From Blastocatellia bacterium (GTDB taxonomy: Bacteria > Acidobacteriota > Blastocatellia > DASRDY01): a DNA stretch of 64,000 bases. The position numbers and the translations under genes were made by a program. Shown one piece after another: positions 1 through 64,000 of this stretch. The DNA is taken from contig DASRDY010000285.1 in NCBI GenBank assembly GCA_035652355.1, positions 24,300 through 88,299 on the forward strand, in the 5' to 3' direction. The number at the start of each line of letters is the position of its first letter. Position 1 is the first letter of the stretch. The notes under the pieces were generated by a model. It did not search any database and had not been told where the DNA came from. It worked only from the letters and a program-made list of their open reading frames with translations.

Positions 1-1
1 C

Positions 2-2071
2 GAACCAGTTGCGGTTATCAGTTATGACCTGTGGCGCAGCTACAACCTGGACCCATCGATTATCGGCAGGAAAATAATTCTCCGCAAAACGCCTCTGACC
101 ATAATCGGAGTTGCACCAGACGGTTTTTTTGGGCTTGACCGCGGAAGAAAACCCGGTGTTTGGTGCCCAATAAATCTTGTTCCGGTTTTTGAGCCAGACA
201 ATCGTTTTCTGAAAAATATCAATTCCTCGTGGCTGGTAGTCATGGGAAGGCTAAAGCCGGGCATGACACAGATGCAGACGCAGCAAGAGCTGGATGTAAT
301 CTTCAAACAACAGACCGAAGAACTCATTTCGTCAAATCGCAAAATGTCTGAAAGCGAACGGCAGGCATTTCGTGCGCGGAAAATTGAAGTGGAGCAAGGC
401 AGCACCGGCCAGTCGTGGGCCAGAGTACAGTTCGGCCGTCAGACTCTGATCCTGATGATAGCGGTCGGATTGGTGTTGTTGCTGGCCTGTGCCAACGTCG
501 CCAACCTCTTAATGGCGCGTGCTGCTGCGCGGCAAAAAGAAATTGCGGTACGCCTTGCCATCGGTGCAAGTCGCTGGCGATTGGTTCGGCAGCTACTAAC
601 TGAAGGAATGGTACTGGCGATAATCGGCGGAGCTTTCGGTCTGGTCTTTGCGCATTGGGGTACGCGCATACTTTTAACCTATCTGCCGGAAAGGCTGACA
701 TACGGATACGATCTTAACCCGGATGGCCGCATCCTGCTATTTACCCTGTCAGTTTCCTTGATAACGGGAATTCTATTCGGCCTTGCTCCTGCCATGCGGG
801 CGACAAGGCTTGATTTGGCGAGCAGATTTAAAGATCAATCCAGCGGCATTACCGGGCGTTCGCGGTTTGCCATCAATAAGACTCTGATCGTCATACAAGT
901 TGCGCTGTCGGTATTCCTGTTGGTGGGAGCCGGGCTGTTCGTTCGCACTCTTCAAAATCTGAAAGGCGTGGATCTGGGATTCGACCGGAATAACTTGATG
1001 CAATTCGATGTGCGGTTGGGCAACGATTATAAAGTGCAGCAGCGAGTCAATTTTTATAAAGAAGCTCTGTCAAAGCTGGAATCTGTTCCCGGAGTGCACT
1101 CGGCCAGTATCTCCACTTTCGGGCTACTGGATGGCAGTCGAATCTATAATAGGATATCTGTTCCCGGTTATGTTCCCCAAACAGACGATGATGTTACCTG
1201 TAATGTACTCTATGTCAGCCCGAGGTTTTTTGAAACGATGGGCATAACATTGTTGTCGGGCCGTGTTTTTCAACCGCAGGACGACTTTTCAGCACAGCCG
1301 AGTGAACGAGCACCGGTTTCCCCCCCGTTATTAACTGTGATTAATCAGAAAATGGCGAATCATTTCTTCCCCGGAGAGAACCCGATTGGAAAGAGATTCA
1401 GCAACGGGATTGATCCGCAGAAAAGTCGCCAATTTGAAGTCATCGGTATCGTCAAAGACACCAACTACGAAACTCTGCGTGAAGAAAAAACAAAGATATT
1501 CTTTCTGCCTTATTTCCAGAGGCCAGACGACAGCGATATGACATTCGAAATTCGTGCTTCCGGAAGTCTGTCGAGTTACGCCCCGGCCATTCAAGGCGTT
1601 ATAAAAGATATAGATCCTAAACTACAGGTATCGGGATTTCTAACGATGAACGATCTTATCGATCGATTAGTCCTGCAGGAAAGATTCATGGCGCAACTGG
1701 CGGGTTTCTTTAGTCTCTTTGCATTGATGTTGGCCTGTATCGGTTTGTACGGAATCATGTCCTACACCGTGACCCAGAAAACAAATGAAATAGGGATAAG
1801 GATGGCGCTGGGAGCGGGCGGCGCTGATGTTATTCGACAGGTAATGAAAGAGGTTTCATTGCTGGTCGCAATCGGCATCTCCATCGGGCTGGCAGGCGCT
1901 CTTTTAGGCACCAGATTAGTCGGAAGTATGCTGTTTGGACTGACGCCGACCGATCCGGCAACGATTACATTCGCGGTTTTGTTACTTGCGATAGTTGCAG
2001 CGTTAGCCGGATTTATACCGGCGCGCAGGGCCTCGCGAATCGATCCGATGATAGCTCTCAGATATGAGTAG
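2..2071 (+). CDS. MacB/FtsX-type ABC efflux permease, ADOP-like; 5' end lies outside the window
   Basis: The frame of the listed 242..2071 ORF stays open to the window edge (EPVAVISYDLWRSYNLDPSIIGRKIILRKTPLTIIGVAPDGFFG precedes the listed Met). A large extracytoplasmic domain sits between TM blocks. The C-terminal FtsX block ends ARRASRIDPMIALRYE, the typical tail of this family. Confidence 0.85.
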   Translation, partial: EPVAVISYDLWRSYNLDPSIIGRKIILRKTPLTIIGVAPDGFFGLDRGRKPGVWCPINLVPVFEPDNRFLKNINSSWLVVMGRLKPGMTQMQTQQELDVIFKQQTEELISSNRKMSESERQAFRARKIEVEQGSTGQSWARVQFGRQTLILMIAVGLVLLLACANVANLLMARAAARQKEIAVRLAIGASRWRLVRQLLTEGMVLAIIGGAFGLVFAHWGTRILLTYLPERLTYGYDLNPDGRILLFTLSVSLITGILFGLAPAMRATRLDLASRFKDQSSGITGRSRFAINKTLIVIQVALSVFLLVGAGLFVRTLQNLKGVDLGFDRNNLMQFDVRLGNDYKVQQRVNFYKEALSKLESVPGVHSASISTFGLLDGSRIYNRISVPGYVPQTDDDVTCNVLYVSPRFFETMGITLLSGRVFQPQDDFSAQPSERAPVSPPLLTVINQKMANHFFPGENPIGKRFSNGIDPQKSRQFEVIGIVKDTNYETLREEKTKIFFLPYFQRPDDSDMTFEIRASGSLSSYAPAIQGVIKDIDPKLQVSGFLTMNDLIDRLVLQERFMAQLAGFFSLFALMLACIGLYGIMSYTVTQKTNEIGIRMALGAGGADVIRQVMKEVSLLVAIGISIGLAGALLGTRLVGSMLFGLTPTDPATITFAVLLLAIVAALAGFIPARRASRIDPMIALRYE

Positions 2072-2160
2072 TCGACCTGTCAAGCCACGCTTGTCACCCG
2101 AAGATTGGCGTGATATAGGTTCATTGTTATGGCAATGAACTTATCAGGATTGATTTGTTG

Positions 2161-3435
2161 ATGGCTTCGAATCGGTCGCCGCTGTTCATAATTTTTATAA
2201 CTGTTTTTATTGACTTGATTGGATTTGGAATTGTAATTCCGATCCTGCCGATTTATGCAGAGAAATTCGGCGCAACCCCGCTGACAGTTGGACTGTTGCT
2301 GGCCTCGTTTTCTGTTTGCCAGTTTTTAGCCACTCCGATACTTGGTCGACTTTCGGATCGGTACGGCCGACGGCCGATATTATTTTTCAGCCTGGCCGGT
2401 ACTTCGCTTGCATTTCTGACGATGGGATTCGCCAACGCTTTATGGCTGCTTTTCGTCGCCAGAATCGTGGATGGAATTACAGGCGGCAACATATCTACAG
2501 CGCAGGCGTATATTGCCGATGTCACGACTCCGGAAAATCGCGCAAAAGGATTGGGGATGATAGGAGCCGCATTCGGTCTTGGGTTCATAATCGGTCCGGC
2601 AATCGGCGGCGTGCTGAGTAAATTCGGTCTTCCTGTTCCTTTTCTGTTTGCATCAGCCCTGGCGGCGGCAAATGCGATTCTGCTTTATTTTCGTTTACCG
2701 GAAACAGTCAAACGTGACGGTTCGCCTGCGAAGGCTTCGGCGCGCAGAGGATGGGGGATTGTCGGGATTTCGTTACCAGACACCGGTCTTAAGCTGATCC
2801 TGATCGTTTACTTCGTCGGCACGGTAGCTTTCGCAACGCTGACTGCAACCCTGGCACTTTACACCAGTCACGCAAGGCAATTTCATTACGATGCTACGCA
2901 TAATGGCTACATCTTCACATTCGTGGGAATAATCGGCGCGATCGTTCAAGGAGGTCTGCTGGGACGATTGGTCAAACAATTTGGCGAATCACTGCTGGTA
3001 GTTGTGGGTTTGGTTTCATTAGGCGCAGGTCTCGCGTTTCTCCCTTACTTAACAACTTTGATTGGGCTGTTGGTCGCGCTGGCTCTGATAGCGATTGGCA
3101 ACGGTCTGGTTACGCCGAGCCTGACTGCGCTGGCTTCGAAACGCACTTCGGAAAAGAAACAGGGTGAAATTCTGGGAATAACTCAATCTTTGAACAGCCT
3201 TGCTCGAGTTATTGGGCCGATTGTTGGCAATTTTCTTTTAGGTTTCGGAATAACCGAAGCTGCCGGTTCGGTGAGCGAATCAACCAGCGTCCCTGGTCAG
3301 GCTATGGCATCGCCCTTTGTTATGAGCGCTATTGTGACAGCATTGGCGTTTGCGCTGGCAATCTTTTATTATCTGAAATGGGGAAACAAGAAATTAGTCG
3401 GTTTTGAACGGTCACAACAGCAATCGGAGACATAG
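2161..3435 (+). CDS. MFS transporter (drug/H+ antiporter-like, 12 TM)
   Basis: MFS motif A GRLSDRYGRRPILF lies after TM2 and the protein is hydrophobic throughout. The listed ORF begins at TTG 2155; the first ATG is 2161, so the start is uncertain by 2 codons. Confidence 0.85.
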   Translation: MASNRSPLFIIFITVFIDLIGFGIVIPILPIYAEKFGATPLTVGLLLASFSVCQFLATPILGRLSDRYGRRPILFFSLAGTSLAFLTMGFANALWLLFVARIVDGITGGNISTAQAYIADVTTPENRAKGLGMIGAAFGLGFIIGPAIGGVLSKFGLPVPFLFASALAAANAILLYFRLPETVKRDGSPAKASARRGWGIVGISLPDTGLKLILIVYFVGTVAFATLTATLALYTSHARQFHYDATHNGYIFTFVGIIGAIVQGGLLGRLVKQFGESLLVVVGLVSLGAGLAFLPYLTTLIGLLVALALIAIGNGLVTPSLTALASKRTSEKKQGEILGITQSLNSLARVIGPIVGNFLLGFGITEAAGSVSESTSVPGQAMASPFVMSAIVTALAFALAIFYYLKWGNKKLVGFERSQQQSET

Positions 3436-3437
3436 AA

Positions 3438-3644
3438 ATGAAACGTCAATTTAAAGCCACACTGACAGAAGAGAGCGGTATATTCGTGGCGCAGTGTCTC
3501 GATGTAGATGTCGCCAGTCAGGGTTCGACTGAGGCTGAGGCGCTTGCCAATTTAAAAGAAGCCTTAGAACTGCATTTTGAACCTCCTTACGCTACTGAAT
3601 ATCCAGCCGTAAAAAGTATAGAGGTTGACCTGTATGCCGCTTAA
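3438..3644 (+). CDS. hicB: HicB-family antitoxin-like protein (UPF0150 fold)
   Basis: This 68-aa protein reads FKATLTEESGIFVAQCLDVDVASQGSTEAEALANLKEALELHFE, the typical short HicB N-domain pattern. Its stop overlaps the start of a HicA-like frame by 11 nt. Confidence 0.7.
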   Translation: MKRQFKATLTEESGIFVAQCLDVDVASQGSTEAEALANLKEALELHFEPPYATEYPAVKSIEVDLYAA

Positions 3645-3857
3645 TCCTCTACCCTATCGAGAGGTGAAGCGTAGCCTTGAAGTTGCGGGTTTTTCTTAAG
3701 GTTAGCCAGAAGGGTAGCCATGTGAAGTTCGCGAAAAAAACGGACACAGGAACTCGAACCGCTATTGTTCGAGCCTATGCAGAAATAGCATCAGGAACGA
3801 TCCGAAGCATTATTCGCCCAGGCTGGCATTACTCGGGATGAATGGGAAACCTTATAA
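3634..3857 (+). pseudogene. hicA: HicA-family mRNA-interferase toxin gene disrupted by two frameshifts
   Basis: From ATG 3634, frame 1 gives MPLNPLPYREVKRSLEVAGF and then TAA at 3697. HicA-like sequence continues in frame 2 from the T5 run at 3690-3694 (FLKVSQKGSHVKFAKKTDTGTRTAIVRAYAEIASGTIRSIIR). The family-typical C-terminus QAGITRDEWETL* is in a third frame ending at 3857. Confidence 0.6.
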
Positions 3858-4261
3858 CCACCTGCATATCTCTCCAAAATATTTGCCGGGTTATGTAACG
3901 TTGTCGAGCCGATTTCACATAATTTTCCATAACTGCTTCGTTTCTTTGGCCTCAGCGTAATTGCACCTTGGCTCCAACATTTTACCACGCCTATAATGCC
4001 CCCAGCCTTGGATAGTCTCATCCGACTCCAAGCGCAGTACCAATAGAGTCGAGAGATTCTAATTCACGATTTCTGCCCTTATCAGCGCCGAAAATGTCGG
4101 CGCGCGCGAGCCCAATCACCCGTGGTTTGCGCGAAACAGATTTGTAAAGCGAGAGATAACTTCTACAGCTTTTTGCCCAGGCGTTCCGACGCATCTGCCC
4201 TTAACACAAGGCGAAAAGTTTGGACACAACTGGGCAACCCCACTCTAAAAGAGGGAGATAT

Positions 4262-7200
4262 ATGAGAACTGCAAGGGTACTATTCAAGCCTATAATCTGG
4301 CTGTTATTGGTTGGCGTTGCTGCATTGGCAATGACATTCGGCGCTGATTTGCTGTCTGGCTCAGCAAAGGCCGCCGGTTTCGCTAATAGCGCGTCGTTTA
4401 CTCTGTTCAGTCCGCCGCCACCATTCGTTCGATGCGTGACGACGGGTGCAATCGACCCAAGCTGTAATGATACTCACACTACAATCCAGGGCGCGATCAA
4501 TGCTGCCTTGCCTGGCGATACCATTTTGATTGCGCCGGGCACGTATATTGAGCAAATCACCGTCAACAAGAACCTGACCATTACCACCACCGGACCAGGA
4601 GTTGTTATTCAGTCGCCATCCACTCCGCTGGTTCCCGATGCCGTTGGACAACTTAATATTGTCACGATAACGGGTGGCGTAAATGTCAGTATCAGCAACC
4701 TGGTAGTACTCGGTCCTGGTCCTGGTCCATGCGCAAGCATAAACTCGGGCATATTTGTCAGCGGCAACTCGGTTGCTTCGATCACCGGGCTAATTATTCC
4801 CGAGATTCACGATAACCCATTTGGCGGCTGCCAGAACGGCGTCGGCATCCAGGTCGGAAAACAGTCCGTTGCGCAACTCGGTCACGCCGTCATCACAAAC
4901 ACCGCCGTGAGCAATTACCAGAAGGCGGGCATTGTCGTTGACGGAACAGGATCCGACGCGACCATAACGGGCGATACAATCGACGGCCACGGTAATACGA
5001 CCTTGATCGCTCAAAACGGCATTCAGATCAGCCGCGGAGCGACAGCGATCGTCGATAACAACCTTGTTCAGGGAAATGAATTCGACGGCCCCGGCAGTGG
5101 CAGTGACATTCTAAACGATGTACAGTCGGTCGGTATCCTTCTGTTTAATGCCGGCGATGGAACTGTTATCGAAAACAACAACGTCACCGCTAATGACATC
5201 GGCATTTATGACCTTAACTTAGGCGCAGTGAACATCAACAATAACCACCTGACGATCAACCGGTATGGCGGAATCGTACAGGATCAGGGAACTGGTAACC
5301 TGAATCACAATACTGTCAGCGGTGGACTTCATTCTGTGTTCGTGGCTTCGTTTAGCGGGGCTACCGGCGATTCAATAGCGATCCTGAATGGCAACACACT
5401 CAGTCCGGGTCCTGGCGGAACGGCCCTCGACACTGGTGATGCCGACACAGGAGATGCGTTTGTTCCGTTCTTCCAGAACGTTTTCTGTGCGGCTCCTCCT
5501 GCGGGCCTCGTTAGCTGGTATCCTGGCGATGGAAATGCGACTGACGTTGCCGGTGGACACGATGGCACTTTGGTGGGTGGAGCGACCTTCTCCCCCGCAG
5601 GCGAAGTCGGGCAAGCATTCAACTTTAACGGCATCAACGCGGGCGTCAGCGTTCCCGATACGGCCAGTCTGAATTTTGGAGCAAATTCCGACTTCTCGAT
5701 TGACGCCTGGATCCACATTCCCACGAGCGCCAATCCGACTAAAACGGTTGTCGATATCGTCGATAAGCGCTCATTCAGTCCCAACCCGATGGGCTACTCC
5801 ATGTTCCTGCTGAATGGACAACTGGGTGTTCAGCTTGCGGATGGCGCTACTGTCCACAATTACGTCGGTCCGAGCACCGGTGAGTTGCGCGATGGGCAGT
5901 TCCACTTTGTTGCTGCAACAGTAACCAGGGCTTCCGCCGGAACTTTTGCGGTCAATCTCTACGTTGACGGTGTTTTGAAAGATACGATAACCAGCAATGC
6001 GATCCTCGGTGACCTGACAAATACCGGAGCTCTGCAGATTGCATTCAATCCCGATCCCGGTGTTCCCGCTGCAACGAAATTTGCTCCGGGACTGTTCGAT
6101 GAGATCGAGATTTTCAACCGCGCTCTGAGTTCGGCCGACGTTGCGTCGCTTTTTAATCCGTTGATTGCGGGCAAATGCAAGGTGACCGATGTCGGGCTCA
6201 CCAAAACGCACACAGGTACATTCACGGTCGGACTGACCGGGACATACAACCTGACGGTTACCAATGTCGGAACCCTCAGAGCAACTTCACCTATCACGGT
6301 TTCGGACACACTGCCCGCCGGTATGAGCTTCTTAGCCGTCGGTGCAGGATCTGATCCGGGTTGGCTCTGCTCTGGCTCGACAACCGTTAATTGTACAAAC
6401 AATACACAGTTGCCAGTAAGTGCTTCATTCCCGCTCAACCTTGACGTCACTGTGACGCAGGGCGGTGCAAGAACGAACAATGCCGTTGTTTCAATGTTCG
6501 GCGACAGCAATTCGGGCAATGACAACGCCAGTGACACACTGACGGTGGCAAAGGCAAATACAAACACAGCTCTCGCGTCATCGGTAAATCCGTCTGTCTT
6601 CGGTCAGCCGGTAACATTTACGGCAACCGTGACAGCGACAGGAATTACTCCTGTCGGCAACGTCGAATTCTTTGACGGCTTAACCTCGCTGGGCGTGTTC
6701 CCGACCTCCGGTGGAATTGCATCAGTTACGGTGTCAAACCTGAATGTAGGTTCGCACTCTGTCACTGCGCAATTCACTGATGGCGGCGATTTCAATAACA
6801 GCACCGCCAGCGCGTTAAATCAGGTCGTTAATCCTGCAAATACGAATACTTCACTGGTTTCGTCGGTTAACCCGTCTGTCTTCCAGCAGACAGTGACTTT
6901 CACCGCAACTGTCACAGTAGTACCTCCGGGTGGCGGAACGTTGTCAAACACCGTGACCTTCAGGGACGGCACGACTGTGATTGACGTAGTACCTATTGGT
7001 CCTGGTGGCGTTGCGACGACCACACGGAACTCACTGTCGGTCGGCAGCCATCCGATAACGGCTTCCTATAATGGAGATGGCGCTCATAACGGAAGCCTGT
7101 CCAATACCGTAGTTCAGATAGTGAACAAGGCTAATACCACATTGACGCTGACCTCGTCGGCCAATCCTGGGAATCCGGGCGGCATCGTGATGTTCACAGC

Positions 7201-8557
7201 AACGATCGGTGTTGTTCCTCCGGGATCGGGATCACCGATACCGCCGACAGGAACGGTAACATTCAAGGAAGGCGCAACAACGCTTGGTATCCGACCGGTC
7301 GGAGGACCAGGAGTAGCAACGTTCTCAACCTCGTTGCTGGGCGCCGGTCAGCACTCGATCACCGCGTTCTACAGTGGCGATGGTAACTTTAACCCGAGCA
7401 CGTCAAACACGCTGGTGCAGACTATGGGTCGTGCAGATATGTTCGTCAACCAGAGTACGGGACAGGATCCTGTGATGGTTGGTGACACGCTGCATTTCGA
7501 CATCGGCGTCGGCAGCGGCGGACCAAACGACGCATTCAACGTGGTTCTGCACCTCAACACACCTTCTGGCACATTCTTCGCGGGCGTCACACCTGACGTC
7601 GGATCGTGCACAGCGCCGCAAGTAGGTTTGACTGGAGCAATCACTTGCAGCCTGGGCAATTTCTCGCCGGGTGAAAACCATCACGTACATCTCGATCTGT
7701 TCGTCGATACAACATATTCGACGATCACCAACGTCGCCCACGTGACGACGGATTCGCTTGATCCTGACCTGACCAACAACACCATCTCTCGCACGGTGAA
7801 AGTCACGCTGATAAGCGCGCTGAGCATGACGAGTGTGCCAGTGAGCAGCAAGGCGACAACCGTGACGGTGATCGGCACGAACTTCCAGGGTGGCTCGACG
7901 GTTGAAGTGAATGGCGTCAGCCGACCTGCGACGATGGTTAGCAGCGGCAGACTGAGCGTTACGTTGACAGCATCGGATCTGTCGAAGACGGGCACACTGA
8001 CCCTGAGAGTAGTTGATCCCAGCGGCAGGAAGTCGAACGCCAAGACGTTGAACGTGGTATCGTCGAGCAACCGACGAACCCACGGAGAGCAGACTGGCGA
8101 AGAGACCGGCAACGCAGGTGGCAGCGGAACAGCTTCTCCTGCGACGCAGTCTACACAGCCGACGACCTCAGGTCAGGGCAAGACTGTAAGCCCGGCATCC
8201 AATAGCGGATCACCTGTTATTATCATGCCGACCACTGGCGTCACCGATAAGGACACTAAGGGTGAGAACGAAGCGCAGGCTTCAATTGACACTCTCAGCG
8301 TTACTGATGTTCAAGTCGGCAGCAAGCCGGTGACGGTCAAGATCACGGGCGCGAACTTCGATTCCGGATTACTGATACAGGTAAACGGAGAGAGCAGAGT
8401 CGCCAAGCTCATCGACGCCAACACGATGAGCATCACGCTCACCAGCGAAGATCTGTCAAAGACGGGGACATTGACAGTGAACGTAATCGACCAGCAGGGT
8501 CATGTCTCGAATGCCAAGGTCATCGATGTGACCGCGAGCAAGAAGGGCAAGAAGTAG
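4262..8557 (+). CDS. Large secreted multidomain protein: beta-helix + LamG-like + DUF11-like + Ig-like repeats + 2 IPT/TIG-like domains
   Basis: GAGGGAG ends 4 nt before ATG 4262; the listed ORF starts at TTG 4220. The signal/anchor is IIWLLLVGVAALAMTFGADLLSGSAKA. Domains in order: parallel beta-helix-type repeats; a ConA/LamG-like block (DFSIDAWIH, LYVDGVL); DUF11-like units (TYNLTVTNVG..DTLPAGM); four repeats NTxLxSSxNPSxxxQxVTFTATV; and two related ~80-aa C-terminal units (TVTVIGTNFQGG.. / VTVKITGANFDSG..) split by an S/T/G/Q-rich linker. Confidence 0.8.
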   Translation: MRTARVLFKPIIWLLLVGVAALAMTFGADLLSGSAKAAGFANSASFTLFSPPPPFVRCVTTGAIDPSCNDTHTTIQGAINAALPGDTILIAPGTYIEQITVNKNLTITTTGPGVVIQSPSTPLVPDAVGQLNIVTITGGVNVSISNLVVLGPGPGPCASINSGIFVSGNSVASITGLIIPEIHDNPFGGCQNGVGIQVGKQSVAQLGHAVITNTAVSNYQKAGIVVDGTGSDATITGDTIDGHGNTTLIAQNGIQISRGATAIVDNNLVQGNEFDGPGSGSDILNDVQSVGILLFNAGDGTVIENNNVTANDIGIYDLNLGAVNINNNHLTINRYGGIVQDQGTGNLNHNTVSGGLHSVFVASFSGATGDSIAILNGNTLSPGPGGTALDTGDADTGDAFVPFFQNVFCAAPPAGLVSWYPGDGNATDVAGGHDGTLVGGATFSPAGEVGQAFNFNGINAGVSVPDTASLNFGANSDFSIDAWIHIPTSANPTKTVVDIVDKRSFSPNPMGYSMFLLNGQLGVQLADGATVHNYVGPSTGELRDGQFHFVAATVTRASAGTFAVNLYVDGVLKDTITSNAILGDLTNTGALQIAFNPDPGVPAATKFAPGLFDEIEIFNRALSSADVASLFNPLIAGKCKVTDVGLTKTHTGTFTVGLTGTYNLTVTNVGTLRATSPITVSDTLPAGMSFLAVGAGSDPGWLCSGSTTVNCTNNTQLPVSASFPLNLDVTVTQGGARTNNAVVSMFGDSNSGNDNASDTLTVAKANTNTALASSVNPSVFGQPVTFTATVTATGITPVGNVEFFDGLTSLGVFPTSGGIASVTVSNLNVGSHSVTAQFTDGGDFNNSTASALNQVVNPANTNTSLVSSVNPSVFQQTVTFTATVTVVPPGGGTLSNTVTFRDGTTVIDVVPIGPGGVATTTRNSLSVGSHPITASYNGDGAHNGSLSNTVVQIVNKANTTLTLTSSANPGNPGGIVMFTATIGVVPPGSGSPIPPTGTVTFKEGATTLGIRPVGGPGVATFSTSLLGAGQHSITAFYSGDGNFNPSTSNTLVQTMGRADMFVNQSTGQDPVMVGDTLHFDIGVGSGGPNDAFNVVLHLNTPSGTFFAGVTPDVGSCTAPQVGLTGAITCSLGNFSPGENHHVHLDLFVDTTYSTITNVAHVTTDSLDPDLTNNTISRTVKVTLISALSMTSVPVSSKATTVTVIGTNFQGGSTVEVNGVSRPATMVSSGRLSVTLTASDLSKTGTLTLRVVDPSGRKSNAKTLNVVSSSNRRTHGEQTGEETGNAGGSGTASPATQSTQPTTSGQGKTVSPASNSGSPVIIMPTTGVTDKDTKGENEAQASIDTLSVTDVQVGSKPVTVKITGANFDSGLLIQVNGESRVAKLIDANTMSITLTSEDLSKTGTLTVNVIDQQGHVSNAKVIDVTASKKGKK

Positions 8558-8582
8558 TCGATTACACTGATCTAAACCCAGG

Positions 8583-8613
8583 AAAAAGCCCGGCCAGACT
8601 GGTCGGGCTTTTT
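8583..8613. terminator. Bidirectional rho-independent terminator between convergent genes
   Basis: AAAAA-GCCCGGC-cagactg-GTCGGGC-TTTTT: a 7-bp GC-rich stem (one G.U) flanked by an A5 run and a T5 run. It lies between the + gene ending at 8557 and mnmA ending at 8737. Confidence 0.7.
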
Positions 8614-8736
8614 CCATGTGTGCGTCTGGGATACGCAAACCAACATCCGACTTTCAACTGGTTTTGTTTTTAGTTGAGGAAGGAAATGAATCAACCCAGG
8701 GGTATGTACCTATCCATCATGGATCAGCACTTTAGG

Positions 8737-9882
8737 TTAATTGTGGTTCTTTTCCGCTTCTGTAATCCAGCCGCCGCCGACGACCAGATCGCCATCATAA
8801 AACACAGTAGCTTGCCCCGGTGTGATTGCTCTCTGGGGTTCGTCGAAGACAACTCGGACATTTCCATCGTCGAGCGGACAGATTATCGCGTCGGCTTCGG
8901 CATTGCGATAGCGTATCTTTGCCTTTGCGCGAATTGGCTCGGTTAATCTCGAAATCGAAATCCAATTCACGTTGTTCGCGATCAAGCTGCGAGACATCAA
9001 TTGATCGTTAGTACCAACCACCAGCTTGTTGTTCGAAGTATCCAGCGAAACCACATACAACGGCAACGGATACGAAACCCCAATACCTTTACGCTGTCCA
9101 ATCGTAAATTTATGAATACCTGAATGCCGGCCCAGTTCTTTACCCTCTGCGGTGACTATGTCACCTGGTACTGGTTGCCAGTTTGCTACTTGCTGGTGAA
9201 ACTCTGGCGTGTGATGTTCCTCGTCGCGAACGTAATTCTCAACAAATCGAACGTAATCACCATCCGGTATGAAGCTGATGTCCTGACTCTCTTGTTTTTC
9301 AGAGACGGTAAGATCGTATTTTCGAGCCAGCTCGCGAACCTCAGACTTGATCATTCCGCCCAGCGGAAAGATCACTTTTGCCAGTTGGTTCTGCTTCAGG
9401 TCGAACAGGAAATAAGATTGATCCTTGTTCGGATCAACACCCTTTCGCAGTAAATAGCGTCCGCGTTCCGAATCAAATTCAACACGAGCGTAATGACCTG
9501 TGGCGACCTTTTCGACGCCGATGCCTTCTGCCATTTCGACCAGTTTGGCGAATTTCAACCGGCTGTTGCAGGCTACACAAGGAATTGGAGTGCGACCGCT
9601 CAAGTACTCGGCGACGAATGGCTGGACTACTTCTGTTTCGAACTGTTTTTCTAGATTGACTACATAGAAAGGGAAACCTAATTGTGAGGCGACCGCTCGC
9701 GCGTCATAGATGTCATCGAGTGAACAACAGCGAGATTGCAGCGGCTCGCCGTTTACATCCAGGGCTCGACTGTGATCCCACAGTTGCATCGAAAGCCCGA
9801 CAATCTCATGTCCTTGTTCAAGCAACAGAGCCGCAACCGTCGAACTGTCTACTCCGCCACTCATGGCGACCGCTATCTTCAT
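8737..9882 (-). CDS. mnmA: tRNA 2-thiouridine(34) synthase MnmA
   Basis: The N-terminal PP-loop is [20 protein letters not shown]. Conserved Cys residues are present (CCSLDD, PCVACN), and the 381-aa length is full for MnmA. Confidence 0.9.
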
Positions 9883-9935
9883 CCTTAAATCCCCCAGGGC
9901 TGATTATAGATAGCGGCGCGATTGTAAGAATGCAG

Positions 9936-10035
9936 GGGCAGGGCTCGTCCCTGCCCGGATTGCCGCAGGCAATTAAACGTTGTGTTACTCACCGATTTCA
10001 TCGTGCTTCGCACGATTCGGGCAGGGACCCTGCCC
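9936..10035. repeat. 100-nt intergenic module bounded by two copies of the palindrome GGGCAGGG/CCCTGCCC, enclosing two small hairpins
   Basis: GGGCAGGG-ctcgt-CCCTGCCC (9936-9956); ATTGCC-gca-GGCAAT (9959-9973); CGTGC-ttc-GCACG (10002-10014); GGGCAGGG-a-CCCTGCCC (10019-10035). Confidence 0.6.
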
Positions 10036-10215
10036 CTACAACGTTACCAACGATCGTAATTTCGCATCGATTTGGTGACACCATCTATAATCAGTCATGC
10101 ACTGGTAGCGTCAAACCAGCAATGGTAATATAAAAGTTTCGGTCGGGCAAACTTCGCCTATTTTAAGTTGATGAGCATTGCTCCAAAGTGACAACGATGC
10201 CAAAAACAGGAGATT

Positions 10216-11022
10216 ATGAGAGAGCAGGCAATCGAAAAATATAAACAAACCCACGAGCCTTTTTACATTTCTACTGCCAACGAAACTGACCTTTTCTTAG
10301 CCGCCCATAAAACGAAATTGCCGGTGATGTTGAAAGGTCCCACGGGATGCGGCAAGACGCGTTTCGTCGAATACATGGCTTGGCGTTTGAACCGTCCGCT
10401 TATAACAGTTGCATGCCACGAAGACCTGTCGGCAACAGACCTTGTCGGACGCTATCTGCTTGAGGGTGAAGACACGGTTTGGCACGACGGTCCCCTGACA
10501 ACCGCAGTTAAAAACGGAGCAATTTGCTATCTGGATGAGGTCGTCGAAGCTCGAAAAGACACTATCGTCCTTATCCACCCATTGACTGACGACCGGCGAA
10601 TCTTACCGGTTGAAAAGCTGGGCATCATCCTTGAAGCCCCTGACGAATTCATGCTGGTAGTTTCTTATAACCCGGGTTATCAGAGCGTCGTCAAGGATTT
10701 GAAACAATCGACCCGGCAGCGCTTTGTCAGCCTGGAATTTGATTACCCGAGCGTCACGAATGAAATCGCAATCGTCGCGCGGGAAGGGGGCATTGATGAA
10801 GCGACGGCTCGCGATCTGGTCGTGATCGGGCAAAAAGTGCGTAACTTGAAGGGTCACGGGTTAGAGGAAGGCGTTTCAACGCGTCTTCTGGTCTATGCTG
10901 CTCAATTGATAAGCAAAGGTATCCCTGCGCAGTCGGCATGTGAAGTCGCCATTATGAGCCCAATTACCGACGACAACGAACTCCAGCGGAGTATACGCGA
11001 AATCATAACAACCGTGATTTAG
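10216..11022 (+). CDS. MoxR-class AAA+ ATPase of the CbbQ/NirQ/NorQ/GpvN type
   Basis: Walker [13 protein letters not shown] and Walker [12 protein letters not shown] are present. The 268-aa length and overall pattern ([19 protein letters not shown]) fit CbbQ/NorQ. Confidence 0.85.
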
Positions 11023-11027
11023 AGGCA

Positions 11028-11104
11028 GTGGTCGGTGGTCAGTGGTCGGGGATCAGCAAAGAAAATTATTAAAAACTGATCCCTGACCACTGATCACCGA
11101 CCAC
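11028..11104 (+). promoter_or_regulatory. Very long intercistronic hairpin (29-bp stem, 19-nt A/T-rich loop)
   Basis: Left arm 11028-11056 (GTGGTCGGTGGTCAGTGGTCGGGGATCAG) pairs with right arm 11076-11104 (CTGATCCCTGACCACTGATCACCGACCAC): 27 Watson-Crick plus 2 G.U pairs. The right arm ends 12 nt before ATG 11117, and there is no Shine-Dalgarno sequence in between. Confidence 0.75.
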
Positions 11105-11116
11105 CGACCACCGTTT

Positions 11117-14100
11117 ATGGATAGCAAGAACAAGATCAACGACACACTGAAAAAACACCTGAAAGGTGTCGCTGATTCGACAATCGAGAATTTGAGCGAT
11201 CGCCTTGGCGCGCAATCAGTCGAGCGCACCTGGCTGATGATGGATTTTGGCGCATCGCTGGCCGGTTATTCGCTCCGCCTCGCGGTTGAGTTTCTTCGCG
11301 CGGCCCCTGAAATTGCGAAATACACCGATAACAACGATGTCCGCAAATGGAGTGAAATCGGCAAACGCCTCGCTTCAACTTCGACGGATGTTGCCATCGA
11401 ATTCTTTCAGTCAAGCGTCGCGGTTCTTGCGCCATTAACACCCGCACAGCGGTCGCAGATTCTCGATTTGGTCAATAAGCAGTCGACTTTGTCCGCGAGC
11501 ATTGCGCTTGAATCATTCCGCTCGGCTACCGCTATCATTAAAGAACTGCCCAATGAGGCAGAAGCCAACGAGATCCTCGAGATCTGCTACGAAATCGCGC
11601 GTCATTCGGTCAAACACAGCAGCGATCTATTGAAAGAAGCTCCCGTCGTTACTGCTCATCTCCACAAGCTCGATGGCGGAAGCGGACTCACAGACAAGGC
11701 GTTGAAATTGACAATGGCATTCGCTTTCCGCAGCGGCGGAACGGCGGCCGAGTTTTTTAGTGCATTGCCCGAAGTTCTTTCGACTGATGACAGCGGGTCG
11801 TATTTGCGACTTTTCGAGCATACCAGCATGTTTCTTGAGCGCGGCGGCGGAGTCGCTCTGCAGTATTTCCGCGCCGCCGGAATTGTTCTGAACAACGCCG
11901 GATTGAACGCGTTTGAACGCTGGACCTTGTTATGCCAGTCTGTGGCGGCGCAGGGAAACGCCGCCAGTTATCATTTCCTGAAGGCGAGTCCAAAGATAAT
12001 CACCGACCTGACCGCTCAGGCGGGCAAGCAGAAAGCGTCCGAGCTTATCAACGGCGTGTTGGAAATCGTGGAAGAGGTCGGGCAAAAGAACACCGACGCT
12101 GCCGTCGAGTGTTTCAAGGCCAGTCCTCAGGCGCTACACTCCGCCAGTCTTCAGCAATTTCGCGAATGGGCACTGCGCGGGATCGGTCTCTATGCGAAAA
12201 GCACGCGCCGCGCGCAGGCGTATTATGCGCTGGAATCAAAAAGCAGCCAGGATACGCTTCAGGCTGTTGACGGTGGCTTAACTCTCGAATCGATTGCGCA
12301 AACATTGCGCCTGTATGTTGAAGGTTTGACCGGCCGTGTATTTGTTATCGCTCCTCTTACAGCGATTCCGGACGAAGCCAAAATCGGCGATGGACGCACT
12401 ATCCATTTGCCCTCCGTCGTTGCCGAATTTCCGACCGAAGCCGAGAACTTTCGATTGTACAAGGTTCTTGCTGCGCACGCCGCCGGGCAGGTTGAATTCG
12501 AAACCTACGCAACGAACACTCCGGAATTGTCTGCTGCATTAACCGACGTTATTCAGACTTTTGTTACCGACCCGAGGAAAGTTGCGCAGACAATCGAGCA
12601 AAAAATAAAAGAAGAGCAGGAACGAGCCGCAAACCAGAAAGATTCCAGCAAAAAGAAAACCCGGCAAAACGGTAACGGAACTGCTCTGCAGAATATAGAT
12701 TTCTCTAGAATACTGCGCGAATTTCCGTACCCCGGAGTAGCGACAAGAATCTTTGCAACAATCGAAAACGGCCGAATTGATCGTCGATTGCGTTATGCCT
12801 ATCGCGGGATTCGCAGAGATTTGGATTTCGTTCGCGAGCGTCTGATACAGCGTCGGCCGAGCATTACAGATGTTCCGCCGCAAATGCTGCTGTTCGAGCT
12901 TTTGTTTCAGATCGCTCTTTGCGGTGGCGCGAGCGATGAAGCGCGAATGCATTTCGGCAAAATCATCACCTTGCTGGAAGACACAGTTGAATCGCATATC
13001 AACTCGCCGACAGCGTCGGTTGCAGACACTGTAATCGCCACTTTGCGTGTGTATGAAATGCTGGAAAAGCAACCTGATCAGGAACAATCGAAAGAAGGCG
13101 AGGGCAACGAGAACCAGCAGGACAGCGAAGGTGAAGAATCTTCTTCAGCTGACGCTACGACCGGAGAAGGCAAAGACGCTGCAGATGGAACGGACCCGTT
13201 GTCGTTCTGGACAGTAGATCAGTTGTCGGACTCTTCGCAGGAAGAGAAGACCAGCGCACTGTTTGAGACAACCGAATCGCCGGAGCAGGATTTGGAGCCC
13301 GGCGATAAGGCTTTCTATTACGATGAATGGGATCGCGAGTTAAGCGATTATCGCACGAAGTGGTGTCGGGTGATCCAACGTCGCAGTACGCGTGGCTCTC
13401 GCCAGTTTGTTGAAAAGACCCGAAGCCATTACGCCGGGGTTATCTCCTCGATTCGTTATCAGTTTCAGTTGTTGAAACTGGAGAGTCTGCGTCGCGTGTA
13501 CAACGAACTGGATGGTGAGGATTTCGATCTGCAATCAGTTATTCAATACATAGTTGATCGTCGAACAACCGGCAAAGTGTCAGAGCGACTCTACATTCGG
13601 AAACTTCGTCGCGAACGCGACGTCGCGGTCGGATTCCTTTTGGATATGTCCAGCTCGACTGCGCGAACGGTGGGCCGACACCCGAAACAACCTTATACAA
13701 AACCAGGACAGCGCATTATCGATATCGAAAAAGAAGGACTTGTATTGATGAGCGAGGCCCTGGAAGCCGTAGGTGATGCCTACGCGATGTACGGCTTCAC
13801 CAGTGAAGGCCGCCACAACGTGAAATTCTATGTGATTAAAGAATTTGGCGAACAGTATTCGGCCGAAGTCGAACGTCGCATAGGCGGAATCAGTTATCAG
13901 AACAATACTCGACTTGGCGCTGCGATTCGCCATTCGGCCGCGCATTTGCAGAAAGAATCAGCGCGGACAAAACTGCTGATTATTCTCAGCGATGGTCGAC
14001 CTTACGATCACGATTATGGCGACACGCGTTATGCTCGTGAAGACACAAAGATGGCCTTGCGGCAGGCGCGAATCAGCGGAATCACGCCGTTCTGCATCAC

Positions 14101-14224
14101 GATTGAGCGTGAAGGTGAAGATCAGTTAAAGGACATGTACGGCGAAGTCGGCTATACGATTATAGACAACGTGCTGTCGTTGCCGGAACGCTTGCCAGGC
14201 ATCTATCGCCGACTGACGACCTGA
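11117..14224 (+). CDS. VWA-domain protein, CbbO/NorD-like partner of the AAA+ ATPase, with a long N-terminal extension
   Basis: The C-terminal VWA domain has a MIDAS DxSxS motif ([11 protein letters not shown]) and [12 protein letters not shown]. There is an acidic low-complexity linker ([31 protein letters not shown]). It follows a CbbQ/NorQ-type gene, the canonical pairing. Confidence 0.75.
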
Positions 14225-14289
14225 TCGTCGGTTCCAGGCGCGATACCACAACTGTTACTGACGGCATGCACTTTTCGCGATACCTAAGA

Positions 14290-16233
14290 TTAAGCCGATG
14301 CGGTAAATATCGCTGCCAGATCTTCAATCCTCGAGGTTATTCTGCAATGCGGAAGACTTTCAAGGAAGATGCGACCGTATGCCTTTGTGCGCAGCCGGGG
14401 ATCAAGCACAGACAGGACGCCGCGGTCGGTTGTGCTCCTGATCAGTCGACCCAAACCCTGCTTCAGTGTGATTACTGCTTCCGGAACCGAGTATTCGAGG
14501 AAGGAATTCCCGCCGTGCGACTCTATATATTTTTGACGAGCGGCAACCACCGGATCGCTTGGAACGGCAAAAGGCAATTTGTCAATGATCACGCAGGAGA
14601 GCGCTTCGCCCTGCACATCTACACCCTGCCAGAAGCTGGATGTGGCAAACAAAACCGAATTCGGGGTCTTCTTGAACTTCTCGAGCAGCCCCGTCTTTGA
14701 ACCCTGGCCCTGGATCAGAAGAGGGAAATCGACCATTTCAGCAACCAGTTTGTATGCTTCGCGCATGGCGGTGACGCTGGTGAACAACACGAATGCGCGA
14801 CCAGAGGTTACTTCCAGCAGTTTCACTATTTCGTCGACGGCAGCAGACATATATTGCGGGCTTCTTGGGTCAGGCATTCGCGGAGGAAGATAAAGAATCG
14901 ACTGATTTTCAAAATCGAAATGCGAATCGATTATCAGCTCATCAGCTTGTTCAATACCTAATCGTGAGCGAATGAATTGAAAGCTGCCACCCGTAGTCAA
15001 CGTCGCCGAAGTCAGGATCGCCGTATTAACCTTTTCAAAGAGCCGTTCCGATAACAGCCCAGACACATCGATCGGCGTTGCCTGAAGGAAGACGCCGCGA
15101 CCACGACGCTCGTACCAGTAAACGAACGTCGGATCATCGCCGGTGACGATGAACTCCATTTCGTTCTTTATCTGCTTTGCGCGTCGCACCAGAGTTTCTA
15201 TCTCTGGCGGCGCTTCTTTGATTCCGGTTAAGGTGGCAATCATGCTATCGAGCGTGTTATCAACCGCGAGATAACTTTCGCCGGCCGCGCTCGGAGCGCG
15301 GCTTTCTCGATCATCGCGAAAGAAATGACTTCTCGGCAGCGCGTAGCGTCCATCATATATCTCTGCGCTGTGAAGAAAAGTCAGGAAGAACCGGTCGCTG
15401 CGTTGTTGCAATCGCGCGCAAACTCGGGCCAGTTCCGAATTGACGTCGGCATCCGGAATAAAAGTCAGGGTGACATCACGAACCAGATCAGCGATTCGAT
15501 AGTTGCTGACCTGCGCGCCGAAATAGTTAGCGGCTATGTCTTCGATCTCGTGGGCTTCATCAAAGATAACGATGTCGTAATCGGGAAGCACCGCTCCGTA
15601 ATCATTGTCGCGAAGCGCGAGATCAGCAAAGAACAGATGATGATTGACGATAACGATGTCGGAATCCAAAGCTCGCGTTCGCATTTTGGTGACAAAGCAC
15701 GGGTCGAAATCGGGACATTTCTGTCCTAGGCAGATTTCACCGCGAGCATCTATCGCATTCCAAAAGCTCAAATGCTCTGGCAGATCGACAAGCTCCGCCC
15801 GGTCGCCGATCTCGGTTGCCATCACCCATTTTCGAACGACGTCGAAATAATCGATATCTTCCAGACCCTCCAGGATCGGCATGTGCTCTGCCTTTTTCAG
15901 CCGGTAGAGGCAGGCGTAATTCGAGCGACCTTTCATATATGCGGCTCGGAATTTACGGGGAAGAATATCCTGTAAAAAGGGGATATCTTTGTGAAAGAGT
16001 TGTTCCTGCAAATTCTTCGTGCCCGTAGAGACAATGATCCGTTGTCCCGCCGCGATAGCGGGAATCAAATAGGCAAGCGTCTTTCCTGTCCCCGTTCCCG
16101 CCTCGACACACAGATGATGTCGATTTTCGATGGCGCGTTGAACTGCCTCAGCCATGACAATCTGACCGGGTCGGAATTCATAATTACTGTGGTGCTCGGC
16201 GATCAGACCACCGGGACCGAATACTGAGTGCAT
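14290..16233 (-). CDS. dinG: DinG/XPD-family ATP-dependent DNA helicase
   Basis: Walker A EAGTGTGKTLAYLIPA and DEAH box FDEAHEIED are present. The Cys cluster (ACLYRL, CLGQKCPDFDPCF) is consistent with the Fe-S domain. The C-terminal motif is SFWQGVDVQGEALSCVIIDKLPF. Confidence 0.85.
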   Translation of the reverse strand: MHSVFGPGGLIAEHHSNYEFRPGQIVMAEAVQRAIENRHHLCVEAGTGTGKTLAYLIPAIAAGQRIIVSTGTKNLQEQLFHKDIPFLQDILPRKFRAAYMKGRSNYACLYRLKKAEHMPILEGLEDIDYFDVVRKWVMATEIGDRAELVDLPEHLSFWNAIDARGEICLGQKCPDFDPCFVTKMRTRALDSDIVIVNHHLFFADLALRDNDYGAVLPDYDIVIFDEAHEIEDIAANYFGAQVSNYRIADLVRDVTLTFIPDADVNSELARVCARLQQRSDRFFLTFLHSAEIYDGRYALPRSHFFRDDRESRAPSAAGESYLAVDNTLDSMIATLTGIKEAPPEIETLVRRAKQIKNEMEFIVTGDDPTFVYWYERRGRGVFLQATPIDVSGLLSERLFEKVNTAILTSATLTTGGSFQFIRSRLGIEQADELIIDSHFDFENQSILYLPPRMPDPRSPQYMSAAVDEIVKLLEVTSGRAFVLFTSVTAMREAYKLVAEMVDFPLLIQGQGSKTGLLEKFKKTPNSVLFATSSFWQGVDVQGEALSCVIIDKLPFAVPSDPVVAARQKYIESHGGNSFLEYSVPEAVITLKQGLGRLIRSTTDRGVLSVLDPRLRTKAYGRIFLESLPHCRITSRIEDLAAIFTASA

Positions 16234-16389
16234 AGCGGATAAGTTTCGGGGCTGTGGGTGATACTGTCAAGGGTTCAGCGGCAAAGCTGTCATCGGTAAA
16301 GGAAAACTTGCGAATTTTAAAATAGTCTTCATAATTTTAAATAACTTCTCCCCGCAAAGACGGGCACCAAGCTAGTCAAGGGGAGGACG

Positions 16390-17337
16390 ATGTACCATCG
16401 GATTATCGATCTTGTCAGTATAAGTTCTGAGAGTTTCCATCGGCTAATTCTGACTTTTTCGTTTCTTATAGCGCTGGGGCTATTCCGTCTGATCGTTGAG
16501 CTGATCGGCCGGTTTGTGTTGCGTGGTCAGCACGAGCGAATGCGGTTCTGGCTGTGGCAAGTCATCAGCATGATCTCAGCGGTTGTGCTGGTGCTTGGAA
16601 TCGTTTCCATCTGGTTTGAAGATCCCAGGCGATTAACCACTGCAGTGGGACTCGTGACCGCAGGTGTGGCGTTCGCGCTGCAAAAGGTTATCACGGCTTT
16701 TGCAGGATATTTTGTGATTTTGCGTGGCAGGAACTTCACGATTGGCGATCGCATTGCGATGGGTGGCGTGCGCGGCGATGTTATGGCGCTAGGGTTTATG
16801 CAGACGACGATCATGGAGATGGGGCAGTCGCCGCCGGAACAGGAAGACGCTCCATCGGTGTGGATAAAAAGTCGACAGTACACGGGGCGAATCGTAACTG
16901 TCACCAACGATAAGATCTTTGAGCAACCTGTTTACAATTACACTCGCGAGTTTCCGTTTATCTGGGAAGAGATGACTCTTCCGATAGCCTACAAAGATAA
17001 TTACAAACGCGCGGAAGAGATCTTGTTGGAGGTCGCGGAACGTCACACGCAAAAAATGATAGAGCTGGCTGGTGAGGCGCTCGTGGAAATGAAGGAGCAC
17101 TATTACATGCATCCTTCGGTTATGAAACCGAAAGTGTATTACCGTCTTACCGACAACTGGATAGAGCTTGCGGTGCGTTTCATAACTACGACACCGGGAA
17201 CTCGCAGGATGAAGGACGCGATGAGTCGCGAGATACTGGCCGCACTCGAAGCGGCTAATATCGGGGTTGCTTCTTCGACATACGACATTGTGGGGTTTCC
17301 TCCGGTGCGTCTGCAACTGGAAAGGAAACCGAAGTAA
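16390..17337 (+). CDS. Mechanosensitive ion channel (MscS family) protein
   Basis: Three N-terminal TM helices are followed by the MscS beta-domain pattern FAGYFVILRGRNFTIGDRIAMGGVRGDVMALGFMQTTIME. Confidence 0.8.
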   Translation: MYHRIIDLVSISSESFHRLILTFSFLIALGLFRLIVELIGRFVLRGQHERMRFWLWQVISMISAVVLVLGIVSIWFEDPRRLTTAVGLVTAGVAFALQKVITAFAGYFVILRGRNFTIGDRIAMGGVRGDVMALGFMQTTIMEMGQSPPEQEDAPSVWIKSRQYTGRIVTVTNDKIFEQPVYNYTREFPFIWEEMTLPIAYKDNYKRAEEILLEVAERHTQKMIELAGEALVEMKEHYYMHPSVMKPKVYYRLTDNWIELAVRFITTTPGTRRMKDAMSREILAALEAANIGVASSTYDIVGFPPVRLQLERKPK

Positions 17338-17442
17338 CCCCGCAGCGTACGCATCTAGCATGCGTGGTTAATAAACAGGCCCGCTTTTGATAATAAAGAT
17401 CACCTGATGGGAGTTAAGCATCCGACGCGTGCTCTGCCAGGA

Positions 17443-20400
17443 TCAGGCAAACGCCTCGTTGACCAATTGGTGCTGTTCCATCTGGTGGATCGCGTAAACA
17501 CCGGTTGCAGGGCTCGCACTGCGTGCTCGACCAACGTATCTGACCGTGTAACCTTCGGGCAATACTTCATCGATACGCGGACGCACAAAAGTCCAGCCGC
17601 CCATATTCTTTGCCTCTTCCTGAACCCAGCGGAAATCCTTCGCTGAAGTAAAGGTCTTCAGGTAGCGCTCCATCATATTCTTCGGGAAAGGATAGAACTG
17701 TTCCAGGCGAACAATCGCGGTGCCGGTGTCTTTCAACTCCTGCCGTTTTGCATCAAGATCGTAATAAACTTTGCCGCTGCAGATCAGCACACGCTCAATT
17801 TGTGACGGATCCTTCACAATCGAGTCTTCGATGATCGGATTAAATCCGCCACTGGTGAACTCGTCGATTGGTGAAACCGCGTGCGGGTGACGCAGCAGAC
17901 TCTTTGGGGTCATCATTACCAAAGGCTTGCTGGGCGTCTGTTTGATTTGACGTCGCAGCACGTGAAAATATTGGGCCGGCGTCGAACAGTAAACGACCTG
18001 CATGTTGTCTTCAGCCGACAATTGCAGAAACCGTTCCAGTCGAGCGCTGGAATGTTCGGGGCCTTGACCTTCATAACCGTGCGGCAACAACATCACCAAT
18101 CTGCTCTTCTGATTCCATTTTTCTTCGCCTGCCGCGATGAACTGATCGACGATGACCTGAGCAACGTTCACGAAGTCGCCGAACTGCGCTTCCCACAAGG
18201 TCAATGTCTTTGGTGCGGCCACGCTGTAGCCATATTCGAAGCCGAGAACCCCTTGCTCCGACAATGAGCTGTCGAAAATCTCCAGACGCGCCTGGTCCGA
18301 TCTCATCTCTGCCAATGGAGTCCACGGCTGATCCGTCTGCGTATCGAACAGCACCATATGACGCTGACTGAACGTACCTCGACTGCTGTCCTCTCCCGTT
18401 AAGCGCACGGGAGTGCCTTCCAGCAACAGAGCGCCGAATGCGAGTGCTTCGGCAAACGCCCAATCTACAGGTACTTCGCCGGTCGCCATCTTTGCGCGAC
18501 GCGCGAGCAGCCCGACAACTTTTGGATTCAAATGAAAGCCTTTGGGAACGGTTGTCACAGCGCTGGCGATTGTTTGAAGCGTTCCCTGATCGACGTCGGT
18601 TTCAACCGTTTCGGTCTCGGCTTTCTCCTGAATGACGGGCGGGATCGTTATCGGTTGTCGACGGCTGACAATCTCCTTCGCGCCAAGATACGCGTTTTCA
18701 TAACGGCGATTGCGTTCGTCGTTTAATGCGTCGAACTCTTCCTGAGTATAAACGCCTTCTTTGACTAGTTTCTGTCCGTACAACATTCGCACACCCGGAT
18801 GCTCGCGGATGCGCTGGTACATGACGGGCTGTGTGTAGGACGGCTCGTCACCTTCATTGTGACCGTGACGCCGAAAACCAATCAGATCGATGACGACATC
18901 CTTATGGAACTTCATTCGATAGTCGAGCGCGATTCTCATCACATGATACGCGGCTTCCGGATCATCCGCGTTAACATGGAATATCGGGACCTGGATCATC
19001 TTCGCGACATCAGTGCTGTATAGCGATGAGCGAAGTTGCTCTGCCGGCGTCGTAAATCCAATCTGATTATTAACGATAATGTGAATAGTTCCACCGACAC
19101 GATAACCTTTCAGCTGAGAGAAATTCAGCGTCTCCGCCACTACTCCCTGACCGGAGAAGGCAGCATCGCCGTGAAGCAGGATAGGCATTGCCCTGTCATT
19201 GGCGCCATTCGCCCGACCGCCGAACAGCGTGTCTTGTTTAGCGCGAACTAATCCTTCCACTACGGGATCGACAAACTCGAGATGGCTGGGATTGAATGCA
19301 ACCGATAAAGCGATATTTCCGTATTCGGTCTCACGTTCGCCGCTGGCGCCCTGATGGTATTTTACGTCACCCTGATCTGATGGGAAATTTGGATGGACCG
19401 AGCCTTCAAAACTGGTGAAGATCCGCTCGCAGAAATGCCCAATCACATTGGCGATCACATTTAGCCGACCGCGATGCGACATTCCGATGGTTATGTCTTT
19501 GATCTCTCTTTCGGCGGCATGTTCGACCAGTTGATCCAGCAGCGCGACGGTCGTTTCCGTGCCTTCAACAGAGAAACGTTTTTGTCCAAGGTATTTTGTG
19601 CCCAGGAATTTTTCAAACAGCTCCGCCGAAATCAGCTTCCACAGGATACGTTTCCTGACCTCGACCGGTATTTCCGGTCGGGGTTCCTCAATGCGATCGC
19701 GCAGCCAGTCTTTTTCCGCAGGGCTCGAAATATTCCGATATTCAATTGCAATTGTGCCGCAGTATGCCTGTCGAAGTTTGGCTAGAATATCGCGCAGCGT
19801 CGCCTTTTCAACTCTGCCCAACCCGCCAGTGATGAATTCGCGATCGAGATCCCAGATCGTCAATCCGTAATACTCAATGTCCAGCTCGGGATGTTGTTGT
19901 ATGGCGGTGGCGCGGAGCGGATCGATATCGGCGATCATGTGACCGCGAACGCGGTAGGCATTTATCAATTCAATGACGCGAGCCTGTTTCTTAATCTCTT
20001 CCTGCCAGCGGTCGCCGCCAAGCAATGCAGGATTGCGATCAACAGCCCAGCGTAAAGGCTTGAACGGGATCTTCAGGTCGGCAAAGATCTCATCGTAGAA
20101 ATCATGTTTGCCCAGCAAATAGTCGCTAATCAGGGCAAGGAAAGCTCCGGATTCCGCACCTTGCACGATCCTGTGATCATAGGTGCTGGTAATCGTCATC
20201 ACCTTACTTATGCCAAGTTGCGAGAGCGCTTCGGGTGACATTGCCTGATATTCAGCCGGATATTCTATCGCGCCCGTTGCGATAATCAAACCCTGTCCCG
20301 ACATCAACCGAGGATTCGAAGCGTTAGTCCCGATTGTGCCAGGATTGGTCAGGCTTATAGTCGTTCCCTGGAAATCAGACACCTGAATCTTTCCATCGCG

Positions 20401-21102
20401 AGCGCGAAATACAATGTCGTCGTATGCGGCCAGCAATTGCGAAAAGGTGAGATGATTCGCGCCTTTGATATTCGGCACGAGTAACGTTCTGCTGCCGTCG
20501 CTTTTCGTCAGATCGATTGCTAATCCAAGGTTCACCTCAGATCGCTTTACTCGAAAAGCGCTCCCGTCGATAGCTTCGTAACCATCATTGAGCTGCGGGA
20601 ATTTCTGCAATGCCTTGATAATCGCCCATGCGATCAAATGAGTGTAAGAAGCCTTGCGTTTGCCATCGTGCTGTAATTGTTCATTGATCAAACGGCGATT
20701 TTCTTCCGCAACTTTCAATGGTATGTGTCGCTGCGAAGTCGCTGTCGGAACAGCAAGGCTCTGCTCCATATTCTCGGCGATCTTTAATGCGCCGCCTCGG
20801 ATGGGTACTTTGTCGCCCTCAAGCGAAATCTCTGCTTTTGGCGCAGGCCTGGTTTGAACCGGAGCAGGCGCTGACGCGACCGGTTCTGTTTTGGCCGCTC
20901 CTCCCCCGTTGGTCTCGCGCTTTGCTTTGCGGCTTGCTCCATCACTGTCGATAAGTCTTTCGAAATATTCGCGCCACTCTTCATCCACCAGCGCGGGATT
21001 TGCCTGAAATTGACTCAACAATTCTGCGACGTACGAGGCATTCGAGCCGAACTCAGCATCGATGATCTGAGTCAAGTCTGGTTCTTTCTGTCGTCTAGCC
21101 AC
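17443..21102 (-). CDS. odhA: Multifunctional 2-oxoglutarate dehydrogenase E1 with fused E2-type acyltransferase core (Kgd/OdhA type)
   Basis: The N-terminus FGSNASYVAELLSQFQANPALVDEEWREYF is SucA/Kgd-like. An internal 2-oxoacid dehydrogenase acyltransferase core carries TSTYDHRIVQGAESGAFL. The ThDP E1o region follows (MSHRGRLNVIANV, LLHGDAAFSGQGVV, RRHGHNEGDEPSYTQP). At 1219 aa it is far longer than the ~930 aa of plain SucA. Confidence 0.9.
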   Translation of the reverse strand: MARRQKEPDLTQIIDAEFGSNASYVAELLSQFQANPALVDEEWREYFERLIDSDGASRKAKRETNGGGAAKTEPVASAPAPVQTRPAPKAEISLEGDKVPIRGGALKIAENMEQSLAVPTATSQRHIPLKVAEENRRLINEQLQHDGKRKASYTHLIAWAIIKALQKFPQLNDGYEAIDGSAFRVKRSEVNLGLAIDLTKSDGSRTLLVPNIKGANHLTFSQLLAAYDDIVFRARDGKIQVSDFQGTTISLTNPGTIGTNASNPRLMSGQGLIIATGAIEYPAEYQAMSPEALSQLGISKVMTITSTYDHRIVQGAESGAFLALISDYLLGKHDFYDEIFADLKIPFKPLRWAVDRNPALLGGDRWQEEIKKQARVIELINAYRVRGHMIADIDPLRATAIQQHPELDIEYYGLTIWDLDREFITGGLGRVEKATLRDILAKLRQAYCGTIAIEYRNISSPAEKDWLRDRIEEPRPEIPVEVRKRILWKLISAELFEKFLGTKYLGQKRFSVEGTETTVALLDQLVEHAAEREIKDITIGMSHRGRLNVIANVIGHFCERIFTSFEGSVHPNFPSDQGDVKYHQGASGERETEYGNIALSVAFNPSHLEFVDPVVEGLVRAKQDTLFGGRANGANDRAMPILLHGDAAFSGQGVVAETLNFSQLKGYRVGGTIHIIVNNQIGFTTPAEQLRSSLYSTDVAKMIQVPIFHVNADDPEAAYHVMRIALDYRMKFHKDVVIDLIGFRRHGHNEGDEPSYTQPVMYQRIREHPGVRMLYGQKLVKEGVYTQEEFDALNDERNRRYENAYLGAKEIVSRRQPITIPPVIQEKAETETVETDVDQGTLQTIASAVTTVPKGFHLNPKVVGLLARRAKMATGEVPVDWAFAEALAFGALLLEGTPVRLTGEDSSRGTFSQRHMVLFDTQTDQPWTPLAEMRSDQARLEIFDSSLSEQGVLGFEYGYSVAAPKTLTLWEAQFGDFVNVAQVIVDQFIAAGEEKWNQKSRLVMLLPHGYEGQGPEHSSARLERFLQLSAEDNMQVVYCSTPAQYFHVLRRQIKQTPSKPLVMMTPKSLLRHPHAVSPIDEFTSGGFNPIIEDSIVKDPSQIERVLICSGKVYYDLDAKRQELKDTGTAIVRLEQFYPFPKNMMERYLKTFTSAKDFRWVQEEAKNMGGWTFVRPRIDEVLPEGYTVRYVGRARSASPATGVYAIHQMEQHQLVNEAFA

Positions 21103-21281
21103 GACAATTTCCTCTCTAAAAGACAGTGTCCGAACCTAGAATCATACAACGTAGGCACAAGTAAGCAAGGGAAAGCGATCTCTGGTAAAAAATCGTAAAA
21201 AGTCGACGTTTATCCTGCTGATGAAATCGAAACTGAGCTAAGATCAATCAAATTTCAGCGGCGTCAACGGTTGGTAAAATC

Positions 21282-21980
21282 ATGGAAAACACAAGTAGAT
21301 CGACAAACATCGGAAGGTTAATCATCGCACCATTTTTCGTCAGCCTTTTGATGACCATACTTCGGTTGAGCGGCGAACTTCATAATTGGTCAGACACGTG
21401 GTTCAGCCGAGAAACGGGAGGCCTGGTTCCGACATACACAAACTGGGTCGTCGGAATTACATGGCTGGCAATTCCCATCGGCGTGTATATGGCGTATGAA
21501 CTTGCCAAATCAGAATCGGTTGTTCCTAACCCGACCAAAATTATTATCCTCTCGATTACCGGTTTGGTGGTGCTTTACGGTTCACTTGGAATCTTGCCTT
21601 GGCTTAGAGAAAAGTTTTCCCTGGAATTTCACACTAGATTGCTCATAGTTTGGTCGGTAGCTGCTGCCTGTGGAGCAATCCAAGCATTCGGCTGGAAACG
21701 CCTCTTCAAAGCGTTACTTATGTACGGTTTTGCATCTCGCGCTATTATCGCCATCGTGATGTTTCTGGCGATGCGAGGGAACTGGGGCACGCATTATGAC
21801 TACTTCGATTTTCCTCCCGAATTGAAAACAGATTTTTGGTCAGAATATTTCTGGCTCGCCTTCTTTCCTCAGTTGATATTCTGGGTATTATTCACCGTTA
21901 TGGCTGGATCGCTTTCGGGTGGTATTACTCTGGCGATTATTTCTGCAAAAAGGAGAGAGGCGATTAGGGCCCACGCGTGA
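21282..21980 (+). CDS. Integral membrane protein, function unknown
   Basis: There are about 6 hydrophobic segments and no motif I recognise. It is followed 4 nt later by the DinB-family gene. Confidence 0.6.
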   Translation: MENTSRSTNIGRLIIAPFFVSLLMTILRLSGELHNWSDTWFSRETGGLVPTYTNWVVGITWLAIPIGVYMAYELAKSESVVPNPTKIIILSITGLVVLYGSLGILPWLREKFSLEFHTRLLIVWSVAAACGAIQAFGWKRLFKALLMYGFASRAIIAIVMFLAMRGNWGTHYDYFDFPPELKTDFWSEYFWLAFFPQLIFWVLFTVMAGSLSGGITLAIISAKRREAIRAHA

Positions 21981-21984
21981 ATAG

Positions 21985-22458
21985 ATGAAAGAAACAATTC
22001 AAGATTTTTGCGAGACGGTCGAAACCGCGTCAGAGCGTTTATTGATGATGACAGATGAACAGAGCATGATTCACCCTGCTCCGGGAAAATGGTCACCAAA
22101 GCAGATTATCGGTCATTTGATAGATTCTGCTGCTAATAACCATCAACGGTTTATCCGCGCGCAGTTTAAAGACGACCTTGTTTTCCCAGGCTATGAACAA
22201 GAATATTGGGTCAGCGTCCAAAATTATCAGCAGGAGTCCTGGAACGGACTTGTCCAACTATGGAAGCTTTACAATCTTCATATTGCGCATGTGATCGAAT
22301 TCATTTCGGAAGAGAGACTCAAACGCCCATGTCGTAAACACAATCTAAACCAGATCGCCTGGAAGGTGATCAGCGAAGATGAACCAGCTACCCTGGAATA
22401 TATGATTGTCGATTACATCGGTCATATGAAAAACCATCTGAATCAGATTTTTCCGTAA
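21985..22458 (+). CDS. DinB-superfamily (DinB_2-like) protein
   Basis: PGKWSPKQIIGHLIDSAANNHQRF and the C-terminal DYIGHMKNHLNQI supply the His residues typical of the DinB four-helix bundle. Confidence 0.7.
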   Translation: MKETIQDFCETVETASERLLMMTDEQSMIHPAPGKWSPKQIIGHLIDSAANNHQRFIRAQFKDDLVFPGYEQEYWVSVQNYQQESWNGLVQLWKLYNLHIAHVIEFISEERLKRPCRKHNLNQIAWKVISEDEPATLEYMIVDYIGHMKNHLNQIFP

Positions 22459-22500
22459 CGAACCTCTTTCTGACGTTCACGGAAGCTCTGTTGTTGTTCT

Positions 22501-23190
22501 TCAGAATTCAGAGCTCAGGACATTCTCTTTTTGATCTTTAGGAAGGTATTGCGAGTCGAGCGAGCTGGCGATTACGGCTCTGATTCTTTTCGACAGCTCG
22601 TGCGCGGCGGCGCGAACTTCAGTAGGCTGTGCTTTACTCATATCCGGAACTTCAATTGGCGGATGATAAGTTACAGTTACTTTTCCCGCACGCGGGAAAA
22701 TGTTACGCGACGGCCAAGCAGAGTAACCGCCATTTATTGTAACGGGGACGATCTGCGTGCCCACCGTCAGTGCTAATCGGGAAGCTCCGGGTTTGAATGG
22801 TTGAAGATATCCGTCAACTGTTCGTCCTCCTTCGGGAAAGATCATCAGTGCCTCGCCTGACCCCAGAACGTCGCTGGCGTCATGCAGCGCGCTTCGATCA
22901 AAGCGATCGATCTTTACGGGAAATGCGCCCAGGAAACGCATTATCCAGCCGACGATTGGCAGCCTGAATATCTGATCCCACGCCATATAATGCACACGAC
23001 GCTGCAGCGGAATCGTTACCCAGAAAGGATCGGCGTAAGAGACGTGATTCGGAGCCAGAATAATCGATCCGGTCATCGGAACGTTTTCGATGCCGAAGAA
23101 CCGGATGCGAAACAGCAGTTTACATATCAGCAGGCAGAGCGGCCTCAAAAAATAATCTATGACTAAGGTCTGCATAACGGTTCCGAACAA
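22501..23190 (-). CDS. plsC: 1-acyl-sn-glycerol-3-phosphate acyltransferase (lysophospholipid acyltransferase family)
   Basis: The HX4D motif (APNHVSYADPF) and the FPEGGRT motif are both present. Confidence 0.85.
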   Translation of the reverse strand: MFGTVMQTLVIDYFLRPLCLLICKLLFRIRFFGIENVPMTGSIILAPNHVSYADPFWVTIPLQRRVHYMAWDQIFRLPIVGWIMRFLGAFPVKIDRFDRSALHDASDVLGSGEALMIFPEGGRTVDGYLQPFKPGASRLALTVGTQIVPVTINGGYSAWPSRNIFPRAGKVTVTYHPPIEVPDMSKAQPTEVRAAAHELSKRIRAVIASSLDSQYLPKDQKENVLSSEF

Positions 23191-23400
23191 GAGGCCGCGT
23201 CGCCGATCAGCGACAATAATCTCTATTATGTTCTGTAATCAAAACGGTTTACAAAACTAAACACTTATTGTGCATTGCAAAAAGGCAAGTTTCAAGGTTA
23301 GAGTTTAGCCTTTCGACGGCCTGCTTTACGTCGATCAGGTAAGCTCAGTGACATGGCTCGCGCCTGTGTCGTACTGATCGCTATTGATCGAGGAGTGCGT

Positions 23401-24000
23401 ATGTCTAACGCCGTGCCTATCGAACTGTCAGATGACAGCCGGATATTTGTTCTCTCCCGGGCAGAGTTCGTTCAAAAGTTTGAGAAAGATACTGGAGAAG
23501 ACGACCTGTCTCTAATTCGTCGAGCCTATATTATTGGCGAGGCCCTGCATCGAGGCCAAACAAGAGACGAAGGCACGCCGTACTTCAATCACCCTATCCG
23601 AGTCGCTATGGTTTTGTCGGACGAGCTTAACCGTCGCGAAGCGACAATTCTATGCGGCGCATTACTGCACGATGTAGTTGAAGATAGTGATATAACCGTT
23701 GAAGACTTGCGGGCAATGTTCAATCCGGAGATTGCCGACGCCGTCAGGTTGCTTACCAAAAACGGCGGAGTGGAAACTGTAGATTATTTGAGGGCAATCG
23801 AAGAGGAAAGTCCCGGAGTGGCACTTCCAATAAAGCTGGGCGACCGACTTGATAATCTGCGTGGACTGCATCTCTCCAGGAAACCAAACAAACGAGCAAA
23901 ATACCTGGGCGAAACGATGAAATACTTTGTGCCATTGGCGGAACGACACAATATGTATGTTCACGATCAGTTTCGAAAACTGATCAATCTGCTATCGTAA
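23401..24000 (+). CDS. HD-domain (SpoT/RelA hydrolase-like) small alarmone hydrolase candidate
   Basis: Motifs are HRGQTRDEGTPYFNHPIRVA, LLHDVVEDS and the DRLDNL pattern of (p)ppGpp hydrolase domains. GAGGAG lies 5 nt before ATG 23401; the listed ORF starts 16 codons earlier. Confidence 0.75.
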   Translation: MSNAVPIELSDDSRIFVLSRAEFVQKFEKDTGEDDLSLIRRAYIIGEALHRGQTRDEGTPYFNHPIRVAMVLSDELNRREATILCGALLHDVVEDSDITVEDLRAMFNPEIADAVRLLTKNGGVETVDYLRAIEEESPGVALPIKLGDRLDNLRGLHLSRKPNKRAKYLGETMKYFVPLAERHNMYVHDQFRKLINLLS

Positions 24001-24054
24001 TGCTGCACCCAGGTTGTCTCGTCTGGCTTTTCAATCAAATCCAGCCAATGTATT

Positions 24055-24585
24055 ATGTCTGCCACTAATATGAGATTAATTTGTGAAGAGAACCGAATTA
24101 AGTTAACCGCGTTTTGTCTTATTGCTCTTTCGCTTGCGGCCTGTGCTTCGTGTACCGGAAAGCCATCGGCCGCTCCGAACAACAGCCAGCCTGTTGTTAC
24201 GGTTCAAAAGCAAGGGGACAAAATTATTACAACGACGAAATATCCAAATGGAACTGTTTCGGTCATCATTGCGCAGCCAAATCCGCCTGATAACCTTCCA
24301 AAGGATATTCCGAACGTTGCCGAAACAACAGATTCAACCTACACCTTCGATCCCGATGCAAAGCACGTAACGCTCGGCAGCTACTCACCCAAGGCTCAAA
24401 AAGAAGTCGCCGATTATTACGAGCATGAGTTGAGCTCCGCCGGATGGTCCGCCAGCATGTCGACTAATCCGAACAAGGTAATCTCCATCAAGGCCGATAA
24501 GAACGGACGCCAACTGGAAATAGATGTTCTGCCTTACAACAACACCGGCAGCCACATAATGCTGAAGTACAACGCATCGACGTAA
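24055..24585 (+). CDS. Putative lipoprotein, function unknown
   Basis: The signal peptide has a lipobox-like LSLAAC. There is no recognisable domain. Confidence 0.55.
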   Translation: MSATNMRLICEENRIKLTAFCLIALSLAACASCTGKPSAAPNNSQPVVTVQKQGDKIITTTKYPNGTVSVIIAQPNPPDNLPKDIPNVAETTDSTYTFDPDAKHVTLGSYSPKAQKEVADYYEHELSSAGWSASMSTNPNKVISIKADKNGRQLEIDVLPYNNTGSHIMLKYNAST

Positions 24586-24598
24586 CATCGACGTAACA

Positions 24599-26083
24599 AT
24601 GATTGAGATCAACGGAAACACTCTCACCCTGGAGCAATTGTCTGCCGTCAGCCGCCAGAGCGAACAAGTCAGCATTGCTCCTGAAGCAATAGAACGCATT
24701 AAAAGATCGCGCCGGACTGTCGACGAAATCCTCGAGAGCGGTCGCGCCGTTTACGGGATAAATACCGGTTTCGGAAAACTGGTCGACGTTCACATTCCGC
24801 CTGAGGAATTGCGCCAGTTACAGGTGAATCTGGTTCGGTCGCATTGCTGCGGCGTTGGCGAGCCGCTGGATGAACCAACGACTCGCGGGATGATGCTTTT
24901 GCGCGCGAATGTGCTGGCAAAAGGATTCTCCGGCGTCCGTCCTGTGGTTGCAGAACGACTGGTCCAGATGTTGAACGCCGGAATTCATCCTGTGATTCCG
25001 TCAAAGGGATCTGTTGGAGCGAGCGGCGATCTGGCCCCGCTTGCACATTTGGCGTTGGGTCTGATTGGCGAAGGCGAAGTCCTCTATAAAGGACACCGCT
25101 TGTCGGCGGCAGAGGCGATGAAGTCCGCCGGAGTGATCCCAGTTGAATTGGAAGCAAAAGAAGGGTTGGCGCTGATCAATGGTACACAGGCAATGGCCTC
25201 GATTGGCTCGCTAGCTGTACTTGATGCAGCGTCGCTGGTGAAAGCGGCCAACACAATCGCGGCAATGACCCTTGAGGCCTTGCGCGGAAGTCACCGGGCG
25301 TTCGACGAACGAATCCATTCCGCTCGCCCGCAGCCAGGGCAAAGTCGGGTTGCCAGGGCGATGCTTGAACTGCTGTCTGACAGCGAAATTGTTCACTCCC
25401 ACGAAAACTGCGGACGTGTGCAGGATGCATATTCGCTTCGATGTATTCCACAGGTGCACGGGGCGGTGCTGGACGTGGTTGATCACGTCCGCAAAGTTCT
25501 GGAAATCGAGATCAACAGCGCGACAGATAACCCGTTGGTTTTTCCTGAATCGGGCGAAGTTATATCCGGCGGTAATTTCCACGGAGAGCCGATCGCGCTT
25601 GCCCTGGATTATCTGGGATTCGCGGTTTCAGAACTTGCCAGCATTTCGGAGCGCAGAATCGAGCGACTTGTGAACGCCGATCTCAGCGACGGTCTTCCTC
25701 CTTTTTTGATTAAACACCCTGGAACAAATTCTGGATTTATGATCGCGCAGGTGACGGCTGTCGCTTTGCTGGCGGAGAACAAAGTTCTTGCTCATCCCGC
25801 ATCGGTTGACAATCTGCCGACGTCAGGCAATCGCGAAGATCATGTAAGTATGGGGATGACTTCTGCGAACAAGCTTCGCCAGATTATCGACAATGTAAAT
25901 AAAGTTTTAGCTATCGAAGCGATATGTGCCGCGCAGGGACTCGATTTCATTGCACCGCTTAAACCTGGAAAAGGAGCGCTTGCGGCTTATCAAAAAATTC
26001 GAGCATCGATTCCGTTTATAGAACAAGACACTGTACTGGCAGGTCACATCGAAACCGCGGCCAAGTTGATAAGACAATTTTGA
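24599..26083 (+). CDS. hutH: Histidine ammonia-lyase
   Basis: The MIO-forming triad sits in GSVGASGDLAPLAHL. It is a full-length aromatic amino-acid lyase family member of 494 aa. Confidence 0.9.
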   Translation: MIEINGNTLTLEQLSAVSRQSEQVSIAPEAIERIKRSRRTVDEILESGRAVYGINTGFGKLVDVHIPPEELRQLQVNLVRSHCCGVGEPLDEPTTRGMMLLRANVLAKGFSGVRPVVAERLVQMLNAGIHPVIPSKGSVGASGDLAPLAHLALGLIGEGEVLYKGHRLSAAEAMKSAGVIPVELEAKEGLALINGTQAMASIGSLAVLDAASLVKAANTIAAMTLEALRGSHRAFDERIHSARPQPGQSRVARAMLELLSDSEIVHSHENCGRVQDAYSLRCIPQVHGAVLDVVDHVRKVLEIEINSATDNPLVFPESGEVISGGNFHGEPIALALDYLGFAVSELASISERRIERLVNADLSDGLPPFLIKHPGTNSGFMIAQVTAVALLAENKVLAHPASVDNLPTSGNREDHVSMGMTSANKLRQIIDNVNKVLAIEAICAAQGLDFIAPLKPGKGALAAYQKIRASIPFIEQDTVLAGHIETAAKLIRQF

Positions 26084-26089
26084 CCCGGT

Positions 26090-26153
26090 GTTCAGAGTAC
26101 AAGCTTTAGCTTGCCTGTTTCCGAATCAGCAGCCTAAAGGCTGGACTCTGAAC
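26090..26153. other. 64-nt structured element filling the gap between convergent hutH and a DUF5658-like gene (predicted three-way junction)
   Basis: The closing stem GTTCAGAGT (26090-98) / ACTCTGAAC (26145-53) encloses CAAGC-ttta-GCTTG (26100-13) and CAGCC-taaa-GGCTG (26130-43). There is no U tract on either side. Confidence 0.55.
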
Positions 26154-26506
26154 TAGTGCGGATACTCTGTCATAAAGATGTAGATGTGATAAAAGGCGAT
26201 TAGCTGATAAATGATCGCCGTGAACCAGATCCCAATTCGACCCAGCGGTCGATCCCGAGTCACGTAACATATCCAGAGACCAACCGTTGTTAACAAAACC
26301 TTGACCCAGAAGAACGTTACCCAGCCAATACTGATAAAGTAGCGCATCACGGGGTTGAGCTCGACCGCTATGCCCGATGCGATATGATGAACAGTTGCCG
26401 TGGCGTCGAAACCCGCCAGGCAAAGAGAGAACAACAGCAGCGTGAATAAACGCCGGTCCCCAATTCCGGATTTGATGCCAGTTCTATAAAGGGAGGCTGC
26501 CAGCAT
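26153..26506 (-). CDS. Small 4-TM membrane protein, DUF5658-like
   Basis: It has a D..T......G..E.NP pattern (FDATATVHHIASGIAVELNPVM) in a 117-aa hydrophobic protein. The family name is recalled from memory. Confidence 0.55.
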   Translation of the reverse strand: MLAASLYRTGIKSGIGDRRLFTLLLFSLCLAGFDATATVHHIASGIAVELNPVMRYFISIGWVTFFWVKVLLTTVGLWICYVTRDRPLGRIGIWFTAIIYQLIAFYHIYIFMTEYPH

Positions 26507-26792
26507 CTATTAATTCCTATCGAACAGTTTAAGCTATCCGCGCCACTCTCTTAAACGCGAACGTCAGCTAAACGGATTCAAAACCTTTCTGAAGTTTATC
26601 ATTCGCACACTGAACAGAGAATAACAATTTATTTTTACTGACGTTTCTCAAAACTGCACATCGGCTTAATGCAGCTTGATGACCGTATCGCTGGCTGTTA
26701 GACTCAATGTTTAATGGATCTTTTGCCTGAGTCCTCGATTCTCCGCGTGGCAGTGAGTCAGTTCAGGTGATTACTACAAACCAGGAGCAGCA

Positions 26793-28202
26793 ATGAGCGA
26801 TTCATCGTCACCCCGCTGGGTTGTGCCGGGGTATTTGACCGAAGTTAACGGACACCTGAACATCAATGGCGCCGATGCGGTTGAGCTTGCGCGGCAATAC
26901 GGCACGCCGCTCTACGTTTTTTCAGAAGCAAGAATTACGGACAACATCAACCGGTTGAAATCCGCGGCAACGTCGGTTTGGCCGCGGGTAAAGCTCTGCT
27001 ATGCGTCAAAGGCCAATTCGACGATGGCGGTCCTGAATGTCGTCAAAGGCTCCGGCATCGATCTTGAGGTAAACAGCGGTGGCGAACTGTTCCAGGCGCT
27101 GAAAGTCGGTTTCACTGGTGATCAGATAATCTTTAACGGTGTCGCAAAGACCGAGAGAGAAATTGAAGAAGCGATCAACGCCGACATTTTCGCGATAAAC
27201 GTCGATTCGCTTTACGAGTTGGATTTGATTGTCGGCGTCGCCGAAAGGTTGAAACGCACTGCAAATGTAACTCTACGGCTTGTGCCAGAGATAATAACGC
27301 GCTCGCATGTGGGACTTCAGACAGCGCTCTACAAATCAAAGTTCGGCCTGTCGCCGCAGGAAGTGCAAAAAGGTTTCGACCGCGCTCTGTCATCAAAGTA
27401 CGTGCGGCTTCGCGGCATTCATATACACGTGGGATCGCAAACGCCGGACGCAGACGCATACGCCCGAGCGTTCGAGTTAATGTGGCATCATATGGTCTTG
27501 CTGTACCAACGCACGGGGTACCAACTGGATCACGTCAACCTTGGCGGTGGCATTCCTGTGAATTACCTGCGCGACGACTCTGAGGTTGATCAGATCGGCG
27601 AACGCGAACGGGTGATGCTCGGCGCGACCCTTGATTTATCAGAGATTCTTCGCACGGCCCTTGATGCTATCGCAAGTCAATTAACAACCAGCGTCTCTAA
27701 TGCAGAAGAAATGCTCAACAAATTGACGCTCCTGTTCGAACCGGGTCGAAGCATCATCGGCGACACCGGAGTGATGTTGACCCGAATTCACAATACGAAG
27801 ACTCGTCCGGAGACCGGCGATTCCTGGCTGCTGGTCGATGCTGGCTATAACCAGTTGCTGCCGATGAACAATTACAAGTGGTATTACCACGCAGTAGCTG
27901 CTGAACGTGCGGCTGAACCTCACACGGAAAAATATAAGCTGGCCGGGCCACTGTGTGATGGCGGCGATGTCTTCTTCGATTTGGAAGGAAACAGATTACC
28001 GGATTATCGATTACTGCCCAATGACGTCAGATCCGGTGATCTGATTGCGCTGCTGAATGTCGGTGCGTATACGCTAGCGCAGTTGTCCCGCTACAACAGT
28101 CGGACCGCGCCAGCGGTTATTATGATTTCGCGCGAAGGAAAAGCCAAAGTCGCACGACGCGCGGAAAGCTATGAAGACCTGATTGCTCGCGATTCCTGGT
28201 AA
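26793..28202 (+). CDS. PLP-dependent decarboxylase, alanine-racemase fold (diaminopimelate decarboxylase-like)
   Basis: The PLP-Lys context is LCYASKANS. Other motifs are HIHVGSQ, LGGGIPV, EPGRSIIGD and GPLCDGGDV. I cannot distinguish LysA from other family members by eye. Confidence 0.8.
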   Translation: MSDSSSPRWVVPGYLTEVNGHLNINGADAVELARQYGTPLYVFSEARITDNINRLKSAATSVWPRVKLCYASKANSTMAVLNVVKGSGIDLEVNSGGELFQALKVGFTGDQIIFNGVAKTEREIEEAINADIFAINVDSLYELDLIVGVAERLKRTANVTLRLVPEIITRSHVGLQTALYKSKFGLSPQEVQKGFDRALSSKYVRLRGIHIHVGSQTPDADAYARAFELMWHHMVLLYQRTGYQLDHVNLGGGIPVNYLRDDSEVDQIGERERVMLGATLDLSEILRTALDAIASQLTTSVSNAEEMLNKLTLLFEPGRSIIGDTGVMLTRIHNTKTRPETGDSWLLVDAGYNQLLPMNNYKWYYHAVAAERAAEPHTEKYKLAGPLCDGGDVFFDLEGNRLPDYRLLPNDVRSGDLIALLNVGAYTLAQLSRYNSRTAPAVIMISREGKAKVARRAESYEDLIARDSW

Positions 28203-28211
28203 GATTGACGG

Positions 28212-29435
28212 CTACTTACCCGTCACTTCACGGATGACTCGCATGAAGTTTCCGCCGAGGATCTTCTTAACATCTTCTTCGCTGTAGCCTTTTTTCAGCA
28301 AGGCTTCCGTGATGTGCGGGAGTTTTGACACGTCTTCCATGCCTTTAGGCAAACTCGGAACGCCATCGAAATCAGAGCCCAGACCCACGTGGTCTATCCC
28401 GGCGACCTTCACCGCGTGATCGATGTGTTCGATCAACATATCGAAAGTCGGAGGCACTGCGCCGCTCGGTGATCCGTAATCAAGTTTGTAATTCGCGGCG
28501 GCTTCGCCTTCAGGATTGTTCAGGTAATCTTCATGTTTGATGGCGGTTTTCGGATGTTGTTTGTCCCACTCGTCGCTGCGTCGATTGAAATCCTTTTCAA
28601 TGAATCCTGAGTTGAAGTTGATCCCGACGACTCCACCATTTTTGGCAAGCGCCCGCAGCATATCATCCGTCATGTTACGCGGAACGTCGCAAAGCGCTCG
28701 ACATGATGAATGTGATGCGATAACCGGTTTTGTCGTCACCGCCATCACATCATAGAACGTTTTGTCGGAAACATGAGAAATGTCGACGATCATTCCAATG
28801 CGGTTCATTTCGCGCACGACCTCTTTACCGAAATCGCTGAGCCCATCGGGAGCCTTAACATGATCGCGATTCTTGTTTCCCGACGAATCGGCCCAGTTGT
28901 TGGGATTCGACCAGGTCAGGGTCATGTAACTAACACCGAGTTGCCGATATAGCCTCAGAGTCGCCAGATCGTCATCAATCGCATGACCACCTTCAATTCC
29001 CATCAGCGCAGCGATCTTGCCCTCTTTGTTGGCGCGTTCAATGTCCGAAGCGTTTACGGCTAACTGCAAGTCCTTTGGATTTGCTGCAATCACTCTGTTC
29101 ATTGCGTCGATCAGATCGAGAGTACGTTTGACCGCCCACGGTCCTTCGAATACAGAGTCAATCCAGACCGAAAAGAACTCTGCCTTCATTCCACCTTCGC
29201 GCATTCGCGGAATATCGATGTGACCTCCGTCGGTGCGTTTACCGATATCGACATTGCCGATTAATACTCGCTGCAACGTATCAACATGGGTGTCGACGAC
29301 GGTGGCTTCGCTGTGAATCTTTTTAGCGCGTTCAGATACATCGGATTCAGTTGCGCCAGTCGTGCAGGCAACCAGGCAGATCGAAGCTACAAACAACAAA
29401 GTAAAAATGATGCTGAGAAGAGAAGGTCTGTTCAT
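28212..29435 (-). CDS. Membrane dipeptidase, peptidase family M19
   Basis: A signal peptide is present, with M19 motifs VVDTHVDT, MGIEGGH, VDISHVSDKTF and HVGLGSDFDG. Confidence 0.85.
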   Translation of the reverse strand: MNRPSLLSIIFTLLFVASICLVACTTGATESDVSERAKKIHSEATVVDTHVDTLQRVLIGNVDIGKRTDGGHIDIPRMREGGMKAEFFSVWIDSVFEGPWAVKRTLDLIDAMNRVIAANPKDLQLAVNASDIERANKEGKIAALMGIEGGHAIDDDLATLRLYRQLGVSYMTLTWSNPNNWADSSGNKNRDHVKAPDGLSDFGKEVVREMNRIGMIVDISHVSDKTFYDVMAVTTKPVIASHSSCRALCDVPRNMTDDMLRALAKNGGVVGINFNSGFIEKDFNRRSDEWDKQHPKTAIKHEDYLNNPEGEAAANYKLDYGSPSGAVPPTFDMLIEHIDHAVKVAGIDHVGLGSDFDGVPSLPKGMEDVSKLPHITEALLKKGYSEEDVKKILGGNFMRVIREVTGK

Positions 29436-29585
29436 GTCGGATTAACTCCATCGAAGAGGTCGATTTAGATAAGCGAAAGTTAACCGACACAACGGCTAAG
29501 AAGCAAGCCAGAAATGCTCGATGATTGAGATAGGCGCAGGGGAATTCCCACGAAGATCGAAAGCGGATTCGAGATTCGCGCCCGA

Positions 29586-29831
29586 TTACATCGCTTTCAA
29601 CTGGCCCTCTTCAGAGAGGCGTCGCAGAATCGGATAGAGCGCACGAACGGTGTTAGGGTCGCTTAATGAGACTTTATTCATCAATTCTCTCATGTGGGCA
29701 TCGATGGATTGTCTAACTTCCTGAGGCAATTCAGGCAGTGAAAGCAGGTCAGCAAATTTGTTCGCTAAAGAATCGTAATCACCCATAAGCGCTGCAAGTT
29801 GCATCGGATCAAGTCTTTGTGTTTCCTTCAT
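29586..29831 (-). CDS. Hypothetical 81-aa protein
   Basis: GAAGGGGG lies about 8 nt upstream of the ATG. No family is recognised. Confidence 0.4.
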   Translation of the reverse strand: MKETQRLDPMQLAALMGDYDSLANKFADLLSLPELPQEVRQSIDAHMRELMNKVSLSDPNTVRALYPILRRLSEEGQLKAM

Positions 29832-30059
29832 TCGCTGGCCCCCTTCGTACTTCTATTTGATAAACCGCGGATTTTCTCCGAATCCGCAGTCTGACAAGCC
29901 CTATAATTATATATCTTTGAGGTTCTTTTGGCCTACATCATAATCGTAAAGAAAAAAGCGGCCCAGACATTCAGTCTGCGCTCTTCGATTAGCTGATTTT
30001 CCGTTCGAACCTGACAGCGCATTCACCCAAACAGCGGAGACCAAATGTCTGATGCGCCA

Positions 30060-31055
30060 CTATTTTTCCTGTTTAGCCTCGGTTACGAAGCGTTTGTAAT
30101 CACTGAATTCGACCGTTGAGTCCGCCGACACACGATCAAAAAGTGTCGGATAGTCAGCGGCATTCAGACGCATTATGTGCGGTAACCAAGTCCCGTCCGG
30201 CAACCTGATCATATCCACATAAATTGGTGGAGCGATCTTGTCCGACAATTTCGCGTTACCCATTGCATTACCCGAACTGGCCGGCCAGCCAACCAGCTTA
30301 CTGACGATTCGATCCTGTTTATCGATCCATATTTCGCCTTTTAATTGCGATATATACTTCATAGCTTCATCCAGCTTGGCGTCGGCTCGTGGAGCGAAGC
30401 TGAAAACCAGCGTTTCGCGACCTTCGACTTGCTCCTGGCGAATCAGTTTCAGATCGCAGGAGCTCAGGAATATCCCAATACCAAGTCTCGCGCTACCTCT
30501 GCTAAATCCAAATACGCTGCTGTTGGTACTAAAGCTTGAATACGATCCTATAGGATGCATTCCCTTTATATCAGTCGGTTTGTTGTTCGATGCCGGCACG
30601 GATTTATGCGCGATCTTCTCTTCTTCCTTCTCCAGTCGCTCTCCTGCCTGCCTTCGCTCCTTTTCCAGTTCTTTACTGTCAACCGGGACACCGTTGTGGC
30701 TAACTGCCAACAGAATTCCACTCGCACTGGTTCCGTTCTTAAGAGTCGGAAGGTAAACCTCGAATAAGGTCGACTCTTCCTTGGCTTCACCCTTTTTATT
30801 GCGTTCGCGTTTTGTGTTTTTAAGGTTGTAAGTGAATTCTGTCAGGGCATCGCCGGCGCCTTTGCATGCAGCCTCTTTTACCAGAGCAGGGATATCAATA
30901 TCGCCCTCGACAGAAGCCGGAACGACGCCTTCGCAGATTTTGGGTATCGGGCTCAAGGGTTTGCCGAGATTGACTTTGACCCCCTGACCATCGGTAACAA
31001 TCGCGAGTAAGAGGATTGCAGACAGCATCTTGCTGACGATAATGGAATAACGCAT
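30060..31055 (-). CDS. Hypothetical secreted protein (possibly LolA-like lipoprotein-sorting fold)
   Basis: The signal peptide is MLSAILLLAIVTDGQG. The C-terminal pattern GEIWIDKQDRIV...DGTWLPHIMRL...VEFSDYKRF resembles LolA-fold proteins, but only weakly. Confidence 0.5.
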   Translation of the reverse strand: MRYSIIVSKMLSAILLLAIVTDGQGVKVNLGKPLSPIPKICEGVVPASVEGDIDIPALVKEAACKGAGDALTEFTYNLKNTKRERNKKGEAKEESTLFEVYLPTLKNGTSASGILLAVSHNGVPVDSKELEKERRQAGERLEKEEEKIAHKSVPASNNKPTDIKGMHPIGSYSSFSTNSSVFGFSRGSARLGIGIFLSSCDLKLIRQEQVEGRETLVFSFAPRADAKLDEAMKYISQLKGEIWIDKQDRIVSKLVGWPASSGNAMGNAKLSDKIAPPIYVDMIRLPDGTWLPHIMRLNAADYPTLFDRVSADSTVEFSDYKRFVTEAKQEK

Positions 31056-31177
31056 TTGGTTTCACCTGATTTTGTCGAACATTTTCGCGATATGAATCCG
31101 TACGTGTTGAGAAGCTGGGTAGTTGCAAAATATTGGGAGGTTCAGAGGCCTGTAACCCGAGCAACTTTTATATTGCA

Positions 31178-31220
31178 CAAAAGAAAGAACGCCCGCAAAT
31201 CCTGACGGAATTTGCGGGCG
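31178..31220 (-). terminator. Rho-independent terminator after pilC
   Basis: The 11-bp stem is CGCCCGCAAAT (31190-31200) / ATTTGCGGGCG (31210-31220). On the minus strand it is followed by TTCTTTCTTTTG. It sits 25 nt downstream of the pilC stop. Confidence 0.75.
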
Positions 31221-31244
31221 CTGGTTGGTTCTCGCCTTGGAGAA

Positions 31245-32471
31245 TTAATGACTTGCCAGTTTGGAAATCAACTTGAACAGTGGCAGGTACATTGCAATAA
31301 CGATGCTGCCGATGGTGATTCCCAGGAATCCGATCATTGCTGGCTCTAACATTGTCAACATCGATTTGACCGCGGTGTCCACTTCCTGTTCGTAGAAATC
31401 AGCGATCTTCGATAACATCGCATCCATAGCGCCAGTCGCTTCGCCGACGCCGATCATCTGCGAAACCATCGCAGGGAAGATCTGGGATGCCTTTAACGGC
31501 TCGACCATGGTTTGACCGCGTTCGATTGCCAGGCGGACTTTGCGGACCGCTTCCATAATTACAACGTTACCGGCGGTTCGACTGGTTATGTCCAATGACT
31601 CGAGGATCGGTACGCCCGACGAGAGCATCGTAGCCAGCGTTCGCGAGAATCTGGCAATTGCGATTTTTTTGAGCAGCGGTCCGATAATCGGAGCCTTCAG
31701 CATTATTGTATCAATGGTTTTGCGCCCACCGTCTGTTTTGTAGTAGGCCTTTATGCCCATTATTGCTGCGCCGATTACCAGGGCAATCAGCCACCAGTAA
31801 GACGCCATAAATGCGCTGATGGCAACGACAATCTCTGTCGGCAACGGCAGTGCCTCACCAGGGCCGACCATCGATTCGAAAATCTTTCTGAATGACGGAA
31901 TAACCCAGATCATGATTACCGCGATAACACCGACCGAGATCACGATGACCGATACCGGATAAATCATTGCCGATTTGACGTCGCCCTTCAACTTGACCAT
32001 CTTTTCGATGTAGACCGACAGTCGTTGCAGCACGATGTCCAGAATACCTGCGGCTTCACCTGCCGCCAGCATGTTCACATACAATGCCTCGAAGGCTCGT
32101 GGATGCTTGGCTGCGGCGTCAGACAGCGTCATACCGGCTTCGACGTCTGCACGGACTTGACCCAGGACAGCGCGGAATGTTTTGTTTTCCTGCTGCTGGC
32201 CTAACAGGTCCAGGCATTGCACCAGCGGCAAACCGGCGTCGATCATAATCGAGAACTGACGGGTAAATATCGCCAGGTCTTTATCCGGCACCTTCTTACC
32301 GCCGCCGCTCAGTTTCGGCAGAGCTATCTGTTTGCCTTTTTCGCGCGCGTTGGACAGTACGATCTGTTCTCTGCGCAGCATCATCTCCAGAGCGCCGCGA
32401 CTTGGCGCCATTCGCTCTCCGGATACGACTTCGTTAAAACGATTGCGACCTTTAAATACGTAAGTTGGCAT
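31245..32471 (-). CDS. pilC: Type IV pilus assembly platform protein PilC (GspF family)
   Basis: Two T2SSF repeats are present (FTRQFSIMIDAGLPL.., FSRTLATMLSSGVPIL..) with 3 TM segments, for a total of 408 aa. Confidence 0.9.
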   Translation of the reverse strand: MPTYVFKGRNRFNEVVSGERMAPSRGALEMMLRREQIVLSNAREKGKQIALPKLSGGGKKVPDKDLAIFTRQFSIMIDAGLPLVQCLDLLGQQQENKTFRAVLGQVRADVEAGMTLSDAAAKHPRAFEALYVNMLAAGEAAGILDIVLQRLSVYIEKMVKLKGDVKSAMIYPVSVIVISVGVIAVIMIWVIPSFRKIFESMVGPGEALPLPTEIVVAISAFMASYWWLIALVIGAAIMGIKAYYKTDGGRKTIDTIMLKAPIIGPLLKKIAIARFSRTLATMLSSGVPILESLDITSRTAGNVVIMEAVRKVRLAIERGQTMVEPLKASQIFPAMVSQMIGVGEATGAMDAMLSKIADFYEQEVDTAVKSMLTMLEPAMIGFLGITIGSIVIAMYLPLFKLISKLASH

Positions 32472-32677
32472 GCTATTTCACCTACACTACAAGGCAGATT
32501 CCAATTCTTTTCAGGTTGCAGGGATTCAGTGCTGTTGCTGTTCCCCTTCTTCTTTGTTTTCTGTTCGGGGCGACCCTGAACATAAACTTGCTTTCTGGTT
32601 CTCTCTCGAATACTTCTTTCGCGATCATCCCGCGATTTTGTTCGTAAACATTCGTTTCAAATAACGCGAATTCGCTG

Positions 32678-33859
32678 CTATTTTCCAAGCCTGCTAAACG
32701 GCGCGCCCTGCGGTCGCGGGGTGCTTGGCGGAGGCATCTGTGCGCCGCCTCCACTCTGTCTTGCGCCACCTCCGTGAATCAGTCCCGATCCACGGTTTAT
32801 CAACTCCTGTAATTCTTCCTGGTTCGATGATCTCGCCAGAGCCAGTTCCAGGGTAATCTGTTTTTGCATATACAGGGTCGCCAACGATTGGTTCAGCGTC
32901 TGCATCCCGTATTTTTCCTGACCGGTCTGCATCATCGAATAGATCTGGTGGATCTTGTCTTCTCGGATCAGGTTACGAACGGCTGCGTTCGGAATCAGGA
33001 TCTCCATCGCCATCACACGACCACTGCCGCTGGTAGTTGGCAACAGCGTCTGGCACATTACACCTTCCAGAACCAGTGAAAGCTGAGTTCGGATCTGCGC
33101 CTGCTGGTGCGAAGGGAAGATGTCGATGACGCGGTTGATGGTCGAATATGCCGAATTCGTGTGCAGCGTTCCAAAAGTTAAGTGACCAGTCTCTGCAATT
33201 CGCAAGGCAGATTCAACAGTTTCAAGGTCGCGCATTTCACCGATCAGCACGACGTCCGGATCCTGACGAAGGGCGGCTCTAAGCGCGTTCGAGAACGATT
33301 CCGTGTCCGCATGGACTTCGCGCTGGTTAACCAGACAACTCTTGTGCGGATGCAGGAATTCGATCGGGTCTTCGATTGTCAGAATGTGCTCGTGACGCTC
33401 CATGTTGATCTTGTCGATCATCGCGGCCAGCGTCGTCGATTTACCCGAACCAGTAGGACCGGTGACAAGGATCAAGCCGCGTGGCTTTTCGCAAAGCTTT
33501 TGCACTACCGGCGGCAAACCCAGGGCATCGAAGCTCTTGATTTCATACGGAATAACGCGGAAAACTGCGCCCACCGCGCCGCGCTGGTTAAAGAGGTTGG
33601 CTCGGAATCGGGCAACGCCTTTGATGCCGAAAGAGAAATCGAGCTCCAGGGCCTCTTCGAATCTGTGCTTTTGGGAGTCAGTCAAAACGGAATACGCAAG
33701 CTGCTTGGTATCGACGGGCGTTAGCTCTGCATAGCCCACCAGTGGTGATAAATGTCCGTGCACCCGGACTTGAGGTGCAGAGCTGGTCGCCAGGTGCAAG
33801 TCTGATCCACCCATTTCGACCATCTTCTTTAACAATTCGCTGAGCGACAGATTAGGCAT
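32678..33859 (-). CDS. pilT: Type IV pilus retraction ATPase PilT, with a ~45-aa Gly/Pro-rich C-terminal tail
   Basis: Motifs are GSDLHL, Walker A TGPTGSGKSTT, the Asp and His boxes, and the AIRNLIRE-like AVRNLIREDK motif. The tail is GSGLIHGGGARQSGGGAQMPPPSTPRPQGAPFSRLGK. Confidence 0.9.
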   Translation of the reverse strand: MPNLSLSELLKKMVEMGGSDLHLATSSAPQVRVHGHLSPLVGYAELTPVDTKQLAYSVLTDSQKHRFEEALELDFSFGIKGVARFRANLFNQRGAVGAVFRVIPYEIKSFDALGLPPVVQKLCEKPRGLILVTGPTGSGKSTTLAAMIDKINMERHEHILTIEDPIEFLHPHKSCLVNQREVHADTESFSNALRAALRQDPDVVLIGEMRDLETVESALRIAETGHLTFGTLHTNSAYSTINRVIDIFPSHQQAQIRTQLSLVLEGVMCQTLLPTTSGSGRVMAMEILIPNAAVRNLIREDKIHQIYSMMQTGQEKYGMQTLNQSLATLYMQKQITLELALARSSNQEELQELINRGSGLIHGGGARQSGGGAQMPPPSTPRPQGAPFSRLGK

Positions 33860-33876
33860 AACAGCAGTTGTCCCTT

Positions 33877-35649
33877 TCAGTATTTGACCGTTTCACGCAG
33901 AACTTCTTCGACCGTTGTGACGCCGCGACGCAGTTTCTCCAAACCTGAGCCGCGAAGCGACAGCATTCCTTCTTCGATAGCTTTCTTGCGCAATTCCAAA
34001 GCCGATGCGCCGATCAGTATCAGTTCGCGCAATTCGTCCGTAATTTCCATGACTTCGTAAAGACCGATTCGGCCTCTATAACCGGTGTTATTGCAGTTGC
34101 CACAGCCTTTGCCTTTAAAAGTCTGAATACTTCCCGCCTCGTCTTTCGAAAAACCCAGGTCCACTAGTGCCTGCGGTGGCGTATGTTGAACTTCTTTGCA
34201 CTGGGGGCAAACGCGACGGATCAGTCTCTGAGCCTGAATCAAGTTGACCGAAGTCGCGACCAGGAATGGTTCGATACCCATATTCATCAGTCGGCTGATG
34301 GTTGATGGCGCGTCGTTCGTGTGCAGAGTCGAGAGCACAAGGTGACCGGTGAGTGCTGCCTTCACAGCGATTTCCGCCGTTTCAAAGTCTCGGATTTCAC
34401 CGACCAGGATGATATTGGGGTCCTGACGCAGGAAAGATCTCAAGGCAGCGGCGAAATTGAGTCCGATCTGTTCCTTAATCTGAACCTGGTTGATACCGGG
34501 CAGATTGAATTCGACCGGATCTTCCGCAGTCATAATGTTAGTGTCGATTGTATTCAAACTCGACAGGGCAGAGTACAAAGTGTTTGTCTTACCAGAACCG
34601 GTAGGACCGGTTACCAGCACCATTCCGTATGGCTTCACGATGTTCCGCTGGAAACGGGCGAGCGAATCCTCTTCAAAACCAAGCTTGGTCATATCAAGCA
34701 TCAGTTTGTCTTTATCAAGGAGTCGGAGCACGATTTTTTCGCCGAACAGAGTTGGCAGCGTCGAAACGCGGAAGTCGAGCTCGCGCGAACGATCATCGAG
34801 TTTGACCTTGATCTTAATACGTCCGTCTTGCGGCAGTCGCTTTTCAGCGATGTCAAGTTTGGACATGATCTTGACACGCGAAGTCAGCGAATCGCGAAGC
34901 TTGAGCGGCGGGTTCATTATGTTGTACAGGACGCCGTCAATACGGTATCGAATGCGAAACTCTTTTTCATAGGGCTCGATGTGAATGTCTGACGCTCCGC
35001 GTCTGAGCGCATCGACCAGAACCACGTTTGCCAGTTTGACTACCGGAGCTTCTTCCGAAGATCTTTCGAGAGCTGCAATGTCGATTTCGTCTTCTTCGTT
35101 GAGAACGTCGAGAGTTGGTTCTTCGAACTCGTCGAAATCGACCGTCATCGTCTGCTGGCCAAATCCGTCAGTCGGACCTGAGGCAGGCGAGTCAGTTCCC
35201 GGGCGGGCAAGCTCCAGTTCGCGCGTTGCGCCGTAGAACTTTTCAAAGACAGCCTGAAATGCAGCTTCAGAGACGATGACAGGCTCGACAGAGAGCCCGG
35301 TCATGAACTTGATATCATCAATGGCGAAAACGTTGGTGGGATCGACCATCGCCAGGGTGAGCGTCGCTCCAACCCGTGACAACGGCAGAACCATGTATTT
35401 TGCCGCAACATCCTGCGGGACCAGCTTTACTGCTGTGCGATCAACTTCAAAAAATGACAGATTGACAGAAGGAACGCCATATTGCCGGCTGAGGTGCCTG
35501 GCGATCTCGTTATCTTCAATGATTCCAAGTTTTACAAGTGTTGTTCCGAGTCGGCCACCGTTTGTCCGCTGATATTCCAGAGCTTCTTTTAACTGCTGAG
35601 CCGAAATCAGGTTCTCGCGCAGTAATGACTCGCCCAATTTCGTTGACAT
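33877..35649 (-). CDS. pilB: Type IV pilus assembly ATPase PilB (GspE family) with N-terminal MshEN-like domain
   Basis: The N-terminal T2SSE_N pattern is followed by Walker A TGPTGSGKTNT and the tetracysteine motif CPQC...CGNC. Confidence 0.9.
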   Translation of the reverse strand: MSTKLGESLLRENLISAQQLKEALEYQRTNGGRLGTTLVKLGIIEDNEIARHLSRQYGVPSVNLSFFEVDRTAVKLVPQDVAAKYMVLPLSRVGATLTLAMVDPTNVFAIDDIKFMTGLSVEPVIVSEAAFQAVFEKFYGATRELELARPGTDSPASGPTDGFGQQTMTVDFDEFEEPTLDVLNEEDEIDIAALERSSEEAPVVKLANVVLVDALRRGASDIHIEPYEKEFRIRYRIDGVLYNIMNPPLKLRDSLTSRVKIMSKLDIAEKRLPQDGRIKIKVKLDDRSRELDFRVSTLPTLFGEKIVLRLLDKDKLMLDMTKLGFEEDSLARFQRNIVKPYGMVLVTGPTGSGKTNTLYSALSSLNTIDTNIMTAEDPVEFNLPGINQVQIKEQIGLNFAAALRSFLRQDPNIILVGEIRDFETAEIAVKAALTGHLVLSTLHTNDAPSTISRLMNMGIEPFLVATSVNLIQAQRLIRRVCPQCKEVQHTPPQALVDLGFSKDEAGSIQTFKGKGCGNCNNTGYRGRIGLYEVMEITDELRELILIGASALELRKKAIEEGMLSLRGSGLEKLRRGVTTVEEVLRETVKY

Positions 35650-36149
35650 TTCCTCTTCAGCTCCTAAATTGCTGTTATTGTTTTGTTAATGCTCTCAGGC
35701 GCGACTAGTTCCTCAGCGGAGCAAAAAGCCCACCCCGATTCTCATATCGGCAGGAACCTTGAAATGGTTAGAACAAGAAATAAGGTTGCGCGGCCAAACC
35801 TGACACGGGAAATTTATCGTCCGACGGATTGCGGAATCCCGATAAACGACCAGGTATGGTGGTTATCGGCAAAGTGATAATCGTGGCGTAGACTTTAGCC
35901 TGCGCCAAATATCGAACTTCCCGGGATCAATGGAAACAGCTCATGTGTGCCATTTTGTATCACAAGAAATCGAGTTTTGTTAAATGGTGTCACACTGTCA
36001 CAGCGAAGCGAAGCGCTTTACTTTCTATAGTTAAGGCTGTGACACCCCAGCGTGACGCTCAAAATCAGGGCCCAAGTGATGCCACGAGTTTGCGCGTTCG
36101 GGGATTCGATGCTATTAGTTCTAAAACCTGATTTCTGGAGATCGATGTT

Positions 36150-36602
36150 TTGGACACAAACAGCATAATCGGCCAGTTGAAAGATTTAAGCTCAGCCAGC
36201 GGCAATCGCGACGAGACTCTTAAAGAAGCCGTCCGTCTGATCCACGCCAGCAACCCCAGATACAACTGGACTGGCATTTATTTGCTGGAGGGCGACACCC
36301 TGGTTCTGCACAATTATATTGGGAAGCCAACCGAACACACCCATATACAGGTCGGAGTCGGTGTATGCGGAACCGCAGTAGCTGAAACTAGGGATATTAA
36401 TGTTGAGGACGTGACAAAACTCGATAATTACCTGGCCTGCAGCCTTGAAACGCGAGCGGAAATTGTTGTTTTAATTAAAGATAGCGAGAAGATTTACGGT
36501 CAGATAGATATCGATAGCGACACGCCAGGAGCCTTTACAGACCATGATGAGCAATTCCTTGGTAAAATAGCCGACCACCTCGCCACGATTCTTGGCGTTT
36601 GA
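36150..36602 (+). CDS. GAF-domain protein, free methionine-(R)-sulfoxide reductase-like
   Basis: YIGKPTEHTHIQVGVGVCGTAVAE...YLACSLETRAEIVVLI matches the YebR/fRMsr-type GAF pattern (GxGVCG, conserved Cys). The start is TTG 36150, with GGAG 9 nt upstream. Confidence 0.7.
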   Translation: MDTNSIIGQLKDLSSASGNRDETLKEAVRLIHASNPRYNWTGIYLLEGDTLVLHNYIGKPTEHTHIQVGVGVCGTAVAETRDINVEDVTKLDNYLACSLETRAEIVVLIKDSEKIYGQIDIDSDTPGAFTDHDEQFLGKIADHLATILGV

Positions 36603-36783
36603 CGTTGCTAACACATTGTCCTTTCGAGACATCTTTATATCAGAGTGCTGGAAACCTTGAGCAGACTTGAATTGGAGCCTGCTGCATAAAATCCAATCGG
36701 CACATTATTTGAAAACATTTTCAATTCACCTGTCGTAAGACGGTTTGTTCCCAGCAGGTCAATCTGACCGGAAGCCCAGTGTT

Positions 36784-38028
36784 ATGAAAAGCGTTTATTC
36801 ATTTTATGCAGACGCCGCCATTATCGCTTTGCAGTCAATTCTTGCGCACAAGCTCCGTGCATTTCTAACACTGATCGGAATAATTATTGGCGTCGCATCG
36901 GTGATTCTGGTAGCCGCCTCGATTGACGGTCTCAACTCTTATGTGACGGAAACCGTTTCCAAGGTTCTGGGTGCTAACCATTTCATGATCTCAAGGATTG
37001 CATTCGTCGGGAATGTTTCTCAAGAAGACTTCGAGAAGATGGATCGCCGCAATAAGCGCCTGACCTGGGAGGATCTGGACTGGCTGATTAACGAATGCAC
37101 CACGTGCAGCGAGGTCGGGGCAGAAGCCCAAACCAGACGCGACCTGAAGGAAAACGGCCAGGACTTATTCGGTACTCAGATTATCGGTGACACAGCTAAT
37201 ATGGCGGAAATCACCGACAAAACCATTTCTGAGGGCCGATTTCTGCTCCCCCACGAGGTTACTCATTCGGAATGGGTTTGCGTTATCGGCAACGACGTTC
37301 GCGAGAAATTCTTTCCCGGACAGAATCCCATCGATAAGACAGTGAAAATTGACGGGATGCCGATGCGAATTGTAGGCGTCGAAGAGAAGCGCGGCACAAT
37401 GTTCGGCAATTCGCTGGACAACATGGTGTACATACCGTTAACCAGTTTTGAGCGATTGTTCGGTCGGCGCTGGACTCTGCAGCTTCACGGAAAAGCCTCC
37501 AACCACGATGACTTCCAGTCAACTATCGAAGAAGCGCGAATGTCCATGCGCATCAAGCACAAGCTGAAGAGCAACGAAGAAGATGACTTCGGTCTGGTCA
37601 ATGTCGAGCAGGTTAACAATCAGGTTGATCAGTTCACCGGCGCAATCGCAACAGTAGTTGTCCCAATAACTTTTATCTCTCTCGTTGTCGGCGGCATTGT
37701 CGTGATGAACATTATGCTGGTCAGCGTCACGGAGAGGACTTTCGAAATCGGTCTTCGCAAAGCGCTCGGAGCCAGAAAAAGGCAGATACTGCTCCAGTTT
37801 CTGATCGAGTCATCATTTTTAACGACCGTTGGAGGTGCGATCGGTATTTTGGCCGCGATAGGAATTGCCAGGCTTATTACGTATGGGACCGGGATAACTA
37901 TGACGGTAAGTATTTTTTACGTAGTGCTGTCGGTGGCATTTTCGGGCGGAATCGGGATTATCGCTGGCCTTTATCCGGCTATGAAAGCCGCGAAACTGGA
38001 TCCGATCGTAGCTTTAACCAAGAACTAA
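36784..38028 (+). CDS. MacB/FtsX-type ABC transporter permease
   Basis: It has an N-terminal TM segment, a periplasmic MacB_PCD-like domain and a C-terminal FtsX block ([24 protein letters not shown]...LDPIVAL). The start could be ATG 36784 or TTG 36745. Confidence 0.85.
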
Positions 38029-38038
38029 CGGTGCATCG

Positions 38039-39298
38039 ATGAAGATCAGGTGGAACAGATTCTTTCCGATTGAAACAATACTGATGGCACTCGCCAACCT
38101 GCGCGGAAACAAATTCCGTAGCATACTGACGGTGGTCGGCATCGTCATCGGTGTGCTGACGGTTATCGTGATTGCCTCGCTTTTGACAGGCGTTCGTAAC
38201 AATATTGTTCAGATCGTCGAAGAATATGGCGTCAACAACATCTATGCATTTCACCTTTCAACCGGACCTAGGATCGGAAATCGCGATCGAAGTGAATACA
38301 AGCGGAAACCGTTAACCTCAGAAGACGGCGACGTCATAAGGGCGCAGGCAAGCGCGGTGGAAGATGTTGCGAACACCGCTTTTGTTTGGGGAATCGACAA
38401 TACGATCTCTTACAACGGATTTACGTACAAGCAAGCCGATCTTCAGGGCGCGTCACCGAGTTATGCCCGGGTAGCCAACCTGTCGATTCGCGAAGGACGC
38501 TTTTTCAACGACATCGACGATGATCACCGGCGCAACGTGATGGTCCTGGGTGTAAACGCCGCCAACGCTATGTTTCCCAACAGCTCGAAAATCGCGGGCT
38601 CTGAAGTTCAGATGGCCGGCAAAACCTGGGAAGTCGTCGGTGTGCTGGAAAAGAGGAAAGGTTCGTTTTTTGGCGAAAATGAAGAGGACAACTTAGTCCT
38701 GATACCATTCCAAACCGTTCGCAAGCTTTCAGCGCGCAGTGACTTCGTAATGCTGGTTATTCGAGCAAAGACGGGGCAGTTGCCTCAGGCCATGGATCAG
38801 ATCGAAGAGATACTTCGGCGGCAGCGCGGTGTAAAATTCAACGAGCCAAACAATTTTGATCTCGGAACCGCTGACCGTTTCATTGAGCAGTTCGATAGTA
38901 TATTCGGAGCGATTGGTCTGATCGCCATTGCGATCTCCAGCGTTGGATTGCTGGTCGGCGGAATCGGCGTGATGAATATCATGTTGGTCAGTGTGACAGA
39001 GCGTACACGCGAGATCGGCGTGCGCAAAGCTATCGGCGCCCGTCGCCGTGACATAGTGAGTCAGTTCCTGTTTGAAGCAATGACATTGACTTTTATGGGT
39101 GGCTTGATTGGAGTCGTTCTGGCCATCGGAATCAGTTACCTGTTGATGTTGCTGCTGCCAAGCCTGCCGGCTTCGATTCCATTGTGGGCAATAGTCGCGG
39201 GGCTTGGCGTGTCAATCGCAGTCGGTTTGATCTTTGGTGTTTGGCCTGCGAGGAAGGCATCTCGACTCGATCCCATCGAGGCGCTTCGTTATGAATGA
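38039..39298 (+). CDS. MacB/FtsX-type ABC transporter permease (paralogue of the preceding gene)
   Basis: The architecture is the same: [24 protein letters not shown]...RLDPIEALRYE. No ATPase gene is adjacent. Confidence 0.85.
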   Translation: MKIRWNRFFPIETILMALANLRGNKFRSILTVVGIVIGVLTVIVIASLLTGVRNNIVQIVEEYGVNNIYAFHLSTGPRIGNRDRSEYKRKPLTSEDGDVIRAQASAVEDVANTAFVWGIDNTISYNGFTYKQADLQGASPSYARVANLSIREGRFFNDIDDDHRRNVMVLGVNAANAMFPNSSKIAGSEVQMAGKTWEVVGVLEKRKGSFFGENEEDNLVLIPFQTVRKLSARSDFVMLVIRAKTGQLPQAMDQIEEILRRQRGVKFNEPNNFDLGTADRFIEQFDSIFGAIGLIAIAISSVGLLVGGIGVMNIMLVSVTERTREIGVRKAIGARRRDIVSQFLFEAMTLTFMGGLIGVVLAIGISYLLMLLLPSLPASIPLWAIVAGLGVSIAVGLIFGVWPARKASRLDPIEALRYE

Positions 39299-39323
39299 AG
39301 TAGCGCCAACGTCTTCGATCGCG

Positions 39324-39716
39324 CTACTTTTGCCAGGCGGACAGCGCCAGCAAAAACCATCCTGCCAAAAACAGTAATCCTCCGATCGGAGTGATTGCGC
39401 CCAGCCACCGGGTTCCAGTTATACTCAAAATATAAAGGCTCCCGCTGAAGAAGACGGTCCCCAGCACAAACGCCCATCCGGCCCAGGCGGTTAGGCTGTT
39501 TTGCCGATGAACATATGCCCAGGCGACCGCGAGCAGCGCCAGCGCGTGATACATCTGATACCTCGCGCCTGTTTCAAAAACGGTAAGCATCTCGGGACTG
39601 ATACGACTTCTTAAACCGTGAGCGCCAAACGCTCCCATTGCGACTGAGATCAAAGCGGAGATGCTTCCAAGAGTGAAGAAGGTTCTATCCATATGGGAAT
39701 ACCTCTGAGTTTGCAT
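39324..39716 (-). CDS. DUF423-family small membrane protein
   Basis: SVAMGAFGAHGL plus 4 TM segments fits DUF423. An internal ATG at 39692 is an alternative start. Confidence 0.75.
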   Translation of the reverse strand: MQTQRYSHMDRTFFTLGSISALISVAMGAFGAHGLRSRISPEMLTVFETGARYQMYHALALLAVAWAYVHRQNSLTAWAGWAFVLGTVFFSGSLYILSITGTRWLGAITPIGGLLFLAGWFLLALSAWQK

Positions 39717-39747
39717 GAGCCGCTTGAAATCTTAATCCCACACGGCG

Positions 39748-40536
39748 TCAAACCAAAGTGTTTCTGACGTAAACGGCCGGTAGAAGTTCGCCTGGCATTG
39801 GATCGTTTGCGTATCGCACTGCTTCGAGAAAGAGACCGGAAGGTGGCGCAGTCCATTTCGCCGTAGTCGAGGACTTTGTCGTGAGTAACTCTTTGATTGC
39901 ATCCGGCTTAATTTCGTTGCGGCCGATTTCGACAAGCGTCCCGACTACCCGCCTGACCATCTTCCACAAGAAATGCGAGGCTCCGATGCGAAACAGGATC
40001 AAGTCACCGCGCCATCCGATCTCACAGTGCGTCACCTCAACTAAGGTCGAAGATTGCTGAGCCGGAGATTCGGTAAACGACGCGAAATCGTGACGTCCAT
40101 GAATATGAGCAACAGCATTCTGCATTGCCTCAACATCTAATTTATCTTTGATCCACCAGACGAAAGGTTTTGCAAAAGCCGTTCGGCGCGTTGCGATCTG
40201 GTAGATGTAATAGCGTTCAACAGCATCATGCCTGGCGTGAAATCTGTTAGGGACCTCCACAACGGAACGGATGCAAATATCTGCCGGCAGTCGATCATTC
40301 AATTCGTGTTGAAACTTTGTGGATGGAACAATCTTTAATGCTTTGAGGTGCGCCACCTGGGCGAGCGCGTGTACTCCAGCGTCGGTGCGACCGGCGCCCG
40401 CAATGTCGACCTTATCGCCTAAATAAGCCTCGGACGCTTTACGGAGTTCTCCCTGGATTGTTCGAGCATTCGGCTGCTCCTGCCAGCCGTGATAGCGAGT
40501 TCCCTGGTACTCGATTGTCAGTTTCCATTTTGGCAT
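39748..40536 (-). CDS. truA: tRNA pseudouridine(38-40) synthase TruA
   Basis: KLTIEYQGTRYHGWQEQPN and the catalytic-Asp motif AGRTDAGVHA are present. Confidence 0.9.
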   Translation of the reverse strand: MPKWKLTIEYQGTRYHGWQEQPNARTIQGELRKASEAYLGDKVDIAGAGRTDAGVHALAQVAHLKALKIVPSTKFQHELNDRLPADICIRSVVEVPNRFHARHDAVERYYIYQIATRRTAFAKPFVWWIKDKLDVEAMQNAVAHIHGRHDFASFTESPAQQSSTLVEVTHCEIGWRGDLILFRIGASHFLWKMVRRVVGTLVEIGRNEIKPDAIKELLTTKSSTTAKWTAPPSGLFLEAVRYANDPMPGELLPAVYVRNTLV

Positions 40537-40558
40537 TCGGAAGGTGAGTCTATCACAT

Positions 40559-41533
40559 CTAACTGGCTAATCGCTTTGCCTCCAATTGTTGATAAACCGG
40601 CATTACCCATTTCTCAGTCATCTGGCGAACAAACTCTGATGCCTGTGATTGCTTTGCTTTGGTGTCGTCGGTGTACGGCGCGGATGGCCGCTTTGCGTGT
40701 AGAGTTGAAACCTTTTTCATAGCTTCGATCTCTTCGGCCGAAAATTCCGATCGAAAGACGGCTGGCAGATCCGTCAAGACAAAGTCAGGCAACTGTCGAT
40801 AATTTACCAGAACTGTTTTATCGTCGAGATGATCCAGACCGGCCTGACAGAATCGATTGAGACAAATAGCCAGATACTCTTCAAAGCGCATTTGAAAGAC
40901 AGACTGATAGTCTAATCCCAGGATTGCCGGATCGACCGCTGATGGCAGGAATTTCCCGGCAATTTCGTTCAGATTCGAAACCATTACCGGAACAGGATCG
41001 CGATAAAGGAATATTCTTGGGACATCAGGAAATGCCTGCTTGATCAATGGCAAATCAAGAACTGCCCAGTTATCGAACTTGACGAAGTAGCGATGCTCCT
41101 CACTGAATCGTTTTTGACCAAGAGCGCCTATAAGGCAGCGCAACAGCTCTACTCGTTGTTCATTTGAGAATTTCCTGGAACTTGCATTCGAACTGAAGAC
41201 CGCATCGACAATTTCCGGTTCCGAAATGACAACGTTTTGTGACGATGTTGCCAGCATCTGGGAGATTAACGTCGAGCCGCATCGAGACATATGGAAAATG
41301 AATCCAGTAGGCCGCAGTCCAGGATAGGTTTCGCAAAATTCCGTTAACTGCTCGATGCTTGTCTGATGCCTGAATAAAACATTGAACGGTCGTTGCAACA
41401 GCGACTCGACTGTGTCCTTGAAGAAAGGAAGCGTGAACCGCCTGTCGTAGGCGTAGCACCAATCAATCATTTGCTGCCCGTTCCTGGCATAAGATTGGAT
41501 TGGAATCCAACCTGCCAGCTGGTGGTGCTTCAC
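40559..41533 (-). CDS. Sulfotransferase-family protein (putative)
   Basis: PAPS-binding-like motifs are present: FHMSRCGSTLISQML (5'-PSB, RxGST) and FLYRDPVPVMVS (3'-PB, RDPxxxxxS). Its GTG start overlaps the upstream stop as GTGA. Confidence 0.6.
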   Translation of the reverse strand: MKHHQLAGWIPIQSYARNGQQMIDWCYAYDRRFTLPFFKDTVESLLQRPFNVLFRHQTSIEQLTEFCETYPGLRPTGFIFHMSRCGSTLISQMLATSSQNVVISEPEIVDAVFSSNASSRKFSNEQRVELLRCLIGALGQKRFSEEHRYFVKFDNWAVLDLPLIKQAFPDVPRIFLYRDPVPVMVSNLNEIAGKFLPSAVDPAILGLDYQSVFQMRFEEYLAICLNRFCQAGLDHLDDKTVLVNYRQLPDFVLTDLPAVFRSEFSAEEIEAMKKVSTLHAKRPSAPYTDDTKAKQSQASEFVRQMTEKWVMPVYQQLEAKRLAS

Positions 41534-41739
41534 TGATCGAGCCGCCTTTCAAACCATTTTCGCCTGCTTTCTCGGTACGCGGCCGCGACATCTTCCGCCG
41601 TGAAGCTGTAACCGCGCTGATTACCTGATTGGACGGTCAATTCGACGAACGCATTGTAGTCACGTTCGTTTCTGAGAATTTCCTGCAGTGCCACATCTTC
41701 CAGCACGAGCTTACGAAAATTTTCTAATTGCTCGGACAT
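41530..41739 (-). CDS. Nif11-domain small protein (69 aa)
   Basis: MSEQLENFRKLVLEDVALQEILRNERDYNAFVELTVQSGNQRGYSFTAEDV fits the Nif11 N-terminal domain pattern (MSxxxLxxFxxxVxxDxxLQexL...G..FTxEd). An 18-aa basic tail AAAYRESRRKWFERRLDQ follows. Confidence 0.6.
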   Translation of the reverse strand: MSEQLENFRKLVLEDVALQEILRNERDYNAFVELTVQSGNQRGYSFTAEDVAAAYRESRRKWFERRLDQ

Positions 41740-41779
41740 TGTGTTTAAGACCGAAGTTTTATCGAAGGGAATTCAAGTT

Positions 41780-42892
41780 TCAAATAAAACGATAACGCAA
41801 ACCCGGGTTGTTACCCAACGAGTACCTGAATTCTATTTCCGTTCCTTCTTTAATCTCGCCGATCTCGAATATTGGAGTTGGAAAGGTCAGCCAGCTTTCG
41901 TTTGTTCTGAGTTCGATTGATCCAAAAACTGTTATGCTTGTCAGGATCGCGACCTTCCGGTTTCCTGAGACGTCTTCGTTAATTCGGATTACAGCCGGAG
42001 GGAACGCTGCTCCATTGCCGTTGTTCAAGAGCGTCGGCATTTGCCCGGCGATTTCTTTATTAATCTCGAACGCCTTACCAAGGCTCACGATCGATTCTTC
42101 GGGGACTATCACTTTGTCTGGATCTGTTCCCGCGTCAGGTGATATTTCAGCCAGTCCAATGTCGAGAGTCACTTTTTCCGGAATCAGAATTCCATTGGTA
42201 GCGAGTTGCGGCACAAGATTGAGAGTGATTGCAACCTGAGGTTCTTTTATCAGCGCCTTTTGCATGGTTTCCGTGACTGCAATATGGAATAGGTCGTCAT
42301 TAGGATGGCGGTACTCGGCTGCGTCACAGCGTATAAAGCCCTTTATATAAGAAGAGATTCCCAGTGCATCAGCAATTGTGCGAACGCAATCCAGAGACTT
42401 TTGATGAATGTCAAGTAACGTGAACTGCACCTCATTAGCGCTGAACTTCGTAGTGAGCGGTATCGCCAGCGTCGCATAAGGTCCGCATCCAGCGTAGAGC
42501 ACGTGGATGACACTGGACGGAAATCGCTTTTGTGCTTCGACGATTGCGTCGTGCAGACCGCGAAGATACCGAGCAGTTCTTTCGTTATGAAATATACAAC
42601 GACCAGCACCTCTCGGAGACAACGCAAGCCCGTGATCAAGATAGGTGTCGGTGACATCTTCTTCTAACTCGCTGAACGCATCCAATCCTGTAATCTCGGA
42701 AAACAGTGTGTACAGACTGCCGATAGCGCAGTTCTTATCGCCGTCGGTGCTGTCCGGATCCAAGAGCGTATCGGTGGCCGTCTTCAGGATAAGCGCGCGT
42801 TCGTCTCTGCGATTGTTTATAGCCTCGTCCTTAATCGCAGCAGCTGATTCTGAAAGAGTATCTGTTCTTTCGTGTGATTTAACTGTAGTCAT
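41780..42892 (-). CDS. Class I SAM-dependent methyltransferase-like protein (putative)
   Basis: There is a motif I-like VLYAGCGPYATLAIPL, an acidic post-I FTLLDIHQKS, and VTETMQKALIKEP, which is reminiscent of the PRMT double-E loop. The start is uncertain (ATG 42892 or TTG 42979). Confidence 0.5.
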   Translation of the reverse strand: MTTVKSHERTDTLSESAAAIKDEAINNRRDERALILKTATDTLLDPDSTDGDKNCAIGSLYTLFSEITGLDAFSELEEDVTDTYLDHGLALSPRGAGRCIFHNERTARYLRGLHDAIVEAQKRFPSSVIHVLYAGCGPYATLAIPLTTKFSANEVQFTLLDIHQKSLDCVRTIADALGISSYIKGFIRCDAAEYRHPNDDLFHIAVTETMQKALIKEPQVAITLNLVPQLATNGILIPEKVTLDIGLAEISPDAGTDPDKVIVPEESIVSLGKAFEINKEIAGQMPTLLNNGNGAAFPPAVIRINEDVSGNRKVAILTSITVFGSIELRTNESWLTFPTPIFEIGEIKEGTEIEFRYSLGNNPGLRYRFI

Positions 42893-43141
42893 CCGAATCG
42901 AGTGAACCTCAAACTTTCCGCGAGCTTTTTGAGAATCAAGTTCGATGGCAGAATATCGTCTAAGATGTCTTTTAAGCAAGCGTTGGTATCAAATAAATAT
43001 AATTCAGTTTGTTCATCTGGATAATTTTGGTTTCGCGAGACTTTGATGCCGTCGCTATTGAATTTCACGCCGCAGGCATTCATAATCCGCACGTCTGCGC
43101 AGCAAGGTACTTCAAGTTGCGCATCGCTTTTCCTAAAGCGA

Positions 43142-43660
43142 ATGATTGTATCAGCGAAAAAGGATGCAGGTTTGTCAGACAGTCTAAGTCGAATTTCGCT
43201 TCGGCGGGCTCTTGTGGAAGACGAAGAATTCCTCTTTAAAGTATATGCTGCCACCCGTCGGGAAGAGATTGCGGGGTGGGGCCTGGATGCCGCGCAACAG
43301 GAGATGTTCCTGCGAATGCAGTTTCGCGCTCAACAATTTCAATACGAAGACTACGACGACTCCGGTAAATCTATCATCATGGAGGATGATGGCCCGATCG
43401 GTCGTCTAATTGTTAGTAGAAGCGAATCGGAGATCCACCTTGTAGATATTGCGTTGCTGCCCGAGCATCGGTCCGGCGGGATCGGCACAAAGATACTAGA
43501 AGATCTTTTTAATGAAGCTAGTGAAAGAAATATCCCGTTGCGCCTTGAAGTCTCAGCAGTCAACAGGGCGGCGGGGCTGTACAAAAGGCTTGGATTCCGG
43601 ATTGTTGATGAATCCGAAACTTATTTGAGGATGGAATGGAGATCGGCTGGCCAGTCTTAA
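43142..43660 (+). CDS. GNAT-family N-acetyltransferase
   Basis: The acetyl-CoA-binding pattern is DIALLPEHRSGGIGTKIL, with YKRLGF. It is paralogous to 44088..44567 (shared FLFKVY, MQFxAQ, IGRL, DIALLP.HR.SGIG). The start is uncertain (43142 ATG, 43172 TTG; the listed 43043 is probably too long). Confidence 0.75.
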   Translation: MIVSAKKDAGLSDSLSRISLRRALVEDEEFLFKVYAATRREEIAGWGLDAAQQEMFLRMQFRAQQFQYEDYDDSGKSIIMEDDGPIGRLIVSRSESEIHLVDIALLPEHRSGGIGTKILEDLFNEASERNIPLRLEVSAVNRAAGLYKRLGFRIVDESETYLRMEWRSAGQS

Positions 43661-43761
43661 GTAGTCGCGCTGGGTGCAGGCAATTGCGTTACCGACCGAT
43701 CCCGTTAAATGGCATAAACAGATAATAATGAAGGAAGGGAAAAGACTCGTCGTCAAGATCT

Positions 43762-44073
43762 ATGCTGGAAACATGTACACACTCAACATTTAATAATCTT
43801 ACGGACCGAAAGTTTACAATTTATCACGGTTCTGACCAGCCACTCGAGACAGAGTTGATCGAGGTAGGGGATTTGGTCGAAACCAACCGTCAGGAAATGT
43901 TTGCCATTTATTTCAGAGTTCCTGATGGCGTAATACCCGCCCAGGGTTCATACAAACTGGTGAATTCAGAATTAGGAGAACTTATCCTCTTGCTGGTGCC
44001 TGTTATTCATGACGAGTCTATTATTTATGAAGCAGTCTTTAACCGCCTGAAGAAAAAAAAACCGACGGCCTAA
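43762..44073 (+). CDS. Hypothetical 103-aa protein between the two GNAT genes
   Basis: The pattern F.I....D..LE.ELIEV.......RQEMFAIYF.VP....P.QGSYKL.N..LGEL.LLLVPV......IYEAVFN recalls a DUF (possibly DUF6916). I cannot verify the accession. Confidence 0.5.
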   Translation: MLETCTHSTFNNLTDRKFTIYHGSDQPLETELIEVGDLVETNRQEMFAIYFRVPDGVIPAQGSYKLVNSELGELILLLVPVIHDESIIYEAVFNRLKKKKPTA

Positions 44074-44087
44074 AACCCCCGAATCTC

Positions 44088-44567
44088 ATGAACATAAATT
44101 ATCGCCCTGTAACCGATAATGACAAGCAGTTCCTGTTTAAGGTGTACTGCTTCAGCCGAGCCGTGGAGATGGCTCAGGTCCCCTGGAGCGACGCGCAAAA
44201 GGAAGCCTTTTTGATGATGCAGTTTCAGGCGCAGTCTAGCCATTATCAGGAGTACTACCCCAACAGTGATCATAAAATAATCCTGCTGGATGACCAGGCG
44301 ATAGGTCGTCTCTATCTTGCGTACGAGGATGATCGAATCGAAATCCTTGATATTGCCCTCTTGCCTCAGCATCGCGGATCGGGGATTGGCAAAAGAATCA
44401 TTGGTGAGCTTACCCATCAGGCGGAAACCGCTGGTCTTCCTCTGTGTATTTATGTGGAAACGTTTAATCCGTCGGTAGGGATATTTGAACGGTTGGGATT
44501 TAGCCAGAAAGAGACTGACGGGGTGAACATTCGATTCGAATGGCGGCCAACGAGCAGGCTGTTGTAA
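44088..44567 (+). CDS. GNAT-family N-acetyltransferase (paralogue)
   Basis: DIALLPQHRGSGIGKRII and FERLGF are present. Clear paralogy with 43142..43660 supports the + strand over the overlapping minus-strand 171-aa ORF. Confidence 0.8.
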   Translation: MNINYRPVTDNDKQFLFKVYCFSRAVEMAQVPWSDAQKEAFLMMQFQAQSSHYQEYYPNSDHKIILLDDQAIGRLYLAYEDDRIEILDIALLPQHRGSGIGKRIIGELTHQAETAGLPLCIYVETFNPSVGIFERLGFSQKETDGVNIRFEWRPTSRLL

Positions 44568-44935
44568 CTCGACTTGAAATCGCAACGTCCAATTTGCGAG
44601 ACGGATTTTCTCATTTTTTCTTGCTTATTAGTTTTTTCGAAGTTAGAATCGCCGGGCTCAGGTAAAGGATTCCTAAAAAGCTCAAATTATATGGGCTATC
44701 GAATAGACCGTCGGATTGTAACTTGTAATTTAGATGGCCGTATTGCGCTTGAAGGAAAGGTACGGCAGTCTGCGGGCCTGCTCTCGCTGTTTGTAACAAC
44801 ATTGTCTGGTTCAGCGATGTCACTGTTTAGGGTGGCAGTTCTAACGATCTCGTAGTCAGGCACATCTCTTAGTTGAGAGCCGTACAACTTCCGGCCGTGT
44901 AAACGATTGTTTTGAAGGTTTGCGAATCCGGCCGC

Positions 44936-44965
44936 TTGACTTGAATTAATTGGTCGTAATAGAAT
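44936..44965 (+). promoter_or_regulatory. Candidate sigma70-type promoter about 230 nt upstream of the tail-collar genes
   Basis: TTGACT (44936-41) - 18 nt - TAGAAT (44960-65) lies inside a 627-nt non-coding gap. The call rests on sequence match only. Confidence 0.3.
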
Positions 44966-45194
44966 CGCGGCGGCTTGAATTCAGTCTCAGCCCTTGTCGG
45001 CTAGAAAGTGTGGAACGCGCCGACAATGGCTTCGTCATTTAACCCTGTATTTACTTCGGATTGCCCGCGAATGATAAAAGCTGAGGAACGGCTGACTCTC
45101 TCTGATCAATTAGGAAGGGTTATTTACATTATCAGAGATGCATTCGGGCCGGAAATCTCGCGGCAATAAAATTCAAGGCGGAGGAGAATAAAAA

Positions 45195-45719
45195 ATGAGC
45201 AGTCCATACGTTGGGGAGATCAGGATGTTTGGCGGTAGCTTCGCGCCGGTCGGCTGGGCATTGTGCCAGGGCCAGACGATTCCAATTTCGCAAAATGACA
45301 CGCTCTTTAACTTGATCGGCACTACATATGGTGGTGACGGGCAGGAAACGTTTGACCTTCCAAATCTTGCCGGCAGAGTGCCCGTTCACCAGGGACAAGG
45401 TCCTGGCATAAGTCAAAATTACGTAATCGGTGAGACGGGCGGCGTCGAAGGTGTCACTTTAACAACCCAGCAAATTCCCAACCATTCACACCTTCCCGCG
45501 TGCAATAACACCAGTGCTGGTGCCACTACGAACGGTGGGGTATGGGGAACTGCGCCGACGACCGCAAACACTTTTTACGGCCCAACTCCCGCTAACGTGG
45601 CGTTCAACGCGCAGGCGATTCAACCCCAGGGCGGCAGTCAACCGCACGAGAATATGCAGCCGTTTCTGGTTGTAACCTTCATTATCTCTTTATTTGGCAT
45701 CTTTCCGACACAGAATTAA
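45195..45719 (+). CDS. Phage tail-collar domain protein (COG4675 / MdpB-like), paralogue 1
   Basis: GGAGGAG RBS. N-terminus: PYVGEIRMFGGSFAPVGWALCQGQTIPISQNDTLFNLIGTTYGGDGQETFDLPNLAGRVP. C-terminus: GGSQPHENMQPFLVVTFIISLFGIFPTQN. Confidence 0.85.
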   Translation: MSSPYVGEIRMFGGSFAPVGWALCQGQTIPISQNDTLFNLIGTTYGGDGQETFDLPNLAGRVPVHQGQGPGISQNYVIGETGGVEGVTLTTQQIPNHSHLPACNNTSAGATTNGGVWGTAPTTANTFYGPTPANVAFNAQAIQPQGGSQPHENMQPFLVVTFIISLFGIFPTQN

Positions 45720-45775
45720 CGGAGTTGTTCAGGTGCTGAGGCGTTTCACATATAGAGTGCAATAGGAGAAACCAA

Positions 45776-46270
45776 ATGGGTACACCTTTTTTGGCAGAGA
45801 TGAGATTAATAAGTTTTAACTTTGCGCCCAAAGGCTGGGCCTTGTGCAATGGGCAATTGTTGCCAATTAATCAGAACCAGGCACTGTTTTCGATCCTGGG
45901 AACAACATACGGCGGGAATGGACAGACGACTTTCGCGCTCCCGGATTGCAGGAGTCGCGTTCCGATTCATACGGGACCGCAATTTAGTACCCTGGGGGAA
46001 AGGGGAGGTGAAGAATTTCATACTGTAATCCAGTCTGAGATGCCTGCGCATCTTCATTTCGTGCAGGCCAGCACTCTGGCCGCAAACGTCGCCAGCGAGA
46101 GTTCCGCTTTCTGGAGTACCACGACTGCATATGCGGGAGCACCCAATTCCACCATGGATCCTTCCTCCATTACAAGTATCGGAGGGTCTCAGCCGCACGA
46201 GAATCGGCAGCCTTATCTGGTGCTAAACATCATTATTGCGCTTCAGGGCGTCTTCCCAAGCAGAAATTAG
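45776..46270 (+). CDS. Phage tail-collar domain protein, paralogue 2
   Basis: AGGAGA RBS. N-terminus: FAPKGWALCNGQLLPINQNQALFSILGTTYGGNGQTTFALPD. C-terminus: GGSQPHENRQPYLVLNIIIALQGVFPSRN. Confidence 0.85.
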   Translation: MGTPFLAEMRLISFNFAPKGWALCNGQLLPINQNQALFSILGTTYGGNGQTTFALPDCRSRVPIHTGPQFSTLGERGGEEFHTVIQSEMPAHLHFVQASTLAANVASESSAFWSTTTAYAGAPNSTMDPSSITSIGGSQPHENRQPYLVLNIIIALQGVFPSRN

Positions 46271-46287
46271 AGAATAAGGAGAAAAAT

Positions 46288-46821
46288 ATGTCAGCTCCGT
46301 TCGTAGCCGAAATAAAAATGTGGGCCGGAAATTTTGCGCCCACCGGATATGCCTTATGTGACGGTCAGTTATTGCCGATCAGTCAAAACACCGCTCTTTT
46401 CTCTCTGCTTGGAACCTTTTATGGCGGTGACGGCAAGAGTACTTTTGCTCTGCCGAACATGCAGGACAGCGTTCCTATAAATCAGGGGCAAAGCTCTGCC
46501 AGCGGTACGGATTATTTTATCGGAGAGCAATCAGGGGTTCCGTTTGTAACATTGATAACGACCGAGATGCCTGTACACACGCATACGGCGCAGGGCGGTT
46601 CAAGCGGTACGAGCAACAACCCGCAAAGTCTCACTTGGGGGCAAATGGCAGTTGGCCGAACCGGCACTCCGCTGTATCAAAGCGCCAATACTAATCTGAC
46701 AACAATGAACCCGCAATCCTTAGGGATCGCCGGAGGCAGTCAACCGCATAATAATATGATGCCTTTTATTGTATTGACCTTTATTATCGCGCTTCAGGGT
46801 ATCTTTCCAGCGCGATCCTAG
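46288..46821 (+). CDS. Phage tail-collar domain protein, paralogue 3
   Basis: AAGGAGA RBS. N-terminus: FAPTGYALCDGQLLPISQNTALFSLLGTFYGGDGKSTFALPN. C-terminus: GGSQPHNNMMPFIVLTFIIALQGIFPARS. Confidence 0.85.
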   Translation: MSAPFVAEIKMWAGNFAPTGYALCDGQLLPISQNTALFSLLGTFYGGDGKSTFALPNMQDSVPINQGQSSASGTDYFIGEQSGVPFVTLITTEMPVHTHTAQGGSSGTSNNPQSLTWGQMAVGRTGTPLYQSANTNLTTMNPQSLGIAGGSQPHNNMMPFIVLTFIIALQGIFPARS

Positions 46822-47162
46822 CCGATCGGCGTTACGACGGTTGGGCCATTTTGTGAGGAGGGCGGTTTTCAGTGCGAACTGTTATTTTCGTGGATAAGTC
46901 GCCGCCTGGAACGCAAACAAGCGTGCCAGGTGGCTTCAATTATCGATCCGCCCAGCTCGACTCCCCAAACATTGTTCATTTAAGTCGCTGCGATTGTGTG
47001 GATCGCCGCAAGTCAAGACGCAAACTAAAAAAGGATATTGTCGGCTCGGCCTAATGGATCGGGATTGCTCTAGTCTGGTCCGGTTCCATATCCGTTGTTC
47101 GAGCCTCTGCGGTCGGTTCTGATTGCAGGAGTCGTTCTGTTTTATCGCATGAAGGAGATCAC

Positions 47163-50100
47163 ATGAAGACATTGATTCGTCGTTTTGGATTCACCAGATT
47201 TGTTGTTCTGACGTTATGCATTACGTTCGTGTTGGTGCTGGTCAAGCGTGAATCAATGGTCCTTGCAACCAGCCTGTTTCATGCGGCGACATCGGGTCGC
47301 ACCCAAACCAAGGACAATACCCAGGCTAAAGATCACACTCAGCTTAAAGTTCTGAGTTCTGTCAAAGTTCGGCCGACATCTATAGCGAAGCCGATGATCA
47401 AGCTTCAGGACAGTCGCGAGCTTTCATCTGACAGCGCGAGCGCTGTGGGTACATCGCATCAATCACTGGCGCTTAACTCGCCCATAGCAGGCTCGCTCAG
47501 ACCTGCCGATTCGATTTATAGTTCTCTGCGGCAAGCGGGCGCACGGCCGCTCGCCCTGGCGACTGCGGATATTAATCGGGACGGATTCCCCGATCTGATT
47601 ACAGGCTACGCGACTTCCGGGGGCGGAGTATTGATGTTGCGGTGGGCCAACGAGCAGGCCTATGCTCCCAGCGATCCGGCTGTCCTCGAAGGTATTAGAC
47701 AGCGCCGGTTTCCCAATCCATTCTTTGATGATGGGGCCACGATCGAACTGCCCGAAGCTCCTGATTTTGTATTAACCGGTGATTTCAACCATGACGGCAT
47801 AGTGGATGTTGTGGTTGCCGCCAAGGGCAGCAATGCGTTCTACCTCCTTGCGGGGGATGGACTGGGCGGATTTTCCGCTCCGACGCGCAAAGAATTGCCA
47901 GGCGCGGTAACGGCAATGACTGCGGGAGAGTTCGGCGCCCAGGATGGCTCGATGGACCTTGTTATAGGCGTCAATGGCTCCGGGGGATCTTCAGTACTGA
48001 TTTTCGATAAACACGAGAGCATTATCGATTCCACTCCTGAGGTTCGCGGTATATCAGGGTCGATCACGACATTGGCGCTGGGTTCACTTGATGGCGATCA
48101 ATTCAACGATCTTGCCATACTGGCGGGAGGCAGGCTGAGTGTTCTGCACGGCCAGGATCGCCTGGAAGGAGTGGATTCAGCAGCGACAGCCAGGCTTGAG
48201 AGCATTCCGTTATCGTTTGCTCCTAAATCATTTTCGCTGGGGAATTTCATCTGGGACCGTGAGGATAAGACTGAGATAGCCGTAATGTCGGCCGATAATC
48301 AGGTTCACATTCTTGCCCGCGGCAGTCTTGACGTTCGTCCCTTTACAGAAGAGGAAGTTCTGGCGAGTCGCAAGGACAAAGAAGCAAAAACCATTGCGAT
48401 GGCGAACGGTACTTATGTCGCGCCGGTTCTGAGCCAGTCGGCGGCAAACCAAAAATGGGCAATTGCGGAAGATGTTCCGGTTGAATCGACTGGAGTCGGC
48501 AATTCCGCGCCAATCCTGCTTACCACCAGAATGTCCTCCGTTCCTGCGGATGATCTGCTGGTCAAGGTTCCTGGCGGCACCCAAATTCAGGTTATGTACA
48601 AAGACACGAATCAGTCGGTAACTCGTAGCCGCACCAGCGGACGAGTGATGACTGGTAGAACTCCCGTGACGCTTGATTCAGCCAGCGAACCAGTCGCGGT
48701 ACTGCCGATGCGGGTCAATGTCGATGGTCGACCTGGTCTGGTTGTAATGAGCCAGGGTAATGTGACCGCTTCAGTTATAATGCCTGAAGGCGGCACCACC
48801 ATCACGGTCAACTCTGCCACGGACGTTATTCACAGTCCCGGATGCGCAACGACTGGCACAGGTACTTGTTCGCTCAGGGATGCGATTATCTTCTCGAACG
48901 CCGATACGGGCGCCGCAGATACGATTGTTTTCAGCGTTGGTATTAATCCAACTTTAACCATATCCAGTGGAGGCGCGGCGGAAAACAATGCGCAATCCGG
49001 AGATTTGGACATTAATCGCAGTGTTACCATAACCGGGAATGCTCCTACGACAGTCAGTACTACGTTCGATAATACCTGCGGCGACTGCAAGGTTTTCGGA
49101 ATCGATCAGACGGGTTTATTCCCTGGCGAGACTGTAAGTATGTCTGGTCTTACGATCCAGAATGGTGTTAATCACGGAAACGCAGGTTCGATTTGCGGTA
49201 CGTTCTTCGAAACGGGCGGCGGCATTGACGTCTTTTTCAAATCCTCTGGAAATTCCTTCACGTTGACGAATTCAACAGTAACAAACAATAGAACCGACCT
49301 TTGTGTGGCTGCCGGGCAGCATAGTCACGGCGGTGGCATCAACATCGATAGCAATAATCAGGCAATTGTAGGGGGCGCCAGCGCCGGTACGGCAACATTA
49401 ACTAATGTTACAGTCAGCAATAATATCGCGGGTCTTCAGGCTGGCGGAATTGGTCTTTTAGCGGACGTCCACAACGTGAACTTGACCAACGTTACAATAA
49501 CTGGCAACCAGAGCCAGCATTCAGATGGAGGCGGAGTATTCGTTTTACACAGCTTTGGTGGAACCGATACGTTTTCCAACGGATCGGTCTCGAGTAACAC
49601 GTCAGATGGGATAGGCGGTGGAGTTGAAATTGACGGTAATCAGGTAGTCAATTTTACAGGGACGACTTTTACCAGCAATACCGCCACTGGCACCGGCGCG
49701 AGTTCATTGGGCGGTGGGCTTGCCATTACCAACATTGGAGCGGCAGGCGTTACCGGAAGCACATCATTAACGAACTGCACCATAGATAGTAACCACGCCA
49801 ACAACGGCGCAAATTCAGGTGGTGGTGGTGTCTATTTCAACGGGGGTTACTCGTTGACTATTTCCGCCTGCGATATTAAAAACAACACCGGCGGTCAGGG
49901 TGGGGGTATTTTCAACGGTGGCAGCAACAGCTCGCCTGGCAGCACTGTAACGATAAATAATCTGACACTTATACACGGCAATTCAGCCGTCACCACTGGC
50001 GGTGGCAACGGAGATGGCGGAGGTATTGCAAACGGCCAAATCGGTGGAGCTGGGACTCAGTCTGGAACCATCGTAACCAAAACTCATATATTCGGAAACA

Positions 50101-53100
50101 CGGCGGCTAACAATGGTGGTGGTATCGCAGTTGGTCCTTTGACTAATGGAGCGACGTTTTCGATGAGCTTTAGCCGAATTGTTAATAACACTTCTAACGC
50201 TGCGACCAATCACGGAATCGAGGTTAATGGCACGAACGCAGTTGCGAGTGTGGCCGACAACTGGTGGGGTTGTTCGCAGAATCCGATCGGCAGTACTCAG
50301 TGCGACTCTGCGCACGCGACATCCGGAACGCTGACGGTTACCCCATTCCTGCAGATCACCAATTCGGCGGCGCAGAATCCGATTAAAGTTGGAGCAACCA
50401 CGACTCTGACTGCTACGGTTCAGGATTCGAACGGAATAAATCAGTCGTCAGCCAATTTGGACGTCTTTATTACCAGCAATGCAACCGCTGGAACCCCGTT
50501 GCCTGTAACCTGGAGCGCTGCGACAAACTCAATCACAATTGACGCGAACAGCTCGCCGCTTAAGAACGTCGGCGGAGTCGTTCAGGTGACGGCCACATAT
50601 AACGGGACAAATCCTGTGCATCATGATCCGGCGGCGGCCAAGGTCGATAACGATTTCACGACCGGATCGCATCCGAATGTGGTTTTGATGACTGTCCTCT
50701 CGCCGCCTAGCATTGCAAAAGCGTTCGGATCGCCAAATGTTGCGATAAACGGTGCACCAAACACGACGACTTTGACGTTTACGATAACAAACCCGAATGT
50801 GGGCGACGGGTTGAATGGACTTGCGTTTACAGATACCTTCGCGCCTGGCGCGGCAAATATCAAAGTCGCATCTCCGCCCAATGCATCGACCACTTGCGGC
50901 GGCGGAACGGTGACGGCGGTTGCAGGCTCAGGCTCCGTTTCATTGAGCGGTGGCACGATCGGCATAAATACTACTTGTACCGTTACCGTCACTGTTCAAG
51001 GCCAAGCTCCTGACGGTACAGCTAATAACACCAGCGGGAATGTTACGGCCACCGATGCGGGTGGTTTGACTGGCAACACTGCCAGTGCCAGCACGCTTGT
51101 GGCCGATGCGCCAACTATCGCAAAACTATTCGGCGCCGCTACAATACCGCTGAACGGCACCACGTCGTTGACATTCACTCTTCAGAATACGAACGCGAAT
51201 ACAGCGCTGAGCGGAGTCGCGTTTAGCGACACTCTGCCCGCTGGATTGACAGTCGCTACCCCAGGAAACCCGAGCACCAACTGCCCAGGCGGAACTGTTA
51301 CCGCTACGAATGGGTCATCGAGCATAACCCTCTCGGGTGCATCGCTCGCAACCGGGGCAACTTGCACTGCAACGGTTACCGTTCAGGGAACAACAGCCGG
51401 AGTGAAGAACAACACGGCATCCGCTTCATCTACGACTACGGGTGCTCTTACTAATTCGACAGGTACGGTTCCAATAACAGTTGTGGCGCCGCCGACGATC
51501 AGCAAGGCATTCGGTGCGCCCAGCATACCATTGAACGGCACGACAACGATGACCTTCACGATTACCAATCCGAATACCACGGTTGGTTTGAGTGGACTCG
51601 CATTTAGCGACACATTCCCATCAGGTCTGCAGGTGGCAGCGACACCGGGCGTGGTCAATAACTGCAACGGGACCTTCACTCCGGCAGCAGGTGATACTAC
51701 GGTCAGCCTCTCAGGAGGGACGGTCGGTACCAATACCTCCTGTACTATCACGGTTAATGTAACCGGAACAACAGCAGGTGCGATGGCGAATATAACCGGA
51801 GCGATTTCGTCGACCGAAGGCGGAACGGGCACAACCAGCAACACGGCAACGCTCAATGTGTTTGCGCCTCCTACAATTTCCAAGGCGTTTGGTGTCTCGA
51901 CGATAGCGGTCAATGGTACGACATCTCTCACCTTCACAATTACAAACCCGGCCTCGAATCCAGGGGCATTGACAGGTATTGGTTTTACCGATTCTCTGCC
52001 TGCGGGACTGGTGGTCGCGACGCCTAATGGGTTGTCAAACACTTGTAATGGTACAGTGACGGCGGTCGCCGGATCAGGTTCGATAACCCTGAATAACAAC
52101 GGCAGCATCACCACTCCTGGTACTACCTGTACGATCCAGGTAAATGTTACCGGCACCACTTCCGGGGTGAAAAACAACACAACCGGTGCTATATCATCGA
52201 CCAATGGCGGAACCGGCGCAACCAGTAACACTGCCACTTTGACGGTCGCATCGCCGCCGACTATTAGCAAGGCTTTCGGCGCGGCGACGATTCCGCTAAA
52301 CGGCACAACGTCAATGACGTTCACGATCAGCAATCCAAACTCGATTGGACTAACCGGTCTTGCGGTTTCGGATACTCTTCCGGCAGGTTTGGTTGTTGCA
52401 ACTCCGAACAACCTGAGCAATTCATGTAATGGCAGCGTGACGGCTACATCGGGTACAAATTCGGTGAGCCTGTCTGGCGGCACGATAGCGGCCAGTCCTG
52501 CTACCTGTACAGTGTCTGTAGATGTTCAGGGCACAACGGCCGGTGTGAAGAGCAACACTACTACCGCAATCACTTCTACTGAAAGCGGACCCGGCACAAC
52601 CAGCAACACCGCGACAGTAACAGTGGTAGCACCGCCTACAATCAGCAAGGCGTTCGGCGCTGCCAGTGTGGCGGTCAATGGCAGCACGACGTTGACATTC
52701 ACGATAAGTAATCCTAACGCTACAGTCAGCCTGACGGGCCTGGCATTTAATGACAGCTTCCCGTCGGGTCTTCAGGTAGCATCGACACCTGGCGTCGTCA
52801 ACAACTGCGGTGGGACCTTTACTGCGAATGCTAATGCGACATCTGTGAGCCTGTCGGGTGGCACGGTTGGTACTGGCGGGTCGTCGACTTGTACAATAAC
52901 AGTCAATGTTACCGGTACATCGGCAGGCGCGAAGGCCAATACTACTGGCGCAGTCTCCTCGACTGAGGGCGGAACCGGCGCAGTCAGCAACACCGCGACA
53001 CTAAACGTGTTTGCTCCGCCGACGATCAGCAAAGCATTTGGTACTAGTCAGGTCCCGCTCGGTGGAACTACGACCCTGACCTTTACGATCACTAATCCGG

Positions 53101-56100
53101 CGGCTAATCCCGGTGGGCTAACAGGAATCGGCTTCACGGATACGCTGCCAGCGGGGCTTGTTGTCGGAACGCCGAACAATCTCTCGAACACCTGCAGCGG
53201 TACCGTAACCGCGACTGCCGGGTCGAGTTCGATATCCCTTAATAACAACGGCAGCATCGCTACGCCGGGGAATACCTGTACGATTCAGGTAGATGTGACG
53301 GGAACTACCTCGGGAGTGAAAAACAATACCACAGCCGCGATTACATCGACCAATGGCGGCACAGGCGCAACCAGCAATACCGCGACGCTGACGGTGGCGT
53401 CCCCGCCGGTCATCTCGAAGTCGTTTACTCCTTCGACGGTAGGGGTAAATGGTTTCTCGAGCCTGTCATTTACCATTCAAAATAACAACAATGCGGGTTC
53501 GCTGACTGGTGTAGGCTTCACCGACAATCTGCCTGCAAACCTGGTTGTGTTCACTCCGAATGGATTATCGGGAAGCTGCGGAGGCGGCACAATCAGCGCA
53601 GTGGCGGGATCATCGACGATCAGCCTTACGAATGCGACTCTGCCTGCAAGCAGCAGTTGTACTTTCTCTGTTGCTGTAACGCCGGAAACGGTCGGGACAT
53701 TCAACAACACAACAACTAATGTTACATCCAACGAGGCAGGCAACGGCAATCAGGCCAGCGCCACGCTTACCTCGCTGAATCCTCCTAGCATTGCCAAGTT
53801 CTTTGGCGCTCCGCGCATCGATGTGGGAACTTCCACTTCTCTGACTTTCCAGATCGACAACTTCAACGGCGCTGATTCTCTTACGGGAGTGCACTTCCTG
53901 GATACTTTGCCTTCAGGTTTGAGGGTAGCTACTCCCAATGGCGTAAGCGGCAACTGCGGTGGTGTGGTTGTTGCGAATGCGGGATCCAGCACGATCAGCC
54001 TGACGAACGGTAGTCTTGCGCCCGGGGCTAATTGCAGCTTCAGCGTCAATGTCACGGCAATCAGCGGAGGCACTCAGGTCAACGTCACTGGCAACGTCAT
54101 TTCCACCAATGGCGGCTCGGGCAACACAGCCACTGCTCAGATCGATACCTGCAGTTATGTGGTCTCACCAGTTTCGCTGTCATACCCAATATCGGGTGGC
54201 ACGGGCACGGTGACAGTGACGCCCAACATCGGGACCTGTTCATGGACAGCAGTCAGCAATGACAGCTTTGTCCACATTACCAGTGGAGCCGGACCAACAA
54301 CTGGCAACGGCAGTGTGCAGTTCACTGTCGACAACTCAGGCGGCACACCAAGAACCGGAACGATGACCATTGCCACAAACACCGTGGTGGTGGATCAGAC
54401 CAATCCGACTGCGATCAATCTCAACAGCTTCACCGCCACCAAGATCGGATCGGCAACGCTGCTGAAGTGGCAGACCGGTATGGAAGTTCACAACCTTGGT
54501 TTCAACATCTACCGGGATGACAATGGTCAGAAGGTGCAGATCAATCCTTCTCTGATTGCCGGATCAGCACTGAGAGTGGGAATGAATACCAACGTGCAGT
54601 CAGGCTTCGGCTACTCCTGGGTTGATCATTCGGGCGGCGGCAGCTACTACCTTGAAGACGTCGATCTCAACGGCACCAGCACCCTGCACGGACCGTTCAG
54701 TGCCACATCGGGCACTGCAGATTTGACCGCCAATTCGATGATGCTCTCAGAGGTCAACAGCGCCGCGGCACAGAGCTATTCACTGCAGCGAGGCTATCCT
54801 GCAGGAGTGGAGATCAGCTCAGGCAGTGCGTCCTCTGCTGATACGACTGCAAGAACAGCGGGAAGAAGCCCGAACCGACCCGCGACTGTCAGCAACGCAC
54901 TGAAGAAGCAGTGGTCGATAGCTTCGCAATCGGCAGTGAAGATCGGAGTGAACAAGACGGGCTGGTATCAAGTCAATGCTGTTGATCTGTTCACGGCGGG
55001 ACTCGACACCGCCGCGAAACCCGGCAACCTGCAGATGTTTGTGGGCGGAGCAGAGGTACCGATCAAGGTCAATGCCGCCAGTTCGGATCATCTGTCAGTG
55101 GGAGACACAATCGAGTTCTACGGAGCTGCGCTTGATACTACTACCGCCAATACCCGGGTCTACTGGCTGACATCAGGAACTTCAGCAGGCAGACGAGTGG
55201 GCAGTGTCACTGCCTCGGCAAGCTCAGGTAATGGCGGATCATTCGCTTACACCGTGGAGCGGCAGGACAAGAGCATCTACTTCTCCGGTCTGCTCAATGG
55301 AGAGGCCGAGAACTGGTTTGGCGCCCTGGTTAACACCACTCCCGCAACACAGAACCTGACCATCAACCATCTGGATCAGAACTCCGCTGATCCTGCTGTG
55401 ATAGAGGTAGGGCTGCAGGGAGCGACAGGATCGCTGCACAACGTGACGGTGATGCTGAACGGAACAGCGATTCAGAACATCAACTTCAACGGACAGGCGC
55501 ATCAGGTGGTACAGATAGAAGTACCGCAAAGTGGGCTGGTTGAAGGCAATAACACGGTAAGCCTTGCTGCTGCGGCAGGCGGAGACATCTCGCTGGTGGA
55601 TTATGTGAAGATTACCTACGCACACAGCTATCAGGCAGAGAACAACAGCCTGTTCACCAACGTACCGGCCAATCAGGCGGTGAGCATCACAGGCTTCACA
55701 TCGAATCAGATCAGAGCCATCGATGTCAGCAATCCACTGCAACCACTGGAACTGCAGGGAGCGATAGATACATCGGATGCGAATATCTCCACGATCAGCC
55801 TGGTTACCGGCAAACAGAGCAACCTGATTGCGTTCACGCCCGATCAGATGCTCAGTCCGGTGTCTATCACCGCAAACAATCCTTCATCTCTCAATCAAGG
55901 AGGAGCGGGAGCCAACCTGGTGATCATCGGCTACAGAGACTTCCTGCAGAGCGTACAGCCGCTGGTGGCGCTAAAACAGAGCCAGGGCTACGCGGTAGCA
56001 GTAGTGGATGTAGAGGACATCTACGATGAGTTCAGCTATGGAGTGCATTCGCCACAGGCGGTGAAGGACTTCCTCAGCTGGAGCTATCTGCACTGGCAGA

Positions 56101-56924
56101 AGCAGCCACAGTACGTGATGCTGGCGGGAGACGCTTCATACGATCCGAAGGGTTATCTGGGACTGGGCAATCAGGACTTCGTGCCGACGAAGCTGATAGA
56201 CACTGCCAATATGGAGACAGCCAGTGACGGCTGGCTGGTGGATTTCAACAATGATGGCACAGAGCAGATGGCCATAGGCCGACTACCGGTACGAACAGCG
56301 GCGGATGCCACGGCAATGGTCAACAAGATCGTTGCCTACGAGCAGACAGGCACAGCGCAGACGATGGTGCTGGTGTCAGACCTTAACGATGGGCTGGACT
56401 TTGCGGCAAGCAATGCTCAGATCGGAGCAATGGCGCCGTCGCAGATGTCTGTAGTCAATATAGTGAGAGGACAGACAACAACAGATGCCAGGACGGAATT
56501 GCTGGATCAATTGTCGCAGGGTGGCCGAATAGTGAACTATGCGGGACACGGGTCGGTGAACCTGTGGCGAGGGAATCTGCTGACGAACGATGATATGTCT
56601 GTGCTAACCAACAGCAAGACATCGGCGCTGGTAGTGACAATGACCTGTCTGAACGCCTATTCACTGGATTCGAGACTGCCAAGCCTTGGAGAAGCGTTGC
56701 TGAACGTAAAACAAGGCGGAGCAGTATCGGTGTGGGCATCGACAGCAATGACCGATATGAGCAACCAGAGCGGAATGAACCAGGCGTTGTTCCGGCAGTT
56801 GCTGGGAAACAGTCAGATCACCATAGGAGACGCGATCAGAACAGCGAAGAAGACAGAGCCGAATAATGATGTAAGAAGGAGCTGGATGCTGTTCGGCGAT
56901 CCGACAATGAAGATAAAGCAGTAG
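47163..56924 (+). CDS. Giant (3253 aa) secreted/anchored protein: FG-GAP propeller + beta-helix + 9 DUF11-like repeats + BACON-like domain + C-terminal peptidase C25 (gingipain-like) domain
   Basis: AAGGAG RBS. The N-terminal anchor is FVVLTLCITFVLVLV. FG-GAP/VCBS-type blades are present (DINRDGFPDLITG, GDFNHDGIVDVVVAA, LDGDQFNDLAIL). The hallmark CSLRDAIIFSNADTGAADTIVF is followed by G-rich beta-helix turns. Nine ~127-aa repeats follow, then CSYVVSP..GGTGTVTVTPNIGTCSWTAVSND (BACON-like). The C25-like end has VIIGYRDFLQSVQPLVALKQSQGYAVAVVDVEDIYDEFSYG, YAGHGSVNLW (His) and LVVTMTCLNAY (Cys). Confidence 0.85.
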   Translation: MKTLIRRFGFTRFVVLTLCITFVLVLVKRESMVLATSLFHAATSGRTQTKDNTQAKDHTQLKVLSSVKVRPTSIAKPMIKLQDSRELSSDSASAVGTSHQSLALNSPIAGSLRPADSIYSSLRQAGARPLALATADINRDGFPDLITGYATSGGGVLMLRWANEQAYAPSDPAVLEGIRQRRFPNPFFDDGATIELPEAPDFVLTGDFNHDGIVDVVVAAKGSNAFYLLAGDGLGGFSAPTRKELPGAVTAMTAGEFGAQDGSMDLVIGVNGSGGSSVLIFDKHESIIDSTPEVRGISGSITTLALGSLDGDQFNDLAILAGGRLSVLHGQDRLEGVDSAATARLESIPLSFAPKSFSLGNFIWDREDKTEIAVMSADNQVHILARGSLDVRPFTEEEVLASRKDKEAKTIAMANGTYVAPVLSQSAANQKWAIAEDVPVESTGVGNSAPILLTTRMSSVPADDLLVKVPGGTQIQVMYKDTNQSVTRSRTSGRVMTGRTPVTLDSASEPVAVLPMRVNVDGRPGLVVMSQGNVTASVIMPEGGTTITVNSATDVIHSPGCATTGTGTCSLRDAIIFSNADTGAADTIVFSVGINPTLTISSGGAAENNAQSGDLDINRSVTITGNAPTTVSTTFDNTCGDCKVFGIDQTGLFPGETVSMSGLTIQNGVNHGNAGSICGTFFETGGGIDVFFKSSGNSFTLTNSTVTNNRTDLCVAAGQHSHGGGINIDSNNQAIVGGASAGTATLTNVTVSNNIAGLQAGGIGLLADVHNVNLTNVTITGNQSQHSDGGGVFVLHSFGGTDTFSNGSVSSNTSDGIGGGVEIDGNQVVNFTGTTFTSNTATGTGASSLGGGLAITNIGAAGVTGSTSLTNCTIDSNHANNGANSGGGGVYFNGGYSLTISACDIKNNTGGQGGGIFNGGSNSSPGSTVTINNLTLIHGNSAVTTGGGNGDGGGIANGQIGGAGTQSGTIVTKTHIFGNTAANNGGGIAVGPLTNGATFSMSFSRIVNNTSNAATNHGIEVNGTNAVASVADNWWGCSQNPIGSTQCDSAHATSGTLTVTPFLQITNSAAQNPIKVGATTTLTATVQDSNGINQSSANLDVFITSNATAGTPLPVTWSAATNSITIDANSSPLKNVGGVVQVTATYNGTNPVHHDPAAAKVDNDFTTGSHPNVVLMTVLSPPSIAKAFGSPNVAINGAPNTTTLTFTITNPNVGDGLNGLAFTDTFAPGAANIKVASPPNASTTCGGGTVTAVAGSGSVSLSGGTIGINTTCTVTVTVQGQAPDGTANNTSGNVTATDAGGLTGNTASASTLVADAPTIAKLFGAATIPLNGTTSLTFTLQNTNANTALSGVAFSDTLPAGLTVATPGNPSTNCPGGTVTATNGSSSITLSGASLATGATCTATVTVQGTTAGVKNNTASASSTTTGALTNSTGTVPITVVAPPTISKAFGAPSIPLNGTTTMTFTITNPNTTVGLSGLAFSDTFPSGLQVAATPGVVNNCNGTFTPAAGDTTVSLSGGTVGTNTSCTITVNVTGTTAGAMANITGAISSTEGGTGTTSNTATLNVFAPPTISKAFGVSTIAVNGTTSLTFTITNPASNPGALTGIGFTDSLPAGLVVATPNGLSNTCNGTVTAVAGSGSITLNNNGSITTPGTTCTIQVNVTGTTSGVKNNTTGAISSTNGGTGATSNTATLTVASPPTISKAFGAATIPLNGTTSMTFTISNPNSIGLTGLAVSDTLPAGLVVATPNNLSNSCNGSVTATSGTNSVSLSGGTIAASPATCTVSVDVQGTTAGVKSNTTTAITSTESGPGTTSNTATVTVVAPPTISKAFGAASVAVNGSTTLTFTISNPNATVSLTGLAFNDSFPSGLQVASTPGVVNNCGGTFTANANATSVSLSGGTVGTGGSSTCTITVNVTGTSAGAKANTTGAVSSTEGGTGAVSNTATLNVFAPPTISKAFGTSQVPLGGTTTLTFTITNPAANPGGLTGIGFTDTLPAGLVVGTPNNLSNTCSGTVTATAGSSSISLNNNGSIATPGNTCTIQVDVTGTTSGVKNNTTAAITSTNGGTGATSNTATLTVASPPVISKSFTPSTVGVNGFSSLSFTIQNNNNAGSLTGVGFTDNLPANLVVFTPNGLSGSCGGGTISAVAGSSTISLTNATLPASSSCTFSVAVTPETVGTFNNTTTNVTSNEAGNGNQASATLTSLNPPSIAKFFGAPRIDVGTSTSLTFQIDNFNGADSLTGVHFLDTLPSGLRVATPNGVSGNCGGVVVANAGSSTISLTNGSLAPGANCSFSVNVTAISGGTQVNVTGNVISTNGGSGNTATAQIDTCSYVVSPVSLSYPISGGTGTVTVTPNIGTCSWTAVSNDSFVHITSGAGPTTGNGSVQFTVDNSGGTPRTGTMTIATNTVVVDQTNPTAINLNSFTATKIGSATLLKWQTGMEVHNLGFNIYRDDNGQKVQINPSLIAGSALRVGMNTNVQSGFGYSWVDHSGGGSYYLEDVDLNGTSTLHGPFSATSGTADLTANSMMLSEVNSAAAQSYSLQRGYPAGVEISSGSASSADTTARTAGRSPNRPATVSNALKKQWSIASQSAVKIGVNKTGWYQVNAVDLFTAGLDTAAKPGNLQMFVGGAEVPIKVNAASSDHLSVGDTIEFYGAALDTTTANTRVYWLTSGTSAGRRVGSVTASASSGNGGSFAYTVERQDKSIYFSGLLNGEAENWFGALVNTTPATQNLTINHLDQNSADPAVIEVGLQGATGSLHNVTVMLNGTAIQNINFNGQAHQVVQIEVPQSGLVEGNNTVSLAAAAGGDISLVDYVKITYAHSYQAENNSLFTNVPANQAVSITGFTSNQIRAIDVSNPLQPLELQGAIDTSDANISTISLVTGKQSNLIAFTPDQMLSPVSITANNPSSLNQGGAGANLVIIGYRDFLQSVQPLVALKQSQGYAVAVVDVEDIYDEFSYGVHSPQAVKDFLSWSYLHWQKQPQYVMLAGDASYDPKGYLGLGNQDFVPTKLIDTANMETASDGWLVDFNNDGTEQMAIGRLPVRTAADATAMVNKIVAYEQTGTAQTMVLVSDLNDGLDFAASNAQIGAMAPSQMSVVNIVRGQTTTDARTELLDQLSQGGRIVNYAGHGSVNLWRGNLLTNDDMSVLTNSKTSALVVTMTCLNAYSLDSRLPSLGEALLNVKQGGAVSVWASTAMTDMSNQSGMNQALFRQLLGNSQITIGDAIRTAKKTEPNNDVRRSWMLFGDPTMKIKQ
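50703..54147 (+). repeat. Nine in-frame tandem coding repeats of ~381 nt (~127 aa) inside the giant gene
   Basis: Each unit reads PPxIxKxFG..(I/V)..NG.T.LTFTIxNPN...LTGxxFxDxLPxGLxVATPxxxxxxCxGTVTAxxGxxxIxLxxGxIxxxxxCTxxVxVxGTxxGxxxNxTxxxxSxxGGxGxxSNTATLxV, with one conserved Cys pair. Units 3/6 and 4/7 are much more alike than neighbouring units. Confidence 0.85.
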
Positions 56925-56933
56925 CGCACCCGG

Positions 56934-57024
56934 GAGCGCAGGCATCCTGCCTGATTGGCATCCGTAGTAGCGTTAATTTTGAAATCGCCAGTCCCGAGGG
57001 CCAGCAGGCAGGACGCCTGGGCTC
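56934..57024. repeat. Imperfect 20-nt inverted repeat bracketing ~50 nt between the giant gene and the Cys-rich peptide gene
   Basis: GAGCGCAGGCATCCTGCCTG (56934-53) against the reverse complement of CAGGCAGGACGCCTGGGCTC (57005-24) matches 17/20. Each arm can also form its own hairpin (CAGGCA-tcc-TGCCTG; CAGGC-aggac-GCCTG). Confidence 0.5.
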
Positions 57025-57060
57025 TCAGGACTGCGCGTAACAGATCGGAATGGAGCAGAT

Positions 57061-57537
57061 ATGAGCAAGAAAGAGACGAAGCCCTGCGCCAGGAGCAAGG
57101 GACTGGTGGTACAAAAGCTGGAAGGAGAAGTGCTGGTCTATGACACAGAGAAGCAGCAGGCGCACTGCCTCAATGGAACGGCCGCACTGATCTGGGAGCA
57201 GTGTGATGGAACGAGAACAGTGAAGGAACTTGCCGGTCTGCTTCGAGGAGATGTAACAGAGCGAGAGAGGGAAGAGCTGGTCTGGATCGCGCTTGAAGAG
57301 CTAAACAGATCAAATCTGTTGGAAGAGCCGCTGGCACGACCATCAGCCATAAGCGGACTCAGCCGAAGACAGATGCTGAAGGCAGCCGGGGTTGCGGCCA
57401 TGATCGCGGTTCCTGTCGTGAGCACAATAGTAGCACCAAAAGCAGCACAGGCATCGACTTGTCTTCCGACCAGCGCCGGTTGCACGATCAGCGCTCAATG
57501 TTGCAGCGGTATCTGCTCTGGCGGCGCGTGTGCGTAA
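57061..57537 (+). CDS. PqqD-like (RRE-type) domain fused to a Tat-motif hydrophobic segment and a 27-aa six-cysteine C-terminal peptide
   Basis: GGAG lies 5 nt before the ATG. The PqqD pattern is LVVQKLEGEVLVYDTEKQQAHCLNGTAALIWEQCDGTRTVKELAGLL..LEELNRSNLL. Then come SRRQMLKAAGVAAMIAVPVVSTIVAPKAAQA and STCLPTSAGCTISAQCCSGICSGGACA. Confidence 0.7.
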   Translation: MSKKETKPCARSKGLVVQKLEGEVLVYDTEKQQAHCLNGTAALIWEQCDGTRTVKELAGLLRGDVTEREREELVWIALEELNRSNLLEEPLARPSAISGLSRRQMLKAAGVAAMIAVPVVSTIVAPKAAQASTCLPTSAGCTISAQCCSGICSGGACA

Positions 57538-57560
57538 AATAACATTACCTGCTCCTTGCC

Positions 57561-57598
57561 ACGCAACAGGGACCTTGTGGGTGCCCTGTTGCGTTTTT
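57561..57598 (+). terminator. Rho-independent terminator
   Basis: ACGCAACAGGG (57561-71) - 12-nt loop - CCCTGTTGCGT (57584-94) is followed by TTTTT. It sits 24 nt after the stop at 57537. Confidence 0.8.
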
Positions 57599-57647
57599 CC
57601 TCCTACCAATCTGCGTAACTAACGAACTGCAAATCGCCGAATACCTG

Positions 57648-57989
57648 TTACTGCAACAGCTTCAGCTTTTTAAAAAATAAACCATCATTGGTTGGTCCAA
57701 CCGCAACAGCGGTCATTTCATTATTGAAATCCTCTTCGATAAAGCTCTCACATATCCGTCCATTTGATTCGATCTGATTTCCCCAGAAATCAAGTTCTTT
57801 TTCATCCTTGACGCCCAGAAGAACCAGTGTTCTATCATCTTCAGCCCACTTTTGAATCTAAGGATCGTCGCCATGACGCGAAATCAGATTTGCCAGCGCG
57901 TGACACGCCTGAACCGCTCTTTGGGCCCAGCATAAATCCTGGCGAACCAGGATATACACTTTCAATTTGCCGCAAGATTTTTCAGCCAT
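57648..57989 (-). CDS. PTH2-family (peptidyl-tRNA hydrolase 2-like) gene, 113 codons, with one in-frame TAG at codon 44 (57858..57860). It is either read through by the adjacent tRNA(CUA) or a nonsense pseudogene.
   Basis: My hand translation is MAEKSCGKLKVYILVRQDLCWAQRAVQACHALANLISRHGDDP[TAG]IQKWAEDDRTLVLLGVKDEKELDFWGNQIESNGRICESFIEEDFNNEMTAVAVGPTNDGLFFKKLKLLQ*. Family-like sequence is present on both sides of the TAG. ATG 57989 overlaps the upstream ORF's stop (ATGGCTGA). The gene is missing from the ORF track because neither half reaches 60 aa from a start codon. Confidence 0.6.
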
Positions 57990-58515
57990 TTTCTTCCTCC
58001 TTTAACGTCTTGCGGCTCGCCAGCGACGATTCGATGTGAGCCAGCTTTTCCGATCGATTTTTTAACCTGTTATCTATTTTCTTCAGATAACGGTAAGCCT
58101 GAATACAAATATATCGCTCTTTGCCTCTTCTCGCGTGGTGGCATAACCCTCCGTCTCGGATATTCCTTTGAAGCGCTTTGAATTCCGGAATATGCTCATC
58201 ATTCAATTTCAAAATAATCCGCGCGGTTAGCAGCACGGATGCGCGCCGCTTTGCCGAGATGTAGAGTTTCCAATCCGGATGTTTCTGAGACATATAACCG
58301 GTCCGCTTTTCGTAGCTCACCTTTGCCAGCTTCCACGCGGATACGGCCGTTGCTCTACGAGAGTTTCGGTTTACGAACGACTTTCCGTCAGGAGATACGT
58401 AGGCGATGTTTTCAAATGTTTCTCTGACTAAATTCTGATTTTTCAGCCTGTGAATCTCTTCCGATTGTTTACTGACGTAATATTGAAAAACCTGTGTTAT
58501 TGATACCATTGTCAT
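57982..58515 (-). CDS. Hypothetical 177-aa Lys/Arg-rich protein
   Basis: AAAGGA RBS lies before ATG 58515. No family is recognised. The gene is translationally coupled to the PTH2-like frame. Confidence 0.6.
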   Translation of the reverse strand: MTMVSITQVFQYYVSKQSEEIHRLKNQNLVRETFENIAYVSPDGKSFVNRNSRRATAVSAWKLAKVSYEKRTGYMSQKHPDWKLYISAKRRASVLLTARIILKLNDEHIPEFKALQRNIRDGGLCHHARRGKERYICIQAYRYLKKIDNRLKNRSEKLAHIESSLASRKTLKEEENG

Positions 58516-58786
58516 GTCCTTTCATATCAATTCGGCCAATTACTTACCTGATTTGTCGATCAGGCCGTTAAAGACACGGCAATGGCGGTCAAGGTGGACG
58601 AGCTACCTACAACATATCTTCCTCCAATGGGATTGAGTTAACCGCTGGACGGACACCACTGACGATCAATCCTGAGGCGCACAGGATTGCGACGGGACAA
58701 TTAAACTTCTGAAGGTAAAATCGAACTCGATTGTCAGCGGGTATGCGAGTTGGGATCTACGTGAAGACCATAATAATAATTCCAGA

Positions 58787-58858
58787 TGCGCCCTGTGGGA
58801 TTCGAACCCACACCCTGGCGCTTTAGAGACGCTTGCTCAACCATTGAGCTTAGGGCGC
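58787..58858 (-). tRNA. tRNA with anticodon CUA (amber/UAG-reading suppressor type); amino-acid identity undetermined
   Basis: The reverse complement is GCGCCCU-AA-GCUC-AAUGGUU-GAGC-A-AGCGU-CUCUAAA-GCGCC-AGGGU-GUGGG-UUCGAAU-CCCAC-AGGGCGC-A. All four stems pair, with one A.C and one U.G in the anticodon stem. G18G19, U33, A37, the T-loop UUCGAAU and the G53-C61 pair are present, and the 5-nt variable loop makes it class I. Atypical features are A8 and U21. CCA is not encoded. Confidence 0.8.
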
Positions 58859-58869
58859 TAAACAAAAAG

Positions 58870-58899
58870 AGTATAAGCGACAAATCCGGCCGGAATCAA
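58870..58899 (-). promoter_or_regulatory. Sigma70-like promoter for the CUA tRNA
   Basis: On the minus strand, TTGATT (58899-94) - 18 nt - TATACT (58875-70). The -10 element ends 11 nt before tRNA position 1. Confidence 0.5.
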
Positions 58900-58983
58900 G
58901 GAAATGATTTTCGTCAGGTTCGGCGGGCAAACGAAAGTCAGGCAGACCGGGAACAGCAGCTGTGATGTGACGTCACCTGGCTG

Positions 58984-59184
58984 TTATATCTGATGAGCGT
59001 AAATCTGCTCGTCGTTCAATATATTTGCCTGCCTAAAATAATTGAAGCATTCGCGAAGACTCCATTCAGGATTGTTATCCTGTATCTTCGCAACCTGGCT
59101 CAGTTCATTCCGTTTGTGCTCAGTCAGGGCTTCGAATGAATCGAATGTTGATTCGCAAAGGTGACAACGATATATGTAAGCCAT
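58984..59184 (-). CDS. Hypothetical 66-aa protein with a CxxC...H zinc-ribbon-like N-terminus
   Basis: A strong AGGAGG RBS lies 6 nt before the ATG. The N-terminus is YRCHLCESTFDSFEALTEHKR. No family is recognised. Confidence 0.55.
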   Translation of the reverse strand: MAYIYRCHLCESTFDSFEALTEHKRNELSQVAKIQDNNPEWSLRECFNYFRQANILNDEQIYAHQI

Positions 59185-59290
59185 ATCCAGCCTCCTGGCT
59201 CCGACAATCTCTGTATAAGAGAAATGCTCTAATCCCTGTCTTTTTTATCGTCGTTAGCCGGGGTGGCCTTTAAGAAAATAGGGGCCTAAA

Positions 59291-60346
59291 TCAAGGGACG
59301 CTGGTTAATTGATTTTGCTGGTGTTGCCGTATTTGCTGACGATATTGGGCAACCGCGCGGTTGTGTTCATCGATTGACCTCGAAAAGTGATGGCTGCCGT
59401 CGACGCCGGTCGCCACAAAATAGTAAAAGTCGGTCTCTGCAGGGTATAGAGCGGCTTCGAGTGACCGTCGTCCGGGCGAGGCTATCGGACCTGGTGGCAA
59501 TCCCTGAGTAACGTAAGTATTGTACGGAGATCTCCGAGTGCGATGACGCGGATTATTCACATTGCCATCGTAATCATTTGCCAGAATAGCCGCATAAATA
59601 AACGTCGGATCGGTTTCAAGGAGCATATTCTTTTTAAGTCGATTATAGAAGACAGAGGCAATTACCGGTCGCTCATCAGGGTTTTTAGCTTCCTTTTCGA
59701 TGATTGATGCCATGGTGACGATGTTGTGAATCGAGCTAATCTGATTCGCTCTTTCCCGCCATCCGACATTAAATACAGATCGGAATCTTTCGGTCATCTG
59801 CTTTACCAGTTCCTGTGGAGTGGTCTCGTAAGTATAAGTATAAGTATCTGGAAACAAATAGCCTTCCAGATCGCGAGCTTCGGGATCCAGATCCGAAATT
59901 AATGAAGGATCTGCTGTAAGCGCCAGGAATGTCGTCGCATCCGCCTTTCCCGTCTCTGCCAGGCGGTTAGCAATATCGAATCTATTATAACCTTCCGGGA
60001 TGGTAACGTGGTATTGGACCACTTCTCCTCGCTCCATTTTACCTATAGCTTCGATGGGAGTTATGGGCGACTGGAAGCGATATTCTCCGGCTTTGATAGC
60101 TTTGCCGTAATGTAATTTAGTATATAAAAGAACTGGAACTCGGGATGATATGATACCAGCATCATATAGGCGGTCAATTATTGCGCGAGTCCCCAAACCA
60201 CGGTCGATAATAACGCTTTTGTCTGCTGGCTGATGCACAAGAGGTGTGCGCAGTTCGTAAAAAGTCCAGACAGCGAATGACGCGATCAATACTACCAGTA
60301 TTCCTAACCCTGCAAGCAGTTTCTTCCTGTTGCGTCTTCTTCGCAT
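59291..60346 (-). CDS. mltG: Endolytic murein transglycosylase MltG (YceG-like)
   Basis: An N-terminal TM segment (LLAGLGILVVLIASFAVWTF) is followed by the YceG pattern (IPEGYNRFDIANRL, EGYLFPDTYTY, ASIIEKEA, NTYVTQGLPPGPIASPG). The start is placed at Met86 of the listed ORF, because the longer ORF overlaps ruvX by 157 nt. The start remains uncertain. Confidence 0.8.
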   Translation of the reverse strand: MRRRRNRKKLLAGLGILVVLIASFAVWTFYELRTPLVHQPADKSVIIDRGLGTRAIIDRLYDAGIISSRVPVLLYTKLHYGKAIKAGEYRFQSPITPIEAIGKMERGEVVQYHVTIPEGYNRFDIANRLAETGKADATTFLALTADPSLISDLDPEARDLEGYLFPDTYTYTYETTPQELVKQMTERFRSVFNVGWRERANQISSIHNIVTMASIIEKEAKNPDERPVIASVFYNRLKKNMLLETDPTFIYAAILANDYDGNVNNPRHRTRRSPYNTYVTQGLPPGPIASPGRRSLEAALYPAETDFYYFVATGVDGSHHFSRSIDEHNRAVAQYRQQIRQHQQNQLTSVP

Positions 60347-60444
60347 TGTGTTGACGGGCACTCCCAATATAGTTTCCGGCGCCGATGCGCCGGCAGGTGG
60401 ACCATTCCTCTTTTCATCGCCCTCTCCTGAGCTCTTGTTCGGTT

Positions 60445-60873
60445 CTATGTCCGATTCTGAAGACGGTCTTGCCTGGACAAATAATCTTCTAGCAGGATCA
60501 CCGCCGCCCATTCGTCCGACCTGGCCTTTCGCTCGTCGCGAGTATAGCCGCGTTCGAGCAGTATCTGGTCCGCTTCGCGCGATGTCAGTCGTTCGTCGCA
60601 AAGCTCGATCGGTACATCAACCAGCGCCCGAAGCCCGTCGGCAAATTCGCGAACGCGTCTGACCGCTGGTCCTTCGCTTCCGTCCATATTCAGCGGTAAT
60701 CCTATAACGATCTGTCTGGCGCCAAGTTCCTTTGAAAGCTCCGCAGCCCGGTGCAAAGCTTCTGACCGGTTTCGTCCGCCGATAGTCTCGACGGGTCGAA
60801 CGGTGATGCCCATCTCGTCACAAACGGCTACGCCCGTGCGTCTCGTCCCGCAGTCCAGCGCCATCACTCGCAT
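60445..60873 (-). CDS. ruvX: Holliday-junction resolvase-like / pre-16S rRNA nuclease RuvX (YqgF)
   Basis: MRVMALDCGTRRTGVAVCD and DERLTS motifs are present in a 142-aa protein. It sits next to mltG, as in many bacteria. Confidence 0.85.
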   Translation of the reverse strand: MRVMALDCGTRRTGVAVCDEMGITVRPVETIGGRNRSEALHRAAELSKELGARQIVIGLPLNMDGSEGPAVRRVREFADGLRALVDVPIELCDERLTSREADQILLERGYTRDERKARSDEWAAVILLEDYLSRQDRLQNRT

Positions 60874-61061
60874 AAGGCCACCCAGTATAGTTTCACGGTG
60901 AAATGGGTGTCAACTTAACCCAGAGAAGCAGCATCGGTGGAGGTGTTTTGGTAACGTAAGGCTGATCGACAAAAGGATTATATGTCAGGAGGCCGGCAAA
61001 GTAGCCAATGAAGACGGCTGTACCGACCTTCTCAAATGGAGTCCTGAAATTTGTTGACTGT

Positions 61062-62345
61062 TTAATCCGCCAGCAACTGCAGCGATTGATCCAACAACTT
61101 CGGTATGTCGTTGAGGATCTTGGCTGCGCTCTTTGGTTGCAAATTGACAAAGCGAGCCGCCGGGTGGGCGGCCAGATCTTCCGGGCGTATTTTGGTGAGA
61201 GCCTCTTCCAACTCTGCCCTTGGACGATTTAGTGAGTAAGTCGCCAGGGTGTCCGACAGGGCCGCGATGGCCACGTATTCGCGTTCGGTTGCGGCGACTT
61301 CCAGGTTGTGGTGGTTTGCCATGGATTCCACCACAGCTTCGGGTAAGCGCCAGTTGCTGCCGACTGAACGACCGACACCCTGATGATAAACCTTGACGAT
61401 CTCGGCCGCGCTCTCTTCAAGAGCCGGATCGCGCACGGCGCCATGGCCGAGAACGTCCTGAATCAGGGTGTACAGAACGCTCATCCCAAAATCCATCAGC
61501 AATCCGCACAGGAAAGCCAGATTGCCGTCAAGACCACCTGCTCTATTCGCTACCGAGCCGGCAAATGCAGCCGTAACAAGAGAGTGCGTCCACAGGCTCT
61601 TCCTGTTTGCCGCAAAGATGTCCCTGCCAGGTTGGCGCGCGCCCAGCGACGCTGCCAATGAAATGTTTACTACCTGATCTGTTCCCAACCGCTGCACGGC
61701 GCTCGGCAAAGTCTTTACTTCTTGTTCGTAATTGTGCAGGGCAGAGTTAGCATAACGCATGATCATCGCGACTATCGCAGGATCAGTAACGACTGTATCG
61801 GTGAGCTCGTCCATCGAGAAATTTTCGTCACGAGTCAGCTTCAGCAGCTTGGCGGTTACCTCGGGCATCGGAGGAACTTTGAAATCTTCTCTGAGCAAAC
61901 GATCCGCAACTTTGAGGCGTAGGGTGTCGGCAAGAGTAAGGGTGGTATTGGGAGCGTTTACCTCCATCCAATTACTAAGAGTCGGTTCTGAACGTTCCTC
62001 ATCATTAGAAGCCTCAGTTGGCTGCGATACCCCGATAATGTCCAGCAGCAGGAACTCAACCGGCAAATTGAGATTGGTTGAGGCGACTTTCTGCGGAAGT
62101 TTACTGTCTCTGAATTCGAATTGTCCCCACCGCCAGCGGACTGCCTCTGTCAGCATTACGCGGATGCTGTTGGCACTGTCCGAATCCGTCAGGTCAAACG
62201 CCGTGGCCGCGATTTTGCCCGCGGAGAAAAAGATGGCAAGGCGGTTGGGGGAGTGCTCGACCGTAAGCTCACCCGTGCGTTCAGTCAGCGCAACCCATTG
62301 TATTATGTCGAGAAGCGGGAACGTGTATATTTCGCCCTGAATCAT
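61062..62345 (-). CDS. HDOD-domain signalling protein with N-terminal DUF4388-like domain
   Basis: The N-terminus GEIYTFPLLDIIQWVALTERTGELTVEH is DUF4388/PATAN-like. The HDOD pattern is PPMPEVTAKLLKLTRDENFSMDELTDTVVTDPAIVAMIMRYANSALH. Confidence 0.7.
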   Translation of the reverse strand: MIQGEIYTFPLLDIIQWVALTERTGELTVEHSPNRLAIFFSAGKIAATAFDLTDSDSANSIRVMLTEAVRWRWGQFEFRDSKLPQKVASTNLNLPVEFLLLDIIGVSQPTEASNDEERSEPTLSNWMEVNAPNTTLTLADTLRLKVADRLLREDFKVPPMPEVTAKLLKLTRDENFSMDELTDTVVTDPAIVAMIMRYANSALHNYEQEVKTLPSAVQRLGTDQVVNISLAASLGARQPGRDIFAANRKSLWTHSLVTAAFAGSVANRAGGLDGNLAFLCGLLMDFGMSVLYTLIQDVLGHGAVRDPALEESAAEIVKVYHQGVGRSVGSNWRLPEAVVESMANHHNLEVAATEREYVAIAALSDTLATYSLNRPRAELEEALTKIRPEDLAAHPAARFVNLQPKSAAKILNDIPKLLDQSLQLLAD

Positions 62346-62704
62346 GAACTATTTCTCTTTCAACTTCTCTTCAGCAGGCATTTAAACCCGTGACAGGGAA
62401 GACGGTTAAAACTTATGTTTTTGCTCCATCAATATATAACGACAAATGGTACACTTTTGATTAGTTATTTCAGTAGGTACAAATGTGACTTTTTCGACAC
62501 GGCTGGACCGGACAGCTTGCCAGTGTTTGCGTCCAGCGAAACGCGTAAATCCTCAAACATTATTCTTTTGCAGAGCTTCCAGCCGTGATGTATTATCTGG
62601 TAGTTCACATGATTTTTGCCTGAAAAGAGACTTGTGTCTCTGCCGCCTTCGCCAAAGACTGACCGCGACGTCGGAATTGAGCGCAGTCCCAAGGAGTTTG
62701 TCGG

Positions 62705-63976
62705 ATGTCAACCAGGAGCAAGGTATTTGTTATCGCCTTCTCGACTATAGTCGTTTTTTACACCGTCGTCGGCGGAATCCTTTCCCACGCAATGGCTTTG
62801 GACAGCAAGGACAACAAATATGTCCAGATGACCATCTTCGATGCTGTCTTGCGCCACGTTGTGCGGGACTATGTTGACGAGCCTGATCTGGAAAAAGTAC
62901 GTATGGGAGCCCTTAGAGGATTGGCGGATGGCCTGGATCCATACAGTGCTTATCTGACTGCCCAACAGGTTGCGGATTATAACGCAGGCAAAAAGGCTAC
63001 TGGCGAAACGGGTATGACAGTGTCCAAGGTGGGCGGCTTCGGCTATGTTGTAGCCGTTCAAAAAGGCTCGCCGGCAGATACCCTGGGCATTCAGCCAGGC
63101 GATTTCATTGAGTATGTGGGCAAGAACGCTACACGCGACATCAGTCTTTATGATTTGATGGGACAGTTGAACGGCGCGCCTGGAACAGAGGTTGATATTT
63201 CGATCGTTCGACAGGGCAAGCCGCAAAAGCTAAAAGTCAAGCGTGCGACGCTTTCGGCTGCCGCGACAGAAACCAGAACTGAAGCAGGCAACACGGGCTA
63301 CATTCACATCACCGATCTTTCCACGGGTAAAGCGGACGAAGTCAAAGCCAAGATCAATGCGCTGAAATCGAGCGGCGCTAAACGCTATGTCCTGGACCTG
63401 CGCGGTGCGGCTTCGGGCGATCTGGCTGAGGCGGTCAAAGTTGCTAACTTCTTCGTACCGAGTGGAACGTTGGCCAAGAAGATCGGCCACAACAATGAAG
63501 AAAAGGAAACGTTTACAGCGACTGCGACCAATGCCATTGTCACCGACGCTCCGGTTGTTGTGATCATTGATCGCACGACGGCTGGACCGGCAGAGGCGAT
63601 TGCTTCCGCAATTCTGGAAAACAAGCGCGGCGAAGTTGTCGGCGAGAAATCATTCGGTGCGGGATCGCAGCAGGAACTGTTCCCGCTTCACGACGGCGGT
63701 GGAATGCTGCTGACAACGATCAGGTACGCTTCACCATCAGGTAAAGCTTTTATGGATGGCGGAGTGACTCCTTCGGACGAGATCAAGAGGGATGAGAACG
63801 CTGACCTGGCCGTGCCCGATGTTGATGGCAGCGACGGCAGCACCGATCAGGCTAATCCCGCGACAGGCGATCAGAAGCCAATGCAAAAGAAAGCAGAGCC
63901 ACAGGAAGACAAGCTGCTGAAGCGCGCAATGGAAATACTGAATGGTGCGCCGAAGGCCCAGAAAAAAGCGGCCTAG
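62705..63976 (+). CDS. S41 (C-terminal processing peptidase) family homologue with PDZ domain; the catalytic Ser/Lys dyad appears substituted
   Basis: AAGGAG RBS and an N-terminal anchor are present. The PDZ pattern is KGSPADTLGIQPGDFIEYVG. The S41 core reads VVIIDRTTAGPAEAIASAILENKRGEVVGEKSFGAGSQQ where the family has SASASE...TFGKGxVQ. Confidence 0.75.
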   Translation: MSTRSKVFVIAFSTIVVFYTVVGGILSHAMALDSKDNKYVQMTIFDAVLRHVVRDYVDEPDLEKVRMGALRGLADGLDPYSAYLTAQQVADYNAGKKATGETGMTVSKVGGFGYVVAVQKGSPADTLGIQPGDFIEYVGKNATRDISLYDLMGQLNGAPGTEVDISIVRQGKPQKLKVKRATLSAAATETRTEAGNTGYIHITDLSTGKADEVKAKINALKSSGAKRYVLDLRGAASGDLAEAVKVANFFVPSGTLAKKIGHNNEEKETFTATATNAIVTDAPVVVIIDRTTAGPAEAIASAILENKRGEVVGEKSFGAGSQQELFPLHDGGGMLLTTIRYASPSGKAFMDGGVTPSDEIKRDENADLAVPDVDGSDGSTDQANPATGDQKPMQKKAEPQEDKLLKRAMEILNGAPKAQKKAA

Positions 63977-64000
63977 GATTTTTATAGATTCATCCGATCT

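Follow-up and report, generated by a model that had tools for sequence, protein, structure and literature searches.

A conserved tRNA-CUA locus of a Blastocatellia bacterium with UAG-containing leaders and a TAG-interrupted PTH2-like gene, predicted to respond to amber suppression

The 64,000-nucleotide stretch of Blastocatellia DNA analysed here (the window, at its whole length) holds a short segment in which a tRNA with a CUA anticodon lies close to a reading frame interrupted by a TAG codon, and the question raised is whether these belong together and what they do in a genome where many genes end in TAG. A preliminary description regarded the segment as a cassette of low G+C acquired horizontally, possibly from a phage or plasmid that suppresses or reassigns UAG, and fixed after losing its mobility genes. 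Comparison with other lineages instead identifies it as a conserved operon, with a tRNA-CUA adjoining genes and leaders that are predicted to be translatable only if UAG is read. We consider it reasonably probable that this module is a self-contained amber-suppression operon, whose protein X and hydrolase would respond to UAG suppression. Its features, in the order of transcription, are the following.

58984-59184, minus strand: C2H2 zinc-finger ORF of 66 aa (PF13912, E 4e-5, 23.9 bits), with RBS AGGAGG
58870..58899, minus strand: sigma-70-like promoter TTGATT-18 nt-TATACT, from a consensus scan, stopping 12 nt short of the 5′ end of the tRNA
58787-58858, minus strand: tRNA with anticodon CUA, which reads UAG (ARAGORN; Rfam tRNA 63.5 bits, threshold 29)
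58757..58771, minus strand: mini-ORF 1, ATG GTC TTC ACG TAG (M-V-F-T-UAG), 15 nt past the tRNA 3′ end
58589..58771, minus strand: read-through frame of mini-ORF 1, 60 codons, interrupted by stops only at two in-frame TAGs
58589..58615, minus strand: mini-ORF 2 (the leader), GGAGG followed by ATG TTG TAG GTA GCT CGT CCA CCT TGA
58570..58591, minus strand: 5′ arm of the helix, starting at the leader stop codon
58501..58521, minus strand: 3′ arm of the helix, over the RBS (AAAGGA) and AUG of X
57982..58509, minus strand: protein X, 175 aa, pI 10.1
57648-57989, minus strand: PTH2-like hydrolase gene with an in-frame TAG at 57858-57860 (..GDDP-UAG-IQKW..)

The four elements reported earlier (the zinc-finger ORF, the tRNA, X and the PTH2-like frame) all exist and all lie on the minus strand, the tRNA being confirmed by ARAGORN and Rfam and the ORFs having been scanned with Pfam. 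The two UAG leader ORFs and the RBS-hiding helix, which occupy the 270-nt "spacer" from the tRNA to X, had been omitted from that list. The lower G+C content is real and modest: the segment has 0.458, the window averages 0.511 (sd 0.024 over stretches as long as the cassette), and just 0.45% of such stretches have a value this low. The dip extends into mltG (0.47-0.49), patches just as low are also present at 20.9-22 kb and 43-44.3 kb, and the giant gene that had served for comparison has a G+C of 0.54 and is itself above the window average.

As had been stated, signs of mobility are missing. A search of the flanks for direct or inverted repeats of at least 14 nt was empty, a Pfam scan gave no integrase or transposase match for any of the five neighbouring ORFs in 56.5-60.5 kb, and the ORF list of that interval contains no long unexplained ORF. 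Recent insertion is not supported, because a relative, L003, has the same synteny (ruvX-mltG-zinc finger-tRNA-CUA-X-PTH2-like) and the cassette has diverged to the same degree as its flanks, the cassette proteins being 61-65% identical between the two, compared with 67.5% for the flanking MltG and 75.9% for RuvX. The preliminary description had set presence in relatives against its own proposal, and such presence is what L003 displays. A recently integrated mobile element was rejected on the lack of repeats and of integrase matches and on the L003 copy at the same site; judged by this comparison, the cassette is vertically inherited in the window lineage. In other lineages the G+C of the module tracks that of the host, and in one distant lineage, L016, a tyrosine integrase lies approximately 0.9 kb upstream of it. 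Of the suggested origin, a link to phages and suppression stands, given this integrase and a related module in phages with tRNA-CUA (below), while a recent arrival in the window genome does not.

The host employs TAG as an ordinary stop codon. It terminates 14 (36%) of the window's 39 long ORFs, in line with the earlier remark that flanking host genes often do so, and the PTH2-like gene is the sole convincing case of a TAG-interrupted gene in the 64 kb. Recoding of the genome (code 15-like) was rejected on these two observations. In the module genes none of the 22 true stops is TAG; the terminators noted in the window segment, TAA, TGA and TAA, are confirmed as true stop codons.

The PTH2-like gene begins within the stop of X, with an overlap of 8 nt (ATGGCTGA). 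Its product in the window matches the Pfam PTH2 family (PF01981; E 2.4e-10, 41.1 bits, cut-off 23) over residues 9-104 of 113, a match that runs across the TAG. A profile built from five such proteins matches the Pth2 of Methanocaldococcus (M.) jannaschii (2zv3; E 5e-7), and scores against NCBIfam equivalogs are 29.8 for a cut-off of 82 and 28 for one of 126. The protein is a predicted hydrolase of the PTH2 fold family. A Lys in the GKGK loop of M. jannaschii Pth2 is catalytic; at the position aligned with it the PTH2-like proteins have an invariant Gln, and they keep an acidic residue in E-x-D. The gene overlaps X in seven lineages, with the TAG at the identical site in six of these and a TCG (Ser) codon there in L016; in clade B (L007, L010) no PTH2-like gene was found nearby. 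Codons differing synonymously and non-synonymously number 32/38 and 30/15, counted on both sides of the TAG.

These comparative data contradict a reading of the segment as a relic cassette, close to that of the preliminary description, in which a recently acquired foreign fragment holds a PTH2 pseudogene killed by a nonsense mutation and, by coincidence, a tRNA-CUA beside it. A G+C below the window mean, the absence of mobility genes and the lack of homologues of the read-through protein (none in an index of 5.8 billion proteins) would fit such a relic. However, six lineages have the TAG at the identical position and show many synonymous differences before and after it, two more conserved in-frame UAGs are present in the leaders, L003 shares the synteny and has diverged in the cassette as much as in the flanks, and the missing homologues are probably explained by gene callers stopping at TAG, all of which makes the relic barely credible. 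A decayed remnant was rejected since TAG, leaders and RNA helix are conserved with signs of selection. The earlier suggestion that the tRNA-CUA and the TAG-containing frame belong together functionally is supported.

Protein X had been called as an ORF of 177 aa at 57982-58515; translation probably begins instead at the second ATG (58509), which makes X 175 aa long. There is no match to X in Pfam, PHROGs, PADLOC or PDB, with PADLOC models of anti-phage defence systems matching none of 30 X-family members, and X is a member of a new protein family in which few polar residues are conserved. Homologues linked to a tRNA reach down to a profile E of 4e-12 from the window X, the wider alignment being too divergent for the locus finder. 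As regards the zinc-finger ORF, its PF13912 score of 23.9 bits falls slightly below the curated cut-off of 25. L003 has a copy in the same place with 65% identity, a search of 5.8 billion proteins gave only one further homologue, and the ORF accompanies the module in the Blastocatellia clade only.

The tRNA-CUA is present in eight of ten lineages, lying beside X in, among others, the window, L003, L007, L010, L013, L014 and L016. In L015, an X-linked contig, the tRNA at the module site is ambiguous, and in L011 no tRNA was found within 1 kb upstream of the module. The window tRNA has a canonical 7/5 cloverleaf with a 5-nt variable loop, a 5-bp anticodon stem, a D loop with GG, the T loop TTCGAAT and A73; CCA is not encoded, and position 8 is A where U is usual. 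The tRNA bodies differ from lineage to lineage while their stems stay paired (G1-C72 to C1-G72, A27/C43 to A27-U43, U31/G39 to U31-A39). Assignment of an isotype by blastn against E. coli and phage tRNAs was discarded, the matches being a mixture of Arg, Met, Ile, Glu, Asn, Thr, Lys and Sup. Allo-tRNA and selC-like tRNAs carry a long variable arm, and those of Acidobacteria also have a 12-bp acceptor domain of 8/4 or 9/3 type. With its 7/5 structure and 5-nt variable loop, the window tRNA does not belong to this class (features of the class from PMC7609411, the long variable arm apart). A73 together with a pair other than C31-G39 is a hint of Lys acceptance in E. coli terms (PMC1483225), which for the window tRNA may be taken as only a lead.

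ARAGORN labels this tRNA "Pyl". The label, and the linkage of the tRNA to an uncharacterised protein, could speak for a pyrrolysine-type 21st amino acid, with the tRNA carrying a special residue with the help of X. A tRNAPyl lacks the D-loop GG and the T-psi-C sequence. Its other hallmarks are a 3-nt variable loop, a 6-bp anticodon stem and G73 (PMC7609411), and tRNAPyl identity was rejected for the window tRNA on its 5-nt variable loop, 5-bp stem, GG, TTCGAAT and A73. Furthermore, unrelated tRNA bodies serve one module, the UAG sites fall at variable positions and one of them is the Ser codon of L016, and X is a basic protein of 175 aa from a family conserving few polar residues. No synthetase-like gene (pylS/pylBCD) was seen in loci with ORFs read or precomputed Pfam calls, where the only companions of the tRNA are X and the PTH2-like or a TatD gene. 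A 21st amino acid is for these reasons highly improbable.

The promoter scan gave three matches in total compared with 2.5 in shuffled sequence, so that weight rests on the position of the box and on its conservation, L003, L007, L010 and L013 having a TATACT, TATATT or TATAGT box in a similar position, between a few and some 18 nt ahead of the tRNA. Downstream of the tRNA, mini-ORF 1 (F-[T/L/R]-UAG) is present in all eight lineages with sequence there, the versions before TAG being MVFT, MAFT, MTTFT, MSGFL, MVFR and ..SSRFT, with an invariant Phe at -2. Its read-through frame terminates at the stop codon of mini-ORF 2; it is open across the spacer in seven of the eight lineages and in frame with mini-ORF 2 in five. 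A long conserved peptide between the mini-ORFs was considered and rejected, for the frame is open yet its sequence and length are not conserved. The C/G ratio of the spacer is 1.2-2.2 in seven of eight lineages, and one lineage has an intrinsic terminator within this C-rich spacer.

Mini-ORF 2 encodes M-L-UAG-V-A-R-P-P-stop in the window, and the form ML-UAG-xxR[P/S/A]P-stop is found in 10/10 bacterial lineages and in three phage contigs. Changes in its codons are synonymous (Leu as TTG, TTA, CTG, CTC or CTA, Arg as CGT, CGC or AGA, Pro as CCA, CCG, CCT or CCC), the stop is TGA or TAA in every case, and a GGAG-type RBS lies 4-9 nt upstream. The pattern of variation between lineages in the codons that follow each UAG indicates, at the comparative level, that these codons are translated. 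In the window, RNAfold predicts a helix of -28.5 kcal/mol (z = -3.1) in which 14 of the 17 nt of the RBS/AUG region of X are paired with positions +7 to +21 past the leader stop. Such a helix is predicted in all nine bacterial loci (z -2.7 to -4.2) and likewise in two phage loci (z over all loci -2.7 to -5.6). In all loci its 5′ arm begins 0-7 nt past the first base of the leader stop, and 9-17 of the 17 nt are paired. The arms covary, as cognate arms pair better than non-cognate ones in a cross-locus duplex test (-19.1 versus -12.3 kcal/mol), the cognate arm ranking first in all divergent lineages. Having its own RBS, a conserved peptide and a structure predicted to hide an RBS, the leader has the sequence features of a translational attenuator. 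Proline before a stop slows termination (PMC3082878), and TnaC arrests on R-P-stop (PMC8450073).

The combination of leader, tRNA-CUA and PTH2-like gene was also found in three giant-phage contigs of IMG/VR (126-379 kb), a control pattern giving no matches in the same search, and is an independent recurrence of that combination. X had no match in phage and plasmid collections (tblastn; IMG/VR). In two of the three contigs, and in the cultured jumbo phages CBB, ME3 and RsoM2USA, a PTH2-like gene carries TAG at codon 3-4; these phage genes are truncated or unannotated, examples being CBB_406 in CBB and an unannotated gene in RsoM2USA. In phage L018 a phage-encoded tmRNA lies next to the tRNA-CUA genes and the module. 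The protein that follows the leader in L018 was considered as an X and found not to be one, and the suppressor-tRNA region of XacN1 lacks the module.

The phage loci bring in the possibility of a positive-feedback code switch derived from a phage or mobile element, in which X would antagonise RF1 or boost suppression, so that slight read-through would bring on more, the cell would flip to reading UAG as sense, and UAG-gated cargo would be expressed. A preprint has proposed phage "code change modules" and a gating of late genes through in-frame stops (bioRxiv 10.1101/2021.08.26.457843), a related device is present in jumbo phages, and an integrase adjoins the module in L016. Against this, the 64-kb window has no other convincing TAG-interrupted gene, the phage regions that were sampled are not recoded, the module of the window sits on the chromosome beside housekeeping genes and is inherited vertically, and runaway suppression would be costly where 36% of the window genes end in TAG. 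We regard such a switch as quite unlikely.

For the favoured amber-suppression operon the following mechanism is proposed. A promoter just upstream of the tRNA would drive one transcript with the tRNA-CUA, two leaders, X and the PTH2-like gene, co-transcription being inferred from spacing and the conserved -10 box, and the tRNA-CUA would read UAG. A ribosome on the leader would either be released by RF1 on reaching the UAG or, if the suppressor tRNA decodes it, translate five more codons and pause on the slow Arg-Pro-Pro-stop, where it would occupy the 5′ arm of the helix that otherwise hides the RBS and AUG of X. That the ribosome melts the helix is plausible from the geometry, as its footprint would reach only the helix base. 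Since the pause would uncover the RBS of X, X and the translationally coupled hydrolase would be made only while UAG is sense, and in the window clade the hydrolase would require one more UAG read-through. Given the position of an RBS-hiding helix just past the leader stop, UAG read-through probably switches on both proteins. Mini-ORF 1 may be an upstream checkpoint, its read-through frame carrying ribosomes across the C-rich spacer. The PTH2-like enzyme may act on acylated suppressor tRNA or on peptidyl-tRNA, and the basic X may bind nucleic acid. Together they would limit UAG read-through or clear away its products in a host with UAG at the end of one gene in three, and feedback on suppression, or clean-up after it, is the role that we favour.

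A similar logic would serve as a back-up for failure of RF1, with a weakly competing tRNA-CUA reading the leader UAG when RF1 is limiting and X and the hydrolase being induced to free or recycle ribosomes and peptidyl-tRNAs that are stalled at a UAG or have gone beyond it, comparable to ArfA, whose production depends on failure of tmRNA. All three frames (leader, X and PTH2-like) end in UGA or UAA, readable by RF2, PTH2 is a peptidyl-tRNA hydrolase fold, a basic X could bind the ribosome, and in L018 a tmRNA adjoins the tRNA-CUA genes and module. However, any model in which a suppressor is active would predict that TAG stops are avoided, no observation ties X to the ribosome or RF1, and the operon's own tRNA would be left unexplained, so we hold rescue to be unlikely. 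The multi-layer gating, suggesting a product that is off by default, and the existence of phages with tRNA-CUA could also point to a toxin-like or abortive-infection function, with a harmful PTH2-like enzyme (general tRNA deacylation) locked behind UAG and freed, for instance, by a phage carrying a suppressor tRNA. The module's own tRNA-CUA, constitutive in appearance, would unlock it without a phage, phages themselves bear the gated gene, and X has no PADLOC match; a toxin is very unlikely.

Returning to an operon responding to suppression, it could be a natural device by which Acidobacteria and jumbo phages keep the use of a facultative sense codon in homeostasis, an idea we put forward as possible and tentative. 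If it were true, the leaders would measure the sense-reading of UAG, the effectors would be made in proportion and would in turn influence termination or the suppressor tRNA, and partial codon reassignment would have a dedicated control while UAG is still a stop. In bacteria with the standard code, naturally occurring suppressor tRNAs are mostly regarded as curiosities or as tools of phages; the module offers a concrete, testable circuit sensing stop-codon decoding, with a logic common to Acidobacteria and giant phages, some of them culturable, and may represent an intermediate stage towards stop-codon reassignment. It ties a new protein family and an enzyme of the PTH2 family to amber suppression, giving a route to their functions, and it indicates that UAG-gated PTH2-like genes and UAG leaders are systematically missed or truncated in annotation. 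A full-text search limited to open-access papers and bioRxiv turned up no paper describing the module, its leader or gated PTH2-like genes. Neither the preprint of Borges et al. (bioRxiv 10.1101/2021.08.26.457843) nor the CBB phage paper mentions a UAG-sensing leader or a gated PTH2-like gene, the term "peptidyl-tRNA hydrolase" having no occurrence in the former.

Several known systems resemble parts of the module. Erm and cat leaders, where a ribosome pausing at a defined site melts a helix hiding a downstream RBS, likewise consist of a short upstream ORF with its own RBS and an RBS-hiding helix; in the module, by contrast, the inducer would be decoding of UAG by the operon's tRNA in place of an antibiotic, and the pause would be termination on R-P-P-stop. 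In the RF2 gene (prfB) an early in-frame stop gauges termination capacity and sets expression. There UGA and RF2 are sensed by +1 frameshifting within the RF2 gene, whereas the module would sense UAG, as competition of suppressor tRNA and RF1, and control other proteins. The TnaC peptide ends in Arg-Pro-stop and is followed by a C-rich region where the ribosome blocks transcription termination (PMC8450073). The module leader similarly ends in R-P-P-stop, and its spacer between mini-ORFs 1 and 2 has C in excess of G; unlike TnaC, it has 8 residues rather than 24, its arrest site would be reached through UAG read-through rather than a bound ligand, and the downstream control is an RBS-sequestering helix. 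The phage recoding of Borges et al. has in common with the module phage suppressor tRNAs, standard-code hosts and in-frame stops as gates, but the module has no genome-wide recoding, aaRS or release factor. The PTH2-like protein shares its fold family with archaeal and eukaryotic Pth2 (PF01981; 2zv3), while differing in a shortened GKGK-equivalent loop with the invariant Gln for the aligned Lys, in E-x-D for the DAGxT segment and in an in-frame UAG. Lastly, synthetic AND gates have been built from an amber suppressor tRNA and amber codons in the target gene (PMC1964800; PMC11669171), their output protein needing both mRNA and suppressor tRNA as the module's would; the module would be the natural counterpart of such gates, being conserved and having its own tRNA and an additional attenuator.

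The preliminary description had placed four elements between 57600 and 59290, and all four were confirmed, each on the minus strand. An alignment of the apparent spacer between the tRNA gene and the basic protein X of the window revealed two conserved islands, which correspond to two overlooked UAG-containing leader ORFs (mini-ORF 1 and mini-ORF 2). The elements located in the window are as follows:

57648-57989, minus strand: PTH2-like frame (Pfam PTH2) with an in-frame TAG at 57858-57860
57982-58515, minus strand: ORF X, 177 aa as the longest frame, likely start 58509 giving 175 aa
58589-58615, minus strand: mini-ORF 2, ATG TTG TAG GTA GCT CGT CCA CCT TGA
58787-58858, minus strand: tRNA gene, anticodon CUA (ARAGORN; Rfam tRNA, 63.5 bits)
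58984-59184, minus strand: C2H2 zinc-finger ORF, 66 aa

Its homologues and its ribosome-binding site indicate that the true start of X is probably 58509 (175 aa). Two further Rfam matches, snoR44_J54 at 59187-59261 (minus strand, 24.9 bits) and Plastid-ycf2 at 58786-58858 (plus strand, antisense to the tRNA, weak), are sub-threshold and were judged to be due to chance.

A local drop in G+C had also been proposed. The cassette has a G+C content of 0.458 against a window mean of 0.511, and just 0.45% of equal-sized windows are this low; however, the dip extends into mltG (0.47-0.49), equally low patches occur elsewhere in the window, and the giant gene that had served as comparator is itself above the window average (0.54). 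No repeats of at least 14 nt were found flanking the cassette, in agreement with the earlier failure to see clear ones. In the neighbourhood, mltG (59291-60601) and ruvX (60445-60873) lie on the minus strand, ruvX ending in TAG; the longest mltG ORF (TTG start at 60601) overlaps ruvX by about 150 nt, while on the identical public contig the gene call begins mltG later (351 aa). Immediately 3′ of the gene for the 3253-aa repeat protein is a 158-aa ORF (57061-57537, plus strand), missing in the related bacterial locus L003. It brings together a PqqD/RRE-like domain (PF05402, E-value 5e-8), a motif resembling a TAT signal and a C-terminus rich in Cys (..CTISAQCCSGICSGGACA), and it matches conotoxin/UPF0506 weakly; a fusion of a knottin-like peptide to a peptide-recognition domain is possible.

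The tRNA-CUA of the window folds as a canonical cloverleaf (7/5) whose variable loop has 5 nt; it also has GG in the D-loop, a TTCGAAT T loop and A73. Its ARAGORN label of tRNA-Pyl derives from the anticodon only, since every tRNAPyl feature that PMC7609411 lists is absent. A pyrrolysine-type system is contradicted. A tRNA-CUA lies upstream of X and beside it in the window and in five other bacterial loci (L003, L007, L010, L013, L014), and downstream of the operon in L016. None was seen within 1 kb upstream of X in L011, and the L012 sequence is too short to judge. The L015 tRNA (5449-5521) can be drawn in two ways, being Arg-UCU according to ARAGORN, while shifting the anticodon stem by 1 nt gives CUA with more paired positions; its surroundings look phage-like (NAD-dependent ligase, HTH_17, HD_4 and numerous small ORFs). 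The tRNA bodies linked to the module are of at least three unrelated types. Those of L014 (5611-5686; D loop without GG, T loop UGAGAAU) and L016 (6445-6518; class-II-like D arm, just three good T-stem pairs) are non-canonical.

Close relatives of X form 11 protein clusters, and a profile of nine of their sequences, run against 1.84 billion representatives, retrieved 88 clusters (50% identity). Members range from 72 to 265 aa over these 88 clusters (mostly 140-200), are strongly basic (median pI 9.9, with 97% above 9) and share few conserved polar residues. In the 11 X clusters whose members were looked up, all are annotated as hypothetical protein, from Acidobacteriota wherever a taxon is given. 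DNA was examined for ten lineages, with X ranging from 72% identity down to a profile E-value of 4e-12. In L007, which together with L010 makes up clade B, genes for Macro, HD and PTP-type phosphatase proteins (3379-5128) lie a few hundred nt upstream of the tRNA-CUA module; this set recalls RNA-end or ADP-ribose-phosphate processing, which may be coincidence.

Mini-ORF 1 begins 8-73 nt downstream of the tRNA and encodes MVFT, MAFT, MTTFT, MSGFL, MVFR or ..SSRFT followed by TAG, the Phe at position -2 being invariant. Its read-through frame stays open over a spacer of 85-213 nt in seven of eight lineages and is that of mini-ORF 2 in five of the eight. This spacer is not conserved in sequence or length; it is C-rich and G-poor (C/G 1.2-2.2) in seven of the eight, the exception being L015, which has a strong intrinsic terminator hairpin instead. 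Mini-ORF 2 possesses its own GGAG-type ribosome-binding site and reads M-L-UAG-x-x-R-(P/S/A)-P-stop in 10/10 lineages. The codons used vary for Leu (TTG/TTA/CTG/CTC/CTA), Arg (CGT/CGC/AGA) and Pro (CCA/CCG/CCT/CCC), and the peptide after the UAG therefore appears to be under selection, which, on this codon evidence, requires that ribosomes read through the UAG.

At all nine loci folded, a stretch of 12-20 nt pairs with the start region of X (ribosome-binding site and AUG). This 5′ arm of the helix begins 0-7 nt past base 1 of the leader stop codon, and 9-17 of the 17 nt in the ribosome-binding-site/AUG window are paired (z -2.7 to -4.2). When arms were duplexed across loci, cognate partners gave a mean of -19.1 kcal/mol against -12.3 for non-cognate ones, the cognate arm ranking first in the window, L010, L011, L013, L014 and L015. 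The arms show compensatory evolution. With the UAG 15 nt ahead of the stop of the leader, a ribosome released at the UAG would stop short of the helix, while one that reads it would continue to Arg-Pro-Pro-stop and occupy the 5′ arm; a pause there and melting of the helix are the steps we infer. A proline codon preceding the stop slows termination, TnaC, which ends R23-P24-stop, arrests at termination, and a penultimate Phe is also reported to impede it (PMC3082878; PMC8450073), the last of which would fit mini-ORF 1. Control of X by the leader would be erm/cat-type leader-peptide attenuation, induced by amber suppression.

The ATG of the PTH2-like gene and the X stop codon overlap (ATGGCTGA), a sign of translational coupling. 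The Pfam PTH2 match covers both flanks of the TAG (41.1 bits; cut-off 23), and the TAG occupies the same site in six lineages (the window, L003, L012, L013, L014 and L015) within [D/E/N/G]DP-UAG-[I/L/V]xxW. Synonymous and non-synonymous codon differences number 32/38 between the window and L003 and 30/15 between L003 and L012, spread over both halves. This comparative evidence contradicts a pseudogene, and with it the reading of the module as a pseudogene relic. The L016 gene has TCG (Ser) at the site and is called intact, and in clade B no PTH2-like gene was found near X, a TatD gene lying 3′ of X instead. A profile of five of the proteins matches M. jannaschii Pth2 (2zv3, E-value 5e-7), the UAG site aligning with a position that varies between relatives of Pth2. 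In the shortened GKGK loop an invariant Gln replaces a Lys, and scores fall below the NCBIfam equivalog cut-offs; the product is accordingly classed as a divergent PTH2-fold protein and putative hydrolase.

TAG is the stop of 14 of the 39 long ORFs in the window, which contradicts genome-wide recoding, and no further gene there was found to be convincingly split by a TAG. By contrast, and as had been noticed for the cassette, of the 22 true stop codons counted over the loci for leader 2, X and the PTH2-like gene, 16 are TGA, 6 TAA and none TAG. A recent acquisition is not supported by comparison with L003, where the ruvX-mltG region carries the cassette in the same order (ruvX-mltG-zinc finger-tRNA-CUA-X-PTH2-like). 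Identities to the window are similar for flanks (MltG 67.5%, RuvX 75.9%) and cassette (zinc finger 65.2%, X 61.0%, PTH2-like 64%), and the cassette has therefore diverged along with its flanks. In other lineages the module sits in differing contexts with G+C that tracks the host, and L016 has a tyrosine integrase some 0.9 kb upstream of it. Together with the shared synteny of L003, the differing contexts and host-like G+C point to a module that is mobile over long timescales and vertical in the lineage of the window.

A leader DNA pattern (GGAG/AGGA, 3-10 nt, ATG YTN TAG N6 MGN CCN CCN TRA) matched three IMG/VR phage contigs of 126-379 kb (L017-L019), while a control pattern with one additional codon gave no IMG/VR matches. 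In all three, a tRNA-CUA and a PTH2-like gene sit about 2 kb or less from the leader, which upholds the suggested phage link. Global recoding was not seen in the sampled phage regions. L018 and L019 show the same helix (z -5.6 and -5.2): it starts immediately past the leader stop and takes in the ribosome-binding site and AUG of the gene that follows, which encodes a different small protein and not X. On the 379-kb contig L018 (4622-4979), the phage's own tmRNA (tag AENNFAFAA) adjoins two tRNA-CUA, two tRNA-Lys and the UAG leader. Consecutive ORFs of L017 (ends at e.g. 455, 661, 1559, 1873, 9053, 9328) finish ..ELGGAL, ..LSGAL and ..VEGAL, probably a conserved intergenic ribosome-binding-site motif translated as protein. 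Codon 3 of the PTH2-like gene is an in-frame TAG in both L017 and L018. By tblastn, the gene was found in 35 phage records altogether. An early in-frame TAG is likewise present in the gene of cultured jumbo phages:

Phage CBB, 286108-286341: PTH2-like start M-A-Q-UAG, annotated truncated (CBB_406), tRNA-CUA 3.7 kb away
Phage ME3, 166601-166900: start M-T-UAG, ME3_195 with its start misplaced past the UAG, tRNA-CUA 450 nt upstream
Phage RsoM2USA, about 68877-69220: leader-like start ATG TTG TAG, unannotated, no tRNA-CUA in the 12 kb examined

These annotations are truncated, misplaced or missing because a TAG at codon 3-4 halts gene callers, and the paper on CBB is silent on all of these features. 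A suppressor tRNA lies near the gated gene in the bacterial lineages and in most of the phages examined. From the sites of the TAG, gating of PTH2-like genes has apparently arisen at two different positions.

A circuit in which the linked tRNA would read UAG, with X and the PTH2-like protein depending on that read-through, is well supported by these comparisons. A role in feedback or clean-up after suppression is favoured, as both proteins would be made in proportion to suppression; the PTH2-like protein would hydrolyse acylated suppressor tRNA or peptidyl-tRNA, and X would bind tRNA, promoter or ribosome. The same dependence on read-through could instead belong to a back-up system for failure of RF1, which is unlikely, to a switch of the code by positive feedback, which is more doubtful, or to a locked toxin, the least probable of the three. 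A search of open-access papers and bioRxiv found no account of a natural operon sensing amber suppression via UAG-containing arrest leaders, and likewise none covering the X family or PTH2-like genes gated by UAG. The parts of the module are of known kinds, namely a suppressor tRNA, an arrest leader and a PTH2 fold. RF2 autoregulation is one of the closest concepts to the module. Others are TnaC with its arrest at termination, erm-type attenuation, the code change modules of phages and synthetic amber-suppressor AND gates (PMC1964800).

Follow-up and report, generated by a model that had tools for sequence, protein, structure and literature searches.

Why would a bacterium that ends many of its genes with TAG keep a tRNA that reads UAG, close to a gene interrupted by that same codon? 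Amber suppressors in standard-code bacteria are usually regarded as chance mutants whose altered anticodon rescues nonsense mutations. The question is raised by a 64,000-nt stretch of a Blastocatellia bacterium (GCA_035652355.1, contig DASRDY010000285.1, forward strand 24,300 to 88,299), hereafter called the window; the host of the cassette described here is a soil acidobacterium. This host uses the standard code, with TAG as a normal stop: TAG ends 16 of the 41 gene-sized ORFs in the window, including the seven genes that the original prediction had listed as TAG-terminated, all of them correctly. A scan of the window gave no credible TAG-interrupted gene other than the one first proposed. 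The chromosomal neighbors of the cassette are MltG, RuvX and an S41 peptidase, and no phage genes were found at the locus. GC content is ~0.44-0.48 in the cassette versus ~0.55 across most of the window.

The same layout was found again in independent Blastocatellia/Pyrinomonadaceae assemblies. Seven distinct loci with enough flanking sequence were compared, namely the window, L017, L021, L025, L027, L030 and L031; a further locus, L026, is a near-duplicate of L031 and stands outside this count. The leader comparison likewise covers seven distinct sequences. Orthologues of the cassette are 34-72% identical, too far apart to be close copies of a single recent element, and their chromosomal surroundings differ from genome to genome. 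At its upstream end, the cassette in the window begins with two elements:

58870..58899, minus strand: promoter-like site TTGATT-N18-TATACT from a promoter scan, ending 11 nt before tRNA position 1
58787..58858, minus strand: putative amber suppressor tRNA, 72-nt class-I, anticodon CUA (ARAGORN; Rfam)

ARAGORN calls a single tRNA in the whole window, at 58787-58858 on the minus strand with anticodon CTA, in agreement with what had been proposed from the fold. The Rfam RF00005 score is 63.5 bits (E 9e-13, model positions 1-71 of 71), against a gathering score of 29 bits. The anticodon loop, CUCUAAA, has 7 nt with U33 and a purine at 37, and the same loop is present in all cassette tRNAs; A73 serves as discriminator and the gene ends without an encoded CCA. 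The promoter pair was found as described, and its -10 box, TATAnT, is unchanged across the aligned sequences of the window, L017, L021 and L025, but the scan itself yields no more sites than shuffled sequence. Equivalent -10 boxes lie upstream of the first leader mini-ORF in L027 and L030.

A gene with the CUCUAAA loop lies within 400 nt of the cassette in all seven distinct loci, on the 5' side in the window, L017, L021 and L025 and on the 3' side in L027, L030 and L031. The orthologues in L017, L021 and L025 score 59.9-68.3 bits with Rfam, and that of L017 carries a compensatory C1:G72 pair. Six of the seven linked tRNAs reach the gathering score, that of L027 with only 32.7 bits; the L030 element falls below it and is called tRNA-like here. 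Between clades the tRNA bodies are strongly divergent and the anticodon arm is constant. Three oddities of the window copy had been flagged as atypical. A8 is indeed unique to this copy, relatives having U8, whereas U21 is common to four close relatives. The one non-standard pair in the fold, A27.C43, also occurs in L017, and an unpaired 27:43 has been reported to enhance UAG read-through by CUA tRNAs (PMC13092985), so that the mismatch is no sign of decay. Given A8, A27.C43 and an additional U31.G39 pair, the window tRNA could be weaker than its relatives. Suppressor tRNAs are found in ~0.3% of standard-code bacterial genomes (PMC13092985).

ARAGORN labels the gene 'Pyl' because of its anticodon alone. 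The architecture of tRNAPyl comprises a 3-nt variable loop, a 6-bp anticodon stem and a small D loop without G18G19, and lacks the T-Psi-C consensus. The tRNA in the window combines G18G19 and a UUCGAAU T loop with a variable loop of 5 nt and an anticodon stem of 5 bp, and so does not have the tRNAPyl architecture. As to the earlier suggestion that it may be a mutated Arg-type tRNA, the Arg identity elements A20 and C35 are absent from it. We refer to a putative amber suppressor; indirect evidence that it would decode UAG comes from conserved in-frame UAGs with coding-type conservation behind them. The first of these is found in the two overlapping genes downstream:

57982..58509, minus strand: orphan basic protein of 175 aa, the core of the cassette (177 aa from an upstream ATG at 58515; pI 10.1)
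57648..57989, minus strand: PTH2-like gene (PF01981), 113 codons, its start overlapping the stop of the 175-aa gene (ATGGCTGA)
57858..57860, minus strand: in-frame TAG, codon 44 of the PTH2-like gene, in a conserved column

As predicted, the 113-codon frame (57989->57648) contains the TAG at 57860..57858 as its sole internal stop, and a PTH2 domain reads across it: with X at codon 44, residues 9-104 match PF01981 in one stretch, on profile positions 1-104 of 115, with 41.1 bits against a cut-off of 23. A profile of the family matches solved Pth2 structures (2zv3, 1rzw, 1q7s) with E values of 2.8e-11 to 6e-4. By profile comparison the fold is the full-length fold of archaeal and eukaryotic Pth2, with an acidic residue and a Thr near DAGxT, but the cassette protein is shorter (about 105 aa), its family lacks the GK loop and the TQ loop, both deleted, and it stays far under the NCBIfam equivalog cut-offs (29.8 versus 82 bits for TIGR00283; 28 versus 126 bits for NF003314). 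The catalytic DAG-T motif had been thought lost. The family alignment bears out a shortened loop at this place and no loss of the flanking residues, D87 being nearly invariant and T93 invariant.

TAG occupies the same column in six of the seven linked Acidobacteriota PTH2-like genes, with varying flanking codons. It recurs there in L017, L022, L023, L030 and L031, and also in phage loci L032 and L033. Since this column recurs in independent ENA and NCBI assemblies, we rejected an assembly error. In both halves of the gene, synonymous differences are saturated (pS 0.58-0.86) and nonsynonymous differences are few (pN 0.04-0.37), which indicates that both are under purifying selection and that the TAG itself is selected. 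In uninterrupted homologues the residue at this position is variable and lies in a surface loop.

The 177-aa ORF first described upstream of the PTH2-like gene (58515->57982, stop TGA) is real, but its homologues begin at the second ATG, 58509, which leaves 175 aa. Its family comprises 49 clusters, whose named members all come from Blastocatellia, Pyrinomonadaceae or Acidobacteriota, and the family was absent from the viral contigs searched. The protein could be assigned to no family in Pfam, NCBIfam, PADLOC or PHROG and gave no fold match; it lacks a GGQ motif and does not resemble ArfA, ArfB or release factors. A search of PADLOC-DB at E <= 0.1 returned no match for the 175-aa, PTH2-like or zinc-finger protein.

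Between the tRNA and the 175-aa gene lies a leader with two further UAG codons and a helix, none of which was part of the original prediction:

58757..58771, minus strand: mini-ORF 1, ATG GTC TTC ACG TAG (M-V-F-T-UAG), conserved in relatives
58616..58756, minus strand: spacer of 141 nt, in frame with mini-ORF 2 and free of stops when mini-ORF 1 is read through
58625..58621, minus strand: Shine-Dalgarno sequence of mini-ORF 2, GGAGG, 5 nt before its ATG
58589..58615, minus strand: mini-ORF 2, ATG TTG TAG GTA GCT CGT CCA CCT TGA (M-L-UAG-V-A-R-P-P-stop), present in all seven loci
58609..58607, minus strand: UAG of mini-ORF 2 (codon 3)
58569..58587, minus strand: 5' strand of the helix, beginning 2 nt past the mini-ORF 2 stop
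58504..58522, minus strand: 3' strand of the helix, spanning the Shine-Dalgarno sequence (AAAGGA), spacer and AUG (58509) of the 175-aa gene

Mini-ORF 1 reads M-(V/A)-F-T-UAG in L017, L021 and L025, and its F-T-UAG ending is kept in L027 and L030 with synonymous codons (TTT ACC; TTC ACA). Its read-through frame is open through the entire spacer in five of six loci (per-locus shuffle P 0.03-0.13). The peptide that the spacer would encode shows no conservation between loci. Terminator hairpins are present in the spacers of L027 and L030 (-20 and -25 kcal/mol, z -5.0 and -3.4), and in L030 the read-through frame stays open through the terminator. The open frame and these terminators suggest a spacer built for translation. 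We rejected a transcription attenuator with an intrinsic terminator for the window, where the spacer has just an 8-bp hairpin with no U-run (z -0.14), and a function of mini-ORF 1 as a gate is therefore speculative here.

Mini-ORF 2 is 8 codons plus a stop in all seven distinct loci. Its consensus is M-L-UAG-x-x-R-(P/S)-P-stop, in which the R-P-P-stop or R-S-P-stop ending is kept by synonymous codons (Arg CGT/CGC/AGA; Pro CCA/CCG/CCT/CCC), as is the Leu before the UAG (TTG/TTA/CTG). This pattern of synonymous substitution, together with the invariant length, indicates that the codons behind the UAG are translated and under coding-type selection. In several loci the CCNCC of the Pro codons complements the Shine-Dalgarno sequence of the mini-ORF itself in folds, so part of the Pro-codon conservation could act at the RNA level.

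In every locus, the 16–22 nt immediately past the mini-ORF 2 stop form a duplex with the Shine-Dalgarno sequence and start codon (AUG) of the 175-aa gene. The duplex in the window has -21.3 kcal/mol versus -8.0 +/- 2.5 in shuffles, and RNAalifold gives the same helix. Long-range pairing is found in all seven distinct loci and in L026, at -15.9 to -22.8 kcal/mol compared to -7 to -10 when shuffled. The best of 380 sliding windows begins no more than 5 nt from the stop of mini-ORF 2 in every locus, and by duplex folds the helix starts 1-2 nt past that stop in all seven distinct loci. Its strands covary between clades (CCAUUG/CAAUGG versus GUCAU/AUGAC). These comparisons argue for a genuine masking helix in a suitable position. 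As in attenuators of the erm/secM type, the leader combines a mini-ORF that has its own Shine-Dalgarno sequence with a helix sequestering the downstream ribosome-binding site, the 5' strand of which a ribosome at the end of the mini-ORF could reach.

Taken together, we consider it probable that the locus is an intact, conserved amber-suppression cassette of Blastocatellia-type Acidobacteriota, with a UAG-gated leader and a UAG-gated PTH2-like gene. Sequence comparison shows that all its parts are conserved and linked, that the helix is there and that substitutions past the UAG are of the coding type. It had been proposed from the window alone that the locus is a TAG-gated circuit, with a PTH2-like protein dependent on the neighboring suppressor; the conserved TAG, the purifying selection and the tRNA linkage support it, and the two leader gates with the masking helix give it a concrete mechanism. 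The promoter would drive the dedicated tRNA(CUA), probably co-transcribed with a downstream RNA that carries the two mini-ORFs, the 175-aa gene and a translationally coupled PTH2-like gene. Three UAGs could then act as gates, in mini-ORF 1, in mini-ORF 2 and at codon 44 of the PTH2-like gene. Read-through at the first would carry ribosomes over the otherwise untranslated spacer, which bears a terminator in L027 and L030. At the second, the proposed core switch, termination would release the ribosome ~20 nt short of the helix, judging by general ribosome geometry, and the helix would stay closed. If the UAG is decoded, the ribosome would reach the real stop of mini-ORF 2.

Termination after Pro is slow, and we infer that a ribosome at this stop, behind Arg-Pro-Pro, would probably dwell there, its mRNA channel melting the helix and freeing the start site of the 175-aa gene. 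Because only read-through ribosomes would open the helix, output of the 175-aa protein should be proportional to UAG read-through, and that of the PTH2-like protein should be steeper still because it needs one further read-through event. We favor an output in which both proteins act on the suppressor tRNA, which would have to be charged, or on by-products of read-through. The PTH2-like enzyme would hydrolyze peptidyl- or aminoacyl-tRNA, by which a host with about 40% TAG stops could tolerate a suppressor.

The pair of PTH2-like gene and suppressor has phage relatives. In 16 of 22 distinct large-phage loci, the PTH2-like subfamily has a suppressor tRNA (CUA, UUA or UCA) within 2.7 kb, and 11 of these 16 have it 0-436 nt downstream, on the strand of the gene itself. 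Seven viral PTH2-like genes carry an in-frame TAG, two of them in an identical ...DP-TAG column, and the TAGs of the phage homologues fall at the same column or loop as that of the cassette. Where a viral PTH2-like gene adjoins a tRNA(CUA), TAG is never its terminator. Neither the 175-aa protein nor the UAG-sensing leader was found in viral contigs, and the phrase 'peptidyl-tRNA hydrolase' was not found in the recoded-phage papers searched. A more tentative possibility, which we hold with considerable doubt, is a governor shared by phages and Acidobacteriota: a PTH2-like hydrolase specific to suppressor tRNAs, and itself made through suppression alone owing to its conserved in-frame UAG, would set the level of read-through by deacylating these tRNAs or recycling their peptidyl forms, and Blastocatellia would have added the basic protein and a leader that gauges UAG read-through directly, giving a genetically encoded switch for regulated, genome-wide read-through.

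The cassette could instead serve to monitor RF1, with tRNA(CUA) held low and constitutive so that a shortage of RF1 would raise the 175-aa and PTH2-like proteins for rescue at UAG. The leader must indeed report the ratio of tRNA(CUA) to RF1, because both compete at UAG, and a peptidyl-tRNA-hydrolase fold suits ribosome rescue and the recycling of drop-off products. In phage loci L034 and L038 a tmRNA gene adjoins the pair of PTH2-like gene and tRNA(CUA), and the UGA frameshift of prfB, which senses RF2, is a precedent. We nevertheless regard an RF1 monitor as unlikely, given a 175-aa protein unlike ArfA, ArfB and release factors, and a tRNA that in L030 and L031 lies downstream within the gated operon, an arrangement that looks like self-activation and not like a constant probe.

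An anti-phage role, in which the leader would detect the suppressor tRNAs of recoded phages and the two proteins would neutralize the suppressor or abort infection, seems quite improbable. Suppressor-carrying phages are common and the PTH2-like subfamily is associated with their suppressor tRNAs; the varied chromosomal contexts and the lower GC content of the cassette also fit. Against this, the tRNA(CUA) of the cassette would itself trigger the sensor constitutively, the PADLOC search gave nothing, no defense genes are found among the neighbors, and the 175-aa family does not occur in the viral contigs.

Alternatively, the TAGs may be true stops, leaving PTH2-like polypeptides of 43 aa and 69 aa and minigenes of two and four codons, with the tRNA(CUA) inactive or in another role. 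The codon directly past the TAG is ATG in L022 and L023 and TTG or CTG in L017, L030 and L031, and a start-like codon in these five relatives makes termination-reinitiation conceivable for the PTH2-like gene. The bar minigenes of phage lambda, two codons long with strong Shine-Dalgarno sequences, interact genetically with Pth. However, the corresponding codon in the window is ATT, the five codons past the mini-ORF 2 UAG vary synonymously within an invariant total length, and the helix is placed relative to the distal stop of mini-ORF 2 and not to its UAG. True stops would also leave unexplained the strict linkage to a CUA tRNA and, likewise, the phage suppressors of all three stop codons, and we find this reading quite improbable too.

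Insertion of a non-canonical or Pyl-like amino acid, with the 175-aa protein in charging or delivery, is a very distant prospect. The 'Pyl' label and a basic, orphan protein would fit, as would diverse tRNA bodies around a constant anticodon arm if recognition did without the normal identity elements, but the tRNA lacks the tRNAPyl architecture, the cassette encodes neither a synthetase-like nor a biosynthetic protein, no enzyme-like fold was seen for the 175-aa protein, and a variable surface-loop position 44 does not indicate a special residue. A plain nonsense pseudogene with a mutated, dead tRNA, or an inert relic of a recoded prophage or other mobile element as once suggested, is hardly credible in spite of A8, U21, the tRNA mismatch and the lower GC content, because every part is intact and has been kept between lineages with saturated synonymous sites, both halves of the PTH2-like gene are under purifying selection, in-frame TAG is confined to the cassette within the window, and the locus has bacterial neighbors, no phage genes and a host in which TAG is a stop.

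Several known systems share features with the preferred amber-suppression cassette. Natural and laboratory amber suppressors (supE/supF; 'Sup') also present a cloverleaf CUA tRNA in a host with TAG stops, but they are treated as anticodon mutants rescuing nonsense codons, whereas the cassette tRNA is a conserved, dedicated gene in an operon with selected UAGs. Among attenuation leaders, ermC/ermB, secM-secA, mifM-yidC2 and rtpLP-rtpA likewise have a short uORF with a Shine-Dalgarno sequence and a helix sequestering a ribosome-binding site, which would be opened in the cassette, as it is there, by a ribosome at a defined position, with stalling in the cassette presumed. TnaC ends in Arg-Pro-stop, and a Pro-rich C-terminus next to the stop, as in mini-ORF 2, is a known slow-termination context. 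In contrast to these leaders, the regulatory codon of the cassette is a stop codon, and the proposed input is RF1 against a linked suppressor, not a drug, secretion force or amino-acid supply. An early in-frame stop also acts as a sensor of termination efficiency in prfB (RF2), but through a +1 frameshift without a suppressor tRNA, and it controls a release factor; the cassette would use cognate-tRNA read-through to control an orphan protein and a PTH2-like gene.

The lambda bar minigenes resemble the leader as tiny ORFs (AUG-UUG-UAG if UAG terminates) with a strong Shine-Dalgarno sequence near a peptidyl-tRNA-hydrolase-type gene, but the cassette has coding selection past the stop and couples its mini-ORF to a helix masking a ribosome-binding site. 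In the pyrrolysine cassette (pylT, pylS, pylBCD) a UAG-decoding tRNA likewise sits in one cluster with its dependent genes; here there is no PylS or PylBCD, the tRNA features are canonical and no special amino acid is implied. We know of no other natural leader peptide in which a stop codon is the regulatory codon and is read by a linked tRNA, and our literature search turned up no earlier account of a suppressor circuit that refers to itself in this way. Recoded phages with suppressor tRNAs (code 15 crAss-like, Lak and others; bioRxiv 10.1101/2021.08.26.457843, PMC9523058, PMC10879173) combine tRNA(CUA) with in-frame-TAG genes in a standard-code host, as here, but the cassette is chromosomal and TAG interrupts its genes only.

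If confirmed, this would be the first leader regulated by a stop codon in this way, and a natural counterpart of synthetic 'amber-gated' circuits. Synthetic biology could try the tRNAs, the leader and both proteins, all of them compact, as candidate parts, and the pairing of a PTH2-like gene with suppressor tRNAs in large phages brings forward a new candidate factor in stop-codon recoding. It also becomes testable how cells and phages control or put up with a suppressor when at least a third of host genes end in the stop that it reads. For these bacteria, the locus points to suppression that is conserved and regulated in free-living cells rather than the work of an accidental mutant, with a cis-acting device that appears to measure stop-codon read-through and convert it to gene expression.

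The cassette consists of the following features, all read in the same transcriptional direction.

58787-58858, minus strand: tRNA with anticodon CUA
58771→58757, minus strand: mini-ORF 1, ATG GTC TTC ACG TAG (its UAG is gate 1)
58615→58589, minus strand: mini-ORF 2, ATG TTG TAG GTA GCT CGT CCA CCT TGA (its UAG is gate 2)
58587→58569 and 58522→58504, minus strand: the two strands of a long-range helix, with the AUG of the 175-aa gene at 58509
58515→57982, minus strand: 177-aa ORF, counted from its second ATG as the 175-aa protein
57989→57648, minus strand: PTH2-like gene of 113 codons with TAG at codon 44 (gate 3)

The tRNA is the single one detected by ARAGORN in the 64-kb window, with anticodon CTA, and it covers the full Rfam tRNA model at 63.5 bits (gathering score 29, E 9e-13), in agreement with the UAG-reading tRNA originally proposed at 58858→58787. 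The TTGATT-N18-TATACT pair described upstream of it is also present, ending 11 nt before tRNA position 1, and Rfam detects no further RNA family between 57000 and 60000. Several positions of the tRNA had been considered atypical. A8 is indeed private to the window copy, as all relatives carry U8, but the 27:43 mismatch, the sole non-standard pair against the Rfam model, is also found in the tRNA of L017, a related locus from ENA. One survey reports more efficient UAG reading by CUA-anticodon tRNAs when 27:43 is unpaired, and finds suppressor tRNAs in only ~0.3% of the bacterial genomes that use the standard code (PMC13092985). BLAST against phages, E. coli and plasmids returned generic tRNA similarity only and did not settle the isotype, and an exact-pattern search using the tRNA body with a free anticodon gave zero matches in viral or metagenome contigs. 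The acceptor stem may match that of argU, as first suggested; the Arg identity elements, A20 and C35, are both absent from the cassette tRNA.

The 177-aa protein is a 100% match to P0001, an annotated protein of a Blastocatellia MAG, and its family comprises 49 clusters, the named members of which are all Blastocatellia, Pyrinomonadaceae or Acidobacteriota. A metagenome scan for the 175-aa family gave three short loci only. Eight loci were retrieved with the leader, seven of them distinct because L026 is a near-duplicate of L031.

Related bacterial loci: source, identity to the window protein, position of the CUCUAAA tRNA, and next gene
L017: ENA; 61%; upstream; PTH2-like with TAG
L021: NCBI Acidobacteriota MAG; 46%; upstream; TatD
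L025: JGI; 46%; upstream; TatD
L026: JGI; 37%; no CUCUAAA tRNA in 1.1 kb upstream; contig stops within the gene
L027: Logan; 36%; downstream; PTH2-like without TAG
L028-L030: Pyrinomonadaceae MAG; 34%; downstream; PTH2-like with TAG
L031: ENA; 37%; downstream; PTH2-like with TAG
L022, L023: ENA; fragments, the tRNA region lying outside them; PTH2-like with TAG

A gene with the CUCUAAA anticodon loop lies within 400 nt of the cassette in all seven distinct loci with enough flank. It precedes the cassette and has a -10 box of its own in the window, L017, L021 and L025, and it follows the PTH2-like gene in L027, L030 and L031. The four upstream tRNAs are orthologous (59.9-68.3 bits), and that of L017 carries a compensatory C1:G72 where G1:C72 stood. 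The bodies of the downstream tRNAs are strongly divergent and their anticodon loop is identical; the L031 gene scores 42.6 bits and encodes CCA, and the L027 gene scores 32.7 bits and has a reduced D arm. At 4878-4962 of L030 is a tRNA-like gene with loop CUCUAAA and an acceptor stem of ~10 bp that falls under the Rfam threshold and is miscalled tRNA-Phe(AAA) by ARAGORN; this element may represent a non-canonical suppressor resembling allo-tRNAs.

L017 and the window are syntenic over an S41 peptidase, RuvX, MltG, a small protein with a C2H2 zinc finger, and the cassette. The zinc-finger gene (58984-59184, minus strand), located between mltG and the tRNA, encodes 66 aa with one C2H2-type finger (PF13912, 23.9 bits, slightly under the cut-off); it occupies the same place in L017 (3869-4069) and is missing from the other cassette loci. 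In a scan of the species-representative genome collection, MltG relatives reached at most 42% identity and had no tRNA near them. The GC content of the cassette region (57600-59200) is 0.44-0.48, compared with ~0.55 for most of the window, which is weak evidence of horizontal acquisition because the adjoining mltG is also at ~0.46-0.49. Upstream of the cassette in L025, at 2-103, is a nearly perfect GC-rich inverted repeat of ~100 nt that reaches the gathering score of the plant microRNA family MIR169_6 (54.7 bits), a false positive; the repeat may be a REP-like or terminator element.

The two overlapping frames that had been reported downstream of the tRNA are both present on the same strand, and the sole stop within 57989→57648 is the TAG at codon 44. 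When codon 44 is translated as X, PF01981 aligns in one stretch spanning the TAG (41.1 bits, cut-off 23), in agreement with the earlier reading of both sides as one PTH2-type domain, and the product also matches the phage families phrog_1866 and phrog_3668. In L017, L022, L023, L030 and L031 the 175-aa gene is again immediately succeeded by a PTH2-like gene whose start overlaps its stop, and the TAG column is identical in these loci and the window while flanking codons vary.

Codons at the TAG of the PTH2-like gene
Window: GAT CCT TAG ATT
L017: GAT CCG TAG TTG
L022: GAA CCG TAG ATG
L023: GAT TCA TAG ATG
L030: GAT CCA TAG TTG
L031: GAT CTG TAG CTG

The original prediction had raised the question of a sense codon at position 44 in orthologues; L027, with TCA, is the only linked PTH2-like gene to have one. 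Compared across the four closest orthologues, synonymous differences are saturated (proportion 0.58-0.86), whereas non-synonymous differences amount to 0.04-0.12 before and 0.16-0.37 after the TAG (N-terminal and C-terminal parts), and therefore both halves are under purifying selection. This comparison indicates that the TAG itself is selected, as a neutral TAG would be lost over such divergence.

A word-based search with the PTH2-like protein gave zero matches, and an exhaustive HMMER search was needed in order to recover 596 homologues, most of them uninterrupted and ~100-115 aa long. Opposite codon 44 the homologues have S, L, Q, A, R, F, G or still other residues, and the position falls in the loop following the first helix, where many residues are tolerated. 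The family profile aligns over its full length with solved Pth2 structures (24bt_A, 2.8e-11; 2zv3_A, 1.1e-10), so that the fold is Pth2-like, and the protein is not an orthologous Pth2, being far under the NCBIfam equivalog cut-offs. Loss of the catalytic motif had been proposed. Two loops of the catalytic region are indeed shortened, but T93 is invariant across the family and D87 nearly so.

Conserved islands are present in the 270-nt leader that separates the tRNA from the 175-aa gene. Mini-ORF 1 reads M-(V/A)-F-T-UAG in L017, L021 and L025, and in L027 and L030 it is longer and ends F-T-UAG with synonymous codons (TTT ACC; TTC ACA). Mini-ORF 2 is preceded, 5 nt upstream, by the Shine-Dalgarno sequence GGAGG, and its length is constant at eight codons plus stop.

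Mini-ORF 2 peptides (asterisk, UAG)
Window, L017, L027: ML*VARPP
L021: ML*RSRPP
L025: ML*KPRPP
L030: ML*ARRPP
L026, L031: ML*ANRSP

The codons used are TTG, TTA or CTG for Leu, CGT, CGC or AGA for Arg, and CCA, CCG, CCT or CCC for Pro. Arg codons alternate between CGN and AGA, and third positions vary, a pattern that indicates selection on the peptide and therefore translation of the codons past the UAG, which requires a tRNA that decodes UAG. Part of the Pro-codon conservation may be at the RNA level, since in several predicted folds CCNCC would pair with the Shine-Dalgarno sequence of mini-ORF 2.

For the four alignable leaders RNAalifold returns a 15-pair long-range helix between the segment directly past the mini-ORF 2 stop and the start region of the 175-aa gene, with its Shine-Dalgarno sequence, spacer and AUG. 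Duplex energies at the eight loci (seven distinct leaders, on which the leader comparison is based) range from -16.6 to -22.8 kcal/mol, compared with -7 to -10 for shuffled partners, and the fraction of shuffles at or under the observed energy is 0-0.004. When 380 windows were slid across the 420 nt upstream, the one pairing best with the ribosome-binding site began, at every locus, no more than 5 nt from the mini-ORF 2 stop, and none lying over 20 nt away was better. The strands also covary between clades: the window clade has CCAUUG…/…CAAUGG, L030 has GUCAUUCGGUUC/GAACCGAUGAC, L031 has GUCAUCGUUC/GAACGAUGAC and L027 has AAUCGUU/AACGAUU.

The mRNA channel of the bacterial ribosome extends ~7-9 nt past the A-site codon, and the helix starts 20 nt past the mini-ORF 2 UAG. 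A ribosome terminating at this UAG (codon 3) would therefore stop ~11-13 nt short of the helix, and one with the distal stop in its A site would overlap the first 6-8 helix pairs, those holding the AUG. Read-through of the UAG would thus open the helix and permit translation of the 175-aa gene, and the PTH2-like gene, coupled to it through the ATGGCTGA overlap, would likewise depend on read-through at mini-ORF 2. The constancy of five sense codons past the UAG fits a spacing constraint, and the conserved R-P-P or R-S-P ending fits slow termination; a stop codon preceded by Pro is a poor termination context, as in TnaC, which ends R-P-stop. Comparison of these loci shows the conservation, coding signatures, helix and linkage, whereas charging of the tRNA, stalling of the ribosome and the direction of any feedback are inferred. 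We have moderate confidence in unmasking of the ribosome-binding site as the mechanism.

Gate 1 would add a second layer. The frame past the mini-ORF 1 UAG is open over the whole spacer in five of six loci (per-locus shuffle probabilities 0.03-0.13), and it shares the mini-ORF 2 frame in the window, L017 and L021. We considered whether the spacer encodes a genuine protein and dropped the idea, as the peptide sequence is unconserved. The L027 and L030 spacers contain strong terminator hairpins with U-runs (-20.0 and -25.1 kcal/mol; z -5.0 and -3.4) through which the open frame passes, and here the tRNA is at the far end of the operon. This architecture suggests anti-termination that would depend on read-through, and hence self-activation of the tRNA. 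The window spacer has no terminator of this kind, so gate 1 is speculative there.

We scanned IMG/VR with an alignment of the PTH2-like subfamily and obtained 26 loci, 22 of them distinct, mostly on contigs of 50-460 kb. A suppressor tRNA lies within 2.7 kb in 16 of the 22 (a raw count without matched control genes), with anticodon CUA in 12, UUA in 2 and UCA in 2. At 11 viral loci it is on the same strand, 0-436 nt past the PTH2-like stop, the same order as in L027, L030 and L031; examples are L035 (2501-2858), L040 (2501-2878) and L053 (2501-2874). The linkage to CUA, UUA and UCA anticodons indicates that the subfamily partners stop-codon suppressors generally. The cultured-phage homologues of Vibrio phage D479 and Xanthomonas phage Xoo-sp13 are not linked to a tRNA.

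Seven distinct viral PTH2-like genes contain an in-frame stop, which is TAG each time. In L032 (…YLTDP-TAG-VQDW…) and L033 (…HRDDP-TAG-VKNW…) it is at the same column as codon 44 of the window gene, and four further genes have it within the same loop. Genes adjoining a tRNA(CUA) have TAA or TGA as their own terminal stop and never TAG. Judged from these sequences, UAG gating of the subfamily is a recurrent design. In L054 (~2470-2500) and in L041 the gene seems to start M-K-M-T-TAG-V-Q-M-Q-P with an additional in-frame TAG following a Thr codon (ACG TAG), the context seen in mini-ORF 1 of the window (TTC ACG TAG). In L034 (4554-4904) and L038 (3780-4165), tmRNA genes with tags ADDYYTEVALAA and ADDYYTDFAKAA adjoin the PTH2-like gene and tRNA(CUA), a grouping that suggests a clustered read-through and ribosome-rescue kit.

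Since L021 and L025 have no PTH2-like gene, the 175-aa protein is the invariant protein of the cassette. The TatD gene in those two loci was rejected as a cassette member: a gap sets it apart, the sequence ahead of it reads as a terminator-like hairpin, and it resembles a housekeeping gene. The 175-aa protein is strongly basic (pI 10.1, Lys + Arg = 36) and its predicted structure (pLDDT 81) comprises one helix, a sheet of three strands and four further helices. It has no informative structural neighbour in the PDB or viral models and no family in Pfam, PHROGs, NCBIfam or PADLOC.

Elsewhere in the window TAG serves as an ordinary stop, ending 16 of the 41 gene-sized ORFs, as the original prediction had anticipated, and the next in-frame stop is no closer past TAG-ended genes than past TAA or TGA genes. 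The PTH2-like gene still stands as the only credible TAG-interrupted gene in the window, the frames at 3451-3828, 3933-4265 and 35784-36131 being junk translations. One of the TAG-ended genes (47163-56924, plus strand) encodes a giant protein of 3253 aa with many DUF11-like repeats, to which read-through would add only 9 codons. Convergent with the cassette, at 57061-57537 on the plus strand, is a gene for a 158-aa protein in which a PqqD-like domain (E 5e-8) is combined with a twin-arginine signal and a C-terminal tail rich in Cys (CLPTSAGCTISAQCCSGICSGGACA) that gives weak conotoxin and UPF0506 matches; the protein may be a RiPP recognition element fused to a knotted peptide. A strong hairpin at 57563-57595 (ACGCAACAGGG…CCCTGTTGCGT), followed by a T-run on the plus strand, is probably the terminator of this gene and may also end the cassette transcript.

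Parts of the cassette resemble known systems: its tRNA the suppressor tRNAs, its PTH2-like protein Pth2, its leader the leader-peptide control of a masked ribosome-binding site in erm, secM, mifM and rtpLP, and its UAG gates the prfB stop-codon sensor and recoded phages. Full-text searches found no description of the combination, the phrase 'peptidyl-tRNA hydrolase' is absent from the recoded-phage papers retrieved, and the two leader UAG gates and the ribosome-binding-site helix are new here. Derivation from a stop-codon-recoded mobile element, one of the readings first offered, did not hold, and we reject a recoded prophage at this locus. The cassette is not a known defence system, as PADLOC gives no match, and a Pyl system fails on both tRNA architecture and the gene content of the cassette. 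The TAG-gated circuit first put forward is strengthened, and extended by the two leader gates and the masking helix. On this comparative evidence we have high confidence that the cassette is selected and functions in UAG read-through, and low confidence in any physiological role. For the PTH2-like protein we favour a role directed at the suppressor tRNA or at by-products of read-through, where it could recycle peptidyl-tRNA after drop-off or non-stop events, or deacylate the tRNA and so limit suppression. Either action would account for tolerance of the tRNA in a host in which ~40% of stops are TAG.
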